64,000 nt of DNA, taken from Barthelona sp. PCE (Eukaryota). The stretch is from positions 806,001-870,000 of the forward strand of contig JAUFOR010000003.1 of the NCBI GenBank assembly GCA_040285745.1, in the 5' to 3' direction. The translations under genes were made by a program, and so were the position numbers. The notes under the pieces are model-generated. The model saw only the letters and a program-made list of their open reading frames with translations, was not told the origin of the DNA and ran no database searches. Below, piece by piece: positions 1 to 64,000 of this stretch; the stretch's first letter is position 1; the number at the start of each line of letters is the position of its first letter.

Positions 1-2
1 TC

Positions 3-1382
3 TATTCTTCTTACATTGCGGATTTGACATCTAGGCATTATTCATTTGCAAAGATTGATTTCCCGCGGACCAAGGACGATAGGAACATTGTCCCACCGCG
101 CAAAATAGCTCTTTCCCCAAACAAACAGTATTTGCTAATTCTCGGCGTCAACAATGAGGATGAATCCACACTCTTAAATGTATACAACATCCAGTCAACC
201 TCTTCACAGATCGAGCTCATCATAGTTTTTAGTGATTTCGGAGAACTGTATAGAGATGTGTGTTTTTTTCCCAATTCACGTGGAATCGCATGTATAACTC
301 AGGTCATGCCTAATTGTATCACGCTCATCAACATCGTGGAGAACAACACATCTGTGATACCGAGGCCGTTCACTATGTCGACGTTGGGTCCAGCAAGAGA
401 TGTTAACGGTAAGAACCTCGTGTTTGATGGTATCGAAGTCAACCCAGTTCTGAGTGACCTGTATCCACATGGAATTCACTACGTGACATGGTCTAACCAG
501 AGGAGCAAGGGTGACGTCGTTGCATGGTGTGTGTATCGATGTGAGTTGACAACAAAGCTCAAGGAATCCAAAGATGATTTCTTTAATTACAGCCCGGACG
601 AGGAAGGCAACCTACCGCAGCTCTTTTACCATTACAGGTATCAGCCCTTTCAACTGGAACTCACATCGTCCTGTTACGTTCACAAGATGATGTTTTCCAC
701 CCAAAGTGGACTGGGTTCCTTTAAGGTATTTGGTGTACTGCAGAGGAGGAACGACGGTATCAGGGTGTTTAACGTGGACCTACACCACGAAAGTCCATGT
801 AAGTTGAGTTTCATATCATTCCCCACAAGACCGACAAACATTCTCTTTACCAGCTTCCAACAAACATTTGTGTTAGGCAATTTCCCGAGCTTCCAGATTG
901 CGTTCAAGGACCTGGGTATCTTTGAGATTGCTAATGATTTTGTTTTTGAGTTCAAGCACAGTATCCCTTTCTTTTTAGGGTTAGGTAAGTATAAGAGGCT
1001 GTATATAGACAACGACCGACGATTACACATAATGTTTGTTGACCCAGAAGACTACTCAGACGAGTCAAAGGACTTGTACAGTCATTTCCTTGATGAAAAG
1101 GACTTGAACCGACAACAGAGAGTGTTGAGTGTTGGTTACGCTCCATGGGGAGAGTCTGAGCTGGACGATATCAAGACGATGACAATGTCCAGGGTCGTTG
1201 TTGCTGAGAGGATTGAAGGTTTACATTTGTTTAGATGTCAGTATTGTGGCAAAACAATGATAAAGCCTTTAAGGTGCAAGACATGCAAGAAAGTGGCATA
1301 CTGCAGTGACCAGTGTCACAAAGCGCACTGGAGCATCCACCAGAACCAGTGTTTACTAATGTCTAAGCGAACCAAAGAGTAA
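3..1382 (+). CDS. MYND zinc-finger protein, probably 5' partial
   Basis: C-terminal CQYC...LRCKTCKKVAYCSDQCHKAHWSIHQNQC is a MYND finger. The frame is open to the window edge and the ORF track starts at TTG. Confidence 0.75.
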   Translation, partial: YSSYIADLTSRHYSFAKIDFPRTKDDRNIVPPRKIALSPNKQYLLILGVNNEDESTLLNVYNIQSTSSQIELIIVFSDFGELYRDVCFFPNSRGIACITQVMPNCITLINIVENNTSVIPRPFTMSTLGPARDVNGKNLVFDGIEVNPVLSDLYPHGIHYVTWSNQRSKGDVVAWCVYRCELTTKLKESKDDFFNYSPDEEGNLPQLFYHYRYQPFQLELTSSCYVHKMMFSTQSGLGSFKVFGVLQRRNDGIRVFNVDLHHESPCKLSFISFPTRPTNILFTSFQQTFVLGNFPSFQIAFKDLGIFEIANDFVFEFKHSIPFFLGLGKYKRLYIDNDRRLHIMFVDPEDYSDESKDLYSHFLDEKDLNRQQRVLSVGYAPWGESELDDIKTMTMSRVVVAERIEGLHLFRCQYCGKTMIKPLRCKTCKKVAYCSDQCHKAHWSIHQNQCLLMSKRTKE

Positions 1383-1568
1383 ATTTTCACAATTATTTGT
1401 TTTTTGTAATTGTTTACTTTCAATTCCTTTAGCAGCATGTGTTGTGGATAGAACAACAATAAAGCGTTGATTTTTCTTCTTCTGACAGTAGCTTCACAAA
1501 GATGTTGACTGTTTTCTTTTTTCACACACTTTTACAGTCGTTTCCGTTTGGTAAACACACGCACACAT

Positions 1569-2108
1569 ATGGGTAATATACTATCACTGTTTAAGAGGTT
1601 TAGAAATCGAGTTCCACCACGAATTCTTATTGTAGGTCTTGCAGCAGCAGGAAAAACGACTATTTTGCATCGGTTAGCGGACGGCGAGTTCGTTGAAAAC
1701 ACAATGCCTACAATTGGATTTAACCACGAGTTTATTAAAGATGAGGAAACGGGATCAACATTCACAGCTTTTGACTTGAGCGGTCAGACAGGGTTCAGGC
1801 ATCATTGGGGCGCATACTCCGAAAACACATCGGGAATAATATTTGTTGTGGATAGTACGGATATTGAGACGTTGAACTTAGCACGTGATGAGTTATGGAA
1901 TTTATTAAACTTGGAAGAGCTTAGTGACTGTGTTTTTGTGGTCTTTGCAAATAAGACGGACCTTCCAGATTGTATGGGAGCAAGTGATATATCTCAGCGG
2001 TTGAATTTGTATTCGATTCGCAACAATGCATGGAGTATTTTTGAAACTTCTGCTAAAACCGGCAAGGGGTTGCTAGAGGGCTTCGGATGGCTTGCACAAC
2101 GGATATAG
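1569..2108 (+). CDS. ARF/ARL family small GTPase
   Basis: MG myristoylation start, [29 protein letters not shown]. Confidence 0.92.
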
Positions 2109-2120
2109 AAACAAAAGTAA

Positions 2121-2447
2121 ATGTGGATAGTTTTTAAATTTTACTTGTACTGCATTTTTGTAAGTAATATTTTTTTTACATTGATTCAAAAGCTGCAAAA
2201 AATCAAGATTTGATTAATATTATAGAGGTCGAAGCATAGTTATGTTTTTTCTGCCGGTTTTGCAATTTTTCTCCTTATTGCATCATTTATCATACTATCA
2301 GACGTGATGCAAGACGTACCTTGTTATGGAAACAGTGGATCATCGCGGAGATCATCTATATGTTGGCAAGAGTGGGAAACGACTCCTTTCGAACTTGAAT
2401 TAGGTTTTGGTCCAATAGATGAAGATTTTGTTCTTTATTGTGAGTAG
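2121..2447 (+). CDS. Putative spliced small membrane protein, 86 aa (exons 2121-2159, 2226-2447)
   Basis: ATG exon, GTAAGT donor at 2160, TTAATATTATAG acceptor ending 2225, phase-0 join into an open frame with a hydrophobic segment. Confidence 0.4.
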
Positions 2448-2455
2448 TGACCGCA

Positions 2456-3859
2456 TCATAAATCATTGTTAAATAAGAAATCTTGCAGCAATGGAATAAT
2501 GTTTAAATGATCATTGTTGCTTAGAACCGACACAATTTGTGCCTGTGTTTCCATCTGCATTATGCGCTCCTTTCTGTACAATAGAATAACCACTGCCAAA
2601 ATACCAACCAGACTCAGATCATCAAAAGCAATTATTCTATCCCAGAGGAAGAAGAGTTCCGTTGGTTTCAGGTAGCCAATGAAGCCCTGAAGGATCCAGG
2701 GAAAAACAAGATCTATGGGTTCTACACCACATCGTCTTAAATGTAGCATCAAATCCAACGCTTCTCTCTGAAGCAAATTTTCAAAAATTGCAGATATTTG
2801 GACAATAGACATCTTTTTATCGTCAACGCTGTGGAGATACCGGAAATATCTTGTGTAAATAGCATGAAACAAAGGATAAGCTGCTCTAGCGTTTTGAAAC
2901 ATCATACTCACCATTGCAGCGAAGCAAGAGAACCCCCTGAACGGTACCAAGTCCTCGACGTCACGCACGAGCACCATGTTCAGGGAGAGATAACTCTCAT
3001 AGAAAGGAAAGTAGTGTGCGGAATCGAATAGCAAAGCACTATCGTTTTGAAGAATTCTGTCCATGCCAAAGGGCTCCAGCCTACTCTTGTCGAACAAATC
3101 AGTGAAAATTTGTGTTTTGCTATGGTCAACGTTCAGTATTAAAGACCATGCCTCCGCTCTGCATCCCATGGGAATACCTAGCTTCGCCAGCTGTATGAGT
3201 GTCTCTGCCACGCCCGATTTTAACATCTTTTCACACACAACATTCCATCTTGCTGTAAATTTCACATCAAAGAGGTTGTTTAATCCATAATGAGGGTTGT
3301 CAGGCGATAATTCGCTAAACATGTCGCGCAGGGTGCTCATTGCGGGCGCATTGTTGAAACAAGAAATGGAACCAAGTGAGGTGCCGGATGCACGAACATT
3401 GGTGTTAACACAGCTCTTTATCAGCTCAAGCAAAGACCCTGGTTGGAATATGCACAGTCTGCGGTCACCCTGAGGCACGATCTCAAGCGATATCGGGCGA
3501 CGTAGCCTCACTGGAATGTCATAGTGGTTGAAGGTAGCTATAGTCTTCTGTTGTAGTATAGTTTTCCAGCGATGAATAGCATCTGTGAGGAATTGGATGG
3601 GCTGAGCTTGGTGTGAAAGCTGTGAAGTGGACCTTGTCTCTTGAACAATAACATTAACGGCATTACGCAATGAAGCAGACGCCTTGCCAAAGAGCAACGC
3701 CTTTTCCACGCTCTCATCGAGCGACATCTTTGAGCTCTTCTTATTTCGCAAAACAACCTCAACAAGATCGTTAAATATTTGGTGTGATTCTTCTTTTTTA
3801 AGAAGATGCTCGACTATCACCTTAGGGTCCGGTATGTCCCTGGATCTGATGGTGTCCAT
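2456..3859 (-). CDS. Rab-GAP TBC domain protein (TBC1D19-like)
   Basis: GIPMGCRAEAWSLIL, FPWILQGFIGYL, LWDRII motifs; ATG at 3859. Confidence 0.8.
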   Translation of the reverse strand: MDTIRSRDIPDPKVIVEHLLKKEESHQIFNDLVEVVLRNKKSSKMSLDESVEKALLFGKASASLRNAVNVIVQETRSTSQLSHQAQPIQFLTDAIHRWKTILQQKTIATFNHYDIPVRLRRPISLEIVPQGDRRLCIFQPGSLLELIKSCVNTNVRASGTSLGSISCFNNAPAMSTLRDMFSELSPDNPHYGLNNLFDVKFTARWNVVCEKMLKSGVAETLIQLAKLGIPMGCRAEAWSLILNVDHSKTQIFTDLFDKSRLEPFGMDRILQNDSALLFDSAHYFPFYESYLSLNMVLVRDVEDLVPFRGFSCFAAMVSMMFQNARAAYPLFHAIYTRYFRYLHSVDDKKMSIVQISAIFENLLQREALDLMLHLRRCGVEPIDLVFPWILQGFIGYLKPTELFFLWDRIIAFDDLSLVGILAVVILLYRKERIMQMETQAQIVSVLSNNDHLNIIPLLQDFLFNNDL

Positions 3860-4033
3860 AATTATAAGTATTAAATCGTAAAATTTGTATGCCCGCAAAT
3901 ACGTGTGAAAATGGAAAACGAGTTAACATATCTTTACAAGTTCAAATCACAGATGGAGGTGGGAACATTTCTATGTTTAGTTTGAGTATGTACAAAATAT
4001 GCTTTTCACTATATTTTCCTTACACAATTGAAT

Positions 4034-4369
4034 ATGTCAGGTTCTGTGCTTCAGAAACCGAAAATTCACCCCTACTATGAGAATTTACAGGGCAAGTCGT
4101 GGGGAATGCTGGACGAAACCGCAACCCCATATGATTTACAGAAAATTGCATTACGGAACTCTTTCCAGTACATGTTGCGTTTGCCTGGGTACGACACGAT
4201 GCTTTCCATTGCAAAAGACAGTTCTATAGAGACAGTTCGCAGTGATTTGCAACAAAAAATTGCAAATCCAGTTGGGCCTCCTCCTAAGCCTTTAAATTAC
4301 CAAGAACTCCATGCCAAGAGGGGTGATTTATTGAATAAGGACAACACAATTGTCAAGAAACCACTTTGA
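4034..4369 (+). CDS. Hypothetical protein, 111 aa
   Basis: ATG-initiated ORF filling the gap between TBC and Rab28. Confidence 0.6.
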   Translation: MSGSVLQKPKIHPYYENLQGKSWGMLDETATPYDLQKIALRNSFQYMLRLPGYDTMLSIAKDSSIETVRSDLQQKIANPVGPPPKPLNYQELHAKRGDLLNKDNTIVKKPL

Positions 4370-4371
4370 TA

Positions 4372-5049
4372 CTATTGCAAAGAACACCAACCACTCGCTT
4401 CTTCAATTACTTGCACTTCTTCACCGTTGTGTGGCGTCTGTATAATGTGCGCCTCCATAACCTGTGTCTCACTATCTAATTGCGTCTTTGTGAGTTGGAT
4501 TCCACAGAGATCTGCAGCAACCTTAAAGAACGCCTTGCCAACGTTATCACCTGTCTTTGCGCTGACGAAAAGACTGTTCATGGTGTGTTCTTGAGCAAAA
4601 CTTGAGTGTTGTGATATACGAATCATACGAAGATGACTGAGATCCGTCTTGTTTCCTAATAAACTACATAAAGGTATCGGTTGCTCAGATTCCCTGAACA
4701 CATCCTGTACAATCTCATGCCAATCCTTTAAATCATGGAAACTTTGAAGATTGGTGATATCATATACAAAAAGAATTGCATCCGCACCGAATATGTAATT
4801 CCTCAGTGATTTTGAACCAATTGCTTGTCCTCCAATGTCCCAAAGAGAGATGATAGCCATTGTGCCATCAGGAAGTGTAATATTTGTTGAGAAGAAATCA
4901 AGTCCAATAGTCTGTTTGTAACTCTCGCTGAAGTAGTCCTGGCAGAATCTGCACACCAAACTGGTCTTACCTACTGAACCTGAACCTACAACAACGACTT
5001 TAAATCTCTTTGTCTGTACCTCTTCGTCTGAATCAATCGCGAGAGACAT
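4372..5049 (-). CDS. RAB28: Rab28 GTPase
   Basis: GSGSVGKTS, QTIGLDFF, WDIGGQ (Rab28 signature), GNKTD, CaaX CSLQ. Confidence 0.88.
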   Translation of the reverse strand: MSLAIDSDEEVQTKRFKVVVVGSGSVGKTSLVCRFCQDYFSESYKQTIGLDFFSTNITLPDGTMAIISLWDIGGQAIGSKSLRNYIFGADAILFVYDITNLQSFHDLKDWHEIVQDVFRESEQPIPLCSLLGNKTDLSHLRMIRISQHSSFAQEHTMNSLFVSAKTGDNVGKAFFKVAADLCGIQLTKTQLDSETQVMEAHIIQTPHNGEEVQVIEEASGWCSLQ

Positions 5050-5168
5050 GAACTTGTCCGTGGTTGCCCTGTGAAAACAATGATGAAGAAAAAGAGAAGA
5101 AATCTCGAAACAACTGTTTGGGTTTTGCGCCTGTTTTTATTTTCACATACTTAGAATGTATAGATTTA

Positions 5169-7619
5169 CTACATCATGGGATATACATCCTCCCCAATAA
5201 CACTGAATGATCCTTTCTTATCTGCAAGAACATGCAAACAGACCTTAAAATCTTCATATGACAATGTATCATCTTCAACATTGTATACTTCAAAGAGCTG
5301 CTGCACTGTGCACTGTGTAGCCATCAAAGAGCGGAAACTTTCTGAAGTTCTGAAGACTGAGTCGATCCTCTCAACGTACTCATGGGTAGTTGCAGGTCTT
5401 GTTCTTCCAGCTATTGCTGCTTCCTCCATCGCAGCAAGCTCAGCGTCTTCACGCTCTCTCAGGGCCGCTGCCCCCTGTCTTGTCAGCGTTATTGGTGAAC
5501 GGAGGGTGTTCTCTTCTTCATCCGTCTCTTCATCACTTTCCATTGGGAATACAGGCGCAGTAAAATCTTTCTTGGGCGTTTGTTCCACAGTTTCTGGGAG
5601 CGCCTGTACCTTCCTATCCATCGGGGCAGTCTGCTCTGCTTGAGGTTTATGACTGCGCATGTTTTGTTTCAGTTCCAAATCAGCCACCATGGTATCGTCC
5701 ATCGCTCTCTTGACGTCTGCACTCTTAAGCGCTGTCTGGAACAGGCGAACGGCCTCCTCTGCATCTTTCAACTCGACCTTGTCCTCACTGAAGCGCAGTT
5801 TCGCAACACTCTCAGCCAAACGGATGAGGGCTTCCAGTGAACGCGGTGTAAGGGGCAGGAACTTTTTATCAGTGACCTGGTCCCTATCACGTGCACGCAT
5901 GTTTACCCACCTGTTCTTTAAGTAGTCCATTGCGTTCCTTGTCAATTTAGGTTTGAGTTGCCTTGTGAAATGGAAGAGCTTTTTGAGAAAGTCGATATCA
6001 AGATCGCCACGCTTCGCCTTGAACTTGCCACAGTGGACATCAAGGATATGGCCTGCAATCATGTAATCAAGGTTCTTGTCGAATCTGTCTACAATTACCC
6101 AAATAAGATCGAATCTGGACAATAGCGACCTCGGTAAAGATATGTTATCTTCAGGCGGCAGTTCCACCGCATAGTGGCCAGCGACAGGGTTGGCAGCAGC
6201 TAGCACAGAACATCTTGCGTTGAGCTCGGTGTGGATTCCTGCCTTTGTGATTGTAACCGTCTGCTGCTCCATGACTTCGTGCAGTGCTACCTGGTCGACG
6301 GCCGACATCTTGTCGAACTCATCGATAACGACGACGCCCTGATCAGCCAGAACCATTGCACCCGCCTCAAGCTTCCTCTCGCCGCTTTCAGGGTCTACAC
6401 CGACTGAAGCTGTGAGACCGACACCCGTCGATGACTTACCCGTGGTGGAGACCGCCAATGGTGCGACTTTGAGAACGAAACGACAAAGCTGTGATTTTGC
6501 TGTTGAAGGGTCACCAATAAGCATAATATTGATGTTTCCTCTTAAAAATGACCCAGAGGCGAGGTTCATCGTGTTTCCACCTGCTAACATACACGCTATG
6601 CTTTGCTTGGCATCCTGATGACCGTAGACGGAAGGCGCAATGCTATCGCCAATGACATGAAGTGCGTTCTCCGTTCCATGGCAGAACTCGCGCACCTCTT
6701 CGCGGTCTTCAGTTGTGTATCTATTGTCGAGACGCGCGTCGATATGTTCCACATTGTTAACCACGAGTATAGTTTTGAGGTAACCGTCCAGATGTGTTGT
6801 GAATGCTTGCGGCCGGGCTATGTAACATCCGTTGAGCTTGACGCGGTCTCCTGGCTTGACGCGATCAACGTATGATCTCTTCATGACGACGATGCAACTC
6901 ACTGGGAGTCTACCCGTAGGTGTTCTCTCTGGCAGCTCCTGTAGTGTCACGTACTGCATGTCAAAGTACATAGAGTGGCCGTATTGAGGAATGAGCACCT
7001 TCTGATCGTTGTGTGTGAGTGGTGCTGCTGTTGATGAGAGACCGTATGTGGAAAGTGAGAGTCCATCAGGTGTGTTCGTTTCAAGAAGTGTGTTGTCCTC
7101 GGGCGAGTGATACACAGCATGCGAAAGTTGAGGGTGTGATGAACCTGTTCGGGTTACAACACCTTCAACACTCACCATTTTGTGTAAAAAAGTGTGATCC
7201 AGTTCACGGGGAGATACTCGGTTACGACCGAACGCACCTACGAGTGAAATCTGTACCTCTCTGTGCATTTTTCTGTGATTGAGGGGATGTGTAGGTGCCT
7301 TATGTGTTTCATCGATTATCTGGGTTAGAACCCGCTCTAGTGGTGGGAAATACTCCAGGGCATCGTCCATAAGCCCTCTATACATACTGGCATCCCATTC
7401 GAGGATATCCTCCACGTTTATGCTTATAATTCTTGTTTCAGTCTTTTTATCCCATCCATCGATCATACTCTGAACCCTATGGTGTATTTTGCGTGAAAAC
7501 TGCTAAAAATTAGAAAAAATCATCAAGTAATTTTCAATCCATACTGTTGGTTCTTCCGGAGAGAAGAATTGATACCACCGCATCTGTATCTCATTTGCTT
7601 CCCCAAACTGTTGTGTCAT
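5169..7619 (-). CDS. MCM3: DNA replication licensing factor MCM3 (exons 7619-7545, 7502-5169)
   Basis: GDPSTAKSQL, LEAGAMVLAD, IDEFDKM, SRFDL; upstream exon joins in frame across a 42-nt intron. Confidence 0.92.
7503..7544 (-). other. Spliceosomal intron, 42 nt, in MCM3
   Basis: GTATGG...CTAATTTTTAG; removes an in-frame TAG; NAGNAG alternative acceptor at 7500. Confidence 0.85.
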
Positions 7620-7685
7620 TAATTCCCTGAAATATGTTAAGAAATGGGTGTAAAATCAGAAAACAATTTTTATCATTTACTCATA

Positions 7686-8933
7686 TCACAATGTAACGCC
7701 AGTAACGCCCAGATTGATGCCCTCGTTTGCTTTAAACTCTGAATATAATGAAAATAACACATGCAAACTTTCAATAGGATTTTCTGACATGGGTATGTCG
7801 AGCAGTGCACATAAAATTTCTAAGTATTTCTTGTCTGTACAATCTAAATACGGCATTGGCATAGCAAAATCTTTAAGTTTTTCTTCAAAATCAGTGTTAA
7901 ATGTTTGCATTAATGTGTCTATCTCTGGCATTGGTATTGAATAATCTACAGTAGGTGCAGGTGCCAAATCATGAATTTTTTCAACGTTTTTAATCCAATT
8001 CTCTATTTGTTTACCATTCTTTTCAGCATTCTGAATAAAACCAACTGTTTTAGGTTTTTTGGAAGAAGTTTTACCCTGTGAACGCAACTGCAATTCAAAA
8101 ACAACAGGGTCTGTACTCTTGATAGAAGGTTCATCTGTTACTTCATAGCCTAAAACTTCATCCTTTCCATCCGGCCTTGATGGCTTCAAATAATCATCTG
8201 TTTCACCTGTGACTGTTAAGAATTGAGGTAAGAATGGTTCTAAAACCGCTTCTATCTCGATTGCTTGTGCTGTATACGCCTTCTCGAAAGATAAAATTTC
8301 TTCAATAGATTCTGTGATTTCCCCCAACGCTTGTTTCTCTTCATAGTCATATTCTTCTTCGTCTTCATATGTTGGGACATTGGCGTATCCCTCAGGTGAG
8401 ATACCGACTTCCTCCTCATTATCCTTGGTGGGGAAGCCCTGATAATCATCGTAGTCATCAAATGTGTAATTGGCTTGTGTAGGTTCTGCTCGTTCGTGGT
8501 CGAATTCATCTTCAATATCATTCTCCAGGTTGCGTGTGTACATATCTCTATCCTGGTCGATATCTATAGACGGGGAATTGCCCACTTCGTAACTTTCATA
8601 ATCAATTTCAGGTGATTTTGCAGAAGGTGCGTTTGGAACATAGATATCAGGTTCATCATCTGTACTTTCATCAGTCTCCGTGAATTCAGATGATAGTGAC
8701 CCATCAGAATCAAGTAATTCGATTGCTTCATCATAATGCTGGTTGTTTACGGAAGTGCTCTAAAAGTAAGTGATTTATATGTGATGATGGTGTAATACCT
8801 TGCCTAGCGTCGTTTCTGCCTCTATATTTTGTGTACGAGCAACAGGTTGTGTAACTTCAAAGTCGGAATGCCCACTTTCTGAAGAACGATCAAAATCCGA
8901 TGGATCTGAGAGCTCAGCTGTGCCTATATCCAT
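7686..8933 (-). CDS. IFT46: Intraflagellar transport protein 46 (exons 8933-8799, 8759-7686)
   Basis: NQHYDEAIEL, LEPFLPQF..GETDDYLK..RPDG, MPEIDTLMQ, IESLHVLFSLYSEFK. Confidence 0.9.
8760..8798 (-). other. Spliceosomal intron, 39 nt, in IFT46
   Basis: AAG|GTATTA...CTTACTTTTAG|; phase-0 join that removes stops. Confidence 0.85.
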
Positions 8934-9013
8934 CGTTGCGCAATTAAATCCCTTGAAACAACTTGTAAAGGTAGAAAATCTGTAATACAGATTTAACAAC
9001 CTTTTCATATCCA

Positions 9014-11722
9014 ATGTCTTTGGAGACTGTCGTGGAATATCTTATCGCCCACGATTTAAACATAACAGCTTTGGAATTATTATACGAGCTGCATGATTTG
9101 GGGCTTGACAACATTCAACTGCAGCAGCACATCGATAAACTATGTCAGAACCTACCACAATCAGCAAGGTCCCGATCAGTGTCGCTTTCTACCACAAACA
9201 GCGTTTTTCACGATATTTCATTATCTTTACGTATTCAGGAACTTGAGAAACAGTTGGCAGACAGTAAGCGGCGAGAATTGGAACTTGAGCACAAGCTGGA
9301 CCATTCAGTCTCGTCATTTATGGATATTGATATTGATACTGAAGATTCGGAAGAAACACTTATAGGAGCCATTTTTACGTATCTTCAGAAGCATAAACTC
9401 ACGCTCACGGCATTCCAGCTGCTCGAGGAGAAGGAAACTGTGGAGCCAACGAATGAAATTGATTTAGATGAGTTGATCATTGCCGCAAAACAAAAGGAAA
9501 CGGTTTTGGCCGAATATGAGATGCTTCAGCAGCAAATTGTGGAGGAATCACGTAAATCTGATCCAAGGAGTTCTCTTTATACAACCCACACGTCATCAAT
9601 TTCATTCAGGAAGGACCATATAATCTACATTGAGCGTGGGAAATCGCTTGCAGCAGAGTTCAAGAGGTTGCACGAGACAGAGACGAATCCATTGAGCGTC
9701 ATGTGTAATTATTCGGAGAACGTCATCTTCGTCACACTCTATTCCCTACTGCTTATTGATGACGAGGCAGACCCAGCGCTGGTCGAGCGTCTCAACGATA
9801 CACTCTTGCGTCAGTTGCAGAATGGTGGTCTGAATGATCCAGAGGTCAAGGAGCTCATTATGTTATTCTTGGGTCTCGCGACTGTTGATGTTTCTCGGTC
9901 ATTTATTCAAGTGCTCCTCGAGATCTTGCATATAGAGGAGGGTGTCAAATTTCTCATTGATATTTCGGATGCGCTTCACAATGCCTACTTTGATTTTTTC
10001 CCATTTTTATCTATTCTCATTGCTCTAGTTCCTGAGGCACCGGAAAAGGTTGTGTCGCACGTAGAAACGCTGTGTGCAGACTTTAGTGCTCACGACACAC
10101 CGTTCCCGAACCAGTACTTCACGTTGCTTGTTCAACTGCTCTTTGCGCTCATGCACATGGGTAACGGTCCCGAAGCAATACTGAACAATTTTTTTGAGGT
10201 TGATTTCAAGGATAAGAGTACATTCCTGCTCTCAAGACCTACCGTTGCGTTTGTGAGTCAATACATCAAGTTAACAGGAACGGTATCTCCTCTAGCATCA
10301 GTGAAGGAGCTTGCCCCAATTGCATTGTGCCTCAACTACCTCCGAAAATGCATCATGTTGTTGGTTATTCACCGAGGTGATGTTATAGTTGATCTTGATT
10401 GGATGCATTCAATACCCCCCAATGATTTGTTGTCTTTCGAACCGGTCATGCTTCTCGACAGTGAGGAGCTGCATGATTTCGCCGGGTATGTCAACGAGGA
10501 TGTACCCACCGAACTCTTTTCGTTGATGAGTTATAGCAATCAACTGCTGCCAGTTTTCTTTTTAACCCACGTTTCGTCGGTGTTTCAAGAGATGTTCACG
10601 AATCTCTATTCGTATGACCCAGCAATCATAAGCGTATTCCTGCGTATGCTGAAACTTCCAAAGTACCGATCTTTCTGCACACAAATTTTAATTCGCGCAA
10701 TCAAAACTTCAATTAAAGACCGATCCGCTTTCATCACAGCCATTGTGTCATCCATTGTATTCGAGGAAGATGGGTGGTGCCTGGACGACCTGGAGGGGTT
10801 CTGCCTCACTGTGAAGTTAATATGCAAGCCTTTAGGGTTTGATGTTTATGATTCATTTGTCAGTGGAAGTGTTGCAAAATTACAACAGGAAACATCAGTT
10901 GAGTGTCTAAAGGCCGCCGTCCGCGCGTTTTTGAATCTCACAGTGCATAATAGCAGTGATATTCGAGCGGTTGCCTGTCTTCTGATTGGGCACCTAATTG
11001 AGTTCATCGAATTTGAAACCATCAAGCAGGATATCCTCCCGACGCTCCTCTCCAACGCACAAAACTCACAGTCGACGAAGCTGCTGGAGAGCTGTGTGGC
11101 ATGTCTCACCGAAGTTGTCCGACATGTTAACTCGTCCGAGGTTTATATGTCGATCTACGACGCCTTGCGCTCCATAAAATTCACACCCGACGGGCACGTG
11201 GCGAGCCTCATGTGCTTCTTACTGCATCAGGTATTGTCGCACAACAGGAAACTGTTCGAGGTTATGTCGGATCCCCTTTTGCTGTGTTGCTTCGAGTGCT
11301 ACAACATGGAGGAGGCCGAGTTCTCCCCCCTCGTGAGGATGGTCAGCCAGCTGATGGAGGAGCCTCTTGATTGGATTGAGGTTGAGTTCGCCGAGCAGCT
11401 CTATGACCATGTTGTTGCAGTTAAGGACACGGTGAGCAAAGAAAAGCATGAGCAGAGCAGGAAGGTTCTGTCCAACTTTGGCAAGGCTGTCAAGCGGCGT
11501 AGAGATGCGAATAAGTCGTTTACAGATTTTTTCGGATTCAAGAAGAAGAAGGAGGAAGATCCTGTGGAGGAAGAACCTAAGCTTGAAATCGAAACTGAGG
11601 TTGCCGAGGACCCAGAAGACGGTACTATCCAGTTCGAAACAGTGCAGGAATTGCAGGCCAAAGAGGAGGAGGACGACGGCAGTTTGACGAACGCGTTCAA
11701 GTTTGTCAAATCCTTGTTGTAA
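9014..11722 (+). CDS. LisH, coiled-coil and HEAT repeat protein (RELCH/KIAA1468-like)
   Basis: Two LisH-like motifs (YLIAHDLNITALELL; YLQKHKLTLTAFQLLEE), coiled coil, C-terminal HEAT-like repeats. Confidence 0.65.
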   Translation: MSLETVVEYLIAHDLNITALELLYELHDLGLDNIQLQQHIDKLCQNLPQSARSRSVSLSTTNSVFHDISLSLRIQELEKQLADSKRRELELEHKLDHSVSSFMDIDIDTEDSEETLIGAIFTYLQKHKLTLTAFQLLEEKETVEPTNEIDLDELIIAAKQKETVLAEYEMLQQQIVEESRKSDPRSSLYTTHTSSISFRKDHIIYIERGKSLAAEFKRLHETETNPLSVMCNYSENVIFVTLYSLLLIDDEADPALVERLNDTLLRQLQNGGLNDPEVKELIMLFLGLATVDVSRSFIQVLLEILHIEEGVKFLIDISDALHNAYFDFFPFLSILIALVPEAPEKVVSHVETLCADFSAHDTPFPNQYFTLLVQLLFALMHMGNGPEAILNNFFEVDFKDKSTFLLSRPTVAFVSQYIKLTGTVSPLASVKELAPIALCLNYLRKCIMLLVIHRGDVIVDLDWMHSIPPNDLLSFEPVMLLDSEELHDFAGYVNEDVPTELFSLMSYSNQLLPVFFLTHVSSVFQEMFTNLYSYDPAIISVFLRMLKLPKYRSFCTQILIRAIKTSIKDRSAFITAIVSSIVFEEDGWCLDDLEGFCLTVKLICKPLGFDVYDSFVSGSVAKLQQETSVECLKAAVRAFLNLTVHNSSDIRAVACLLIGHLIEFIEFETIKQDILPTLLSNAQNSQSTKLLESCVACLTEVVRHVNSSEVYMSIYDALRSIKFTPDGHVASLMCFLLHQVLSHNRKLFEVMSDPLLLCCFECYNMEEAEFSPLVRMVSQLMEEPLDWIEVEFAEQLYDHVVAVKDTVSKEKHEQSRKVLSNFGKAVKRRRDANKSFTDFFGFKKKKEEDPVEEEPKLEIETEVAEDPEDGTIQFETVQELQAKEEEDDGSLTNAFKFVKSLL

Positions 11723-11730
11723 CAGTTTAT

Positions 11731-12843
11731 TTACTTGGTCCTCTGCTTTTTCGCACCCGAAGCACCCGATGTGCGCTTCTTAGAATCCTTTCTAGGGACA
11801 GGCTTGAAAAAAGAATCTATCCTGCTCTGGCGCTTGTGCTTTTTTGTTTTCTTTAAGCGCTCAATGGCTGACAACACGCGCTGCTCACTGAACGAGTTCT
11901 CTTCTACTAAGAATTTGAGGAGCCCTTTCTCTTTGGGACGTTTCCAGCTAAACTTTGGAATATTTTCACATTTAATAACATCTGGATCGTGGAACAGCCT
12001 GCGTGCCTCCTCAAACGGGTAGAAATCAGGTAGATTCTTTCTGTGTCGTTCAGGTAAATTTTGTAAAACGCCCTCCAAGCTACCGTGCTCCTTCATTAAT
12101 TTATACGCTGTTTCAACGCCAAGTCCCTTGATTCTGGGAATATAGTCGCACCCAAACATGATACACATGTCAACAAACTGTTCTGGGGTGAGTTCCAATT
12201 CGCTGAGTATAACATCCATTCTGTACTCTAACAACTTCCTCTTTGAAGAGTCCTTTTGGCCCATATTACGCAGCAAAGTGGGAATTCCATAGCACAGGGA
12301 GTCCATGTCATTGCTTGCCATTGCAAAAACACGGCCACCCTTAACGAGTTCTGCGCACTGAGCCTCTGCCTCTGACGGTGATCTTATTGTGGGAATACCC
12401 ATGAGATTGAGGAGCTTGAAGCAGTCGTCGGCCATGTTATGCTTCATTGATGCGGTTCTCTTCTCCTGCTTTTCCATCTCCTCCACGTTACCCTCTTCTC
12501 GTGCTTCAGCAGCCTTTTCAGTAGCCTCTGTACGGCGTTCACGTCTCTTGTCGAGCTCCTGACGCTTGAGCTCAGGGGCCTTTCCATCAAAAACGTAAAC
12601 AACCTTGATGCCTTTCTCCATCAAATGAATAGTTCTGCTGAGTAAACCCTGAATATGTGATGTTACATCGCCGTCCTTGTTGCGCAGAACGTCTCCGCCC
12701 TGGCGTACGGCGAATAAGAATTGATAAATGAACACAGAGATATCGATTGCGATAACTCGTGAAAAGAATTGTTCCCTCTCCACTTCTACAACTCCCTCTG
12801 GTACGTGCTTCTTTAAAAAAGGCGTTAGTCCCTCAATTCCCAT
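11731..12843 (-). CDS. FEN1: Flap endonuclease 1
   Basis: MGIEGL, YVFDGKAP, SEAEAQCA, GCDY, PIP box QSRIDSFF. Confidence 0.96.
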   Translation of the reverse strand: MGIEGLTPFLKKHVPEGVVEVEREQFFSRVIAIDISVFIYQFLFAVRQGGDVLRNKDGDVTSHIQGLLSRTIHLMEKGIKVVYVFDGKAPELKRQELDKRRERRTEATEKAAEAREEGNVEEMEKQEKRTASMKHNMADDCFKLLNLMGIPTIRSPSEAEAQCAELVKGGRVFAMASNDMDSLCYGIPTLLRNMGQKDSSKRKLLEYRMDVILSELELTPEQFVDMCIMFGCDYIPRIKGLGVETAYKLMKEHGSLEGVLQNLPERHRKNLPDFYPFEEARRLFHDPDVIKCENIPKFSWKRPKEKGLLKFLVEENSFSEQRVLSAIERLKKTKKHKRQSRIDSFFKPVPRKDSKKRTSGASGAKKQRTK

Positions 12844-13032
12844 ATTAAAATGTCAATAAATTTGAAAAAGAGAAAAGAAATTGTAAAGTATGTGTTGTTT
12901 ATGCATAAATCTAATCAACCGCTTTAGTGTGTGGGTATCTATGGACTAACAACGTGGTATACGACAGAAATTGAAGTATATCCATTCAACCCGTGTTAAA
13001 CAGTTTATTCTTCCATTTATTTCGTTCCACGA

Positions 13033-13491
13033 ATGAAAGTTCTCTTACTATTGATACTTTGCCTTACCATATCCTTTGCTCAGGAACAACTTCCCAGATG
13101 CTACTCTAAGGACGGCACCCACAATTTTATGATGCTCCCGCAGCCAATTGCGACCATCAAGACCACTATCATCAGTGACATCAAGCTGCGCCTCCTTGCA
13201 TGGGAGTCGAAGACATCATATTCTTCATTCCAGGTTGGTGTTGCGTATAAGGGTATTGAGGTCTCATATGGACAAAGCAAATCAGGCACGCTGACTATTG
13301 GTGACGATGACTCATTTCAGATTGGTGAGATCTCTTCAGACGGGTTTGTTACAATTTACGGTCTTTGGTGTATGCAGTGCGGATTAACTACGACGATGGG
13401 AACCGAGCTTCTTCCTGAGCTCGAGGAGTTCTTCGGTGCCCACGAGGTTACCCGTATTTTGGACGCTTTTCTTGAGAAGGCCAAGCATTAA
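13033..13491 (+). CDS. Hypothetical secreted protein
   Basis: Signal-peptide-like MKVLLLLILCLTISFA; AGTAAA after stop. Confidence 0.7.
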   Translation: MKVLLLLILCLTISFAQEQLPRCYSKDGTHNFMMLPQPIATIKTTIISDIKLRLLAWESKTSYSSFQVGVAYKGIEVSYGQSKSGTLTIGDDDSFQIGEISSDGFVTIYGLWCMQCGLTTTMGTELLPELEEFFGAHEVTRILDAFLEKAKH

Positions 13492-13520
13492 AGCGTAAAG
13501 TAAAGTAAATATATTTTTGT

Positions 13521-16049
13521 TTATTCTTTCGCCAAGAGCAACACGTTCTCCTCAACTAGGTGGTAATCTATGTGCGCCTTCATCACCTCAACGATCTTCT
13601 GTCGGTTCATACCCTCCTTAATAGCAGCAGATGCACTGAAAATAGACTGTTCACGCTGGAAAGAAAACATTTTGGTGACACTTAGCATTCTTGTTATAAT
13701 CTCGTCCACTCCGGAGATGCGCAGGTTCTTGAACTCCGCGACAAACCCGTTGATATGGAAAGCCAGTCGCATGCCTCCTGTGATAGAAATCAAAATTTTC
13801 TTCTTGGCGTTCGTTATCAAGGCGTCGTAGAGCAATGTCTCAAACGTCTTGAGTAGGTTGGTCTGGAAGGAAATTCTGGTCTCATCGGATAGGCCACGCA
13901 AGGGCTGCATCACCTTTGGGAGCACAACCCTGAACTCATCAAACATTGGGCTGTCAAGGCTCATGAACTTGTTCTGTAAGGACGACGAAGACTCGACGTT
14001 ATACATTCGCAGTACCTTTTCACTTCTACTGAACTCAACCTCGTTGTAATCCTCACACAGATACATTGTACTAAAAATATAGCCCATATGGGCTGAGATT
14101 TGCTTATGATGGTTGTTCAACAGCCCCTCCACGATGCCCTCAATGGACGGGACTATGTCAAGGATCTGGGACTGGATGAATTTCATTATATGGTCCGAGG
14201 CGATGTGTCTCAGCTCAAACGCGCAGTAACAGTATATTGTGAGTGCACAATCCGAGCACATGTTTGCGTATCTGCATGCCCGCTCGAATAGCTTCGCGTC
14301 AAATACCCCGTGTGAAGTCTGCCTTGAGTATTCCAGATCCGTCGCATATCCCCTAATACTCTTTTCCATCTCCGAGAAGCTTAAGCCAATGACGGATTTC
14401 ACCTTGTTTCGCATGTCAGGGATCGTCTTATCAAACATACAGAACAGTCTGATGACCACAAGGTGATATAAGAAGTAGAAGATATTGAATCCGCTGTCAT
14501 CCGATGGATGTTCTCCCCAGAACCCAACAATGCTCTCTTCGTACACTAAACCATGATCGTATATACGCTCCATCTCCTTCGAAAGTAGAGGTGCAAGCTC
14601 ATAGATTGAGAAAAAATCCTTGTAGTTGCCAAAGCATATTGTATGAATGATTTCATCGAACGTTGTCGACAAAGAGAGACGCAGCGCACGGGCCAAATCA
14701 CCCGCAAAGTCAGGGCGTGTGACAGTTCTGTTCTTTGTTGTTGAAACAAAATTTCTCCAGATACTGTTGAGTGTGTCGCTCAGCTTTTTGACTGAGAATA
14801 CATAATAGTGCATGAACAGGGTATTGGATGTCTTCTTGACATCCTCTAGGAAAGAAACGAGCTTCTCTTGTATCCTGTATGTGATTTTCGTCACCAGATC
14901 AGCGATGATGTACTCAATTCCATCAACAAATACTTCATGAATAATTGTCGACGAAGAGCTGATGAAATCGGCTAGCTTCGAGTATACCAGGCCGACCTTA
15001 GCACATGGGACGAAGTTTTCAAAGTATCGCGTGGGGTTGATACCCTCTGCATTTGTTTGATCAAACTTGAGTTTGACAGTCTTCATAAAGTGGTCAACAA
15101 GAATTGTAAGTGCGATTTGGGCCATGTTTGTGTCTGCCCTGTCAGCAAAAGTTGCAATCAAAACATTGCACTCATGGTAAACTTCGTAATCATCCTCGTT
15201 AACACGGTTCTCAACGATGCTTTCCAGCAAGAACTTAAACCTGTCGACCAGCTGCTTCGTACTCTTTGTAAACACGTTGAGAACAATGTCACGTAAAACC
15301 TCAAGAGATGCATGATTCGGCTTTCCCTCCGCCTTTGTCGTCAAATCCATAACAACAGTGTGTAGTCTCTGAAGAATGCTCTGGCAGTGCGGTAGGCCGG
15401 GGATTTCAAAGCTGTCCATGGGTATGGGATCGAGGCTGGTGTATAGCTCGATAAGATACTGTTCATGATTGATTTCTGCAGTTTCATTGTCGTAGGAGGA
15501 AGCAAGGAAAAGATTCATGTGCTGTAGGAGCTCAACAGAGTCCCTCAGCACAGCGCCCTCGTACGTAAGACGTTCAAGCTTCACACCAACGTTCATGCTA
15601 CTTGTTGAAAGGTGGGATACACTCGTTTGCAGAGCTTCCACATCCGGTGTCATTGCCTCAAGGGCATCCTTCAGTCTGTACCGGGTGTCCTCAAGAGCAA
15701 AGTCCTGGTCCTCAATATTCTCTTCTTCCGTCTCAATTTCGATCTGCATCTGTTGTTTCAAGCGACGAAGATGGCCAGCCAGATCGGAGAACATCTCGCT
15801 GTAGTTGGTCAGCTCTACGCCTACAGCTAGTGGGTTATCTTCATCCATATCATTGTTGTAATTACGTGCAAGACGTCTATATATTTTTCCGTAGCTATTT
15901 GTAACCCTATCAACGAAATTTTCGGGTACATAGCCTTCTTTAAAGAAGCTTGAAACGCTAAAGGGCCCCTCGTACGTCTGTCCACTGGGAAAGCGGTGTG
16001 ACTTGAAAGACTGTTTCAAAGGGTCTATTGCCTTCGAACGCCTGCTCAT
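13521..16049 (-). CDS. Exocyst Sec10/EXOC5-like protein
   Basis: FVDRVT N-terminal motif, coiled coil, VGVKLERL, C-terminal ISITGGMRL (Sec10-like); all-helical. Confidence 0.6.
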   Translation of the reverse strand: MSRRSKAIDPLKQSFKSHRFPSGQTYEGPFSVSSFFKEGYVPENFVDRVTNSYGKIYRRLARNYNNDMDEDNPLAVGVELTNYSEMFSDLAGHLRRLKQQMQIEIETEEENIEDQDFALEDTRYRLKDALEAMTPDVEALQTSVSHLSTSSMNVGVKLERLTYEGAVLRDSVELLQHMNLFLASSYDNETAEINHEQYLIELYTSLDPIPMDSFEIPGLPHCQSILQRLHTVVMDLTTKAEGKPNHASLEVLRDIVLNVFTKSTKQLVDRFKFLLESIVENRVNEDDYEVYHECNVLIATFADRADTNMAQIALTILVDHFMKTVKLKFDQTNAEGINPTRYFENFVPCAKVGLVYSKLADFISSSSTIIHEVFVDGIEYIIADLVTKITYRIQEKLVSFLEDVKKTSNTLFMHYYVFSVKKLSDTLNSIWRNFVSTTKNRTVTRPDFAGDLARALRLSLSTTFDEIIHTICFGNYKDFFSIYELAPLLSKEMERIYDHGLVYEESIVGFWGEHPSDDSGFNIFYFLYHLVVIRLFCMFDKTIPDMRNKVKSVIGLSFSEMEKSIRGYATDLEYSRQTSHGVFDAKLFERACRYANMCSDCALTIYCYCAFELRHIASDHIMKFIQSQILDIVPSIEGIVEGLLNNHHKQISAHMGYIFSTMYLCEDYNEVEFSRSEKVLRMYNVESSSSLQNKFMSLDSPMFDEFRVVLPKVMQPLRGLSDETRISFQTNLLKTFETLLYDALITNAKKKILISITGGMRLAFHINGFVAEFKNLRISGVDEIITRMLSVTKMFSFQREQSIFSASAAIKEGMNRQKIVEVMKAHIDYHLVEENVLLLAKE

Positions 16050-16266
16050 GTTGCCCGATGTTAAGTTATGAAAAGGAAATTAAAAGAAAAACAAAACTTC
16101 TAGAAAATTTGAGTACTATTTGATTATTAAGCTTTTAAGCGTGTTACTAAAGGCCATATTGACCAACTCGTGCGGAGACTAACAGATCAGAATTCATTCG
16201 GGTGAAATAATGAGCTTATTATAAGAGATTTACAAAGTTGCCACTTACAGCTATATAACACAAATA

Positions 16267-17913
16267 CTACACAGGAGAATCATCCTTAATCGTATGGTCG
16301 ATACCCTCCTTCAAATCAGGACGTAGTTTTAGTGTGACTGCTTCAGTTGAATCCAAACTCAAAGCACCAGCTGGTTTATGGATTCTAGTATCAAAACGAT
16401 TGCTTTCATCGATTTCCACACGTCCACAGTAATATCCAATCGCCATGAGAATGGTCATTCCCAACCAAATGAAGCACAAAAGACTTGTGATATAAATAGC
16501 TGTGTGTTCTTTAAAATACTCTTCATTGGAATACATGTTGAACAGTGACACACAACAGGACACCACAGACCACACAATGGTGTCCCCACCATTACCTTCT
16601 GAACTGGATTTTAAAAATGAACACCCTAACAATCCAAGACAAATTTTCCATATGCAATATAAGTTTAGAGGATATTCAATGAATGTATTGTCGTTTCCAT
16701 CCAAGTACATGTATACAAGCGGAACCATCGCCTCAATAAATGAAGAACAAGCTCCAAAAATGTAAGTACCATACAAAAACTGACTCTTACGGAATGTACG
16801 TTTCACCTCAATGAGACGTTCCCAGAAAATGATAAACATCATCACCAATGACACTATATAGCCGATGGGTAGCCATCTGTCGAGAACTGGTAAGTGACTG
16901 AAGAAAAGAAAAGTACTTGTTATGGTAAAAAGAAAGAAAACTGAGCCATAAAACGTTTCATACTTCTCCAAGACACCAAACTTAGCGGTAAACGCGAATG
17001 GAAAAGTGAAATATACAGAAATAGCAAGAAGAATGTACACTTGCAAATCGTTTTCTTGATCAACGAATTTCCAAATGCTAACACCAATAAAAGCCAAAAC
17101 AAGAACTGTGAGCAAGTTTTCCCAGCCCCCCATATTGATACCATATCTTAACAACCATCTTGGAAGACTGCTATGCCGTTGAATACTTTCAAATGTTTCT
17201 TCCTTTGTCCACTCAACAGGCTCGCTCATGTTGAGGAAGCACGGGTCCTGATTGATCACTCTCAGCTCCTTATCAATATTGAGTTGTGAGGCTAAAAGGT
17301 TCATAAATCGAGTCGATAAAAAACTGTCCTGGTCTTCATCATCAATGTTGAATAAAATTTTTCTGTTCTCTTTCTTGGTACGGCATACACCTAGTATGAT
17401 CTCAAATGCTGGCGTATCGTCAATTCTACGTATTTCATCTGCATTCTTTAACTCATTATGCATCTCAGTAAAATAAACAAGATCTACACTGTTCTCATAC
17501 AATATTTCCATTTCTATGAGCTTCATTACGTCGCTTGCAGTGCCAAACACTACGGAACTTCCTTCTATATATGAAGTTAAGAACTGATTGTGCGCTAGTA
17601 CAGCAGTCATGTTCAAACTGTATAGAGATTGTTCCCAGCGTTTGAATAGCTCCTCAGCCTGTTGTACGTGTGGAGTGATGAACACGGAAACCAAGTTGCG
17701 CTTTTTGAACAGGCGATACAAACCTGATAAAATAATTATGTCGTGATTATTTTGAACTTGTGATACAGATACTACGGTATCTTCTTCTGTACTTGCTACA
17801 TAATTGATTACCTCAAGTTCGAATTTGGTCATTTCTACACTACCCATGCATGAAGATTCCAAGAATTGATCTGGAAATTGCAAATCAGCGATACATTGAA
17901 TTTCTTCTGTCAT
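16267..17913 (-). CDS. Multi-pass membrane protein with N-terminal degenerate SF2 helicase-like domain
   Basis: VFITP, VVFGTA and VDLVYFTEMH resemble motifs Ia, Ib and II; about 8 hydrophobic segments in the C-terminal half; first ATG at 17913. Confidence 0.6.
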   Translation of the reverse strand: MTEEIQCIADLQFPDQFLESSCMGSVEMTKFELEVINYVASTEEDTVVSVSQVQNNHDIIILSGLYRLFKKRNLVSVFITPHVQQAEELFKRWEQSLYSLNMTAVLAHNQFLTSYIEGSSVVFGTASDVMKLIEMEILYENSVDLVYFTEMHNELKNADEIRRIDDTPAFEIILGVCRTKKENRKILFNIDDEDQDSFLSTRFMNLLASQLNIDKELRVINQDPCFLNMSEPVEWTKEETFESIQRHSSLPRWLLRYGINMGGWENLLTVLVLAFIGVSIWKFVDQENDLQVYILLAISVYFTFPFAFTAKFGVLEKYETFYGSVFFLFTITSTFLFFSHLPVLDRWLPIGYIVSLVMMFIIFWERLIEVKRTFRKSQFLYGTYIFGACSSFIEAMVPLVYMYLDGNDNTFIEYPLNLYCIWKICLGLLGCSFLKSSSEGNGGDTIVWSVVSCCVSLFNMYSNEEYFKEHTAIYITSLLCFIWLGMTILMAIGYYCGRVEIDESNRFDTRIHKPAGALSLDSTEAVTLKLRPDLKEGIDHTIKDDSPV

Positions 17914-18283
17914 ATCTGCTTGTTTTTTGCTATAATACCCTGCCTTATTGACCAATAAAAGCCCGTTTTCTTAAAATGGGTTAGAAAATTTTTAACAGGA
18001 AAATGATTTTTGAACACGATTTATTGCCTTTTGTTATCTTAAGTCTACGGGTTGATGGTGAATATTTACATTTTTGAGTAGCACTAATCTATAATGGTGT
18101 AAGTAAAGAACCTGCGTGATTTGAATCAGTTTCAATAATTGAAAAATGTTCCTTTATTATTCTGATATTTATAAAGCTTCGATAAACCTTAATTAAGTAG
18201 TTATTGTCAAATGGAAAATCAAATGAAGCGAAAAAAACAAAAATGCACTCTCTTGTTTATTATTAATGCATAATTATGTGTCT

Positions 18284-18685
18284 CTAGGCCTTGTTGAAGG
18301 AAGTGATCTCAGCAGAAGAGATCTTCTCATGGGCAACCAAAGCATCAACGATATCATCAGTGGAAGCTTCTTCATCCTGAATCTTGAAGACAAGGATGAG
18401 CTTCTTAAGACCGAAGACGAAGGGCTGTACCTGTTCACCAGTGATTTCAACAACACCGGGGCAAGCAGCAACGATTTCCTTGGCGGCTTCAACAACTTCC
18501 TCAATGGGGATCTCAGCCTCAGGGAGAACCTGCATACCGACGTTAGAGAAGGCAGTAGTATCCTTAGCGGCGTTCTTCTCATCAATCTTCTCTTGAGCAA
18601 GTCTAGCACGTTCCTCAAGCTGACGCTCCCATTCACTACCCTGGGAGTCAGAGGCGAAACAATCAAAGTCGGATTCACTGGACAT
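18284..18685 (-). CDS. EF1B: Translation elongation factor 1-beta
   Basis: FDCFASD, QPFVFGLKKL, SAEITSFNK. Confidence 0.88.
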   Translation of the reverse strand: MSSESDFDCFASDSQGSEWERQLEERARLAQEKIDEKNAAKDTTAFSNVGMQVLPEAEIPIEEVVEAAKEIVAACPGVVEITGEQVQPFVFGLKKLILVFKIQDEEASTDDIVDALVAHEKISSAEITSFNKA

Positions 18686-19282
18686 TATAAGTTAGAATAA
18701 GCTAAAGAAAAGCAAAAGAAGAAAGTTTGCAAAGTATTGTGATTTTACTTGTTCAACCAATGTGACGGAATTTAATAAAGGTTTAAAGCTCATTTACTTG
18801 AACAAAATCTTGAAAGGAACATTTACTGTGAGTAAAAATTCGAAATACCTAATTCTTATTGTTAAAACAGATTCCCTTTGGTTAACGGACTTTAATAAGA
18901 CATTTGCGCCATGTGGTGGAATATTCAGTATATAATATAATGTATAGAATGTTTTTCGGATAGAATGTTTTTTTCTGACAGAAATGATAGTTTTGCTGGA
19001 TATTCCAGATAGTTAAGGTGTTATGTAGCTGTTATTCATACAGCATAATTGCTACAAACGATTTTCACCGCAGAGCGCAGCGCAGGACACGCCCGCGGCG
19101 CCCTGAGCCCGCCCCCGCCGGCGAGCCCAGCTCATCACCGAGACACGACGGGAGAAGCAGCCGGGGGCGAGCCGAATGTGCGAATGCAACATCGCACATT
19201 TGTTTCACACCCCCAGTCCCTTGCCCCCGTGATCCGGCTGCATCACCCCGCCCCAGACCCAACGCATCCCGCGCGGGCGAAA

Positions 19283-19290
19283 TATAAAAG
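19283..19290 (+). promoter_or_regulatory. TATA box upstream of H2B (mirrored in copy 2)
   Basis: TATAAAAG about 90 nt upstream of the ATG, preceded by CCCGCCCC GC-box-like motifs. Confidence 0.55.
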
Positions 19291-19373
19291 CCTTGCTGGA
19301 TGCCAAAGTCAACGTAGAAACCCCACCTATTGCCGGATTTCATTCGACCTCATTATTTTACTACTCACTCACA

Positions 19374-19790
19374 ATGCCCGCCAAGTCCAAGAAGCGTTTA
19401 GCCAAGTCCACCAAGATGCCTGCCAAGGCCAAGGCCTCCACCACCGGTTCTGAAGCCAAGGCCACCACCAAGCGTCATAAGGCCCGTAAGGAAGTTTGGG
19501 ATCGTTTCGTCTACCGTATCCTCAAGGCTACCAACGATAAGCTTGCTATCTCCACTAAGTCTATGACCATCATCAACTCTCTCATTGATGATATCTTCGA
19601 GCGTATCGCCGAGGAAGCCTCCAACCTTTGTAAGATGAACAAGCGTGCCACTCTCGGTTCCAGAGAAATCCAGACCGCCGTTCGTCTCGTCTTCCCCTCA
19701 TATCTTGCCCGTCACGCCGTTACCGAAGGTACTCAGGCTGTCCGTAAGTTCTCCAACGTTGACGAGGAGGACGTTGAGGAGGAGGAGTAA
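19374..19790 (+). CDS. H2B: Histone H2B with acidic C-terminal tail, copy 1
   Basis: ISTKSMTIINS..DIFERIAEEAS, REIQTAVRL, HAVTEGTQAVRKF; ATG at 19374. Confidence 0.95.
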   Translation: MPAKSKKRLAKSTKMPAKAKASTTGSEAKATTKRHKARKEVWDRFVYRILKATNDKLAISTKSMTIINSLIDDIFERIAEEASNLCKMNKRATLGSREIQTAVRLVFPSYLARHAVTEGTQAVRKFSNVDEEDVEEEE

Positions 19791-20037
19791 TAGCTCTGAA
19801 CCCAACCAAGCGTAGCCGCTGTCCGAGCCGCACGGCCCCAAGGCCGCGATCCAGCATGTAAACCCGCATCATTTTTTTTGTTTTGTGCAGGTCTGATCCT
19901 GTCTCTTCTGTGCGACGTTGGTGCGGTTGGTGCCCGGTCCGGCGGCCCGGCGGCCCCCACCTCCGGTCGTGGCTTTTGTTATTGGTAAAGTTAATCAAAA
20001 AATGGAATTTGCTCTTATTTACATTTAATGCATCTTA

Positions 20038-20274
20038 TTATCCCTGTCGGCCTGTAAACGACGAAAGCAACCTCTGTACTAGTGAATCCATCTTCTTAAC
20101 ATCCCCATGTGTTCGACTCACATATTTAACAACAATTTCATGGGAGTTGGTAACCTTAAGTTCCATCTTCCGATCACATGACCTATATTTGAGTTGGTAT
20201 GTGAATGTATCGGGGTTCTGGAGGTATAATTCCAGGGCAATCTCTTCAAATTCTTCAAAATTATCTATCTTCAT
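20038..20274 (-). CDS. SRP9: Signal recognition particle 9 kDa subunit
   Basis: FEEFEEIALELYLQNP...LKYR...LKVTN...VKY pattern. Confidence 0.8.
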   Translation of the reverse strand: MKIDNFEEFEEIALELYLQNPDTFTYQLKYRSCDRKMELKVTNSHEIVVKYVSRTHGDVKKMDSLVQRLLSSFTGRQG

Positions 20275-20461
20275 CAAAAATATGTAACACTTCCCAAATT
20301 ATAACTGCTGAGTGCAAAAACAAAGTAAAAAAAACGGCGAATGAGCGAGAAAAGACAAAAGCATTGATTTTCAACGTTTCAAAGATTCTATTTATTCTCA
20401 TATCTATCATACGCCTGTCACCAACATATGTATTATTGTAAAAAATGAACACACAATTTTA

Positions 20462-21058
20462 CTATCCTAATCGTTGAATTGCAACAGCAAATATTTCCAT
20501 TTCATTTCTCAAATTGTCAATCTGCTTCAACAACGTTGCCACGTCCTTGCTGGACTCACCTAACATATCACTAAATGCTATTAAATTAAGGCGCTGATCA
20601 GTTACATGTAAAACACTCGTATGTAACGTGCTCAGTTGCTCTGTGAGCCATATTAGCTGGTGCAAAAAGTCATCTAAAAGTGCTTTAGAATGTGCATCCA
20701 TAACTGTCGCATTGGAGCTACTTGATGAAAGAATCTTGCTGAGTTCCATCTCCAATCTCATTAATAGATTCTCAATATGTCCCCTATTATTCAAGAAGAA
20801 CTGTAATTTGGGTTTTAAATTGTTCATTTTAGAAACTAACGAGAAGCATTTAGATTCAGAATGCTGGAAAGAAAATTCCAATGCATTCAGTTCTGAATTG
20901 GTGCTTTGTATGAGAACTAAGTACTCTGTAGCTTGTTCTAACTTCTGAAAAAAGCTCAAATCATTTTTCTCAAAAAAGTCGAGATTATAGTCATAGTTAA
21001 TAGCGAACTCATTGCATATTTCGGTTATTGCCCGCCCAGACACATCCACCACATTCAT
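20462..21058 (-). CDS. Hypothetical coiled-coil protein
   Basis: 198-aa helical ORF; AGTAAA at the stop. Confidence 0.6.
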   Translation of the reverse strand: MNVVDVSGRAITEICNEFAINYDYNLDFFEKNDLSFFQKLEQATEYLVLIQSTNSELNALEFSFQHSESKCFSLVSKMNNLKPKLQFFLNNRGHIENLLMRLEMELSKILSSSSSNATVMDAHSKALLDDFLHQLIWLTEQLSTLHTSVLHVTDQRLNLIAFSDMLGESSKDVATLLKQIDNLRNEMEIFAVAIQRLG

Positions 21059-21473
21059 ATATAACGTGTGTAGTTGTTGGAATTAGGATAACAAATCAAA
21101 AACCCTCTTTAACCTTAATTTCAATGTGTTGTTCACGGAAATGGAGACAATATAGCATTTCACTCTCACTCAAGATCCTTAAATTACGGTCATAATGAGC
21201 ATTTTGAAAGTAAATGAAATCCAGCATATGCTTATTATACAAATTCAACATGCTTCAGTTGAGTGTGGTTGCTCACTTCCACGGCACAGAAATGGATTTT
21301 TGCTGTTTATATGAATCTTTTATAATATAGAATTAGATTCTCACCTCACTCACAATTGGTTCATGAAATATTTCTTGTACGGCTTTTATGTGCGATATTT
21401 AGCGTTTTCAATATTTTTTGACCTTACAATATGCTGCATTTGCATATTTTTCCTTTTTCCATTGTATAATTCA

Positions 21474-22421
21474 ATGGATAGGGGAGCAATCATTGGTTAT
21501 ACAAGAGAACACCTATGTATTGGGAATGAAGAAGACGTAGCAACAGCAAGTAGAATTTGGCCGGTTTTTGTTCTTCAGAGATCCATTTTTGAACTATTTT
21601 CTGTGGAAGAATTGTTAGAAACCAGCTTTATTCACAACGTTTCAGGATTTTTTATTCGAATATATGCTGATAATAGATTCACTTTGCTGCAAATACAAAG
21701 GATCGCGTATGATCGAAATACTTCTTATATTGTGGGCAAAGGGCAACTTGAGAAGGTTACAAACATATTCATTGTGTGTAACAGTGTTTATATGAATGAT
21801 CCAACACCCATAAATGTACCACTTACTATTGTTAGTGATCGTGCACCGGACACACATGAGTTGGCATTCAACTGGAGCGAAATTGATCTCGAAAGTTTGA
21901 TTCAAAAGAGAAAAGATCTTATCGATAGAGTTTTACCAAAGTTGTCATCTCTTGACTTTAAATTCTCTCCCTACTGTTCATTATTTCAATATCTCCCAGG
22001 GTTGGATGCAGTCGATAACCATACTCGTGCTCAAGAATCATTTAAGAGCAATTTTTTAGAGAAAAAATCACCAAGAAAATCTGGTAGGCCAAGGAAACAT
22101 GTATCAAGAGAGCATGTAGTCCAATTGATCACTGAAGGGCACACTATTAAGGAGATTGCAGGTCTCTTGGATCCACCTGTAAGTAAGAAAACCTTGATCA
22201 ATCGTCTTGCTGAATATGATCTTTTGCAGTTAGCAGAAAGTAGCGATATAAGTATTGCTAAGAAGCGTACAACAAGCTCCCCACAGGTACCCACGCTTGA
22301 TATTCTAGCTAAAAACCAAAGCATTAACAGTAGTATGATGCTTGAATTGAATTCTTTTACTCAACCAGATCTTCAAAATGATGCTGTTTCTGACATCTCA
22401 CCCTTTGGCAGTTGGCAGTAG
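21474..22421 (+). CDS. Plus3-like domain, AT-hook and HTH protein
   Basis: VLQRS..FIHNVSGFFIRI..TNI..PLTIVSD (Plus3-like); KSGRPRK; GHTIKEIAGLL..VSKKTLINRL; an upstream ATG at 21363 is also possible. Confidence 0.6.
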   Translation: MDRGAIIGYTREHLCIGNEEDVATASRIWPVFVLQRSIFELFSVEELLETSFIHNVSGFFIRIYADNRFTLLQIQRIAYDRNTSYIVGKGQLEKVTNIFIVCNSVYMNDPTPINVPLTIVSDRAPDTHELAFNWSEIDLESLIQKRKDLIDRVLPKLSSLDFKFSPYCSLFQYLPGLDAVDNHTRAQESFKSNFLEKKSPRKSGRPRKHVSREHVVQLITEGHTIKEIAGLLDPPVSKKTLINRLAEYDLLQLAESSDISIAKKRTTSSPQVPTLDILAKNQSINSSMMLELNSFTQPDLQNDAVSDISPFGSWQ

Positions 22422-22512
22422 TCATGCATTTTTTATACTCCAGTGACGGTAATCCAATTTATCAACTTTCCAATTATTTACTAACTCAACAATTTTCCTT
22501 CTATCCCCTATC

Positions 22513-23355
22513 ATGCCTTGTCCTGTTCTATCCATGAGCCTCCAAAGAGAGTCTGAGGTGCCTTACAGCTACGATACGAAAGAAGAAGAGGATGTGTATG
22601 AAGAGCCAATAACCGAATTTTACAGACCGCGCTCCGATCAAATATCAGTGCCTCGTTACGATCTAGACATCGTGGGTCATCGTGTCAACTTTGATCCGGA
22701 TACCCAGCAGCTTATTACAAACAACAGGCTCTATCACAACGGTTATGCTTGGGTTATCAACATGGGAAAGACGAACTCACATTACTATCTCATGTTTGAA
22801 CGCCAGATTATGCGCCAAATGTCGCGCGCACCTTTTTCAGCCAAACTTCTTCGCAATCGCATGGAACGTGCAAAGTTGAATCGCGCCATACTAATGCAGA
22901 AGCGTAAGAAGCGCCTGTTACTACACATAAACCGCGTGAAGTTGCGTGTATTCCGCAAACGAGCTGAAGATAAGGAGATGCAACGTTTGATGCAGCGCAA
23001 TTACTCGTTGAAGCTTGCCAATGGCTCACACAACCGTAACATGATTTTGCATCGGATGAAGTTACGTCTCCAGTCCCATCTCCACATCGTTGAGCTCACC
23101 CGAAAGATGCACCGATTTGATGTTGAGCATGCACAAGCAAAGATAAATCGCATCACATCTACTTCGAAGGCCAACATTCCTGATCTTGTTGACGAGTCAA
23201 GGGCAATTGAATCTATCGTGAATGACATCGTTGTTGATGTTTCACAACGTCTAAAACGTCCTGACGTTGAAACTATCAAGGCTGCTGCTGGTATTGGATC
23301 ACCTGTCACCATGAAGCAGCGATCACTCAACAGTCCTATTCCTGGATTTTTCTGA
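22513..23355 (+). CDS. Hypothetical basic coiled-coil protein
   Basis: 280-aa ORF with Arg/Met-rich helical repeats. Confidence 0.65.
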   Translation: MPCPVLSMSLQRESEVPYSYDTKEEEDVYEEPITEFYRPRSDQISVPRYDLDIVGHRVNFDPDTQQLITNNRLYHNGYAWVINMGKTNSHYYLMFERQIMRQMSRAPFSAKLLRNRMERAKLNRAILMQKRKKRLLLHINRVKLRVFRKRAEDKEMQRLMQRNYSLKLANGSHNRNMILHRMKLRLQSHLHIVELTRKMHRFDVEHAQAKINRITSTSKANIPDLVDESRAIESIVNDIVVDVSQRLKRPDVETIKAAAGIGSPVTMKQRSLNSPIPGFF

Positions 23356-23393
23356 GCATCACAGCATATTTTCAAAAAAAATAAATATTAAAA

Positions 23394-24128
23394 TTACCTA
23401 ATTGTTTTTGAAAAGAAATTCATCTCTTTAGGTGTGTGTGGTGTTGAGGGGTGAGAATGAGATGAAGATGATTTGCGCTTCCTTTTACGCTTATCGAGAC
23501 GGTGACCTCTGACGGATTTCTTGCGCTGCGTTATAGCATTAACCTCAACCATGATGTCGCCACCGCACTTGGTTTGTAGGCCATAGAAACTCGTTGAACC
23601 CTGAAGTGTGTTTCCAAGCAAAAGAAGTGATTTGATTCGCTTCACCATACCTGTTCCACCCACTAATGCTCGCTGCCACTCCATATCTGGGATGAATGGG
23701 CGCCAGGTCCCAACAGTAACTGTGTCCATGGTACTACGGATGGGAAGAACAAGAGAACCATAACCCTCCACACGCATACGACGAAATATATCATAAGAAT
23801 ACACAACAAAACAAATATTCACGCTGAGCGTGGGTGCTAGAGGACCGATTACAGTAAAAGAAACAGGAAAACTAATGTTCCCAACCCCTTTTTTAGTTTT
23901 AACAGTTTGTGACACACCATTAAGTATGGTGGATTTATCTGTGCTGTAGCCCTCAGGGAGACCTATTTCGTATTCCACAAACAACCTTTTGCGATCAAAC
24001 TTCTTCAACTGTAGAATATTCAAACAATAGTGAATTCTTTGCAGTGTAGAACTAGGAGCGTTCTCAAAATGAACGCCCACGAGCTGCTTTCTCATAAAGA
24101 GTTCTTGTCGTCGCTCCGCGGAAAACAT
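23394..24128 (-). CDS. B9 domain ciliary transition zone protein (MKS1-like)
   Basis: LNGVSQT, VYSYDIFRRMRVEGYG, VGTWRP, LVGG. Confidence 0.78.
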   Translation of the reverse strand: MFSAERRQELFMRKQLVGVHFENAPSSTLQRIHYCLNILQLKKFDRKRLFVEYEIGLPEGYSTDKSTILNGVSQTVKTKKGVGNISFPVSFTVIGPLAPTLSVNICFVVYSYDIFRRMRVEGYGSLVLPIRSTMDTVTVGTWRPFIPDMEWQRALVGGTGMVKRIKSLLLLGNTLQGSTSFYGLQTKCGGDIMVEVNAITQRKKSVRGHRLDKRKRKRKSSSSHSHPSTPHTPKEMNFFSKTIR

Positions 24129-24238
24129 TGCGAAAAGAATAAAAAAACTAAAACATCATCGTTGAATATCAGGATGAAAAAGGGTGTTAATACCTCATTT
24201 TTATTGCATCATCAATAAATGTTGGACAAAAGGAGAGC

Positions 24239-25055
24239 TTACTGCTTGCCCTTCTTCTTGGTCATCTTTCTGGTGTAGAACTGTAATTCCTCACCCTCAA
24301 GGATGTAACCGTCGGCGTGACCGCATTGGCCAGGACGGGAAGAGATGCAAGCAAGGACACGGCCCTGAGAGAGCTGAGCAATGATAGCAGAATCAAGCTC
24401 AAGCTTAGAGCGACGCTCAGCCTGCTTCTTCTGAACGCTGTTGCTACGCTTGGTCTCAACATCGACAACCTTACCACGGTTGAAAGTGATACCGTATTGC
24501 TTCTCGAAGTACTGACGGAAGGGGTTAGCATCGATGGAAACAACAGCGTTCTTAACAAGGGTGTTAGTACGAACGAGTTCGTTGGAAGTAGCACAGTAGA
24601 CAACCTGAATAATACGGGTCTTGCGAGCACAGCTCTCAGAACCGAACGAGAAGTTACCGCTATCAAGACGGAGGGCTCTGAATTTAAGGTTACCACCGCG
24701 AGTACGGACAGTACGGATGAGAGGAGACTGATCCTTGCCAGTAATAAGCTTAGTCATGGCAGCAGCGCGTCCAAGGTTAAACTAGGTGTTAGGAGATGTT
24801 TAAGACCACTATAACTTTAGAATAATAACAGGATTTGCATAAAAAATGAAATATTTATGTACGAATGTATATGCATTAAGCAAACGCTTGCAGATGATCC
24901 CCGTCACAACATTAGCATCTATTTGGTGTCAAAACTGTATATACTGAAAGCTTGTGTGGTGAAAAATTTTTTCATACCTTACGCTTGTTTCTCCAGGCAC
25001 GACGACGTCCACCGGAAGGCTTACGCTTGTGTTCAGAATCACGAGAGATCGACAT
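24239..25055 (-). CDS. RPS8: 40S ribosomal protein S8 (exons 25055-24978, 24781-24239)
   Basis: Spliced N-terminus MSISRDSEHKRKPSGG...KRK|FNLGR; RTRGGNLKFRALRLD; SRPGQCG.ADGYILEG. Confidence 0.96.
24782..24977 (-). other. Spliceosomal intron, 196 nt, in RPS8
   Basis: AAG|GTATGA...CTAACACCTAG|; splicing restores the conserved RPS8 N-terminus. Confidence 0.93.
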
Positions 25056-25372
25056 AAGTTGATAAAATGGAAGAAAACAGTAAAGGAAGTTTCTCTCTTC
25101 TGTGAACAGTTAAAAGTCAAATTTACTCTACTTTGCTCTTTAAATCACGAGCTTAGTCATCGTTCAACGATAAAATAAACCATATACACATTTATTGTTA
25201 AGAAAAATTCTTTCTCTTTGTTGAAGAGTGAAAGCCATACTATATGTGTTGATTTTTTCACATATGATGCCAAGATGATCTGTTTATATGTGAATATCAA
25301 TGCTTAAACCCTTTGAAAAAGCTTCGAAAACTGTTTGTAAAAATGAAATAACTATTTACTAGAAAAGATCCG

Positions 25373-26776
25373 TTAAATATCAAAGTTGACCTCCATAGAC
25401 ACACCATTGTTGGTGGAAGTGTGAGTGTGAGTGGTGGTACCACTAAAAGTCACATCCATACCACCCATAGCTCCAGCCATAGCTCCAGCCATACCAGCTG
25501 TCATAGCGGCGGCGGCAGCAGCAGCGGCAGCAGCCTCAGCAGCAGCGTTGTTTGCATGAACCATCTCAGCGTTATTAGTGTTAACGGAAACTTCCATATT
25601 AACATTAGGTGTGACGGCAACAGCAGCGCCCATGGCCATAGCGGCGGCACCCATCATAGAGTTGAGGGAATCAGCAAGATCAGCGGTGAGATCGGCACCA
25701 GCAGTACAGGTAGGAAGAGGGTTGAGCATGTTAGCAGCAACGGGTTGGATCGTACCCCAAGTCTGAGGGACCTGGCCGTAAATGGTTGTGGGAAGCTTGA
25801 TGTGAACATCGGTAGACCAAGGAACGTTGGACTTGATGTGAACATAATAAGAAGCACGCATGCATGTACCGTCAGAAGAGGGCTCGATTGTCTCAGGGAG
25901 ATGAAGGACGATTGGCTTCTGAACAGTGGCACCTTGTACAGCACCATCAAATTGAGAAGTGGCAACAACCTCGGTGATATCGATGCGCTTACCCTCGTTG
26001 GAGGAGAGGCGTACGTTCTTGACGAGAGAGATCTGGCAAGAAGGAATATCAACCGTAGAGGTATTGTTGATCTCAACAAAGACACGAACATCATCGCCAG
26101 GAGTGAACATATTCTTCTCAAACCAAGCCTTCATGTTGACAATACCCTTAGGCACACAGCAGCAAAGACGAATGTTACGTTCAGCAGATTCTTGAGCAGG
26201 AACGACAAACTCACGAATACGCTGATGTACAATAAGACGCTGAACAGAGTTGATCTGGTGATCAAAGAAGAGAGAAGGAATTTGGATTGTGGCCTTCAAC
26301 TCGTAAGCAACGTTACCAGAAGCGGGACGACCAAAGTGTGTTCCAGACCAAGAGTGGGAACTAGGAATATTCTCAGGAAGCTGATAGGAGAATGGGAAAG
26401 CGTAGTATTGAGGGCTGGGAGGCAAGTTAGACGACAAAGGGAATGAATAAAGCACTAAATCGTCTTCACGAAGAATGTGATCACCAGTGTGAACAATAGT
26501 CTTGGTAATGTGCTTGTCACCTTCCCAATGAGTGGTTTCTTCCTCAAAGCGAGCAGTTTCAAAGGCTCTAATGTTTAACACAATAGAGGTTAACTGCAAG
26601 CCGTTAGGAGCAAGAAGGTAGATTGTACCTGTGACTCTGTCGCCAGAAAGATAGGCAGCCTGATCAGTACGAATAAAGATTTGAGCAGAACGATAAGCCT
26701 TAAAGTTAGTTGTTATAAAAGCCCAAAATGAGGATTTGCCAATGTATATATGGCAGATCAATATCTAACATACCAT
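25373..26776 (-). CDS. Arrestin-domain protein (exon 1 is the ATG only, 26776-26774; exon 2 is 26698-25373)
   Basis: YLSGDRVTGTI, FPFSYQLPENIPSS, FTPGDDVRVFVEINN, HIKLPTTI; Ala/Met-rich tail. Confidence 0.87.
26699..26773 (-). other. Spliceosomal intron, 75 nt, immediately after the start codon
   Basis: ATG|GTATGT...ACTAACTTTAAG|GCT; supplies the otherwise missing ATG in frame. Confidence 0.85.
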
Positions 26777-27059
26777 AGAATGTAACTAAAAGTATGTAAC
26801 TTTGGAAAAGGGTAGGAAAAAACTCAACAAACAAAACATGTCCAATCGCCCGATCCCGTTTTCAGAAAGGCTTTGTATCTACACACATTCACAAACAAAT
26901 ACATTAAATATATAACATGTAAAGACAAACTGATTAATCCAGAATATTCTAATTCTTTTTACTATGCACAATAAAATTACCATTTTTGCAGGTAAAATGA
27001 TACTAATAATATCTTTCAGGTGACCATATTCCACAAAAATTGTAAACAAAACAAAATTC

Positions 27060-29300
27060 CTAGAAAATGAGTTCTTCCAGGTTTTTATCCATAAATGTAT
27101 TGATTTCTTTTGCTCTAGGTCTTCCAACTATCCCCTCTAGAGCATTTTTCGACATTCTAGAAAAGTCAAATAAACTATACTGACCACTGGTTCGTATAAG
27201 TTCACCTATGTCTAATTTTGAAAACCCTGGCAGTAAAGACACAATATCTTGAGCGAGAGACGATGGAGACCGTACACTATCTCTATCTGATGTGTTAGAT
27301 TGCGCGTTTGGCAAATGTTCTTTAATGAACTTAAAAGTTAATGCAGAAGCATGTGGTGTAAGACCCCAACACACTCGTAATTGTGGGACCGACAATAACG
27401 TACGCACAAGGTGGACTTTGAGATGTTGCGGGAATAGCACAGACCAGGAGTTAATTCCTACTAGACCTTCACTTCCCATCTCTATCAATAATATTGGAAG
27501 ATCATACTTCTTTGCCAAACGCACGCACTGTTTGTGGAGGCGGCCACTGTCGATAGATTGGACTAAATCGACAATTGCCTTTCTTTCAACACCAACCGTA
27601 TCTGATACAATGTAATCAGCTGTGAATAGCGTTTGTATGTTAATATCAAAGCCAGCTTTTAATAATTCTAGTGGAAAACTGGCTCTCAATTCGCGAGAAT
27701 CAACAATAACGGTGTGCTGAACGTTTGTTGGTCCTAAATATGGAACAACCCTATTTCTTACGTTTAATCGAATTTTTTTGTTTTTTGCAAACCAATCTCT
27801 CTCTGCCTTCAAAAGATTGCGCTCTAAGTTGGTTTCTGCAGGTTTAACCTCATACTTCTCTAAAAGTAAAGTTTTCTTAGTTCCTTGCAAAAAAATTTCT
27901 AAAACACGAACAGCCTTCAGTGATGAGTGCATTAAAAACACACGATCTGGGTCAATGAGCTTGATCAGATCAACTGACATATCTTCTTCAGCGACAAATA
28001 AACAGAAACGCTCCATTTCAACTAACTTTGTCTCTTGAGCTCTGAATTTTCCCCTATTTGCACGTGGTGGAAGTGAAGACACCTGTGTGGGGATGAGGGC
28101 AGCGATTTGACGAGGTAAAATACGACGGAGCTCTCCTAACGCTTCGACAATAGAAATTATATCGAGATTTTGTTCCCATTGTTGATATGATTCAATGCAA
28201 TCCTTACGTCCAATGACAACAATGACGTCGTTTGACCCAGCAACGATACCACTTAGAGCATTCTTCAACAGTTGAAATTTTGGATTAACGACTGGGTTAA
28301 GCTCCTTTGCAGAGAAAACAAGCTCAACAACACCTTTCAGTATTGAAGCAGCGTGTGGTTGAGATATCCACGCAGATTTCTGCGATCGGTGCGCCCTGGC
28401 GTCTTTGAGCAGCCATCTAACAACCATAGTCAGAATAAAACACGATGAGCAATCATATAAACTAAGAAGCAGAATACGAAGTTGGGTAAATGATTTAACA
28501 TATGGACTCGGTAAATTGCTTGCGATTTTGCGCACTGAAGCAAAAGAAAGAAGCTTTTCCGGTGATAGACCTGTGTAAGTCAAATTATTCGTTAAAGTAG
28601 GCACCAGTTCAAATGATTGTTGTCTAAGAGCAGCACATGCCTTAAAAATCAGAGCACGTATCTTACATGCACGGCGGTGAAGTGATAGCTCTCGCTTAAG
28701 TACCATTAAATCGTTTGACAACCAATCTTTTGAGAGTTCAGGAAGTTGTCTGGGAATAACACATATTTCATCGATACAAAACGCTTTTCCAAAGTCTTTG
28801 AGTGAATGAAGTGCATGGAACTGATTGGAAAAAGCAAGAACTCGAATAGGACGCTGTTGAGCACATAAGTTTAGTGCAAATGCAAGACTATAGTCTGATA
28901 GCAGCTGTTCAGCATTCATTATGAAGAAAACAGGAATCTTTCCATTTGGAAGAGCGTTTTGGTGAACATCATTTGCAAGCATCCATCCAGAAATTTGTAA
29001 TAATGCTGGTGCTGAACTCTTGTACTCCTTTGCTCTCGCTTTGGGAGGTGTTCCTGCGAGATTCTTTAGGCTAAACCCCTTGCCAAAGCGTCTTTCGATA
29101 TAATACTGACTTTCGTATTTGCTTGTGAACCCACATGCGAAATACGGTCCAAAATCGGTCATAGTGTCGGAAGTGAAGTATCGAACAGCCGCTTCAAGTA
29201 ACGTCAGGTACTCAAGTTCGTAAGGAAATACATAAAAAACGCTTGAAGTGGAAGCCTTCACGAGTAGCTGTTCAAGGAATGAAAGTTCGTGTTGTGGCAT
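27060..29300 (-). CDS. XPF: DNA repair endonuclease XPF/ERCC4
   Basis: VIVDSRE, DYIVS..VERKAIVDL, ILLIE, C-terminal HhH, degenerate N-terminal helicase-like region. Confidence 0.88.
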   Translation of the reverse strand: MPQHELSFLEQLLVKASTSSVFYVFPYELEYLTLLEAAVRYFTSDTMTDFGPYFACGFTSKYESQYYIERRFGKGFSLKNLAGTPPKARAKEYKSSAPALLQISGWMLANDVHQNALPNGKIPVFFIMNAEQLLSDYSLAFALNLCAQQRPIRVLAFSNQFHALHSLKDFGKAFCIDEICVIPRQLPELSKDWLSNDLMVLKRELSLHRRACKIRALIFKACAALRQQSFELVPTLTNNLTYTGLSPEKLLSFASVRKIASNLPSPYVKSFTQLRILLLSLYDCSSCFILTMVVRWLLKDARAHRSQKSAWISQPHAASILKGVVELVFSAKELNPVVNPKFQLLKNALSGIVAGSNDVIVVIGRKDCIESYQQWEQNLDIISIVEALGELRRILPRQIAALIPTQVSSLPPRANRGKFRAQETKLVEMERFCLFVAEEDMSVDLIKLIDPDRVFLMHSSLKAVRVLEIFLQGTKKTLLLEKYEVKPAETNLERNLLKAERDWFAKNKKIRLNVRNRVVPYLGPTNVQHTVIVDSRELRASFPLELLKAGFDINIQTLFTADYIVSDTVGVERKAIVDLVQSIDSGRLHKQCVRLAKKYDLPILLIEMGSEGLVGINSWSVLFPQHLKVHLVRTLLSVPQLRVCWGLTPHASALTFKFIKEHLPNAQSNTSDRDSVRSPSSLAQDIVSLLPGFSKLDIGELIRTSGQYSLFDFSRMSKNALEGIVGRPRAKEINTFMDKNLEELIF

Positions 29301-29389
29301 CTTATCCCCGGTGCATCAAACAAATAACAATCAACAACAAAAAGAATGGAAAATGATGAGAGTTGGAAATGGTTCTTCGTTTACTGACT

Positions 29390-30290
29390 AAGCCACGACC
29401 GGAGGTGGGGGCCGCCGGGACGCCGGACCGGGCACCAACCGCACCAACGTCGCACAGAAGAGACAGGATCAGACCTGCACAAAACAAAAAAAATGATGCG
29501 GGTTTACATGCTGGATCGCGGCCTTGGGGCCGTGCGGCTCGGACAGCGGCTACGCTTGGTTGGGTTCAGAGCTATTACTCCTCCTCCTCAACGTCCTCCT
29601 CGTCAACGTTGGAGAACTTACGGACAGCCTGAGTACCTTCGGTAACGGCGTGACGGGCAAGATATGAGGGGAAGACGAGACGAACGGCGGTCTGGATTTC
29701 TCTGGAACCGAGAGTGGCACGCTTGTTCATCTTACAAAGGTTGGAGGCTTCCTCGGCGATACGCTCGAAGATATCATCAATGAGAGAGTTGATGATGGTC
29801 ATAGACTTAGTGGAGATAGCAAGCTTATCGTTGGTAGCCTTGAGGATACGGTAGACGAAACGATCCCAAACTTCCTTACGGGCCTTATGACGCTTGGTGG
29901 TGGCCTTGGCTTCAGAACCGGTGGTGGAGGCCTTGGCCTTGGCAGGCATCTTGGTGGACTTGGCTAAACGCTTCTTGGACTTGGCGGGCATTGTGAGTGA
30001 GTAGTAAAATAATGAGGTCGAATGAAATCCGGCAATAGGTGGGGTTTCTACGTTGACTTTGGCATCCAGCAAGGCTTTTATATTTCGCCCGCGCGGGATG
30101 CGTTGGGTCTGGGGCGGGGTGATGCAGCCGGATCACGGGGGCAAGGGACTGGGGGTGTGAAACAAATGTGCGATGTTGCATTCGCACATTCGGCTCGCCC
30201 CCGGCTGCTTCTCCCGTCGTGTCTCGGTGATGAGCTGGGCTCGCCGGCGGGGGCGGGCTCAGGGCGCCGCGGGCGTGTCCTGCGCTCTGC
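29390..30290 (-). repeat. GC-rich H2B cassette, copy 2 (inverted)
   Basis: Reverse-complement match to 19070-19975. Confidence 0.95.
29575..29991 (-). CDS. H2B: Histone H2B with acidic C-terminal tail, copy 2
   Basis: Translation identical to 19374-19790. Confidence 0.95.
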   Translation of the reverse strand: MPAKSKKRLAKSTKMPAKAKASTTGSEAKATTKRHKARKEVWDRFVYRILKATNDKLAISTKSMTIINSLIDDIFERIAEEASNLCKMNKRATLGSREIQTAVRLVFPSYLARHAVTEGTQAVRKFSNVDEEDVEEEE

Positions 30291-30545
30291 ATTGTAGATC
30301 ATACAACGTCTTAATCTGCTTATTTGCAGCGTGTTTGATATATTCACACCGTGCAGTCAAATTTTACATATTTTTAAAGGAAAGAAACAATTATCTAAAA
30401 TCTTTTCCAATATACTTAATAGATACTCAACAACCAATTGTTTGACCAGATTTACAAGCTAAGTTCGACACATACGGTCATGACCGATGCTATACATGAA
30501 AAATTAGATCAAAAAACACATTTGCTATTGCACACCACCTATATC

Positions 30546-30848
30546 TTATTGTACATTGCTTGAAAGAAACTCCTGTACCCAATTCTTGATGTGTGAGGGA
30601 CTATATGCCTCATACATCCGATCTCCTCTGTATGAAAGAACACCAATAGAATACAAAGAATCAATGTAATCATTCATTTCCGAACTAGTGTAAGATATCT
30701 TACGATTCTTTGTTTTTGAGGCCAGTTTTGTCTCGAAAAGTGTCAAGAGAGATCCCACCAAGTCGGAAACAGATTCAAATTCTGAAAATGTCTTACTGGC
30801 TTCATCTTCAGTAATTTGAATAAGCAAAATGAGGTGATCCGTGTTCAT
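30546..30848 (-). CDS. ERH: Enhancer of rudimentary homolog
   Basis: HLILLIQ..SKTFSEFESV..ISYT..YIDSL..YEAY..IKN. Confidence 0.85.
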   Translation of the reverse strand: MNTDHLILLIQITEDEASKTFSEFESVSDLVGSLLTLFETKLASKTKNRKISYTSSEMNDYIDSLYSIGVLSYRGDRMYEAYSPSHIKNWVQEFLSSNVQ

Positions 30849-30992
30849 TGCAATTTAAATTCGATAAAAAGAATGTGAAAGAGAAGCTTTTTTCAGAAAC
30901 AACATTTATCGAAAACAATCATCACGGTGAATGTCAAGCACCTGAAAGGTCACATCCACCATCTCAATAAATATGTATTTACAAACCAGTGG

Positions 30993-31448
30993 TTAAATCT
31001 GAGAAGGTCCGGGGGTAGTAGCGGCCTTGACACTTTGTTTGGCCATATATGAGGTGGCCTTTGCAGCGACAGCACTACTATCGATCGTCATCTCGGTGTC
31101 GGGCGTCTGCTTGGAGAAGAAGATGTGGAATAGACCAATGAAGACCTGAACCAAAAAGAATACCCATCCAGTGCCACCAAGAATGGCTGCGAGTGTTCCT
31201 ACCAAAATACAGAACAGTCCCTTGAGCGTGTGGTGATACAAGAACAAAAAGTACTGACGTAAGACCTTGACCTTAAGCTCACTACCGAGTTGAAGCACTC
31301 CAAAGAGCGCTAAGTAAACGCAAATCGCTACTCCCGTTGGGCTAAGCGTAACTATACTGCCAAGAACGGAGAAGAGACCATAAAAGATGTTTAAGATGGC
31401 GGAAATAATGGAAATAAATGCTACAGTTCTAGGACTTGGTGTTTTCAT
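30993..31448 (-). CDS. COPI-associated/Tvp15-like membrane protein
   Basis: Four hydrophobic segments; YFLFLY...KGLFCILVG. Confidence 0.65.
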   Translation of the reverse strand: MKTPSPRTVAFISIISAILNIFYGLFSVLGSIVTLSPTGVAICVYLALFGVLQLGSELKVKVLRQYFLFLYHHTLKGLFCILVGTLAAILGGTGWVFFLVQVFIGLFHIFFSKQTPDTEMTIDSSAVAAKATSYMAKQSVKAATTPGPSQI

Positions 31449-31857
31449 TATTAAATATGCTTATAGATGACAATATACTAGAAAATAAGTCTAACAGTAA
31501 TAAATAAGAGACTTGAAATGGGTAAACTACAAGAATTCAAACATTCAAGTTGCACATTCATTAATTCTAAAATATAACTTCGTGAATCACCCCAATTCAC
31601 CCATTAAACATCTCCTTTACTGGTAAAAACTTCCCAAATGCGTTCGCATTTACCTTTTGCAATATTCATGAACTCTTTTGTTTTTCTTTTGCATCTGGAT
31701 AAATTGATTCCTTATATTGCGTTATGACCATTTTCAGCAAAAAAAGAGCAAAACTTTGTAAGTGAGCCCTTTTGGTATCAGTTGTAAATCATACGTAAGT
31801 CTATAAGCAATGAATTCATGACCTAAAAACTTTTCATCTTGTTTATTAACACGTGTA

Positions 31858-32712
31858 TTAAACAACACCGCCATCTTCCTCCTCTTCAAGATCAGTTCTA
31901 ATCTTGTATAGCATTGAGGTCTTCCAATTGTCAAGGGTTGCAATTGTATCGTAGTCTCTACTGATCTGACCAACAAGGTTGGCGTCCTCGGCCTCGACGG
32001 CCTCGATCAAGTTCCTCAACAACTCTTCCTCTTTCGAACGCTCAAAAGTAGCGTCAAGATCAACGAACTTTGCGTGCTCTGCCTTTGCAGCCTCGATGTC
32101 AAGATATAAGTAGCATAAACCACTCTTCAAGAACATTTCACGGACCTGAAGCCTTCTCAAACGGTCGTTAATTAATTTCTGTCCGAGTTCACTGAAAATG
32201 CGAGCAGCTTCTTCAGTCTCGTCTAGCAACGCAAGTTCATTGGCCACCTCAGTCATGAGCTTATCTCCTGATCCCTCGCAGTTCTCCTGATAGTACAGCT
32301 GAGAAGCTTGCTTGTACGCGTCTAATCCCTCTTTTTTACGGTTCCCCTCTAAATACAAGTTACCAATTTGTTCCATACGTTTAGCAGCTTGTTTGAATGA
32401 GCCAACCGTCTGCAGACGCCTGATTGCGTCGTGTAAAATCGCCACAGACTTATCGATATCAATAGCACCAAGGACATCAGCCGCTTTTAGCATATACTGT
32501 GTAACATTAAAGTTATCCTCTTCATAAACGCTTAAGCACTCGGCAGCTTTCAGGTAGGCTTCAGCAGCGGAAGCGTTGTTGTGTTCCAGCTTGAATAAGT
32601 TACCAGCCTTTACGTACGCTTCGCTTGCTTGCTCAAACTTGCCACGCTTATTGAATAACGAGAATTTATTCTCGATTCTATGTGCTCTATCAAATTGTTC
32701 TTGCCCTGACAT
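31858..32712 (-). CDS. Alpha-SNAP (Sec17)
   Basis: YVKAGNLFKL, GSFKQAAK, YDTIATLDNWKTSML. Confidence 0.9.
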   Translation of the reverse strand: MSGQEQFDRAHRIENKFSLFNKRGKFEQASEAYVKAGNLFKLEHNNASAAEAYLKAAECLSVYEEDNFNVTQYMLKAADVLGAIDIDKSVAILHDAIRRLQTVGSFKQAAKRMEQIGNLYLEGNRKKEGLDAYKQASQLYYQENCEGSGDKLMTEVANELALLDETEEAARIFSELGQKLINDRLRRLQVREMFLKSGLCYLYLDIEAAKAEHAKFVDLDATFERSKEEELLRNLIEAVEAEDANLVGQISRDYDTIATLDNWKTSMLYKIRTDLEEEEDGGVV

Positions 32713-32881
32713 TAAAGTACGAAGAAAATGTTGAATAAGTTGAATACAGTATATTTCATCGCCTTTGCTGCTAAGGTGACATTTAAATACAAGTTAGAGC
32801 CTGGGGAGACGTTTAAAAAGACCAGAATTATTGGTTACACTTATATTACTCTTTTTATTGACATTTATTTCAGTTATTCCA

Positions 32882-34072
32882 ATGGCTACCGAAATTTTAA
32901 ACAAGATCCGCGACCGCGAAGATCCCACAAACTGGTGTGTATTGGTTGGGGATAAAGATGCTCCTGAAGGATTCTCAGCTATCGATTCTGGTGTCTCAGA
33001 GAACCCTATTGAGTCCCTGAAGGGTTATTTCACTCCCGAATTCTTGGGCTGTGGTTACATTTCAATCGCCCCTATTGCAGAAAGCCAAAACAGACGTGTT
33101 ACATGTTTCTTTGTTTTCTTCGGTGATAAGAGCCCTATGGGCGCAAAGGCCAGATTCCGTGCTGTCAGGGAACAGATCGAAGAGGCCTGCTATCCCGCAC
33201 AGGTTAGTATCGAGGCAAGTGAGCACGATCACATGCACGAGGCTGACGTCATCCACAAGGCCAGGCGCTCCATGGGTGCCAACTACGGCGGTGGTGCTGG
33301 TAAGGGTGCTGGTGCACTCCCCCGCGTCGACAAGCGTCTTGTTCACGAGCCTGAACCCGAACCCGTGAAGGAAGAGGTTGTTGAGGAAGTTATCGAGGAA
33401 CCTGAACCTGAGGTTGTTGAAGAACCTGAACCTGAGGAAGAGATTATCGAAGAACCTGAGCCTGAGGAGGAGGTTGTTGAGGAACCTGAGCCTGAGGAAG
33501 AAGTCATCGAAGAACCTGAGCCTGTTGAAGAGGAGCCCGAGCCCGAAGAAGAAGTTGTTGAGGAGCCCGAACCTAAGGAGGAAGAGCCCGTTGTTGTCGC
33601 CCCTGAAGAAGTCGTTGCTGCTACCAAGGAAGAGCTCGAAGAACTCGGTGATGGCGTGTTCATCAAGGATAAGAACACATTCATGGAGTACATTGATAAG
33701 GTCAAGGCCGAAAACGACCCCACTGATGTCGTCGTCGTACAGTATTTCACCAAGCCTAAGAGCCACTTTGTGATTGCATACTGTGGTACTGGTGGTCTTG
33801 AGAAGGCCAAGGAATACCTTGATGAGGGCAAGAACTTCTGTATTCTCCTCGCTTTGGGTAACAGATATTGCTCAATTGAGTGGATTGCCACAACATGCCC
33901 AATTTCTCATATCGCAAAATTCGGTCACTCCCGTCCTATCGTTCTCGAAGCATTCGGATACGTGCATATCCCCATGGAGACGACCGATCTCAGCATGGTC
34001 ACCTCAAAGGAAATCAATGAACGCCTCCGTAGATTCAGAGGAGCTAATTATGGTGGTGGTAAGAGCCAATAA
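32882..34072 (+). CDS. Tandem ADF-H (coactosin-like) domain protein with Glu/Pro linker
   Basis: Two domains starting DPTNW/DPTDV and ending GANYGGG; ATG at 32882. Confidence 0.75.
   Translation: MATEILNKIRDREDPTNWCVLVGDKDAPEGFSAIDSGVSENPIESLKGYFTPEFLGCGYISIAPIAESQNRRVTCFFVFFGDKSPMGAKARFRAVREQIEEACYPAQVSIEASEHDHMHEADVIHKARRSMGANYGGGAGKGAGALPRVDKRLVHEPEPEPVKEEVVEEVIEEPEPEVVEEPEPEEEIIEEPEPEEEVVEEPEPEEEVIEEPEPVEEEPEPEEEVVEEPEPKEEEPVVVAPEEVVAATKEELEELGDGVFIKDKNTFMEYIDKVKAENDPTDVVVVQYFTKPKSHFVIAYCGTGGLEKAKEYLDEGKNFCILLALGNRYCSIEWIATTCPISHIAKFGHSRPIVLEAFGYVHIPMETTDLSMVTSKEINERLRRFRGANYGGGKSQ
33347..33590 (+). repeat. Coding imperfect ~30-nt repeat (EPEPEEEVVE)
   Basis: Repeated gaacctgagcctgaggaag units. 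Confidence 0.85.
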
Positions 34073-34105
34073 CGTGTAAAGTATTTTACTATGGTTTTCC
34101 TGAAG

Positions 34106-34789
34106 CTATAACTGTGACAGAACTTTGGTATCCGAAAATGTAAAATCATCATCATCTGACTCGATTGTAACTTTACCTATCGATACTGTTACCGGTTTCG
34201 GTTCCATTGGAGGAAGCAATGGCCCTTCTCCCGGCCCAATCATCTCGGAGGTCTCTTCTGTAAGGCCTAATTTACGTGGAAAAAGTGTAACTCGCACAGT
34301 ATCCAGTTCAGGCTGTTTGTGCTTGTATTTTGCCATTCCAGGTACGTACTCGAGCTGAAACTCGTCCTCTTCGTCGCTGATCTCGCATATAAACTTCTTT
34401 CGTGATGTTCTGCCGGTTATTGGTGTTTGCAGTGAAAATCCCCTGCCCTTTCCTTTAGAAAATTTGGCAATACTTCTGCTCGGTTTTGCATTGTGAAACG
34501 ATCCCCTTGTGGATATTCTGGGTGTCACAATGCTGCGTTTAGTAGAACTATTTGGAGTTATTGAAACCGATTTGGTAGTATCACGAGAACTGTTTGTCAG
34601 CAAACCCTCGTTAATATCAATCATTTTATGATCCACACGCGAAGGATCCTCCGCCAACTGTGCGTTAGAGAAAGCATCTTCCGTCTGCGTCAATGTAGAT
34701 ATCACAGCACTGACTTCTTCGCGTGCTGGAATCTGTAAACTCTTAAAATGTGGTTCCCAGTGATACAAATCAGATAATACTATCTGCAT
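34106..34789 (-). CDS. Hypothetical protein
   Basis: 227-aa ORF, Ser/Thr-rich; AGTAAA after the stop. Confidence 0.65.
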   Translation of the reverse strand: MQIVLSDLYHWEPHFKSLQIPAREEVSAVISTLTQTEDAFSNAQLAEDPSRVDHKMIDINEGLLTNSSRDTTKSVSITPNSSTKRSIVTPRISTRGSFHNAKPSRSIAKFSKGKGRGFSLQTPITGRTSRKKFICEISDEEDEFQLEYVPGMAKYKHKQPELDTVRVTLFPRKLGLTEETSEMIGPGEGPLLPPMEPKPVTVSIGKVTIESDDDDFTFSDTKVLSQL

Positions 34790-35091
34790 ATCACATTTAA
34801 AATCACGAAAGCACCAATCTAAAAGGTTGCGATTCTTGAAAAGGATGTTTTAGCAAAAAACAGGATTTTAATGTGATGGAGGACTGCTAATTTTAGCTTA
34901 AATACCAGTTGCAGCTCCAGTGATGCTGAAAAGTGTTATACATCATTTCCTGCACAATGTTGGATATTAGCTTCAATTTTTTTGAAAACCCAACTCAGAA
35001 ATGTCTGTAAACACATATGCTGTCACCAAAGGAAACATAAATGCAATAAAACTGTTCAAGTTCATATTTACTCTAAAAGATCGGAACCTGT

Positions 35092-35541
35092 TTACTTGGC
35101 GTAACCGACAACGTTACCACGACGACCAGTGGCCTTGGTACGCTGACCACGAACCTTGACTCTCCAGTGATGACGGAAACCTCTGTTGGTACGGATCTTC
35201 TTCTGGAACTGGATAGCGGTTCTGAGATGAGACACAACATCAGATGAAACGAGCTGGCCAGTCTCACCGGTGATGGGATCTCTCTGCATGTTCATGAACC
35301 AGGCAGGGAACTTGTATTCCGTGGGGTTGTTGATGACGGTAAGGAGACGATCGATTTCCTCACTTGAGAGCTCACCACAGCGCTTGTCGGTGTCAACATC
35401 AGCGGCCTTGCAGACGAGGTGAGCAAAACGACGGCCAACACCCTTAATACCGGTCAAAGCGAAAGCAACCTTAGTTTTTCCGTTAAGATTCGTGTTAAGG
35501 ACACGAACCATGTACTCGAAATTGTCAGCGAGAACTACCAT
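35092..35541 (-). CDS. RPS18: 40S ribosomal protein S18
   Basis: VRVLNTNLNG, ALTGIKGVGRR, KVRGQRTKATGRRG. Confidence 0.96.
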   Translation of the reverse strand: MVVLADNFEYMVRVLNTNLNGKTKVAFALTGIKGVGRRFAHLVCKAADVDTDKRCGELSSEEIDRLLTVINNPTEYKFPAWFMNMQRDPITGETGQLVSSDVVSHLRTAIQFQKKIRTNRGFRHHWRVKVRGQRTKATGRRGNVVGYAK

Positions 35542-35938
35542 TCTTGTAAATTAGGTTGACAATAGTAAAGGAAGTTTTTCCTTATTTACTTCAGCTTGGA
35601 GTACTGCCAATGGCTGCACAGCGCTGTTGGTTGATAAAAAAAAGGCATAACGCATAAACAAACAGATATTCACAAAATTCTATATCGATTCTTTGCTTAA
35701 TACGTTACTCAGCTTGTTTGTACATGCTTTTACCCATATTACACATGTTAGTAGACCATGAATGCCACTATCTTTCGTATAGTGTTAGTATTCTTTTTGC
35801 AGTTGACTAATCACAATCTGCACATACGCAACTCACTTTTTGGTTTCAAAATCGCATATTACACACCTAAACTACATAAATCTTACACCATCATCAAAAG
35901 AACATCATAGCCGGCACTAAACTATTTATTTTCTCATT

Positions 35939-37846
35939 CTAAGAAATAAGTCCCTTTTGTTTGAAAAGAGCAACGGGAGACAGATCTACCTTTCCTGTAA
36001 TAGCCTTTAAAGCATCCAAAGGACAATAATATGCGCATTTCTCCAAAAAGTACTTACTATACAACTCCTTGTCAAAATCTGCCCAAATAGCAGCCTGCAT
36101 CACGTCGGAAATGAAGTATCCGTAGTATCCGGCGACATAGCAATCTCCCCAAATATGATTGAATGATGCGGCAAATCTATTTTCAACAGGGGGCTTGATA
36201 CCGTACATCTCCTCATATGAGCTCTGGAACATGGTGTGGATTCCTGCGCTGATCACCTCCTCGGCGGGCGACGTGTGGATCTCAAGGTCAAAGAGAGCAT
36301 TAGCCATAAGGTACGCATACCTCGAGAAAACCTTGAAGTTCTTCTTCTCAATCATCACATTCAGCAAATCTTCAGGAATACACTCCCCTTTTGAGTTCTT
36401 GAAGAAAGGGCCCATGTCGGCACAGGGGATGAGCTCCTCAAGGAACTGAGAGGCAACCTCTACGACGTCCCAATCGATCGTGTTAAAGTCAGACATGATG
36501 CTCTGTGCCATCTCCGGCAGATCATTAGGTGCACACAGTCCGTTAATACAGTGGCCGAACTCATGCAGTAGCGTCTGGACGTTACGCATTTTGACAAATT
36601 TCTCGGGTGTGGGCACGATCGCGCACGATACAAAATACACGCAGTGTGCCCCCTCGTAACATGTCGTCAAGCACTCGCAGAATCCTGTTGTATTTTTGCC
36701 CTCGCGGAACCAAGGATCAAAGATAACGTATCCACTGATCTTCCCTGCCTGCTTGAACTCGAACTTATACATATCCTCGTACCAAGCTGTTGGGAAGGGT
36801 ACCTCCTTCATCTCCATATCGAACATGTCCTTAAGAACGTGTTGCATGTAAGTGAATGCGTTTTCGAGAGTAAGGTACTCGTTGATCGCTTCAGGGTCAA
36901 AATCAAAACGTTCCTTCTCCATACGCTCAAGATAGAAACCTAGATCCCAAGGTTCGATTCCATGACCTGCATACTCCTCCAGCTCTGCCATGCGTCCGGG
37001 AACGACGTCCTCCTTGAGGATACGGGCTCCCTCGTCACACACAGCTTTGACCTCATCCAATGGAATTGCCTTGTTCATCACATTATAAACTTCAGCAATG
37101 TGCGGCAAAGAAAGCATCTCTGCGATCGTCTCTCTCTTCCTGAGAATCTCGGCCATGACTTCTTCATTGTCGTCTGGTTTGTTAACATACTCAATATAAA
37201 TGCGACGGCGGACTTCTCTGTTCTCAATCTGTTTCAATATATTCGCTATGATGACAGGAGAAAGTAGGATGTAAGTCCCTTCGTCGTCGCTCTTCAAGAC
37301 AGACTCAATGTCGGAAGCAGCTACCCCCTTCAGTTCGTCGTGGGTGACGTAGTGCTTCCTCTGATTAAAGAGTTTCACGTTGTGCTGGAACGTGCTAGAG
37401 TGCTGCGCCACCTCGGTCCATAGCTGTGTCACGCGTTCACGGTCGGCTGGATCCAGCAACAGACCCTTTGTCTGGAAATTTCCTTTAAAGAAATGTGCAA
37501 CACGTTTGTGAACATAATCGTCGCTTTCGCTCAGACGCTTGAACACCTTGGCCAGGGTTTCGTTCTGGAAAAGCTCGCCGATGAACTCTGAATAGAGCTT
37601 TGACAGGTCACCCTGAATTGCAGAGAATTCCACCATAAGACGGCCCAAAGTCTCTGCCACGCAGTAATAATAGTTCCTGTACAGGAAGTATGCCTTATTA
37701 AATAAAGCAACAAAGTCATCTAGCTCCATATCAACAGTAACTGTATTTATGAGTTCACGAGCCTCAGCGATGAGACAACGGTATTCTTCTACGCGTTCCT
37801 GCGTAGGCTCAAGTTTTGTATAATCAAAATCGTGTGTGAAGTGCAT
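35939..37846 (-). CDS. M3 family metallopeptidase (oligopeptidase A-like)
   Basis: TLLHEFGH, WDVVEVASQFLE, FNHIWG..YVAGYYGY; likely ATG at 37846. Confidence 0.9.
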   Translation of the reverse strand: MHFTHDFDYTKLEPTQERVEEYRCLIAEARELINTVTVDMELDDFVALFNKAYFLYRNYYYCVAETLGRLMVEFSAIQGDLSKLYSEFIGELFQNETLAKVFKRLSESDDYVHKRVAHFFKGNFQTKGLLLDPADRERVTQLWTEVAQHSSTFQHNVKLFNQRKHYVTHDELKGVAASDIESVLKSDDEGTYILLSPVIIANILKQIENREVRRRIYIEYVNKPDDNEEVMAEILRKRETIAEMLSLPHIAEVYNVMNKAIPLDEVKAVCDEGARILKEDVVPGRMAELEEYAGHGIEPWDLGFYLERMEKERFDFDPEAINEYLTLENAFTYMQHVLKDMFDMEMKEVPFPTAWYEDMYKFEFKQAGKISGYVIFDPWFREGKNTTGFCECLTTCYEGAHCVYFVSCAIVPTPEKFVKMRNVQTLLHEFGHCINGLCAPNDLPEMAQSIMSDFNTIDWDVVEVASQFLEELIPCADMGPFFKNSKGECIPEDLLNVMIEKKNFKVFSRYAYLMANALFDLEIHTSPAEEVISAGIHTMFQSSYEEMYGIKPPVENRFAASFNHIWGDCYVAGYYGYFISDVMQAAIWADFDKELYSKYFLEKCAYYCPLDALKAITGKVDLSPVALFKQKGLIS

Positions 37847-37946
37847 TAAAAGGGGAAAGAAAGGTATAACATCATATTTGTCAGAAAGTATCCAATTACA
37901 GGACATGTATCTGCGCTTGAACCACAAAAACCCAACTCAAATTGCT

Positions 37947-38843
37947 TTATTTCTCTGCTTTTCTAGCTTTTTCTTTAAGCTCTTCCAACACCTCCTTTTC
38001 CTTTTCTTCCTTCTGTTTACGGAGCATAACACGGTTATCTATAACGTCGTGCACAATGGTGAGTAAAGATCCTGTCGCTGCAGTGAGTGAAGCGGCAGCA
38101 ATTTCCTGTGTGACCACTGCCAGTGCCTCTGCCACACGCTGATCTTTTGCGGAAGGTTTCGTTGTAATGACGTCCTGTAGGAGCAGTAACACACGCCTGA
38201 CAGACGGTTTTGTGATATCAGCAACCTCCAGAAACGACAAAACCTGAGCAATCTGCTCCCTCAACGCATCCGTTGCTCTTCTCTTATTAGCAATGTTCGA
38301 CGACACGGTCTCCTCCTGGTGCCCCTTGATATCTCTCAGTAAATACTCAACTCCAATCATCTCAGCTTCCAATTCACCTCGTTCGCATGCAATTGGGGAC
38401 ATGGTCTCAACAACCTCGCGGCCGTCAGCAGATGATGTGATAGTGGAACAATACGCCTTTGCTGGGAAATCATGTGATCCACCCGTCTGGATAAGAACAT
38501 AAACTGGATTTGTGCTAAACTGCTTAAATATTTTCTGGATTTGTATGTCAGAGTTTGACAGAGACGTACCTGTGGAGTACCAACCTACAATTCTTTCGTG
38601 ACTGCTGACTTTCTTGAAGAGGGAATACATATTCTCAACAAACTGAGAGTCGAGGAAAACAACACCTTCCTCGGACTCCTCAAACGGAATGCCGTAGCAG
38701 TTGATAACGTCTACTACGCCACGTGTTTTGGAACCCAACAATACGCCGATAACTCTCTGATCATCCTTTTCAGGATCCTGGACTCGCTCATAGTGGTCAA
38801 TGACGCTCAAAAGCACTGTGGGATGCAGGATTACTTTGTGCAT
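37947..38843 (-). CDS. RPN8: 26S proteasome subunit Rpn8/PSMD7 (MPN domain)
   Basis: HPTVLLSVIDH, RVIGVLLG, ENMYSLFKKV, IVGWYSTG, EAEMIGVEYLLRDIK. Confidence 0.85.
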   Translation of the reverse strand: MHKVILHPTVLLSVIDHYERVQDPEKDDQRVIGVLLGSKTRGVVDVINCYGIPFEESEEGVVFLDSQFVENMYSLFKKVSSHERIVGWYSTGTSLSNSDIQIQKIFKQFSTNPVYVLIQTGGSHDFPAKAYCSTITSSADGREVVETMSPIACERGELEAEMIGVEYLLRDIKGHQEETVSSNIANKRRATDALREQIAQVLSFLEVADITKPSVRRVLLLLQDVITTKPSAKDQRVAEALAVVTQEIAAASLTAATGSLLTIVHDVIDNRVMLRKQKEEKEKEVLEELKEKARKAEK

Positions 38844-39110
38844 GATTTGAAATGGGATAAAAAAAAATAATACAGCTACATTCTTTAACGAATGTATCTT
38901 ATATCCTTGGGAAATGGTTTATATGTGTATTAAAATTAATTTGGCACTACTGAATCTTGGCCCTGCGCAAAAAATGAAATACCATAACTCATCACTTGGT
39001 ATTTGCCGTTATTAAGGTCAATTCATAATCTAAAACGAGTCTAAACCTTCTATTCCATCCCTGTCAACCGATAAGCAAAACAGAATGGCGTATTCATAAT
39101 TTCCTCCATA

Positions 39111-39680
39111 ATGTTCGTATCTCGGCACGTTTTGCTGCTGGGTATTTTTTTGGGAGTGGTGTGCTGGGCTAATTCCACCACGGGCACACATCAAAGCAAC
39201 GGTAACGCAAAAAGCAATCCTAATACCGTTCCACAACCTTTGTTAAAGTGGTTTGACATCACTTGCTTCTCGTTCTCGTTCAATCATGGACGCTTCAACG
39301 CGAGTGCAAGATATAACTCACTAAACGGACAGGTTATTTACAATGGTTTTCTCAATCATTGGGGTAATATAATTTCCGCTGAAATTAAACTTCTGCCTGA
39401 TAAAAAACAGAGCGAACTGACGATAAACGGGACATTGGTGGTATTTTCATACGATTTACCTCACCTAGAAACAAACTGGGTTTCAAGCCTTCAGTATATT
39501 GGAGAATATCAAGGTTTCCACCGATTTTCAAGACCGTTTGGCCTGGGACTCGTCACATACTGGCAGTATCCTGACGGAAAACCGTATGCTATCACGTTTC
39601 CAAGTCTAAATTTTGCAAAAGGAGTTATGCCAGAAGGTCTTCTTATTGAGTTTAAAACAACTCCCTGGCCATGCCCGTAG
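39111..39680 (+). CDS. Hypothetical secreted protein
   Basis: N-terminal hydrophobic signal-like segment; beta-rich. Confidence 0.65.
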   Translation: MFVSRHVLLLGIFLGVVCWANSTTGTHQSNGNAKSNPNTVPQPLLKWFDITCFSFSFNHGRFNASARYNSLNGQVIYNGFLNHWGNIISAEIKLLPDKKQSELTINGTLVVFSYDLPHLETNWVSSLQYIGEYQGFHRFSRPFGLGLVTYWQYPDGKPYAITFPSLNFAKGVMPEGLLIEFKTTPWPCP

Positions 39681-39688
39681 GTTAAAAT

Positions 39689-40054
39689 TCACGATTCACA
39701 TGCCCACATATCTTCTTCATCACATGTTTCATGTGCGATACGATCGTAGTAGTCTATTTCATCATACTCTCGCCATAGTTCCTCCTCCTCGTGTCTTTCG
39801 GCAGCTATTTCATCAACTGTCTGCCCCTCGTGACAGAAATCTTCATAAAAATCAAGTTCATCCTCAATAAAAGCTTCAACGTCATAATCTTCACAGAAAT
39901 CTTCCTTCAACCGCTTGAAGAATGCTGGAAGTGTGTTCTTCCTGCGGTTTTCATTTAGTATTCGTTGTCGCTTAATCCTAGTTGGTGATAGTTGATTTGA
40001 ACGATTAAATACTTCTCTTTTTCTATCATACTCTGTCCCAAATGATCCAATCAT
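39689..40054 (-). CDS. Hypothetical protein with acidic C-terminus
   Basis: ORF fills the gap; first ATG at 40054. Confidence 0.55.
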   Translation of the reverse strand: MIGSFGTEYDRKREVFNRSNQLSPTRIKRQRILNENRRKNTLPAFFKRLKEDFCEDYDVEAFIEDELDFYEDFCHEGQTVDEIAAERHEEEELWREYDEIDYYDRIAHETCDEEDMWACES

Positions 40055-40129
40055 ATAAATAACTCCCAAGCAGCCATTTTAAAACCCAAAAACAGCGAAA
40101 GATTAGAAAATTTAATTTACACAACGATC

Positions 40130-42283
40130 CTACTTTCTAGGTCGTGATCCTGGGCGTTTCTTCTTACCTCTGCCCTTCTTGCTCTCTTCTTCAATACGAC
40201 GCTCCTCTTCAAGCTTCTTAACATGAATTCTAGCCTGGTGTCCTCTCCACACACTTTGAATACAAGTTGCGCTGTCTCTCCTCAAGTTTCTGAGCTTTTC
40301 TGGGTCGACACAGCCCTCGTGGAAGTCCCAAGATGTCATTTTTCCGCTCAAAACACGAATGACAAGATGCACAGGCGAGGTCTCGTGTCTGAACTCAGCA
40401 ATCAACGATAACGCGACGCACATTTCGTACAGCGACATGGTGTCGTATATGTGATACTCCTCGAGTCCCAAAAGCTCCATCATGCGGTCTACGGTCATGT
40501 CCTCCAACAATGGGAAGTGCGCAAAAAACCCTACTCTGTTACACAGCAATAAAAGACTCTGCCAGGTGGGGTAGCCCTGGTAGACGGGGGATATCTCCTT
40601 GGTGATATCAACCAGCTTGTTAAACACGGTCTGGATATCGTTGTTGCGGACAGTCATTCTTATTGTGTTTGACTGCTTTGGCTCTGTCAAAGAAGGATAC
40701 ACTGGTGCAGAGTAGTGTTTCAGTGTGAGCAGCACAGACTCCAGCTGGTTACTCTTCAGTTTCCACTTCATCTCTGGTGACGGTTCGTCCAAGAAGGTTC
40801 TGAACATAAAGCCGAGTGAGTCTGTGAGGGAGATCGGCTGCAGGTGCGTTGTGATGAGGGGCGATATCCTAATCATGAACTCCAGGAATTCCACCATGCG
40901 CACCTTTGTATCTGGCTTAATCTTGGGTTCTTCACCTACAACCTCTTGTCTGTACAGATCGACAGGCTTGATGCTCTCAAGAATGCGACGGGCCTCCCCG
41001 ATACAGTCGTTGACAATGTAGATCAAGCCGAGATCGTGCAACATTCGCTGCATCTGGAAAAAAGTGAGGTCATCAGCTGGGCTGGCTGAATCAGGCAGCT
41101 CTCGTTGGCACACTGTGGGCTGATATGGCATCTGAGTCGGCATCTGGTCCTCGTCCTCCGATGGGTAGAAGAGAGGCTGGAACGTACCAGAGGCGTAGTA
41201 TTCATACAAAAACCTGAAGCGCGGTAAATGCGCCATTAGGAAGTTATCAATCCTTCTGAGCTGCTCTGTGATGGCTGATCCGCTCTTAAACACGGGAGGG
41301 AGCGCATCGCTAACATCCAGGCAGAAATACGGGTCTCCAACGGCAGGCAACGTCCTTGTCTTACCGATGATCTTGTCATCGATCCATTCTCCTTCAGTGC
41401 TGTAACCTGTCGCCTCCATTAGCATACCCTTTCCGTGCTTCATGTTATTGACAAACTCTCCGAAGAAGCAGCTGTGGTCGGAGAAATAGAAAACTCCCTT
41501 ACCGTTGCGGTTACTCTTCTCAAAATAACCGTAGTACTCGTTCACCAGTTCATTCGCACCTTCGTAGTAGAAGATCTGAGACCCCAGGCCTGAGCGCTTT
41601 CCGTGCTCGAACGGACCTTCGTATTCTTCAACCAAAAACGTTTCTTCGTTGAAAATTCGTAGAGTACCTTTCCCGTGTCGCTCATTTTCCAAGAAATCAC
41701 CACTGTACTGGCACTTGATGTGTCCACTCGTGTAATGGCAGTCTCCATACCCTGTTCTCTTGCCGTACACAAAATCACCCTGATACTTATAACCATCACT
41801 GATGATCATTCCTGAACCATGTTTCTTATTGTACTCCCACTCTCCGTGGTACACAGCGAAGTGCGGCCCGGGACCCTGCATGGTTCCGTTTCCGTGACGA
41901 ACAGAGTTGATACACTCACCATGATAGATACAACCATCACTGTACAAGATAGTACAGTTTCCAACAGGTTTTCCCTCGATGAAATCACCATGCACAACAA
42001 CTCCGTTCTGATACTTCATCATGCCCTTGCCATGCGGTTCCCCGCGGAGGAAGAATCCATCATAAACAACATCATTTAAGAAAACAGCTGTTCCTGTCTC
42101 CTCTGGTAGGCCAGTGAGGCCAATGGTGCCTTCGTATGCCTTCATCACACTTGCTGCATGAGGTGAAAAGCCCTCAGGAATGTAAGAAGGTATTTTCACT
42201 TCTGAAACACGCTTCTCTGTCTGTTCTTTCAGTTTCTGCATGTGCTCCCGTGCCTGCTCAACTGTCGTGTCGTAAAAATACAT
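40130..42283 (-). CDS. MORN-repeat protein with C-terminal IQ motif (RSPH10B-like)
   Basis: Multiple YxGxFxxGxxHGxG repeats; IQSVWRGHQAR. Confidence 0.8.
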   Translation of the reverse strand: MYFYDTTVEQAREHMQKLKEQTEKRVSEVKIPSYIPEGFSPHAASVMKAYEGTIGLTGLPEETGTAVFLNDVVYDGFFLRGEPHGKGMMKYQNGVVVHGDFIEGKPVGNCTILYSDGCIYHGECINSVRHGNGTMQGPGPHFAVYHGEWEYNKKHGSGMIISDGYKYQGDFVYGKRTGYGDCHYTSGHIKCQYSGDFLENERHGKGTLRIFNEETFLVEEYEGPFEHGKRSGLGSQIFYYEGANELVNEYYGYFEKSNRNGKGVFYFSDHSCFFGEFVNNMKHGKGMLMEATGYSTEGEWIDDKIIGKTRTLPAVGDPYFCLDVSDALPPVFKSGSAITEQLRRIDNFLMAHLPRFRFLYEYYASGTFQPLFYPSEDEDQMPTQMPYQPTVCQRELPDSASPADDLTFFQMQRMLHDLGLIYIVNDCIGEARRILESIKPVDLYRQEVVGEEPKIKPDTKVRMVEFLEFMIRISPLITTHLQPISLTDSLGFMFRTFLDEPSPEMKWKLKSNQLESVLLTLKHYSAPVYPSLTEPKQSNTIRMTVRNNDIQTVFNKLVDITKEISPVYQGYPTWQSLLLLCNRVGFFAHFPLLEDMTVDRMMELLGLEEYHIYDTMSLYEMCVALSLIAEFRHETSPVHLVIRVLSGKMTSWDFHEGCVDPEKLRNLRRDSATCIQSVWRGHQARIHVKKLEEERRIEEESKKGRGKKKRPGSRPRK

Positions 42284-42372
42284 GTTACACGACAAAAATT
42301 CGTTTAAAAAGGTATAATTCAGAAAACAATCCCTTTCGTCGAAAATTGTCTTTTTCTTGCACTTTTTCGAAC

Positions 42373-43221
42373 ATGAATCGTGTATACATTCTTCCTGACG
42401 AAATCACAGCCCAGGGAAATGTCTTTAAAGTATATGAGTTTTGGAACTCAGCTGATTCAAGCCAAAAAGCATTTTACACAGTGAATATGGGCGATAAACT
42501 GTCATTGTATATAATATACCGTGCTGATAAGAACAGAAAAACATCATGGTTCACCCGCCATTCTGTCATTGCTAATGGATCGCTTCATTCACTTTTAAAA
42601 ATGGATCCATTCTTCCTGTTTCTTGATTTCTTCGATCCTAAAGAAGAAACTACATCATTTCAGAATGTTCTTGATGTTTTCCATAACCGTATCGCATCCA
42701 ACAAGTTTTTCTCCGAGTTATCTCCCCTATTACCCACGTTCCTACAGAGACCCGTGCTGGAACGGTATTTCCAGATATCAAGCGGTGCGTTTGATGACTC
42801 AGAAGACGAAGACGATCTTCTTATTCGTGTTGATGGAAATCGAATTGTTGACCAATTGGTTGTTTATCATAATGCCATCAAGCCACTGCTGAAGAGCAAG
42901 CTGCAAGTGAACGATGATGCCTATGTAAGTTATGAAACAAGTTTATTCTTAGAGATATTTGTTCCTCAGAAATGGGTAACCGCTGTCAATCAACGACTTG
43001 GAATCGTGAAACAGAAGGAAAAGAAGCCAGCTTTTAGCCGTGTTGAGGATGAAATGAAACGTAGAAAACAAAAAAAAGTACAGAAACATTCATCCCACGG
43101 AAAAAACACAAAGCCTAAACCTAGATCCAAATCTCGAAAACCAGTAGCCTTACCACCGGGTCAGAAAACCCTATTCAGCTTCATGGGGAAGAAAAAAAGA
43201 AAGCGCAAAGCTAAATCTTAA
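42373..43221 (+). CDS. RNASEH2B: Ribonuclease H2 subunit B
   Basis: SWF...VIANGSL...MDPFFLFL; C-terminal PIP-like GQKTLFSF. Confidence 0.78.
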   Translation: MNRVYILPDEITAQGNVFKVYEFWNSADSSQKAFYTVNMGDKLSLYIIYRADKNRKTSWFTRHSVIANGSLHSLLKMDPFFLFLDFFDPKEETTSFQNVLDVFHNRIASNKFFSELSPLLPTFLQRPVLERYFQISSGAFDDSEDEDDLLIRVDGNRIVDQLVVYHNAIKPLLKSKLQVNDDAYVSYETSLFLEIFVPQKWVTAVNQRLGIVKQKEKKPAFSRVEDEMKRRKQKKVQKHSSHGKNTKPKPRSKSRKPVALPPGQKTLFSFMGKKKRKRKAKS

Positions 43222-45266
43222 ATGTGTGCTACTGCTGATTTATCAACTTCATTTATCATAACGCTAACGTCTTCCCTGAATGTGTGGTTCCCAGGTACTG
43301 TCACGAGCTCAACTCTTTCTCCATATGGTTTGAGAGAATCATGGTAAAGTTCAACATCTGCACACGGTACGACAGTATCATCTGTACCATGAATGAGTAC
43401 AACACTGCGATTTGGGTTCAAATCCATCGCCTTGACAGTAAGGTCTGTGTAGCATGTCTCACGATATTCATTGTATGACTCTCCAGTAACTATCATACCC
43501 CTAAAAGTTTTTCGTGGTTGCCAGAAAAACTGACCACCTGTCGCAATGATATCCAACTGCTCGTCGTTGAAGCGCTTCGTGTTGTCACGCTTCATGTGAC
43601 ATCGGGCGGAAACGCTAATCAAATGCGTTGGGCCAGGCTCGATAGAGGCAACACGCCATAATAAATTACCACCCTTTGAGTGTCCAAAGAGAACAGTGAC
43701 TGAAAAGCCGTTTGCCTCCAGGAAGCGCATGGCCTCGCGTGTCACCGTAATGTCTAACGGAGCAGCACCATAAACCTCTTCACCGGAGGAGCGACCGCAA
43801 CCCTGAAGCGAGAAACAAAAGGAGTTGACACTTAAAGTATCACGCAGCTGCGGGTAAAAGCTGGTATCACAGTGTGACAGCGTTCCGTGAAGGCACAACA
43901 TGACGTTGCGAGAAGAGACATCCTTTAAGGTGAGTACACCGTGAGAGAATACGTCCTTGTTGCCAAAAAACACATACTGCTGACCCTCTACCCTACGCAG
44001 TTTCTTTGTGAAGCTACGTGGGTATAGGAGAACGTTCTTGGCCGACAATGAATACATCCAGTCCACAAGACTTTTGTTGACCTTTTCTCGAATGTGAGCT
44101 ACCCACTCTTCAGGTGTTCCGTTTCTGATGAACTCGAGGGCCCCCTCGTAGCCATAGATCAAGTCGATGGCCTCGTGCTCAAAATCGTACTCATAACCTA
44201 AGCTGATTGGACGCGTTGTGACGCCTCGATCTAAAAGAAGCCTGATGACACATAGAGACAGTGCCCAGAAAGGAACCTTACGCAACATATCATCTAGGTT
44301 AAAGCCTGGGAGGTCGTGCCTAAAGCCAATGAAGCATCCGTGACATATCTCACCCTGACCTTTGTTGAAAGTGGGACGGAACGCATAAGGGCGGACCGAC
44401 ATGTACTTGTTAAGATCCACGTCACACATGCGACCGAACAAGTCAACGAGCTCATCGCAGAACGCACCGTCCGCAGCAACTTCTGGTGAGCCAAAAATAC
44501 AGAACGGCTTGGTTGTTCCACGGCCTTCACTCGCTCCTAACCCCTCGATAGGAAGTGTTATGGGGTATGCGAGGAGTGTATCGTAGTCGGGGAGGTTCGG
44601 TGATGGTAAAGCAAAGCTTGGCGGTTTAGGATTGGTTGCTGTTAGAAAGCTAAATCGAATAACCTCAATATTCACAAAATTAGTCTTCTCTCTGTACAAC
44701 AGTGCAACCTCGGCCATGGTGAGCCCGTGGCGGTACGGGAGCCCTTCCAAGCCAACAAATGATGTGAGTTCGCAGAGATCACCTTCGCAACATACGGGTT
44801 CTCCACCCTCGATGTCACAAAGACCGAGGACGTTGGGTCTATCTAGAACAACAATGGTGTGTCTCTCGTCGTCACAAACAGTCATAAGGTTGACAAGGGT
44901 ATGAATGTATGTGTACGTTCGTACACCAACATCATACAGATCAACAATAACAACGTCAATATCCTCCAGATCTTTGGGGTCTGGAATGCGGGTACTGGAG
45001 TAGAGGGACACCGTCTTGACACCAAATAATGAAGAATCCTCAGTTTCTATCATATTATCCTGTTCACAAATGTAAAATCCATGTTGAGGTGTGAAAAGCA
45101 GCTTTATGCGGTCACCGAGGATCCCCTGTAAAATTTGAAAGGTGCCATGCCCCTCGTTGTCAACACAGCCACAGTTGGTCAGAACAGCACACCGTTTCTC
45201 GTGAAACAAGTGCATAAACTTCTGAGGGTCGGCCTTTAACGTCTGGATGCCACTATAACTTAACAT
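43218..45266 (-). CDS. NamZ/DUF1343 exo-beta-N-acetylmuramidase-like domain fused to alpha/beta hydrolase
   Basis: LFTPQHG, DVGVRTYTY, LDRPN, RHGLT, PSPNLP, SEGRGTTKPF; then LHG, GHSKGG, HGTDDTVVP, GNHTF. Confidence 0.88.
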   Translation of the reverse strand: MLSYSGIQTLKADPQKFMHLFHEKRCAVLTNCGCVDNEGHGTFQILQGILGDRIKLLFTPQHGFYICEQDNMIETEDSSLFGVKTVSLYSSTRIPDPKDLEDIDVVIVDLYDVGVRTYTYIHTLVNLMTVCDDERHTIVVLDRPNVLGLCDIEGGEPVCCEGDLCELTSFVGLEGLPYRHGLTMAEVALLYREKTNFVNIEVIRFSFLTATNPKPPSFALPSPNLPDYDTLLAYPITLPIEGLGASEGRGTTKPFCIFGSPEVAADGAFCDELVDLFGRMCDVDLNKYMSVRPYAFRPTFNKGQGEICHGCFIGFRHDLPGFNLDDMLRKVPFWALSLCVIRLLLDRGVTTRPISLGYEYDFEHEAIDLIYGYEGALEFIRNGTPEEWVAHIREKVNKSLVDWMYSLSAKNVLLYPRSFTKKLRRVEGQQYVFFGNKDVFSHGVLTLKDVSSRNVMLCLHGTLSHCDTSFYPQLRDTLSVNSFCFSLQGCGRSSGEEVYGAAPLDITVTREAMRFLEANGFSVTVLFGHSKGGNLLWRVASIEPGPTHLISVSARCHMKRDNTKRFNDEQLDIIATGGQFFWQPRKTFRGMIVTGESYNEYRETCYTDLTVKAMDLNPNRSVVLIHGTDDTVVPCADVELYHDSLKPYGERVELVTVPGNHTFREDVSVMINEVDKSAVAHI

Positions 45267-45339
45267 TTTGATGGAAGAGAAAGGTGATTTCTTAATTACA
45301 CCTCCTTTTCAAATACATTACACATAGAGGTATTGTATC

Positions 45340-48303
45340 ATGAGCACAACTCTCAGAGCGTCCAAGCTTTTTTCCCAGACCAGAGTCAGCAACGATATTC
45401 TTAATGAGCGAACTTTCATTGATATCCTTCAGGCACTACAGATTGAGGAGCAGCTTCAGAACCTCAAATGTGTTCGTGCCAAGTCGGGTGGCTGCCTGGC
45501 AATGGCCTCACAAAGGGGTAATCGCATTGGTAATACCATTATCTGCACAAACAACCTTTTTAAGAACTATTCTACCATTGATCCCAATGATCTTGAGCCG
45601 AGCATCATAAACATGGGTTTTTTGGATGACAACACCCTTGTCATCGTGTTTGAAGATATGAAGGTGGGATGCTACAACGTACAGGGTAATCTCATACGCT
45701 TGCAGGATGTCTCTGTGCAGAGGGGCGAGTTTTTCAACGACAAGATCGTCAAAGTACACTTTAACCGACAAGGAATCTTCTTCGCCACAGCAGATAACAG
45801 ATATTTCACTGCATGTAACCTCACAAAAGGTAGGCCACAGATCGAGGAGCTGTCCCGCCCCGATATGCTTGACGTAAGGACCCTAGAAGGCATTGAATCT
45901 GTCGTCCTTGACGATGAGAAAGGATACGCACCAACCATGTGTTTCGTTTGGGATACGTCGAAGTTATATCAATTGACGCCCAATGAGGCGCGTGTAGTTG
46001 ATATAAACATGGGTCCTGACGAATTCATATACAAGGTCACAGCAGAAACTTTATCACAAAACACAGTTACCATTGCGGTCCTGACAAGGAAAGAGGAGCT
46101 AGTCGAAGGCGGCCGTGGTGGCTATGCTTTTGCTAACTTCTACTTTGTTACCTTTGGAGACTCTTTACACAGACACGATTCATTTAAAAAATCAATTTTT
46201 GATGTTCTCGATGCTACTTTTGAAGTCACAGAGGAAGATATCATGACGGTAAAGCAAATTGCATTCCTCAAACCACACTTCTTCAGTGCAAAACGTGTGC
46301 GTTCTATTCCCCGTTTTGCATTTTTGCTGGTAGTAACTGAAGTTGGCCCCATCGTTTGCATCCCCTGTCGTCTCAACCAGCACACCGCCGGCCTTCCCCG
46401 TGATCTGTTTGTTGTTGATATGATGACAAACCCAATTGTACACGTTGAAGAAGACGGGTTCTGGGCATTTTCATCTCAAATAACCCAAACTGGGCGAAAC
46501 GTGGACGTTAACTTTGTCCAGTACCTCGACCCGATCATCCAAGAGATCAAAAGCTTCATCACCGATGTCACCGAGTACCACCTTGAGCTAAGCAACTTCG
46601 ACAGATATCAGGAACCCACAAAGCTCTTCATATCTTACTACGACAGCTGTGTCAACGATAAAGATGGATCCACTGGCCTTCCTTTACTGTACTCAATCGC
46701 AATCGGAAACCGGAAGCATCACAACCCTCAATCAGTTCTGGTGCAGAAAGCAGCTGAATATATCCCTGTTTTTATCGACCTCGCCAGCAAGACCGTGGAC
46801 CTCACGCTTGCCGCGCACCTGCTGGGGACAGCCCAGTTCCTGACGGACCTAATAGCGAATCACCCAGTTGATGAACTGTGTGTAGGACTACGTACACTCC
46901 GAATGTGTCAGTTCTTGCAAGAGAAGGGCGTACACACTACGTCTTTCCAGCTCAAGAACACCAACCCGGCGTTCTACGTTGCCATTTTGGTTGGAATGGG
47001 GGCGTTTGGACAAGCGCTGCAATTCCTCGATTTATACAAATTATTCGCCCCTCCAAACTGCCCGTTACCGACTGAGCACGTTAACTTGCTCAAAACTGTG
47101 TACTTTGAGTGGGGGAGGAACATCGTCGTCAATGAAACTGATTCTGAAGAGACTGCGGTCAAGATTTTCTCCTTCTCTGACTCTGTCCAGGACCCTTCGC
47201 TTTTCAACTTCCCGCAGCTCGCCCGCGTCGCCCGAGACAACAACAAGCTGCAGCTGGCAAAGGCGCTGCTGTCAAAGAGTGACGACATCAGTCAGACAAT
47301 ACCGTTGCTCAAAGAAATCCTACAGGCAGCAAAGGTCAGTTTCACAAGCAACAACAACGACATCCTCGCGCTGGGCGTGGAGCTGTTGTCAAGGGCGTTT
47401 GGCCACCGCTGTGTTGACCAGATCTATGAGGTTCTTACGGACATTGACGCTGAAATTGTCATCCACTACTTCTGCTCACCATACACATACAACCCACGCC
47501 ATTTCATGACTTTCCAATGTGTGGTGAGGCGCATGATATCCATGTGGGATGACGGATATAGATTTGAGGATATGTTCAGAGACGTGACGGCGAACCTAAT
47601 TGATCACGTCGATCATGTATTTTATTGTCTGTTCATGTACATGCACGTCCGCAAGCGCCTTGAGGTCGACCAGTGCATGCCGGTTGCAAACAGCGAGATC
47701 CGTAATGAACACGGTACCGTTGGCCGTTACATTGCAAACATGAGGGCATTTGTGGAGAACGGAGACATTGATAACCTCAACGCTGCGTACCTCAAGGACG
47801 TTGCGCAGGAGTTCCGCAAGTTTGAGGAAGCTACTGTATCTGATAAGGATGCTCACTTTACGTCATTAACGGACTACGTAGCCCATGTTATGAAGTATGA
47901 TGGCGTGGACAAGGCACACCGCGTCGCAAAGACACACAAGATGCGGGACGGTGCATTCGAGTGGATTTCGTTTGAACACTTTTTGGAGACAAGCAATTTC
48001 TCAGATATCAAAAAGTTATTAATGCAGCGTAAGCTTCATTTCCCATTATACCGCGCTCTGGATGTTCTTCTTGATCAGGGATACCTGTCTCATGTGCGCG
48101 AAATTGCAGAATCAATCAATGACGGCTTCAGACGTGGAGAGTATTTGGCTAAGGCCAATGATATTACCAATGCAAAAGAAATATGGCTAAATATGCGTAG
48201 CTTCGACATCAATCGAGTCATCGCGCTGCTCCCACGTGTTAAAAATGAGGATGCAAGCCGTAGATTGCGTGAGTTCATTAACAGTGAACGGGATAATGTG
48301 TGA
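45340..48303 (+). CDS. VPS16: Vacuolar protein sorting Vps16-like
   Basis: GGCLAM N-terminus, EEDG, LCVGLRTL, GVHTTSFQL, FPQLARVA..LQLAKALL. Confidence 0.7.
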   Translation: MSTTLRASKLFSQTRVSNDILNERTFIDILQALQIEEQLQNLKCVRAKSGGCLAMASQRGNRIGNTIICTNNLFKNYSTIDPNDLEPSIINMGFLDDNTLVIVFEDMKVGCYNVQGNLIRLQDVSVQRGEFFNDKIVKVHFNRQGIFFATADNRYFTACNLTKGRPQIEELSRPDMLDVRTLEGIESVVLDDEKGYAPTMCFVWDTSKLYQLTPNEARVVDINMGPDEFIYKVTAETLSQNTVTIAVLTRKEELVEGGRGGYAFANFYFVTFGDSLHRHDSFKKSIFDVLDATFEVTEEDIMTVKQIAFLKPHFFSAKRVRSIPRFAFLLVVTEVGPIVCIPCRLNQHTAGLPRDLFVVDMMTNPIVHVEEDGFWAFSSQITQTGRNVDVNFVQYLDPIIQEIKSFITDVTEYHLELSNFDRYQEPTKLFISYYDSCVNDKDGSTGLPLLYSIAIGNRKHHNPQSVLVQKAAEYIPVFIDLASKTVDLTLAAHLLGTAQFLTDLIANHPVDELCVGLRTLRMCQFLQEKGVHTTSFQLKNTNPAFYVAILVGMGAFGQALQFLDLYKLFAPPNCPLPTEHVNLLKTVYFEWGRNIVVNETDSEETAVKIFSFSDSVQDPSLFNFPQLARVARDNNKLQLAKALLSKSDDISQTIPLLKEILQAAKVSFTSNNNDILALGVELLSRAFGHRCVDQIYEVLTDIDAEIVIHYFCSPYTYNPRHFMTFQCVVRRMISMWDDGYRFEDMFRDVTANLIDHVDHVFYCLFMYMHVRKRLEVDQCMPVANSEIRNEHGTVGRYIANMRAFVENGDIDNLNAAYLKDVAQEFRKFEEATVSDKDAHFTSLTDYVAHVMKYDGVDKAHRVAKTHKMRDGAFEWISFEHFLETSNFSDIKKLLMQRKLHFPLYRALDVLLDQGYLSHVREIAESINDGFRRGEYLAKANDITNAKEIWLNMRSFDINRVIALLPRVKNEDASRRLREFINSERDNV

Positions 48304-48399
48304 ATTTAGTAAACGTTGAACTTCTGTATTGTGAACGTCAACAACGCTCATATATTATAAAATGCTCAAAAGTGGGATTGTAATAATCACAAGATTTAA

Positions 48400-50298
48400 T
48401 TACAAAAATACTTTTTCCCACCCTTTTCAACATTTTGTCCTTCAGGACTTCAGGAAATAACCAACAGCAGTGTAACAACAGATAGGATAAAGCCTAAAAA
48501 GCGCGCAAGAAGAGTTCAGCGCAGTTACATCACTAAAACTCAATACAGAAGCTTCCAGGGTTCAAACGAAAATATAAGCGCCGAAGATTTCAACAAAATC
48601 AAGTTACTAGGAGCTGGAGCAACCGGCAGAGTCTGGTTGTGTGAATTTAACAAACTACCTGAAAAACCTTTTGCTCTCAAGGTTATGGACCGTCAAGCAG
48701 TTCATCTTAGACGTAAATACGAGAATCTGATGAACGAACGGAAGATTCTCTCAACAGCAAAGCACCCAAACATTTCCACGCTTTACTTTGCTTTTCATGA
48801 TGATTTATATTACTACCTGGCTATGGATTTTCACGCAGGTGGGTCACTATACACATTTTTGCAGAACCGTCCGAACAAGCGAGTACAGCTTGAAGTAGCA
48901 CGCTATTATGCTATAGAAGTTTTAAGCGCTCTTGAGTATCTGCACGTGAACCTCAATGTCGTTTACCGTGATTTAAAACCTGAGAACATACTCATTGATA
49001 TGAACGGCCACCTTGTTTTGACAGATTTTGACCTATCGATGCAGATTCCTGAGAATTACACGGCCCCTGACGATAGGGGCTTCTTTTCAAAGCTCTTTCG
49101 TAAGAAACGCGTGTTCACAGATGTTTATCAACATATTCTTGAGAAAACAATGACGTACGAAATGCACAAGGTACTAGGTACATACGAGTATCTTGCCCCT
49201 GAAGTGATAGACAAGACAAAAGGATACAATGTAATGGTTGACTTTTGGGGATTGGGAATACTACTTTATGAAATGGTTTTCGGTTTTACACCTTTCGTAG
49301 GTCACAATTCACAAAAAACCATGCATAATATCATGAACCGTGAACTCTATTTCCCCAAACTTCGCAACGTGCACATCAGTAATAACTTTGTTGAACTGAT
49401 ATCCGGGCTCTTGTGCAAAGATCCAATGGCCAGACTGGGCTCTAATGAAGGGGTACGTGAGATCCTCGCCCACCCTTTCTTCAAGCAGTTTACAGTTGCT
49501 GACGTCATGGCGCGCCAACCGTACCATGTTCCTAAGCTCGATTCCGAGTGGGATACCTCCAACTTCCCAGAGCTTCCAATCAGGAATTCGCAAGATAAGA
49601 TCGATGTTCCTTTCCCTCGAGCAACATTCACAGATGATGAGCCGGATGAAGAGGATGAGATCTGTGAGTTGAGCGTTGCTGACAGTACGCGTGAATCCTT
49701 TACGTACTCGATTCCCGAGTCTCTGCTCCCATCACATAACTTCAGACCGGCTCGAAAGTCGTTCACAGAGGAACAGCTGGCGAAATTCAGGGAACAGCCA
49801 AAGGTGGCAAAGATCCATCACCCAGCACCAGCAACGATGCGTAAACAGATGACCCCGGGTCCGCTGAAGACGCAGTTCAAGGAGAGCATTGAAAATGGTC
49901 GATCAAAGACGACAGGTATGATCCCTGACTTCTTGAGCATGGCCCCAAGTGAGTATGACTTCAGTAGTTTGAATATGAAGTTCCCCAGATCTTCCCCCGA
50001 TCAGAAAACAGGTATAGGGATGTTGATACAGGCTGCAGAGCAAAATGAGTTTCAAATTATCGTTGAGAACGATGGAGAGGATGAAGATGAAGATGACTTG
50101 AATCCCAGTGAGGTGGAGGACGAGGTCGGTGAGACTGGTATTTTCCATCTGGACACTGTGGATTCTTCGTTTTTGAAGAGTTCCAGATTCTTGGTCTCGC
50201 CTGCTCCACCATTGGGACAGGCGTTCATGTCAAGCACAAGTCCTTCACCCTCGCCCCCCGGAACACCAATGGTGACAGATAGTAATAAAATGGAGTAA
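48400..50298 (+). CDS. AGC family Ser/Thr kinase, 5' end unresolved
   Basis: DFNKIKLLGAGATGRV, FALK, YRDLKPEN, LTDFDLS, GTYEYLAPE, WDTSNF; frame open from 48400 with no ATG until 48685. Confidence 0.88.
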   Translation, partial: LQKYFFPPFSTFCPSGLQEITNSSVTTDRIKPKKRARRVQRSYITKTQYRSFQGSNENISAEDFNKIKLLGAGATGRVWLCEFNKLPEKPFALKVMDRQAVHLRRKYENLMNERKILSTAKHPNISTLYFAFHDDLYYYLAMDFHAGGSLYTFLQNRPNKRVQLEVARYYAIEVLSALEYLHVNLNVVYRDLKPENILIDMNGHLVLTDFDLSMQIPENYTAPDDRGFFSKLFRKKRVFTDVYQHILEKTMTYEMHKVLGTYEYLAPEVIDKTKGYNVMVDFWGLGILLYEMVFGFTPFVGHNSQKTMHNIMNRELYFPKLRNVHISNNFVELISGLLCKDPMARLGSNEGVREILAHPFFKQFTVADVMARQPYHVPKLDSEWDTSNFPELPIRNSQDKIDVPFPRATFTDDEPDEEDEICELSVADSTRESFTYSIPESLLPSHNFRPARKSFTEEQLAKFREQPKVAKIHHPAPATMRKQMTPGPLKTQFKESIENGRSKTTGMIPDFLSMAPSEYDFSSLNMKFPRSSPDQKTGIGMLIQAAEQNEFQIIVENDGEDEDEDDLNPSEVEDEVGETGIFHLDTVDSSFLKSSRFLVSPAPPLGQAFMSSTSPSPSPPGTPMVTDSNKME

Positions 50299-50332
50299 GC
50301 TATTGCATGTAATCTGGTAATTATCCCTTTCA

Positions 50333-51463
50333 ATGCATATACTTCAAGAGACAGCCAATTGCGTCAAGGACAGTCTGCAAAAAAGCACAACCGTGTGCGA
50401 GTACAGTGGACAGCTTTATGATGATAGCATGCAAACACCACAAAGTCTGGAATATAGACCTGATACTTATGCTACACACGAGATCAACTGCAAAGTAACG
50501 TGCATGGACTTCCACCCTCACAAATCACTGCTCATTGCAGGTGGAGACGATGGTTGCGTGTATTTATGCAATTTAGCTTCTGAAATGGATTCTGTCGAAA
50601 TTGAGAAAGGAGAACCGATCACGCACGTTAAGTGGCGCCCGTTCTCACCATTAGAATTTGTAGCTGTGACCAGAAATTATGTTTACCGAGTATTTTTTGC
50701 AAATTCTTCAATGTCACTCCCAACCATAAAACGCGAGTTTATCCCACGCTTATTGCACCGCAAACCAGTGCAGCGAGCCAGCCTGCTTACAACAGACCTC
50801 TTTGGGGATAATATAGCTGTTTACACATCATTCAAGCTCAAGAACATCTCTTGCATTTCTTACTCCTCAAACGGGTCCACGCTGTACATTGGAGTTCCGG
50901 GTGGTCTTTACTCCCTTGATTGTAACACCAACAAGTTGGAGTGGACGACACGCACCTCATTGCGCAAGACTCCCATCGATGCAATTGTGGATACTCCTAT
51001 TGGCGTCATGGTTGCTGTGGGAGACAGTTTCGCGGTGCTACAAAACGGTGGCGTTGATGAATACGACATAGCTCAAGATGTTCAGAAAATCACCGCTGGA
51101 AAGCATTACTCAGTCATAGCGGGCGAGAGAGAGATATCCGTAGCGTCAACTAGAGGCCATTTCTCAGTGTTAGGTGTTCCCATAAACATGGCTATGGTGC
51201 ACAACTACGGCGGCCCACTTGATATCACAGAGAGCGACATGACTGGACAGAGAATCGCAGTCACACATAAGCGCTGCCCAGGCATCACGCTTATGTCCAA
51301 CAATGACAGCGGAACCAACCTTATTGGGATTATCAAGAACGACGAACGCTCAGTAAGACAGATGACGTTCCACAAAGATTGCCAATACGGTGCTTTACTT
51401 GCAGTAGCTTGGGAAAACGGAGCTGACACCCTCCTAACGTTCGTGCCGATGATATTCAAATAA
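50333..51463 (+). CDS. AAAS: WD40 nucleoporin Aladin-like
   Basis: WD40 repeats, KWRPFS, GQRIAV, C-terminal FH...GALLAVAWENG..FVPMIF. Confidence 0.7.
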   Translation: MHILQETANCVKDSLQKSTTVCEYSGQLYDDSMQTPQSLEYRPDTYATHEINCKVTCMDFHPHKSLLIAGGDDGCVYLCNLASEMDSVEIEKGEPITHVKWRPFSPLEFVAVTRNYVYRVFFANSSMSLPTIKREFIPRLLHRKPVQRASLLTTDLFGDNIAVYTSFKLKNISCISYSSNGSTLYIGVPGGLYSLDCNTNKLEWTTRTSLRKTPIDAIVDTPIGVMVAVGDSFAVLQNGGVDEYDIAQDVQKITAGKHYSVIAGEREISVASTRGHFSVLGVPINMAMVHNYGGPLDITESDMTGQRIAVTHKRCPGITLMSNNDSGTNLIGIIKNDERSVRQMTFHKDCQYGALLAVAWENGADTLLTFVPMIFK

Positions 51464-51464
51464 A

Positions 51465-52394
51465 CTAGAACCACTCTGTCCGGAAGAAATCGTGCTCTAA
51501 GACCTCATGTATCGTTGGTCTCTGTTTGGGATCCAGAACAAGAATCGTTGTTATCAGATCTATTGCTATCTCAGGGACGTTCTTCTCACGCAAAAGAACA
51601 GGTAACAACTTGGCATTCTCACGCACACTCATATCGCAATCATCCTTGTTATATTTGTCGAAATCAGGCCAATAGTTCGGTGCTGAGGTCACACTGAATG
51701 GTAATTCAAGAATGGGGGCGCCCAACAGCGTGAATATGTCGCTCAGGAGCCCTGTTGCGTTATCTCCGCTGAACAGAGATTTTCCAATGAAACACTCAGC
51801 AATAACGCAGCCTAACGACCAAATATCAATGTCATACTCGTAGTGCTTCCAACCAAGGAGCACATCTGGGGGGCGGTACCATAGTGTCACGACTGCTGCT
51901 GCGAAATGGTGGTGTGGGATTCCGATTGATCGAGCCAATCCAAAATCTGCGAGCTTGAGCACCATATTGTCATCAATCAATAAATTTTGTGGTTTGATGT
52001 CACGGTGGAGCACGGATTCGTCGTGGCAATATGCCACAGCTTCACATAAATGTCTCATCCAGGTTTGTATCTGTGGATATGGAATGCTACCATGCTTCTT
52101 AATGTATTTCTTTAAATCTGTCTCACAGAACTCGAACACTAGCGTCAAGTTGTCATTGTCGTGTATCACATGATGAAGATTGACAATATTATCATGGTTC
52201 AGTACTTTCAATAAAGAGATTTCTCTTATTGCTGTGGATGGTATTCCCTCCCCCGAAACGCCTAGTTTCATCGATTTGAGTGCCACAATATCATCATTTC
52301 GTTTATCAAGTGCTTTTACGACAACTCCATATGTTCCTGAACCTACATTTTCGATTTCTTCGTAATCTTGCAAGCTCCTAGCTTCTGTCCCCAT
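51465..52394 (-). CDS. PSTAIRE cyclin-dependent kinase (CDK5/Pho85-like)
   Basis: GSGTYG, GIPSTAIREISLLK, HRDIKPQN, DFGLAR, VVTLWYRPPDVLLG. Confidence 0.92.
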   Translation of the reverse strand: MGTEARSLQDYEEIENVGSGTYGVVVKALDKRNDDIVALKSMKLGVSGEGIPSTAIREISLLKVLNHDNIVNLHHVIHDNDNLTLVFEFCETDLKKYIKKHGSIPYPQIQTWMRHLCEAVAYCHDESVLHRDIKPQNLLIDDNMVLKLADFGLARSIGIPHHHFAAAVVTLWYRPPDVLLGWKHYEYDIDIWSLGCVIAECFIGKSLFSGDNATGLLSDIFTLLGAPILELPFSVTSAPNYWPDFDKYNKDDCDMSVRENAKLLPVLLREKNVPEIAIDLITTILVLDPKQRPTIHEVLEHDFFRTEWF

Positions 52395-52719
52395 TACTTT
52401 GCGAATATTAAGAGCGAAACGCAAAAGAATACAAAATGGTTTAACAGATTTGAATATTTGAGACAGTTAAAATAATGCCTTGAATTCGGAGTTTAGTTAT
52501 ATTATGAGGGTGACCCACGTCATAATTCCCGCTATACGACAAAATCATTCTTCAACATTATCAGGGTACTACCATACATTCATGATCGCTCTATATATCT
52601 ACAATAACCTTTTGCAAAAGCATTTACACCTGATGATATAAATAAAATCGTGATTAATGAGAGAAGAACTGGTATTTACCAAACTAACCCTTTCCAGTTT
52701 CATCGCACATTTAAACCCA

Positions 52720-54648
52720 ATGAATTATCTTGCGGATGTCAGAGAGGGATACTTGACATCGCTAGTGTATGGATTGGTTCGAGAACAGCGATATGCAGAA
52801 GTTATAGAAATTTGTAGCTACCATCTTTCCCTTGATCCAAAAAATCGGGCATGTCTGAGTCTCATCGGCTATTGCGCATACAATCTCGAGGACTATGATA
52901 AAGCAATCGAGTGTTACTCGACGCTTTCTTCTTTGCACCCAGAGAACTCAAATTACAGACTGTACTGGGCCCAGTCGCAGTATATGGCGGGCAACAGGCA
53001 GGATGCAGGCCGTACGCTTAGCTCAGTGAAGGCAGAAAGTTCCGCACAACAACATCACATCTCTCTCGTTAAAAGCTACATCCATTACGATGATGAAGAC
53101 TACCAATCGTGTAACAACATGCTGCAGCACTGCAATGTGGAGGACCCTGACGTCCGTGTGACCCGTGGATGTGTGGCCTTCCGCCAGGGAGACTTTAGGA
53201 CAGCACGAGAATTATTCGCGGATGCGCTGTCTGCCGGGTTCAAGTCTCAGCTCGCATACGCTGTTGCTCTTTGCGACTACAAGCTAGGAGAGATCGAGCT
53301 CTCATTACGCATGACTGGCAATATTAGAGAACATGGAATGAGGAATCACCCAGAGCTGGCGATAGGAAGCGCCATAGACATCACCCAGAGTGTGGGTAAC
53401 AGCAAGATCCTCACAGACACGGCGCTGATCGAGGCGTTCAACCTAAGGTGTGCCATCGAGTTCGATATGGGAAACGTGGAGCAGGCGTCCCTTGAGCTGG
53501 AGGAAATGCCACCCCGTGCGGAGGAGGAGCTAGACCCCGTCTCTTTGCATAATCAGGCCCTTGTTCTTTGCGATTTGGAACCAAACGATGCTGTGCGCAA
53601 ACTTTCGTTTTTATTAGGAAACCCACCTTTCCCACCGGAGACTTTCCCTAACCTACTTCTCCTATATCTTCAGAACGGGTTGTATGATGTTGCTGGTGAC
53701 ATTTTGAGCGAAAACGCAGATCTTCGTATGTCACTCCTCGATTTTGAGCTAAGTGAGCTCTTAAGCGCAATTGTAACAAGCGAGACCGCTCCAGAGGATG
53801 CTGTCTTCAGGCTAAAGAAACAAGCTGAGACAAAGGTTACAGCGCTAAGGAGGCAAACGAAGACAATGCAAGATGCACGTTTGGAGAGTGATCATGAAGC
53901 CGAGAAAGCAGCCTGCCACGACTATGACATATTGCTTGAGGGACTCACACCCCTTCTGATGAGCTGGTGCAAGGTGTACTGGAACCATAAGAATTGGGAG
54001 AAGGTCGAGCAGGTTTTGATGCAACATTCAGATTTCTGTGGAGAGGACCCGACCTGGCGTCTTAACATGGCGCATGCACTTTTCATGCAAGATAGGTGGC
54101 AGGAAGCCAGCGTCTTCTATTTGCCATTCTTCGAGAACGCCAATGCTGTACTTGATATTCCTGCAGCCGTGTTGGCCAACCTATGTGTGTGCTATGCAAT
54201 GACTGGTAGAAGAGACGAAGCTGAGGGTATTATTAACACAATTGATGATGAGGAGAAGCAACTCGTTGCCGCCGATCCACAAGCACAAGTGTACCACTTC
54301 TGTATCGTAAATCTTGTCATTGGTACACTTTACTGCTCAAAGGGTCAGTATGAGTTTGGAATCTCTAGAGTTCTTCGTTCCTTAGAACCTTTAGATCAGA
54401 GACTCAGTCCTGATACCTGGTTTTACTGTAAGAGGTGTCTTTCAGCACTCACATTGACTCTTGCAAAGCAGATGATCTTGCTAAAGGATACCACAATTGA
54501 TGATGTTGTGAAATTCCTAGATGCCACTTTAGTAGCCGGAGAGGGTATTTCAGTTGATGTTAACCCATTGCAGGAGAAGCAAACAACAGTGGCAGAAGAG
54601 GCCAGACTATTGAAAGAGTTTTTCGTTAAATATAGAGTTTCATTCTAA
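52720..54648 (+). CDS. TTC30: IFT70/TTC30 (Fleer/DYF-1)
   Basis: TPR repeats; MPPRAEEELDPVSLHN, PPFPPETFPNLLLLY, HFCIVNLVIGTLYCSKG; an upstream ATG at 52657 is possible. Confidence 0.93.
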   Translation: MNYLADVREGYLTSLVYGLVREQRYAEVIEICSYHLSLDPKNRACLSLIGYCAYNLEDYDKAIECYSTLSSLHPENSNYRLYWAQSQYMAGNRQDAGRTLSSVKAESSAQQHHISLVKSYIHYDDEDYQSCNNMLQHCNVEDPDVRVTRGCVAFRQGDFRTARELFADALSAGFKSQLAYAVALCDYKLGEIELSLRMTGNIREHGMRNHPELAIGSAIDITQSVGNSKILTDTALIEAFNLRCAIEFDMGNVEQASLELEEMPPRAEEELDPVSLHNQALVLCDLEPNDAVRKLSFLLGNPPFPPETFPNLLLLYLQNGLYDVAGDILSENADLRMSLLDFELSELLSAIVTSETAPEDAVFRLKKQAETKVTALRRQTKTMQDARLESDHEAEKAACHDYDILLEGLTPLLMSWCKVYWNHKNWEKVEQVLMQHSDFCGEDPTWRLNMAHALFMQDRWQEASVFYLPFFENANAVLDIPAAVLANLCVCYAMTGRRDEAEGIINTIDDEEKQLVAADPQAQVYHFCIVNLVIGTLYCSKGQYEFGISRVLRSLEPLDQRLSPDTWFYCKRCLSALTLTLAKQMILLKDTTIDDVVKFLDATLVAGEGISVDVNPLQEKQTTVAEEARLLKEFFVKYRVSF

Positions 54649-54752
54649 AACATCTCATACAATAATGTATAATGAAAGTAAACAAAGGTTTCCAATTTTT
54701 ATTCAAAAGTAAAAGCACCTGGTGCAGAAACCTGGGAAAATCCCAAAAAAAC

Positions 54753-55307
54753 TTACATCTTGGCGATACGCTCCTCAAGAGTCTTGGCACGACGGCGACG
54801 ACGGTCCCTGGTCTTGTTACGGAGAGCCTCAGCTTGCTTCTTGGTCTTCTCGAGACGAACTTGCTCGTTCTTAGCCTCGTGAATGTGCTCGAGCAGGTGA
54901 CGCTTGTTACGGAACTGGTTACCCTTGGAAGCCTTGTAAAGAGTAGCATACAAGTGCTTGTCGATCTTACCGGCATCACGATAACGACGGATCAAACGAC
55001 GGAGAACACGGGAACGACGCATCCAGAGGAGCTTGGAGGACATACGGGCGTTAGCAGTACCCTTTCTGGTACCGATACCACGGGAACGACCAGCTCTCTT
55101 ACGGAGAAGACGAGCCTTGATACGGGAACGAGTGACGGCGTTCTCGGGCTGCTTGCGGATGGTCTTGGAAGCAATCAAGCTACGGACGGAAGCACGGGTC
55201 TTGGCGGCACGGAGAACAGTGAGGTTCTCGGGGCTAAGCCAAACCTTCTTCTTACCGCACTTAAGGACAGAAGCGGCGAGGCGACGTTGCAATTTTAAGG
55301 AAACCAT
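54753..55307 (-). CDS. RPL19: 60S ribosomal protein L19
   Basis: LKLQRRLAASVLKCGKKKVWL, GTRKGTANARM, KGNQFRNKR. Confidence 0.97.
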   Translation of the reverse strand: MVSLKLQRRLAASVLKCGKKKVWLSPENLTVLRAAKTRASVRSLIASKTIRKQPENAVTRSRIKARLLRKRAGRSRGIGTRKGTANARMSSKLLWMRRSRVLRRLIRRYRDAGKIDKHLYATLYKASKGNQFRNKRHLLEHIHEAKNEQVRLEKTKKQAEALRNKTRDRRRRRAKTLEERIAKM

Positions 55308-55445
55308 GTTGTGTTTAAAGTGAGAATAGAAAAAAGAAGGTATTAAAAAACTTCTTTAACCGTACAGTGTTTAATAGTACTTTCAACTGTGTTTGCGGTG
55401 TTTAATCATACTATATAGCTTATACAGTATGTTGAATAGCTTACT

Positions 55446-56606
55446 ATGATATTGAACAAAACTAAAAGCGATTTTCCGTTCACAACCCTATCTATGCTAA
55501 TTCAGATGGACCCAGGCTCCATGGAGGCCTATGTAACCGCCCTTATTTACTTTTTGAACCTAGATGAGTTTCAGGTAAACTTGTCCTCATTTTTGGATGC
55601 AAACTGCATGCATTTCATTAATAGCACCCAGGAATCCAATACCCTGGTACAGGGCCAGATCTTCCATGATTACCAAAACGTTGTTGACGGACTTATTGAT
55701 GCATATTTAAATGAACTTGGAGTTCAACCAGATATGTTTTATGCCAACGTCAGCAACTACTATTTCTACTCCCAAAACCACCAAGTCAAATCGATGATCC
55801 ACCAGGTTATCTCATATCTCTTCAGCGTTGCCGATTTTTCCGCTTTCAAACAAATGATGTTTGTGCGTGCCATATCTATGCAATCTATGGCTATTCAACA
55901 GACTCTGACAGAATACAGGCTGGATAAGACCGAACGCCCATGGTTAATCGACGGAAAATTTGTTGAGCTTGACCCTGATATCGTTACAAACATGACAGAT
56001 CGCGAATTAGAGAGCTATTGTCTCTGTCAAGAGCTTCTTGGCAAGGAAGAGGAGAACAGAAAGATATTAGAAGAACAGCAGGTCGTTGACGATGATGATG
56101 ATGAACCTGATATTGAAGAAGAAGAGGTTGAGATAAAAGAAGAGCCTGAAGAGCCTGAAAAGGAGGAAAATGCTGAAGCTGAGGAAAAGGAACGTATGGA
56201 AGCAATTGCAAAAAGAGTTCTGCACAAGCGCGCTTCGAAGAAGGCTCAATCCAAATTCGGACTCGACGTCACAACAGAGGTTGAGGAAACACCCGAGCCT
56301 GTGCAACCAGTTACCAAACCAGTTACAAAACCAGTTACCAAACCAGTTACAAAACCAGTTACCAAACCAGTTGACTTAGTGCCACTTGAGGATATGGGAT
56401 CTTTAAATGAAACTGGTCCTCAACAGGACGATAACGCTCTCCTGCGCATGTTAGAGGATGATATTGTACTTGATCTTCCCGAAAACAAAAAAATCAAGAA
56501 TAGAGTAATGCCATTTGCGTTTAAGAGCTCACAATTGCCTTCATCGAGTGCGCTAAGCTCAAAGGCACAGGATATCATCAATCACAATCTATTAAAGATG
56601 GAGTAA
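55446..56606 (+). CDS. BART-domain protein (CFAP36/CCDC104-like); start may be 55494 or 55506
   Basis: FLDANCMHF..ESN..IFHDYQNVVDGLI..L.ELGV..ADFSAFKQMM. Confidence 0.72.
   Translation: MILNKTKSDFPFTTLSMLIQMDPGSMEAYVTALIYFLNLDEFQVNLSSFLDANCMHFINSTQESNTLVQGQIFHDYQNVVDGLIDAYLNELGVQPDMFYANVSNYYFYSQNHQVKSMIHQVISYLFSVADFSAFKQMMFVRAISMQSMAIQQTLTEYRLDKTERPWLIDGKFVELDPDIVTNMTDRELESYCLCQELLGKEEENRKILEEQQVVDDDDDEPDIEEEEVEIKEEPEEPEKEENAEAEEKERMEAIAKRVLHKRASKKAQSKFGLDVTTEVEETPEPVQPVTKPVTKPVTKPVTKPVTKPVDLVPLEDMGSLNETGPQQDDNALLRMLEDDIVLDLPENKKIKNRVMPFAFKSSQLPSSSALSSKAQDIINHNLLKME
56307..56372 (+). repeat. Coding 12-nt tandem repeat (PVTK x5.5)
   Basis: ccagttaccaaa and ccagttacaaaa alternate. Confidence 0.95.
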
Positions 56607-56642
56607 ACACACATTTTAAATTATTTTCTTTACTACACTTAA

Positions 56643-59600
56643 TTAACGATTCATGAGCTGCTGTGTCCACTTTTGCACCTGTCTGCGCACACGATGGTAC
56701 TCATTATCTGGCAATCCAAACATGTTCAAGCACTCCCATGAACATACAGTCTGCCCGTTTCTGAAAAGACGTAATGGAGCACCACGCTCGCGCTTACAGA
56801 CGCAACACGTGCCACGGGGACCTGAGAAATGCTCCCATTTGCGCCACTGGTCTTCAATGAGATAAGCTTGTTTGATGGCGTCTGCTTTTTCAAGACCATG
56901 GTCATAACACTTGCTCAAGAAAAGCAAACGTAACAATCTCTCGTTGTTTTGGCGTTCTTTCTCGAGAGCATACGATCTTGTGATCAAATACGCACACTCC
57001 TTACCGGTGGGGCCCAGATACGGAACATCTTTTGGTGGTGCTGGCTTTCTCCAACACGGAAAGATTGCTTTGAAGTCCATTGGCTCATCACCTTCATCAA
57101 TAATCTTTGGCATAAAGGAGCGCTCGGTTGAAATCAAAAGTTGCTTGGCGAGAGACAGAGCAGTCTCGCGCGTATGTGTAGGTGCAAAGCCACCGTTCCA
57201 CACAAACACAAGTCTACCACAGTCAACTATTGCTGTTCTGCCAGACTCTAAATGTACTTGATGAAAATCGATAATCTCCTCAAGGTACGGCGAGTTGCAA
57301 CGGTACTCCAGTGCGAAGAAACGCGGCTGTGCTGTGGGATCAACAAGATGCCTGGAGTTTGCGTATCTGTCATCTGCATTTTCAAAGAGTTCAAAAACGA
57401 GCTCCTCACCGTCATCAGCCTCCGAAACGACGCACCTCATCTCAATGTTGTCAAGCTCAGCAAAACACTCACCAATCGCACGTGCAACCGTTGATGCCGA
57501 TTCTGAAGCGCCCATTCCATTCCAAACTGAAATCTTCGCCTGACTCGACGTTACACAATAGCAGAACGTGTCCAACAGCAGAAGATCATCATCCTCAGCC
57601 TCGGAGACTGGAGGAACGTCCTGGAAATCAAAAAGAATATACGCACCATTTGAAGCAATCGACTTCTTGTTGAAGGGCACCGCGTAGCCGTGCGCTGTGA
57701 CGGGATCAATGCCCATCACCTTAAACATCATGCGGTGTTGCCCCTCGAGTGTCTTTGAGGCGTAAGGTTCATCATCGTAAACAAGCATTGTGCCTGAGAA
57801 CATCCTTAGGAACTCTCTTGACTCCTGCCCCTCATCCTCGATGTGGACAAATAGGTTATCTGTGTCGAGACCCTGCTCCTCCATGTTATCCTTGATCATA
57901 GGCAGCAGCTGGAAGAAGAATGTGACATAGCACTGGGGTGGAGCCCTCCTACCACGCCAATAGTAGACATGGTACTGTAAAAAGTCGTTCACCAGCTCTA
58001 TAAAGTTAACTACATAGCCACATCTGCTGTTAAATACACCGTGATGCGCTGGCATCACGCTATCAACCTCATTCAAGCGCATAACCTTGTACACCTCCAT
58101 TGAACCGTCTCTTTCATCCTCTTCTATGTCAAGAACTGCCTTGCGGGGCTGCGTCAGTGTCTTCAGCAACTCAGCTTCTTTCTCTTTCCTCTTTTGTTTC
58201 TTCAACTCAGCCAATTTGAGCTCTTCCTCCTCTCGGAGCTTGGCCTCCTCGGCCTCCTTGCGGCGCTCCTCAGCTAATATCTCCTCTTCAACCTCATGCC
58301 AGTCGGAGAAGTACATCTTAAACAGTGGATCTTCGGCGCGCGCCACCATTTTGATTACCTCAAGATCACTGAGTTCCAGGGGCATGTTCTGCTCCTCCCT
58401 CTCCGCTGCTACGACGTCTGATAGCTCTGTCGCAATGTTCACCATGCCGCCCTTCAGCCAATCATAAGCGAATCTTCCAAGCCACACAAACATGCACCAG
58501 CCTGTGCTCAACACGTAGCACTTATTGTTATCGAGCGTGCGCCTGGATATCTCAACCTCATCACAGTTGAGCTCTCCCTCCTCCTCATCAAAATCAACTT
58601 GATACAGTCGGATAAGAGACTTCATGTTTGCCTCAAAATCCTCATCAGAAATCTTCAGGTTGAACGGGATTCCACCTGCAGCGCCCCCGATAACCTCGAC
58701 AAACTCTCCTGCATAACGATCAATCGTGGTAACCTTAGGTTGGTTGGCTCTCCCCTTTGATATTGTCTGTGCAACGTCAAATGCATGTGTTTTCGCAGCA
58801 AAGGAGCAACCAAACGGTGTGTACAGCCAAACGTGATCCCATGTATCTACCACAAAAGCATCTTTTCTCGTCAGGCTCTTTCTGTTCATCTCCACCTCTA
58901 TAATATGCGCGCTCTTGCTTCCCTTCGACAGGAACAAGCGCGGGTTTCGATCAAGCCTACCGCTCTTCAGCACAGGAACGGGATCGCCTTCCTCAACTGT
59001 GAATTCACAAAGCATGCTATCTAGTTGGTTCAGTGATTCATAATGCTCAAATGAGCTGGCACCGAACTTGCCCTTCAGCAGACCAGCGTAGTGATAGCCA
59101 GCGGCCTGGTATGGCTTCTGTGAATGTTCACCCATGAGTAATACGACTCGAAACACCATTTCCTCTGGATCGTCTCCGTAGCTCAGAACAACAAGGTATA
59201 CCTGATTCGTTTTGAAGATCCAGTCGAACTCGAGTTCGTTGGTCGGGTCTGCAAGTAACTTTAGCGAGAAAGATTCAATGGTGTAGATGGTTGTACCTGC
59301 TTCTTCAATGTCAAAATCGATAGCGTCATCTTCGTCATCATCACTCTCCTCCTCGTACTCGCTCTCTTCCTCTTCTTCCCCTTTTTCCTCTTCTTCCTCT
59401 TCTTCCCCTTCTTCCTCTTCTTCCTCTTCTTCCTCTTCTTCCTCTTCTTCTTCAAGAGCTTCTTCAAGAGCTTCTTCAGGGACTGGTTCTTCTTCTTCAG
59501 GGACTGGTTCTTCTTCTTCAAGAGTTTCAGGAACTGGTTCTTCAACCTCATTCTCGGCCTCAGCTTCGTCAACAACTGGTACTAACTCCACCTGCTCAAT

Positions 59601-60071
59601 GATATCTTTCACAACTGCTTCAACCAACTCTTCCACTACTTCTTCCTCGGGTTCTTCCTCTGCTTCCTCCTCAAATGCAGCTTCCTCCACTTCAATATCA
59701 ACTTCTTTAACAGAAACGACATCAAGTAATGGATTTGGAATTTCCGGTACTGGAGATGGAGTTCGGGGCTCTGTGGGTGGCGGTGAAACGCCCTCAACTA
59801 ATAAAGATTCAAATGCTGCACGCCATCCATTAAAATTGGTTTCATTACAAAATACCGTCACGCTAACGCTCGTTGCATTAAGCTTAATCGGTATCTTGTT
59901 TCCTGTTGGGTTGTCTGGGACAATAAATGTCAAATTGTCAAGCAAATGTGTAGCGATAGGTGGTGCATGATCGTTTTCTTGCTCAAAAAACATAAGATAT
60001 GGGCCCGCAAGCACACTATAATACGATGAAGTCGAGAAAAACCCGCTTTTAACACTTAGGAATCCTCGCAT
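56643..60071 (-). CDS. PH-domain villin/gelsolin family protein
   Basis: N-terminal PH-like (MRGFLSVKSG...WRAAF); gelsolin repeats (DAFVVD, VWLGR, VYYWRG, FVWNG, EPMDFKAIFPCW); ATG at 60071. Confidence 0.85.
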   Translation of the reverse strand: MRGFLSVKSGFFSTSSYYSVLAGPYLMFFEQENDHAPPIATHLLDNLTFIVPDNPTGNKIPIKLNATSVSVTVFCNETNFNGWRAAFESLLVEGVSPPPTEPRTPSPVPEIPNPLLDVVSVKEVDIEVEEAAFEEEAEEEPEEEVVEELVEAVVKDIIEQVELVPVVDEAEAENEVEEPVPETLEEEEPVPEEEEPVPEEALEEALEEEEEEEEEEEEEEEGEEEEEEEKGEEEEESEYEEESDDDEDDAIDFDIEEAGTTIYTIESFSLKLLADPTNELEFDWIFKTNQVYLVVLSYGDDPEEMVFRVVLLMGEHSQKPYQAAGYHYAGLLKGKFGASSFEHYESLNQLDSMLCEFTVEEGDPVPVLKSGRLDRNPRLFLSKGSKSAHIIEVEMNRKSLTRKDAFVVDTWDHVWLYTPFGCSFAAKTHAFDVAQTISKGRANQPKVTTIDRYAGEFVEVIGGAAGGIPFNLKISDEDFEANMKSLIRLYQVDFDEEEGELNCDEVEISRRTLDNNKCYVLSTGWCMFVWLGRFAYDWLKGGMVNIATELSDVVAAEREEQNMPLELSDLEVIKMVARAEDPLFKMYFSDWHEVEEEILAEERRKEAEEAKLREEEELKLAELKKQKRKEKEAELLKTLTQPRKAVLDIEEDERDGSMEVYKVMRLNEVDSVMPAHHGVFNSRCGYVVNFIELVNDFLQYHVYYWRGRRAPPQCYVTFFFQLLPMIKDNMEEQGLDTDNLFVHIEDEGQESREFLRMFSGTMLVYDDEPYASKTLEGQHRMMFKVMGIDPVTAHGYAVPFNKKSIASNGAYILFDFQDVPPVSEAEDDDLLLLDTFCYCVTSSQAKISVWNGMGASESASTVARAIGECFAELDNIEMRCVVSEADDGEELVFELFENADDRYANSRHLVDPTAQPRFFALEYRCNSPYLEEIIDFHQVHLESGRTAIVDCGRLVFVWNGGFAPTHTRETALSLAKQLLISTERSFMPKIIDEGDEPMDFKAIFPCWRKPAPPKDVPYLGPTGKECAYLITRSYALEKERQNNERLLRLLFLSKCYDHGLEKADAIKQAYLIEDQWRKWEHFSGPRGTCCVCKRERGAPLRLFRNGQTVCSWECLNMFGLPDNEYHRVRRQVQKWTQQLMNR
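59340..59560 (-). repeat. Coding poly-Glu low-complexity tract
   Basis: (tcttcc)n on the + strand. Confidence 0.9.
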
Positions 60072-60366
60072 CGTTGAAAAAAAGAACAATAATCATAAAC
60101 AGACATCACGCGAAAAATATCTATGATCACAGAAGATCTGGAGAATATATATCCACCAAATGCAAGTAAGGCCGACAAAAATCAATCCTACGCAATTTAT
60201 CAGTAATTGGGTCATGACTTTGGATTTTTTTCTAACACAGTTTGGAAAATGTGTTTCACGCCTTGTTTTAGAGCACATGTGAAAAATGAACTGTCTAAAG
60301 TATCACTTTCCACTTTTCTCCCCCATATCTTCAACAACACCATCTCAACCCTTTTGAACACTTGCA

Positions 60367-61146
60367 ATGAGTCATGCAAAGCACAGATATGATGATATGA
60401 TGATCAGTATACTGCATGAGCTGCAAAAAGATATTGATATTCTAATCCAAAAAACGCCAGAGCCACAATATTTTGAGCATAACAGCAATGAATTCAGCTC
60501 CTTTATCAATGAAGCAGGTTTATTAGCTGAAAAAATGCATTTGTTTCAAGCTGTTGTTAGAACCCGTAGTTTATTCCCAATATCAAACAATGAACAACAG
60601 ACACCGTTCTCTTATCCCAAGCCACCAGCTTTCGAATTCGATAAATCTAGCAGTAGACCAGCTTATGATAGGTCTGCAAGCAGACCAATCTACGATAATG
60701 CCAGTAATGCCACATATTCAACACATAGCAATCCGCCTGTTGCGCAACCGGTTAATCCAGATGTAGAGGAAAGTTTTAGCACGTATATCTCAGATCCAGC
60801 AATTAATGCATCCCCTAATAAGGATATTTATTATGTTTGTCAAATTGAGATGCAAAACTTGTTGAATAATGATCCTTTTAAGAACTTTTATGATTTGGCA
60901 TCAAATGTAGAACACGTACAACCAAGTTATTGGCAGAAATTAATGGAATATTGTCAAGCTCTTGGTTTACCTAATCCAACTACCAAATATGCTCAATTAG
61001 GTCCAGTAGGGTTCAGATTAGAATTATCACATCCTAATATGAAGTTTAGGGTGTATGCAATTGCAAGAACAAAAAAATTAGCGAAAAAGTTGGGTGCTTG
61101 GATTTTGTATGAACAAAAGCATCGATTTGCTGGTTTCCAACTTTAG
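60367..61146 (+). CDS. Protein with C-terminal dsRNA-binding domain
   Basis: KLMEYCQALGLPNP...ARTKKLAKKLGAWILY fits the dsRBD pattern. Confidence 0.65.
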   Translation: MSHAKHRYDDMMISILHELQKDIDILIQKTPEPQYFEHNSNEFSSFINEAGLLAEKMHLFQAVVRTRSLFPISNNEQQTPFSYPKPPAFEFDKSSSRPAYDRSASRPIYDNASNATYSTHSNPPVAQPVNPDVEESFSTYISDPAINASPNKDIYYVCQIEMQNLLNNDPFKNFYDLASNVEHVQPSYWQKLMEYCQALGLPNPTTKYAQLGPVGFRLELSHPNMKFRVYAIARTKKLAKKLGAWILYEQKHRFAGFQL

Positions 61147-61357
61147 TGTTCTTTTCTTGTTCGAGATATATTTGACAGTATTATATGTTGAATTTATGCA
61201 TAAGCAAATGAAACAGTTGACTGTTTTTGTTTATGCACATATTTGACATATAATACTTATCACTGTGCGTATCTATATGTTATTAAATTTGTCAATAAAC
61301 AATAATGTTAACTCATATTTACACTTATCATTTTTTTCATCATTACAATCCAATTTT

Positions 61358-62503
61358 ATGGATGAAGAGGGCCTTGACCGGATCATAAATGCAATTTTAC
61401 CCAGTTTAACACTCGAAAGTTTCAGGAATCTCACTCTTTCATCACCAAAAATTGGTAAACGTCTTCTTTTTTTTGCTTGGGCGCTTCCTGCATGGGAATC
61501 GACTGTTCCTCTTCCACGTGCACTGCTGAAGCATAACTACCTTACTCATTTCTCTATATGTGCCAAAATTACCGAATTTCAGCCCAATCGTGACATTATT
61601 TTTCCATTTCCACATCAAGTCCTCCGTATAAAGCCGTTTGTCTCTGGGGACAGCTCTCTATTGGTCACACCTGCTTCGTTCTTTGTGTATAACTATAGAA
61701 TGGGTGTATTCCAGCCCATTGATTTTTTGACGGCGCAGGAGCTTTCAAAGAAGACAAGAATTATCCGCGGCGTCGTAGCGTCCCCCAACGGAACGCGTAC
61801 ACTGTTCGATACGGGAACAGGACACTTTTATTTGAAGAACGGTGAGCGTATCTCTACAAACAGCCGAATCATTTCTTTTCTGACAAAAAAACGAGTTATT
61901 CTTCACGAAAACGGTGTGTTAAGTGTCCGAGAGCTGTATAAAGCGAACAGGTTCTTTTCATGTCTTTTAGATCACAAATTGTTGCAAAAGAGAGTGTATG
62001 TTTCTCAACCTGTTGTTTGGATCGCAGATGATAACTGTATCTGGTGTGTAGATGTGGAAGCGGCCCCGGTGAGGTTCAAGACAGCTCTTGGTATACACGA
62101 TAGAATTGTTACAGCTTCGGAATGGGGTTGTCTTGTTGAAATTGATGACAGTTTTATTTTTTTGAGGCGTACCGCCCAAGACCTAACCTTAGATTTTTCC
62201 GTCGTTCACACGTGCTACTCTGCTGCCGTGGGTGTCGCAGCGCTGCTCAGTGATTCTGATGTTTATTTCGTTTCTGCAACAAGCGATGTCGTAATTGGCC
62301 CACAACTTCCCCACCTCATGTATGAAAAAGTGGTACTGCTGGCCAGCGGCATTGTCTTTGCGTATACTGGAAGCAGTGTAATTGTCTGTTATGGCGATAG
62401 CTTGTATGTTTTGGAAGACTACGTGTATACTGCCATTCACAAAATATCAGATTGTTGCTGCGCCTTAGAAACTGAAGATATTATACGTTTTGTGTCCTTC
62501 TAA
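61358..62503 (+). CDS. Hypothetical protein (possible F-box-like N-terminus plus beta-propeller)
   Basis: IINAILPSLTLESFRNLTLSS, then beta-rich sequence. Confidence 0.55.
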   Translation: MDEEGLDRIINAILPSLTLESFRNLTLSSPKIGKRLLFFAWALPAWESTVPLPRALLKHNYLTHFSICAKITEFQPNRDIIFPFPHQVLRIKPFVSGDSSLLVTPASFFVYNYRMGVFQPIDFLTAQELSKKTRIIRGVVASPNGTRTLFDTGTGHFYLKNGERISTNSRIISFLTKKRVILHENGVLSVRELYKANRFFSCLLDHKLLQKRVYVSQPVVWIADDNCIWCVDVEAAPVRFKTALGIHDRIVTASEWGCLVEIDDSFIFLRRTAQDLTLDFSVVHTCYSAAVGVAALLSDSDVYFVSATSDVVIGPQLPHLMYEKVVLLASGIVFAYTGSSVIVCYGDSLYVLEDYVYTAIHKISDCCCALETEDIIRFVSF

Positions 62504-62563
62504 GCATCAAATACAAAGTCAGATTTTTGAGCTTTTTTTTAGAAACCCACTGAAACAGCAATA

Positions 62564-62590
62564 AAACTGAAACTGAAACTGAAACTGAAA
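62564..62590 (+). repeat. (AAACTG)4.5 intergenic microsatellite
   Basis: Directly visible. Confidence 0.9.
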
Positions 62591-62955
62591 GGGGGTGTTT
62601 TTCCACCAAATGATATTGTGCACTGTACAAGTACTATCACAGAAAAAATCTCAGAATAGTAAATAAATTTTTTGAAATCTTGTAATGTTGAGATATATGC
62701 TCTTCTGCATGGTAACCGAACTGAAAACTTTATGGTTAGTGATGTCGAAGCTAAAATTTTTAAATCTCACTTCAGTAGGACAAAAGAATTGATTAGGCTC
62801 ATGACCACCTTTTTTCCCGATTCCAACTTGCTAAAGAAATGGGTAATCTTTCGTCAAACATCTTTGTTATTTTGAAAAAGTAGGAAAGCATCCCAATTAA
62901 AAGTTCCTTGTTTTACGTTTTTCAAACTCTTTTATTCTTATTTTTTACATTTTTG

Positions 62956-64000
62956 ATGTCTGGAACAACAGAAACCTTTATATCTCATCCGCTTGGAATT
63001 CTCACAGTTATTTTATTCGCTATTGGACTTGTGTTTGTCATTTTAGAAGAGATAACACATATTAAGAAGAGTAAGGTCCTCATGGTTACCTCAGGACTGT
63101 CCTGGTTGCTTGTAGCAATCAAATTCGATGGAAAAAAAACAGATGATGGACACTCATGGGTAGCACACTCAATCGAAGAGTATTTAGTGGAATACACCCA
63201 GCTTTTCTTGTTTTTATTAGCAGCAATGACTTTTGTGAACGCAATGAGCTCTCTTGGACTTTTCAATTTTCTCCGTGAGTGGATCATTAACAAACGTCTA
63301 AAGAAGCGCGCTATGTTCTGGCTCACGGGCTGTGCAGCCTTTCTGCTCTCACCCATTGCCGACAACCTGACCACCGCGCTCATACTTGGTGAGACTTTGG
63401 CCAACATTGGTGGTATCGTTACCGGACACCAGTCTGACTCTGATTCTGACTTCATCCACGACCTGGGTATTCCCCAGGAGAAGGTTCAGCAGATATGCAA
63501 GGACTTTGGAATACAATACGAAGGCGAAGAGGACACCTTGTCGGAGGATGATCCTATTGTTCTTGCATTCAGCCCCGGCATCGAGCTTAAGTCTGATGGA
63601 GAAAACTCGCCTAACATCCGTTATGATGCGTCATTCGACTACGAAGCAGGTACCTCTCGTGAGTTCGAGCTGCAGTCTCCGTCACCATCTCTCAGCATCA
63701 GTGTTACTGATTCAAACATGCTTAACCTCAACATCCCCTCTGCACTCCGCAAGTCATCATCATGCCCACCTAACACAATGACGGATCACCTATTCGACAC
63801 TGCGAAGATGAAGACGCTCGAAATGATCAAGGATGAGCGTGCAGCCGATAATAAGTTCGTAGCAGCTGCCATCTCCAACGTCGTCATCGCGGCGAATGCA
63901 GGAGGTGCTTTTTCACCGTTTGGTGACGTTACAACTCTAATGGTATGGCAAGCCCAAAAAGCGTCATTCACAGAGTTTTTCGCACTAATTCTTCCTTCGC
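62956..64000 (+). CDS. nhaD: NhaD-type Na+/H+ antiporter, 3' partial, absent from the ORF track
   Basis: Open frame from ATG 62956 to the window end: LEEITHIKKSK, LFLFLLAAMTFVNAM, SPIADNLTTAL, AANAGGAFSPFGDVTTLMVWQ. Confidence 0.9.
   Translation, partial: MSGTTETFISHPLGILTVILFAIGLVFVILEEITHIKKSKVLMVTSGLSWLLVAIKFDGKKTDDGHSWVAHSIEEYLVEYTQLFLFLLAAMTFVNAMSSLGLFNFLREWIINKRLKKRAMFWLTGCAAFLLSPIADNLTTALILGETLANIGGIVTGHQSDSDSDFIHDLGIPQEKVQQICKDFGIQYEGEEDTLSEDDPIVLAFSPGIELKSDGENSPNIRYDASFDYEAGTSREFELQSPSPSLSISVTDSNMLNLNIPSALRKSSSCPPNTMTDHLFDTAKMKTLEMIKDERAADNKFVAAAISNVVIAANAGGAFSPFGDVTTLMVWQAQKASFTEFFALILPS

Follow-up and report, generated by a model that had tools for sequence, protein, structure and literature searches.

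Two near-identical inverted copies of a probably native histone H2B gene with sharply bounded GC-rich flanks in Barthelona sp. PCE

In a stretch of 64,000 nucleotides (64 kb; hereafter the window) from the compact ciliated eukaryote Barthelona sp. PCE, a histone H2B gene is found twice, as near-identical inverted copies (A and B; Table 1). We regard the pair as very probably a native two-copy histone duplicate. Our preferred reading adds that the duplicate is of a dosage type and that gene conversion, not a very recent duplication, keeps its copies alike, and to this joint reading we assign a probability of about 0.55. The only oddity of what is otherwise an ordinary duplicated histone gene is its sharply bounded, very GC-rich non-coding flanks.

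Results

The two copies converge tail-to-tail across 9.4 kb, each in an intergenic spacer unrelated to the other's, and differ at just two points in ~900 nt. Copy A carries an additional GCGCA among the unit's first 15 nt (5–10 nt from the end), and a substitution, G at 19945 in copy A versus T at 29420 in copy B, lies 30 nt from the opposite end. Both differences sit in short tandem repeats (a doubled GCGCA and a doubled CCGGCGGC, respectively). The shared non-coding DNA comprises 304 nt before the coding sequence (CDS) and 185 nt after it, and these 489 nt are identical save for the two differences. Realignment returned the lengths of the near-identical inverted copies (906 and 901 nt), the 5-nt indel and the single substitution that the initial annotation had given, and bore out its figures of ~300 and ~185 nt for the matching flanks. 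Outside the unit, three of four local-alignment comparisons were at shuffle level (193, 213 and 196 of 300 shuffles scored equally well), and the longer downstream comparison yielded one 26-nt match, equalled by 6 of 300 shuffles. Short low-complexity coding repeats aside, the unit is the only dispersed repeat of at least 30 nt in the window. In principle, the arms could recombine and so invert the spacer that separates the copies.

Table 1 Features of the duplicated H2B unit and its surroundings (positions within the window).
Feature	Position	Strand	Details
H2B unit, copy A	19070–19975	+	906 nt; gapped alignment of the arms
H2B unit, copy B	29390–30290	-	901 nt; gapped alignment of the arms
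Gapless inverted-repeat arms	19079–19975 / 29390–30286		897 nt; separated by 9414 nt
GC-rich upstream block, copy A	19070–19280	+	70.6% GC; CpG observed/expected 1.02; first 50 nt 84% GC
GC-rich upstream block, copy B	about 30080–30290		Mirror counterpart of 19070–19280
Perfect 9-bp inverted repeat, copy A	AATGTGCGA 19175–19183, TCGCACATT 19192–19200		8-nt loop; candidate regulatory site
Same palindrome sequence, copy B	30163–30191
TATAAAA	19283–19289	+	91 nt 5' of ATG; candidate TATA box
H2B CDS, copy A	19374–19790	+	138 codons plus TAA; intronless; GC3 0.65
H2B CDS, copy B	29575–29991	-	Protein identical to copy A
TGTAAAC, then T-run, then TTTT	19857–19863, 19872–19879, 19881–19884	+	Candidate poly(A)/termination signal
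GC-rich 3' tail, copy A	19886–19975	+	Last 50 nt 80% GC; contains tandem CCGGCGGC repeat with substitution 19945
Unique spacer between convergent copies	19976–29389		9414 nt; SRP9-like, B9, RPS8e (intron), arrestin-like and ERCC4 genes
EF-1 beta-like gene	18685–18284	-	Neighbour of copy A
SRP9-like gene	20274–20038	-	Neighbour of copy A
ERH-like gene	30848–30546	-	Neighbour of copy B
ERCC4-domain gene	29300–27060	-	Neighbour of copy B

At all four junctions, GC content falls from 78–84% inside the unit to 22–34% outside, and within the unit GC content peaks in the last 50 nt towards either end (78–84%). Its non-coding DNA has a GC content of 0.615 on the 5' side and 0.627 on the 3' side, against 0.359 in the other intergenic DNA of the window, while the CDS stands at 0.53 versus 0.62 in its flanks. 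Stretches in which 100 nt reach 60% GC number 17 after merging, four of them being the flanks of the unit and 13 lying inside long open reading frames (ORFs). Here, too, the initial annotation held up: its counts were exact on recounting (49 of 60 nt G or C at 19081–19140, 19 of 60 at 18901–18960), its statement that identity and GC richness end together and abruptly agrees with the drop at all four junctions, and its remark that no other intergenic DNA looks similar is matched by the location of all 13 other stretches of at least 60% GC in long ORFs.

Judged by its motifs, the unit would consist of a GC-rich upstream part that includes a palindrome and TATA box, an intronless CDS, and a 3' part in which TGTAAAC and a T-run precede a GC-rich tail, and may thus represent one self-contained 0.9-kb H2B transcription unit present twice in a very compact genome. 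A longer but imperfect palindrome (folding z −3.3 and −2.8) has the perfect 9-bp inverted repeat as its core, and the upstream block holds all four G-quadruplex-like motifs of the window. In the putative 3' signal, TGTAAAC is the variant given for Giardia H2a-i (Table 1 of PMC1872034). As for the histone 3' stem-loop (Rfam Histone3), neither strand of 18000–31500 had an Rfam hit with E of 1 or less, and on the + strand the 3' flank did not surpass shuffled sequence in folding (z −0.29). Neither an H2A nor another histone-fold gene turned up in 16 of the 43 long ORFs, in seven small neighbouring ORFs or in 56 additional stop-to-stop ORFs with a minimum length of 60 aa, a scan that could miss intron-split genes; this agrees with the lack of a partner H2A reported initially.

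The encoded protein matches Pfam Histone PF00125 over residues 9–105 (E = 2.8e-13; 50.6 bits against a cutoff of 26.4), solved H2B chains from yeast, Xenopus and human align to its residues 2–128 or 10–128 (E 1e-31 to 1e-33), and REIQTAVRL and HAV are invariant in the protein alignment. H2B typically, if not by strict definition, ends in ...(Y/F)(T/S)SxK, the lysine being the mono-ubiquitylation site. Here the C-terminus reads ...RKFSNVDEEDVEEEE and the typical end with its lysine is absent. The H2Bs of Skoliomonas likewise lack a terminal K and end in ...GEGE or ...GEAE, and a short acidic C-terminal extension replacing the usual ...SSK end is common to them and the Barthelona protein. One pig entry aside, the best named matches are five Skoliomonas H2Bs (51–55% identity); among 5.8 billion sequences the protein is at most 55% identical to any other, and neither proteins nor metagenomes yielded a relative with more than 59% identity. 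In a tree it joins next to Skoliomonas with weak support (85/60), on a very long branch (3.37 versus a median of 0.14).

Codon choice follows the set preferred by RPS8e and EF-1 beta (Arg CGT 10 of 11, Gly GGT 3 of 3, Lys AAG 17 of 17): the T-ending codons CGT, GGT and GTT are retained, and CGC, GGC, GTG and CTG do not occur. GC3 is 0.65 versus 0.52 for the pool of RPS8e, RPS18 and EF-1 beta (Fisher p = 0.010), and third-position C:T is 59:39 versus 161:193 in the same pool (p = 0.012). This GC3 is near the GC content of the unit's non-coding DNA, which would suit a GC-ward pressure acting on coding and non-coding parts alike; stronger codon selection could also yield such a shift. With host-preferred codons and with its nearest relatives among the H2Bs of the sister lineage Skoliomonas, the gene looks native to its host as far as its sequence tells. 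An acquisition from a GC-rich donor, for example a giant virus or another eukaryote, would suit the compositional difference from the surrounding DNA, the low identity to any protein on record and the long branch. We nevertheless consider it highly improbable: the codons are those of the host and not GC-rich ones, the CDS is poorer in GC than its flanks, which is the opposite of a gene from a GC-rich donor, the relatives and the acidic C-terminus indicate the Skoliomonas sister lineage, and none of 58 IMG/VR pattern matches encodes a relative.

At 90% identity, the H2B protein cluster has two members, both on one contig of 1,587,787 bases, compared with one member for the single-copy MCM3; the count is of annotated proteins in one database table, to which unannotated or flank-only copies are invisible. 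Skoliomonas H2B clusters have nine, four and three members, each on one contig, so that, with the Barthelona pair, H2B forms a small family of linked genes in this clade. The Barthelona sp. PCE genome (10.2 Mb, 4.46% repeats) is reported as a long-read-based assembly of eight contigs with an N50 of 1,587,787, from Nanopore (66x) and Illumina (308x) data (PMC11316075). In an assembly or polishing artefact, one copy might be spurious or the near-identity exaggerated; polishing with short reads is able to homogenise the copies of a 0.9-kb repeat, and the contigs that could be aligned to the unit were short and confined to the CDS. An artefact of this kind is the explanation to which we give least credence: unique gene-bearing sequence lies on both sides of each copy, copy-specific differences are present near both ends, and the repeat is much shorter than the Nanopore reads that provide the long-read cover.

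The sharpness of all four junctions, where homology stops as abruptly as GC content, also suits the idea, raised by the initial annotation, of a portable, non-autonomous, GC-rich histone cassette placed at both sites by transposition-like or templated insertion, as do the position of both copies in intergenic spacers flanked by unrelated genes and the candidate promoter and 3' signals that the unit itself contains. However, only two annotated copies exist, on the same contig. Terminal repeats are absent, the best local alignment of the 5' with the 3' flank scoring 18 in direct orientation (shuffle mean 17.6; 87 of 200 shuffles score as high) and 19 in inverted orientation (shuffle mean 18.3; 81 of 200), and the bases outside the copies (...TTTCACC–unit–TTGTTA... 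and ...CTACAAT–unit–AGTCAG...) contain no target-site duplication. No flank ORF scanned matches Pfam at E up to 0.01, no matches were found in viral contigs, plasmids, phages or metagenomes, and the genome is poor in repeats (see above). With two members on one contig and neither terminal repeats, target-site duplication nor element ORF, a mobile cassette is unsupported, and we think it improbable; an insertion that would leave none of these marks, by templated insertion in break repair or by an unknown recombinase, is just as improbable. The mobile histone unit of the initial annotation therefore lacks support; its own remark that target-site duplication and transposase are missing holds up, given the unrelated junction bases and the flank ORFs. 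Among the features that it had named as together speaking against mobility, one, a total of two copies, is what the annotated proteins give, whereas the ends, expected in that case to be ragged, are sharp. If a cassette were nonetheless involved, the same 80–84% GC ends might bracket other genes across the 10-Mb genome.

A credible though rather unlikely alternative is that a pre-existing H2B unit, whose GC-rich promoter and terminator would be old and functional, was duplicated segmentally just once and very recently, with no ongoing conversion. Identity and GC boundaries would then coincide since strong deletion pressure spares the functional unit alone. In its favour, the copies differ by just one substitution and one slippage-type indel, both in fast-mutating short tandem repeats; the upstream palindrome and the G-quadruplex-like motifs suit a specialised regulatory region, GC peaks at the extreme ends of the unit, and the genome is small with few repeats. 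Yet the breakpoints must have hit the GC/AT transitions exactly in both copies, or have been trimmed precisely later; the flanks of the highly expressed EF-1 beta, RPS8e and RPS18 genes of the same window are ordinary AT-rich DNA (0.26–0.38 GC); and the position of both differences at the ends is unexpected for a simple young duplicate.

In our preferred reading, gene conversion within the chromosome, from one inverted repeat to the other, would homogenise the H2B copies. If the interior is homogenised while the edges escape, differences within 30 nt of the ends are the expected pattern; with n = 2, their position is weak statistics. Concerted evolution fits an identity that spans non-coding DNA and ends abruptly, and a GC content that rises exactly where identity starts. 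As a separate point, which tells against conversion, interior differences in a 0.9-kb repeat may have been wiped out by polishing with short reads.

GC-biased repair during conversion may in turn have produced the GC-rich non-coding parts, possibly atop a GC-rich regulatory region. That such bias chiefly accounts for the GC-rich flanks is a tentative proposal, to which we give somewhat less than even odds. Because CGT, GGT and GTT codons are kept, any GC bias must be weaker than codon selection, or absent. Two further observations run counter to GC-biased conversion: the jump of ~26 points (0.62 versus 0.36) is ~5 times the 5 points of primate palindrome arms, and the outermost 50 nt are the GC-richest although conversion should be least efficient there. 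The bounded, GC-biased conversion tract first suggested for this locus is thus retained in part, in that bounded conversion fits the non-coding identity and the differences at the ends, and its GC-biased component is something that we infer.

Discussion

Pack-MULEs and Helitrons are gene-carrying, non-autonomous transposons found at multiple sites without a transposase of their own, and are defined by their ends, which are either TIRs accompanied by a target-site duplication, or 5'-TC...CTRR-3' termini that combine a 3' hairpin with A/T insertion. The H2B unit resembles them as a discrete carrier of a host gene at more than one site without a transposase, but it lacks their defining ends, and the annotated proteins put only two copies on record. 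For mammalian histone genes, Galtier reportedly proposed in 2003 that conversion raises GC content, mainly at coding third positions. The Barthelona pair is likewise a multicopy histone gene for which conversion is proposed to drive GC up; the mammalian family, however, is large, whereas here the gene is two-copy, belongs to a protist and has its strongest signal in non-coding flanks.

The arms of primate X palindromes are >99% alike by conversion and have a GC content of 46.3% versus 41.2% in the single-copy DNA that flanks them, a bias demonstrated by polarised substitutions (Jackson et al. 2021, PMC8981503). The H2B pair shares with them the inverted repeats, the unique spacer and arms that are GC-richer than the flanking DNA. 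Primate arms measure kilobases to hundreds of kilobases and show a ~5-point excess, whereas the H2B arm is 0.9 kb long with ~26 points, and any bias would here be deduced from composition.

In Giardia intestinalis, also a metamonad, two H2b genes lie 5.8 kb apart on the same chromosome and are identical over the CDS, 56 bp upstream and 16 bp downstream; they are unpaired with H2a, and the authors explain the identity either by a duplication in the recent past or by gene conversion (Yee et al. 2007, PMC1872034). Giardia histone genes have no 3' stem-loop according to the same account, and their mRNAs are polyadenylated. The Barthelona H2B gene is similarly two-copy, a few kb apart on one contig, with no H2A partner among the ORFs scanned, no match to the histone 3' stem-loop and with identity extending into the flanks. 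Its copies are inverted, unlike those of Giardia, which have the same orientation, and the identical flanks reach 304 and 185 nt compared with 56 and 16 bp. Moreover, the Barthelona flanks are 62–84% GC in a 36% GC intergenic background, and the excerpted Giardia account (PMC1872034) describes no such island. On our best reading, the Barthelona H2B pair would be a further case of a duplicated histone gene kept alike, as described for Giardia H2b.

Two inverted copies of a histone H2B unit

A repeat search of the 64-kb window returned one long dispersed repeat, an inverted pair with gapless arms of 897 nt each (19079-19975 and 29390-30286) that are 9414 nt apart. Each of the resulting units, copies A and B, comprises an upstream part of 304 nt, the H2B coding sequence (CDS) and a downstream part of 185 nt, and the two genes converge tail-to-tail across the spacer. 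The initial annotation, which described two near-identical inverted copies including their flanks, is borne out by the alignment, as there are two differences in total: an extra GCGCA (a tandem doubling) inside the first 15 nt of copy A, and one substitution (19945 in A, 29420 in B) located 30 nt from the opposite end. Both differences sit in slippage-prone short tandem repeats. The H2B ORF matches the Pfam Histone family (2.8e-13) and, over residues 2-128, solved H2B chains (E about 1e-33).

Contigs from two sequencing runs, X1 and X2, match the CDS with 0 mismatches at 29706-29881 (X1) and 19392-19589 (X2) at a depth of about 3; these are short contigs within the CDS only and do not count as independent support, since the assembly may share their source. 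At its end (19788-19802), the ORF reads TAA TAG, and a TGA stands in frame two codons further on. Some related flagellates use a code in which TAA and TAG specify Gln. Such a code is not suggested here, because the long ORFs of the window are unbroken under standard stop codons.

Features of the two H2B units, with positions in the window or relative to the H2B gene
Feature	Position	Strand or location	Remarks
Copy A	19070-19975	+	906 nt; alignment with one gap
Copy B	29390-30290	-	901 nt; alignment with one gap
H2B CDS, copy A	19374-19790	+	intronless, 138 codons
H2B CDS, copy B	29991-29575	-	intronless, 138 codons
Perfect 9-bp inverted repeat	19175-19183 and 19192-19200	upstream block, copy A	core of a longer imperfect palindrome
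G-quadruplex-like motifs	19092-19128, 19246-19270; mirror 30095-30119, 30237-30264	opposite to H2B	two per copy, upstream
TATAAAA, candidate TATA box	91 nt before ATG	H2B unit	inferred from sequence only
TGTAAAC and T-run, candidate 3' signal	start 67 nt past stop	H2B unit	predicted from motif sequence alone

Genomic neighbourhood

The window is gene-dense and eukaryotic in content, with MCM3, SNAP, a ciliary B9 protein, RPS8e, an ERCC4 nuclease and a COPI-associated protein among its genes. Copy A is bracketed by EF-1 beta-like and SRP9-like genes, copy B by an ERH-like gene on one side and ERCC4 on the other. RPS8e (- strand) starts with an ATG at 25055 and is interrupted after codon 26 by a GT..AG intron of 196 nt (24782-24977); joining exon 1 (25055-24978) to exon 2 (from 24781) gives an open CDS of 206 codons. 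One contig each in X1 and X2 bridges this intron, and because their contigs carry spliced RPS8e, the two runs, whose kind is not on record, are probably cDNA. A ribosomal protein S13/S18 gene (35095-35550, - strand; Pfam 7.5e-42) has ordinary flanks of 34% GC and is absent from the list of ATG-initiated ORFs of 150 aa because its ATG-to-stop ORF spans 149 aa. The MCM3 ORF (5169-7466, - strand) encodes 765 aa in the window compared with 802 aa in the matching database protein, so the annotated model is about 37 residues longer, presumably through an upstream exon. Coding low-complexity repeats occur at 59326-59721 and 33398-33598; one is Glu-rich, with 9-nt units in a 1142-aa ORF on the - strand, and the other has about five copies of a 30-nt unit of the EPEPE... 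type in a cofilin-domain ORF.

The H2B flanks form a sharply bounded GC island

The window has a GC content of 43.5% and its intergenic DNA away from the H2B units 35.9%. Within the units, GC reaches 61.5% in the 5' part (70.6% upstream of the TATA box), 53% in the CDS and 62.7% in the 3' part, with a CpG observed/expected ratio of about 1 throughout. At all four junctions, the borders where identity between the copies stops, the inner 50 nt have 78-84% GC and the outer 50 nt 22-34%, and the edges of the island match the limits of paralogue identity to the base. The GC counts reported initially (49/60 and 19/60) are exact. Merging all 100-nt windows with at least 60% GC gave 17 stretches in the 64 kb, of which four are the H2B flanks and the remaining 13 all lie within long ORFs. 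Since the flanks of other highly expressed genes (EF-1 beta, RPS8e, RPS18) also have just 26-38% GC, we uphold the earlier description that no other intergenic DNA here is alike. The non-coding flanks are thus an unusually clean compositional island and a genuine curiosity (~62% GC with edges of 78-84%, versus ~36% around them). We found no protist histone genes with GC-rich flanks in the literature on GC-biased conversion of histone genes.

No support for a mobile unit

One of the two origins initially proposed for the island, a mobile histone-carrying unit, was not borne out. Among annotated proteins, the H2B cluster at 90% identity has two members on one contig (the single-copy MCM3 has one member). 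Between the two flanks, no terminal inverted or direct repeats rose above shuffle level, and there is no target-site duplication, the sequences just beyond the four junctions having nothing in common. Nor did we find a clear trace of older homology beyond the junctions: of four comparisons, three did not exceed shuffle level and one yielded a single 26-nt match that was equalled by 6 of 300 shuffles. ORFs in or beside the flanks matched no Pfam family. The host genome likewise speaks against mobility, being repeat-poor: the assembly of Barthelona sp. PCE, which appears to be the smallest known genome among free-living eukaryotes, is described as 10.2 Mb in 8 contigs (N50 1,587,787; 40.3% GC; 66x Nanopore and 308x Illumina data) with 4.46% repeats, and the main text of that description contains 0 occurrences of histones (PMC11316075). 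Copies that lack annotation, or flanks standing on their own, may exist elsewhere in the genome.

A derived H2B of apparently native origin

The closest protein among 5.8 billion shares at most 55% identity with this H2B. One pig entry aside, the best named hits are five H2Bs from the sister lineage Skoliomonas; these carry a short acidic extension at the C-terminus (...GEGE or ...GEAE) in place of the ...SSK end of other H2Bs. The Barthelona extension is longer, an 11-residue acidic tail (...NVDEEDVEEEE), and the lysine of the usual C-terminal end, the known H2B mono-ubiquitylation site, has no counterpart. Two conserved motifs are altered (HPDTGIS to NDKLAIS; LPGELAKHAV to FPSYLARHAV). In a tree of 41 sequences, the protein joins next to Skoliomonas; this placement is unsure because its support is only 85/60 and its branch is extremely long (3.37 changes per column versus a median of 0.14).

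As far as one can tell, the gene appears native to the host. It uses the codons that the host prefers, and its nearest named relatives belong to the sister lineage. The CDS has a lower GC content than the flanks around it, whereas a gene acquired from a GC-rich donor should show the reverse. Searches for related DNA elsewhere gave the following: none of 58 pattern matches in viral contigs (IMG/VR) was confirmed as a relative, an exact 29-mer from the palindrome had 0 matches in JGI metagenomes, a protein scan of the same metagenomes returned 29 loci that were all generic H2Bs (35-67% identity over the best segment), none of them a close relative, and blastn against plasmids and phages gave no match. 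Such a highly derived H2B, with its very long branch and acidic tail, may interest workers on chromatin evolution.

Why the flanks are GC-rich

Either GC-biased conversion or function could have made the flanks GC-rich. A rise in GC through conversion was reportedly proposed by Galtier in 2003 for mammalian histone genes. Here, GC-biased conversion would account for the GC rise exactly where paralogue identity starts, for a non-coding GC (0.62) close to GC3 (0.65), and for an H2B GC3 above that of other highly expressed genes (pooled RPS8e, RPS18 and EF-1 beta, 0.52; p = 0.010, Fisher test). Third-position C:T counts differ as well (59:39 in H2B versus 161:193 in the same pooled genes; p = 0.012). 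Primate X palindromes, described as conversion-homogenised inverted repeats, also have raised GC, but the excess there is about 5 points compared with about 26 here (PMC8981503). Two further observations sit uneasily with GC-biased conversion, namely that GC peaks in the outermost 50 nt and that the preferred T-ending codons are retained. Codon choice in H2B (CGT for 10 of 11 Arg, GGT for 3 of 3 Gly and AAG for 17 of 17 Lys, with CGC, GGC, GTG and CTG absent) follows the same preferred set as RPS8e and EF-1 beta. In theory, where populations are large, conversion need be only slightly biased to have an effect, and GC-biased conversion could therefore produce a GC effect of this size. If polarised substitutions showed this process, the units would exemplify it with striking strength and sharp boundaries and would indicate that recombination and biased mismatch repair operate in an anaerobic lineage about which little is known.

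Alternatively, the flanks may be GC-rich for a functional reason, to which the palindrome, the candidate TATA box, the TGTAAAC with its T-run and the four G-quadruplex-like motifs would point; the latter (four G-runs of at least 3 with loops of 1-12) are the only ones in the window. A bacterial-type promoter and terminator scan stayed at shuffle level and is irrelevant to a eukaryote. We also considered, and rejected, the flanks as hidden structured RNA genes: 18000-31500 had no Rfam match (E up to 1), which leaves as support only the folding z-scores, -3.3 and -2.8 in the 5' flank and -0.29 and -3.07 in the 3' flank. Being identical, the copies also offer no covariation.

What keeps the copies alike

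We consider the pair most likely to be a native two-copy, tail-to-tail H2B gene homogenised by gene conversion. Conversion between inverted repeats is textbook, and an older duplication would be kept uniform by it. The rival reading is a very recent duplication. There are real caveats: the differences number just two, both are in slippage-prone repeats, and short-read polishing could have erased interior differences. Conversion is nevertheless favoured, because neither difference is more than 30 nt from a unit end and because identity ends at the GC transition at both ends of both copies; a one-off duplication of an older GC-rich state would need both breakpoints to fall exactly on these transitions. 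Since the host has few duplicates of any kind, the retained copy marks H2B as a dosage-sensitive gene. Linked copies are usual in the clade, as the Skoliomonas H2B clusters (9, 4 and 3 members) each occupy one contig.

The closest described case, in Giardia, has been read likewise, which also favours conversion. There, two H2b genes without an H2a partner are reported 5.8 kb apart and identical from 56 bp upstream of the CDS to 16 bp downstream of it, and TGTAAAC is the variant given for H2a-i (PMC1872034). Identical low-copy histone genes, flanks included, have thus already been described in a related organism, and in this respect the Barthelona pair is an ordinary finding.
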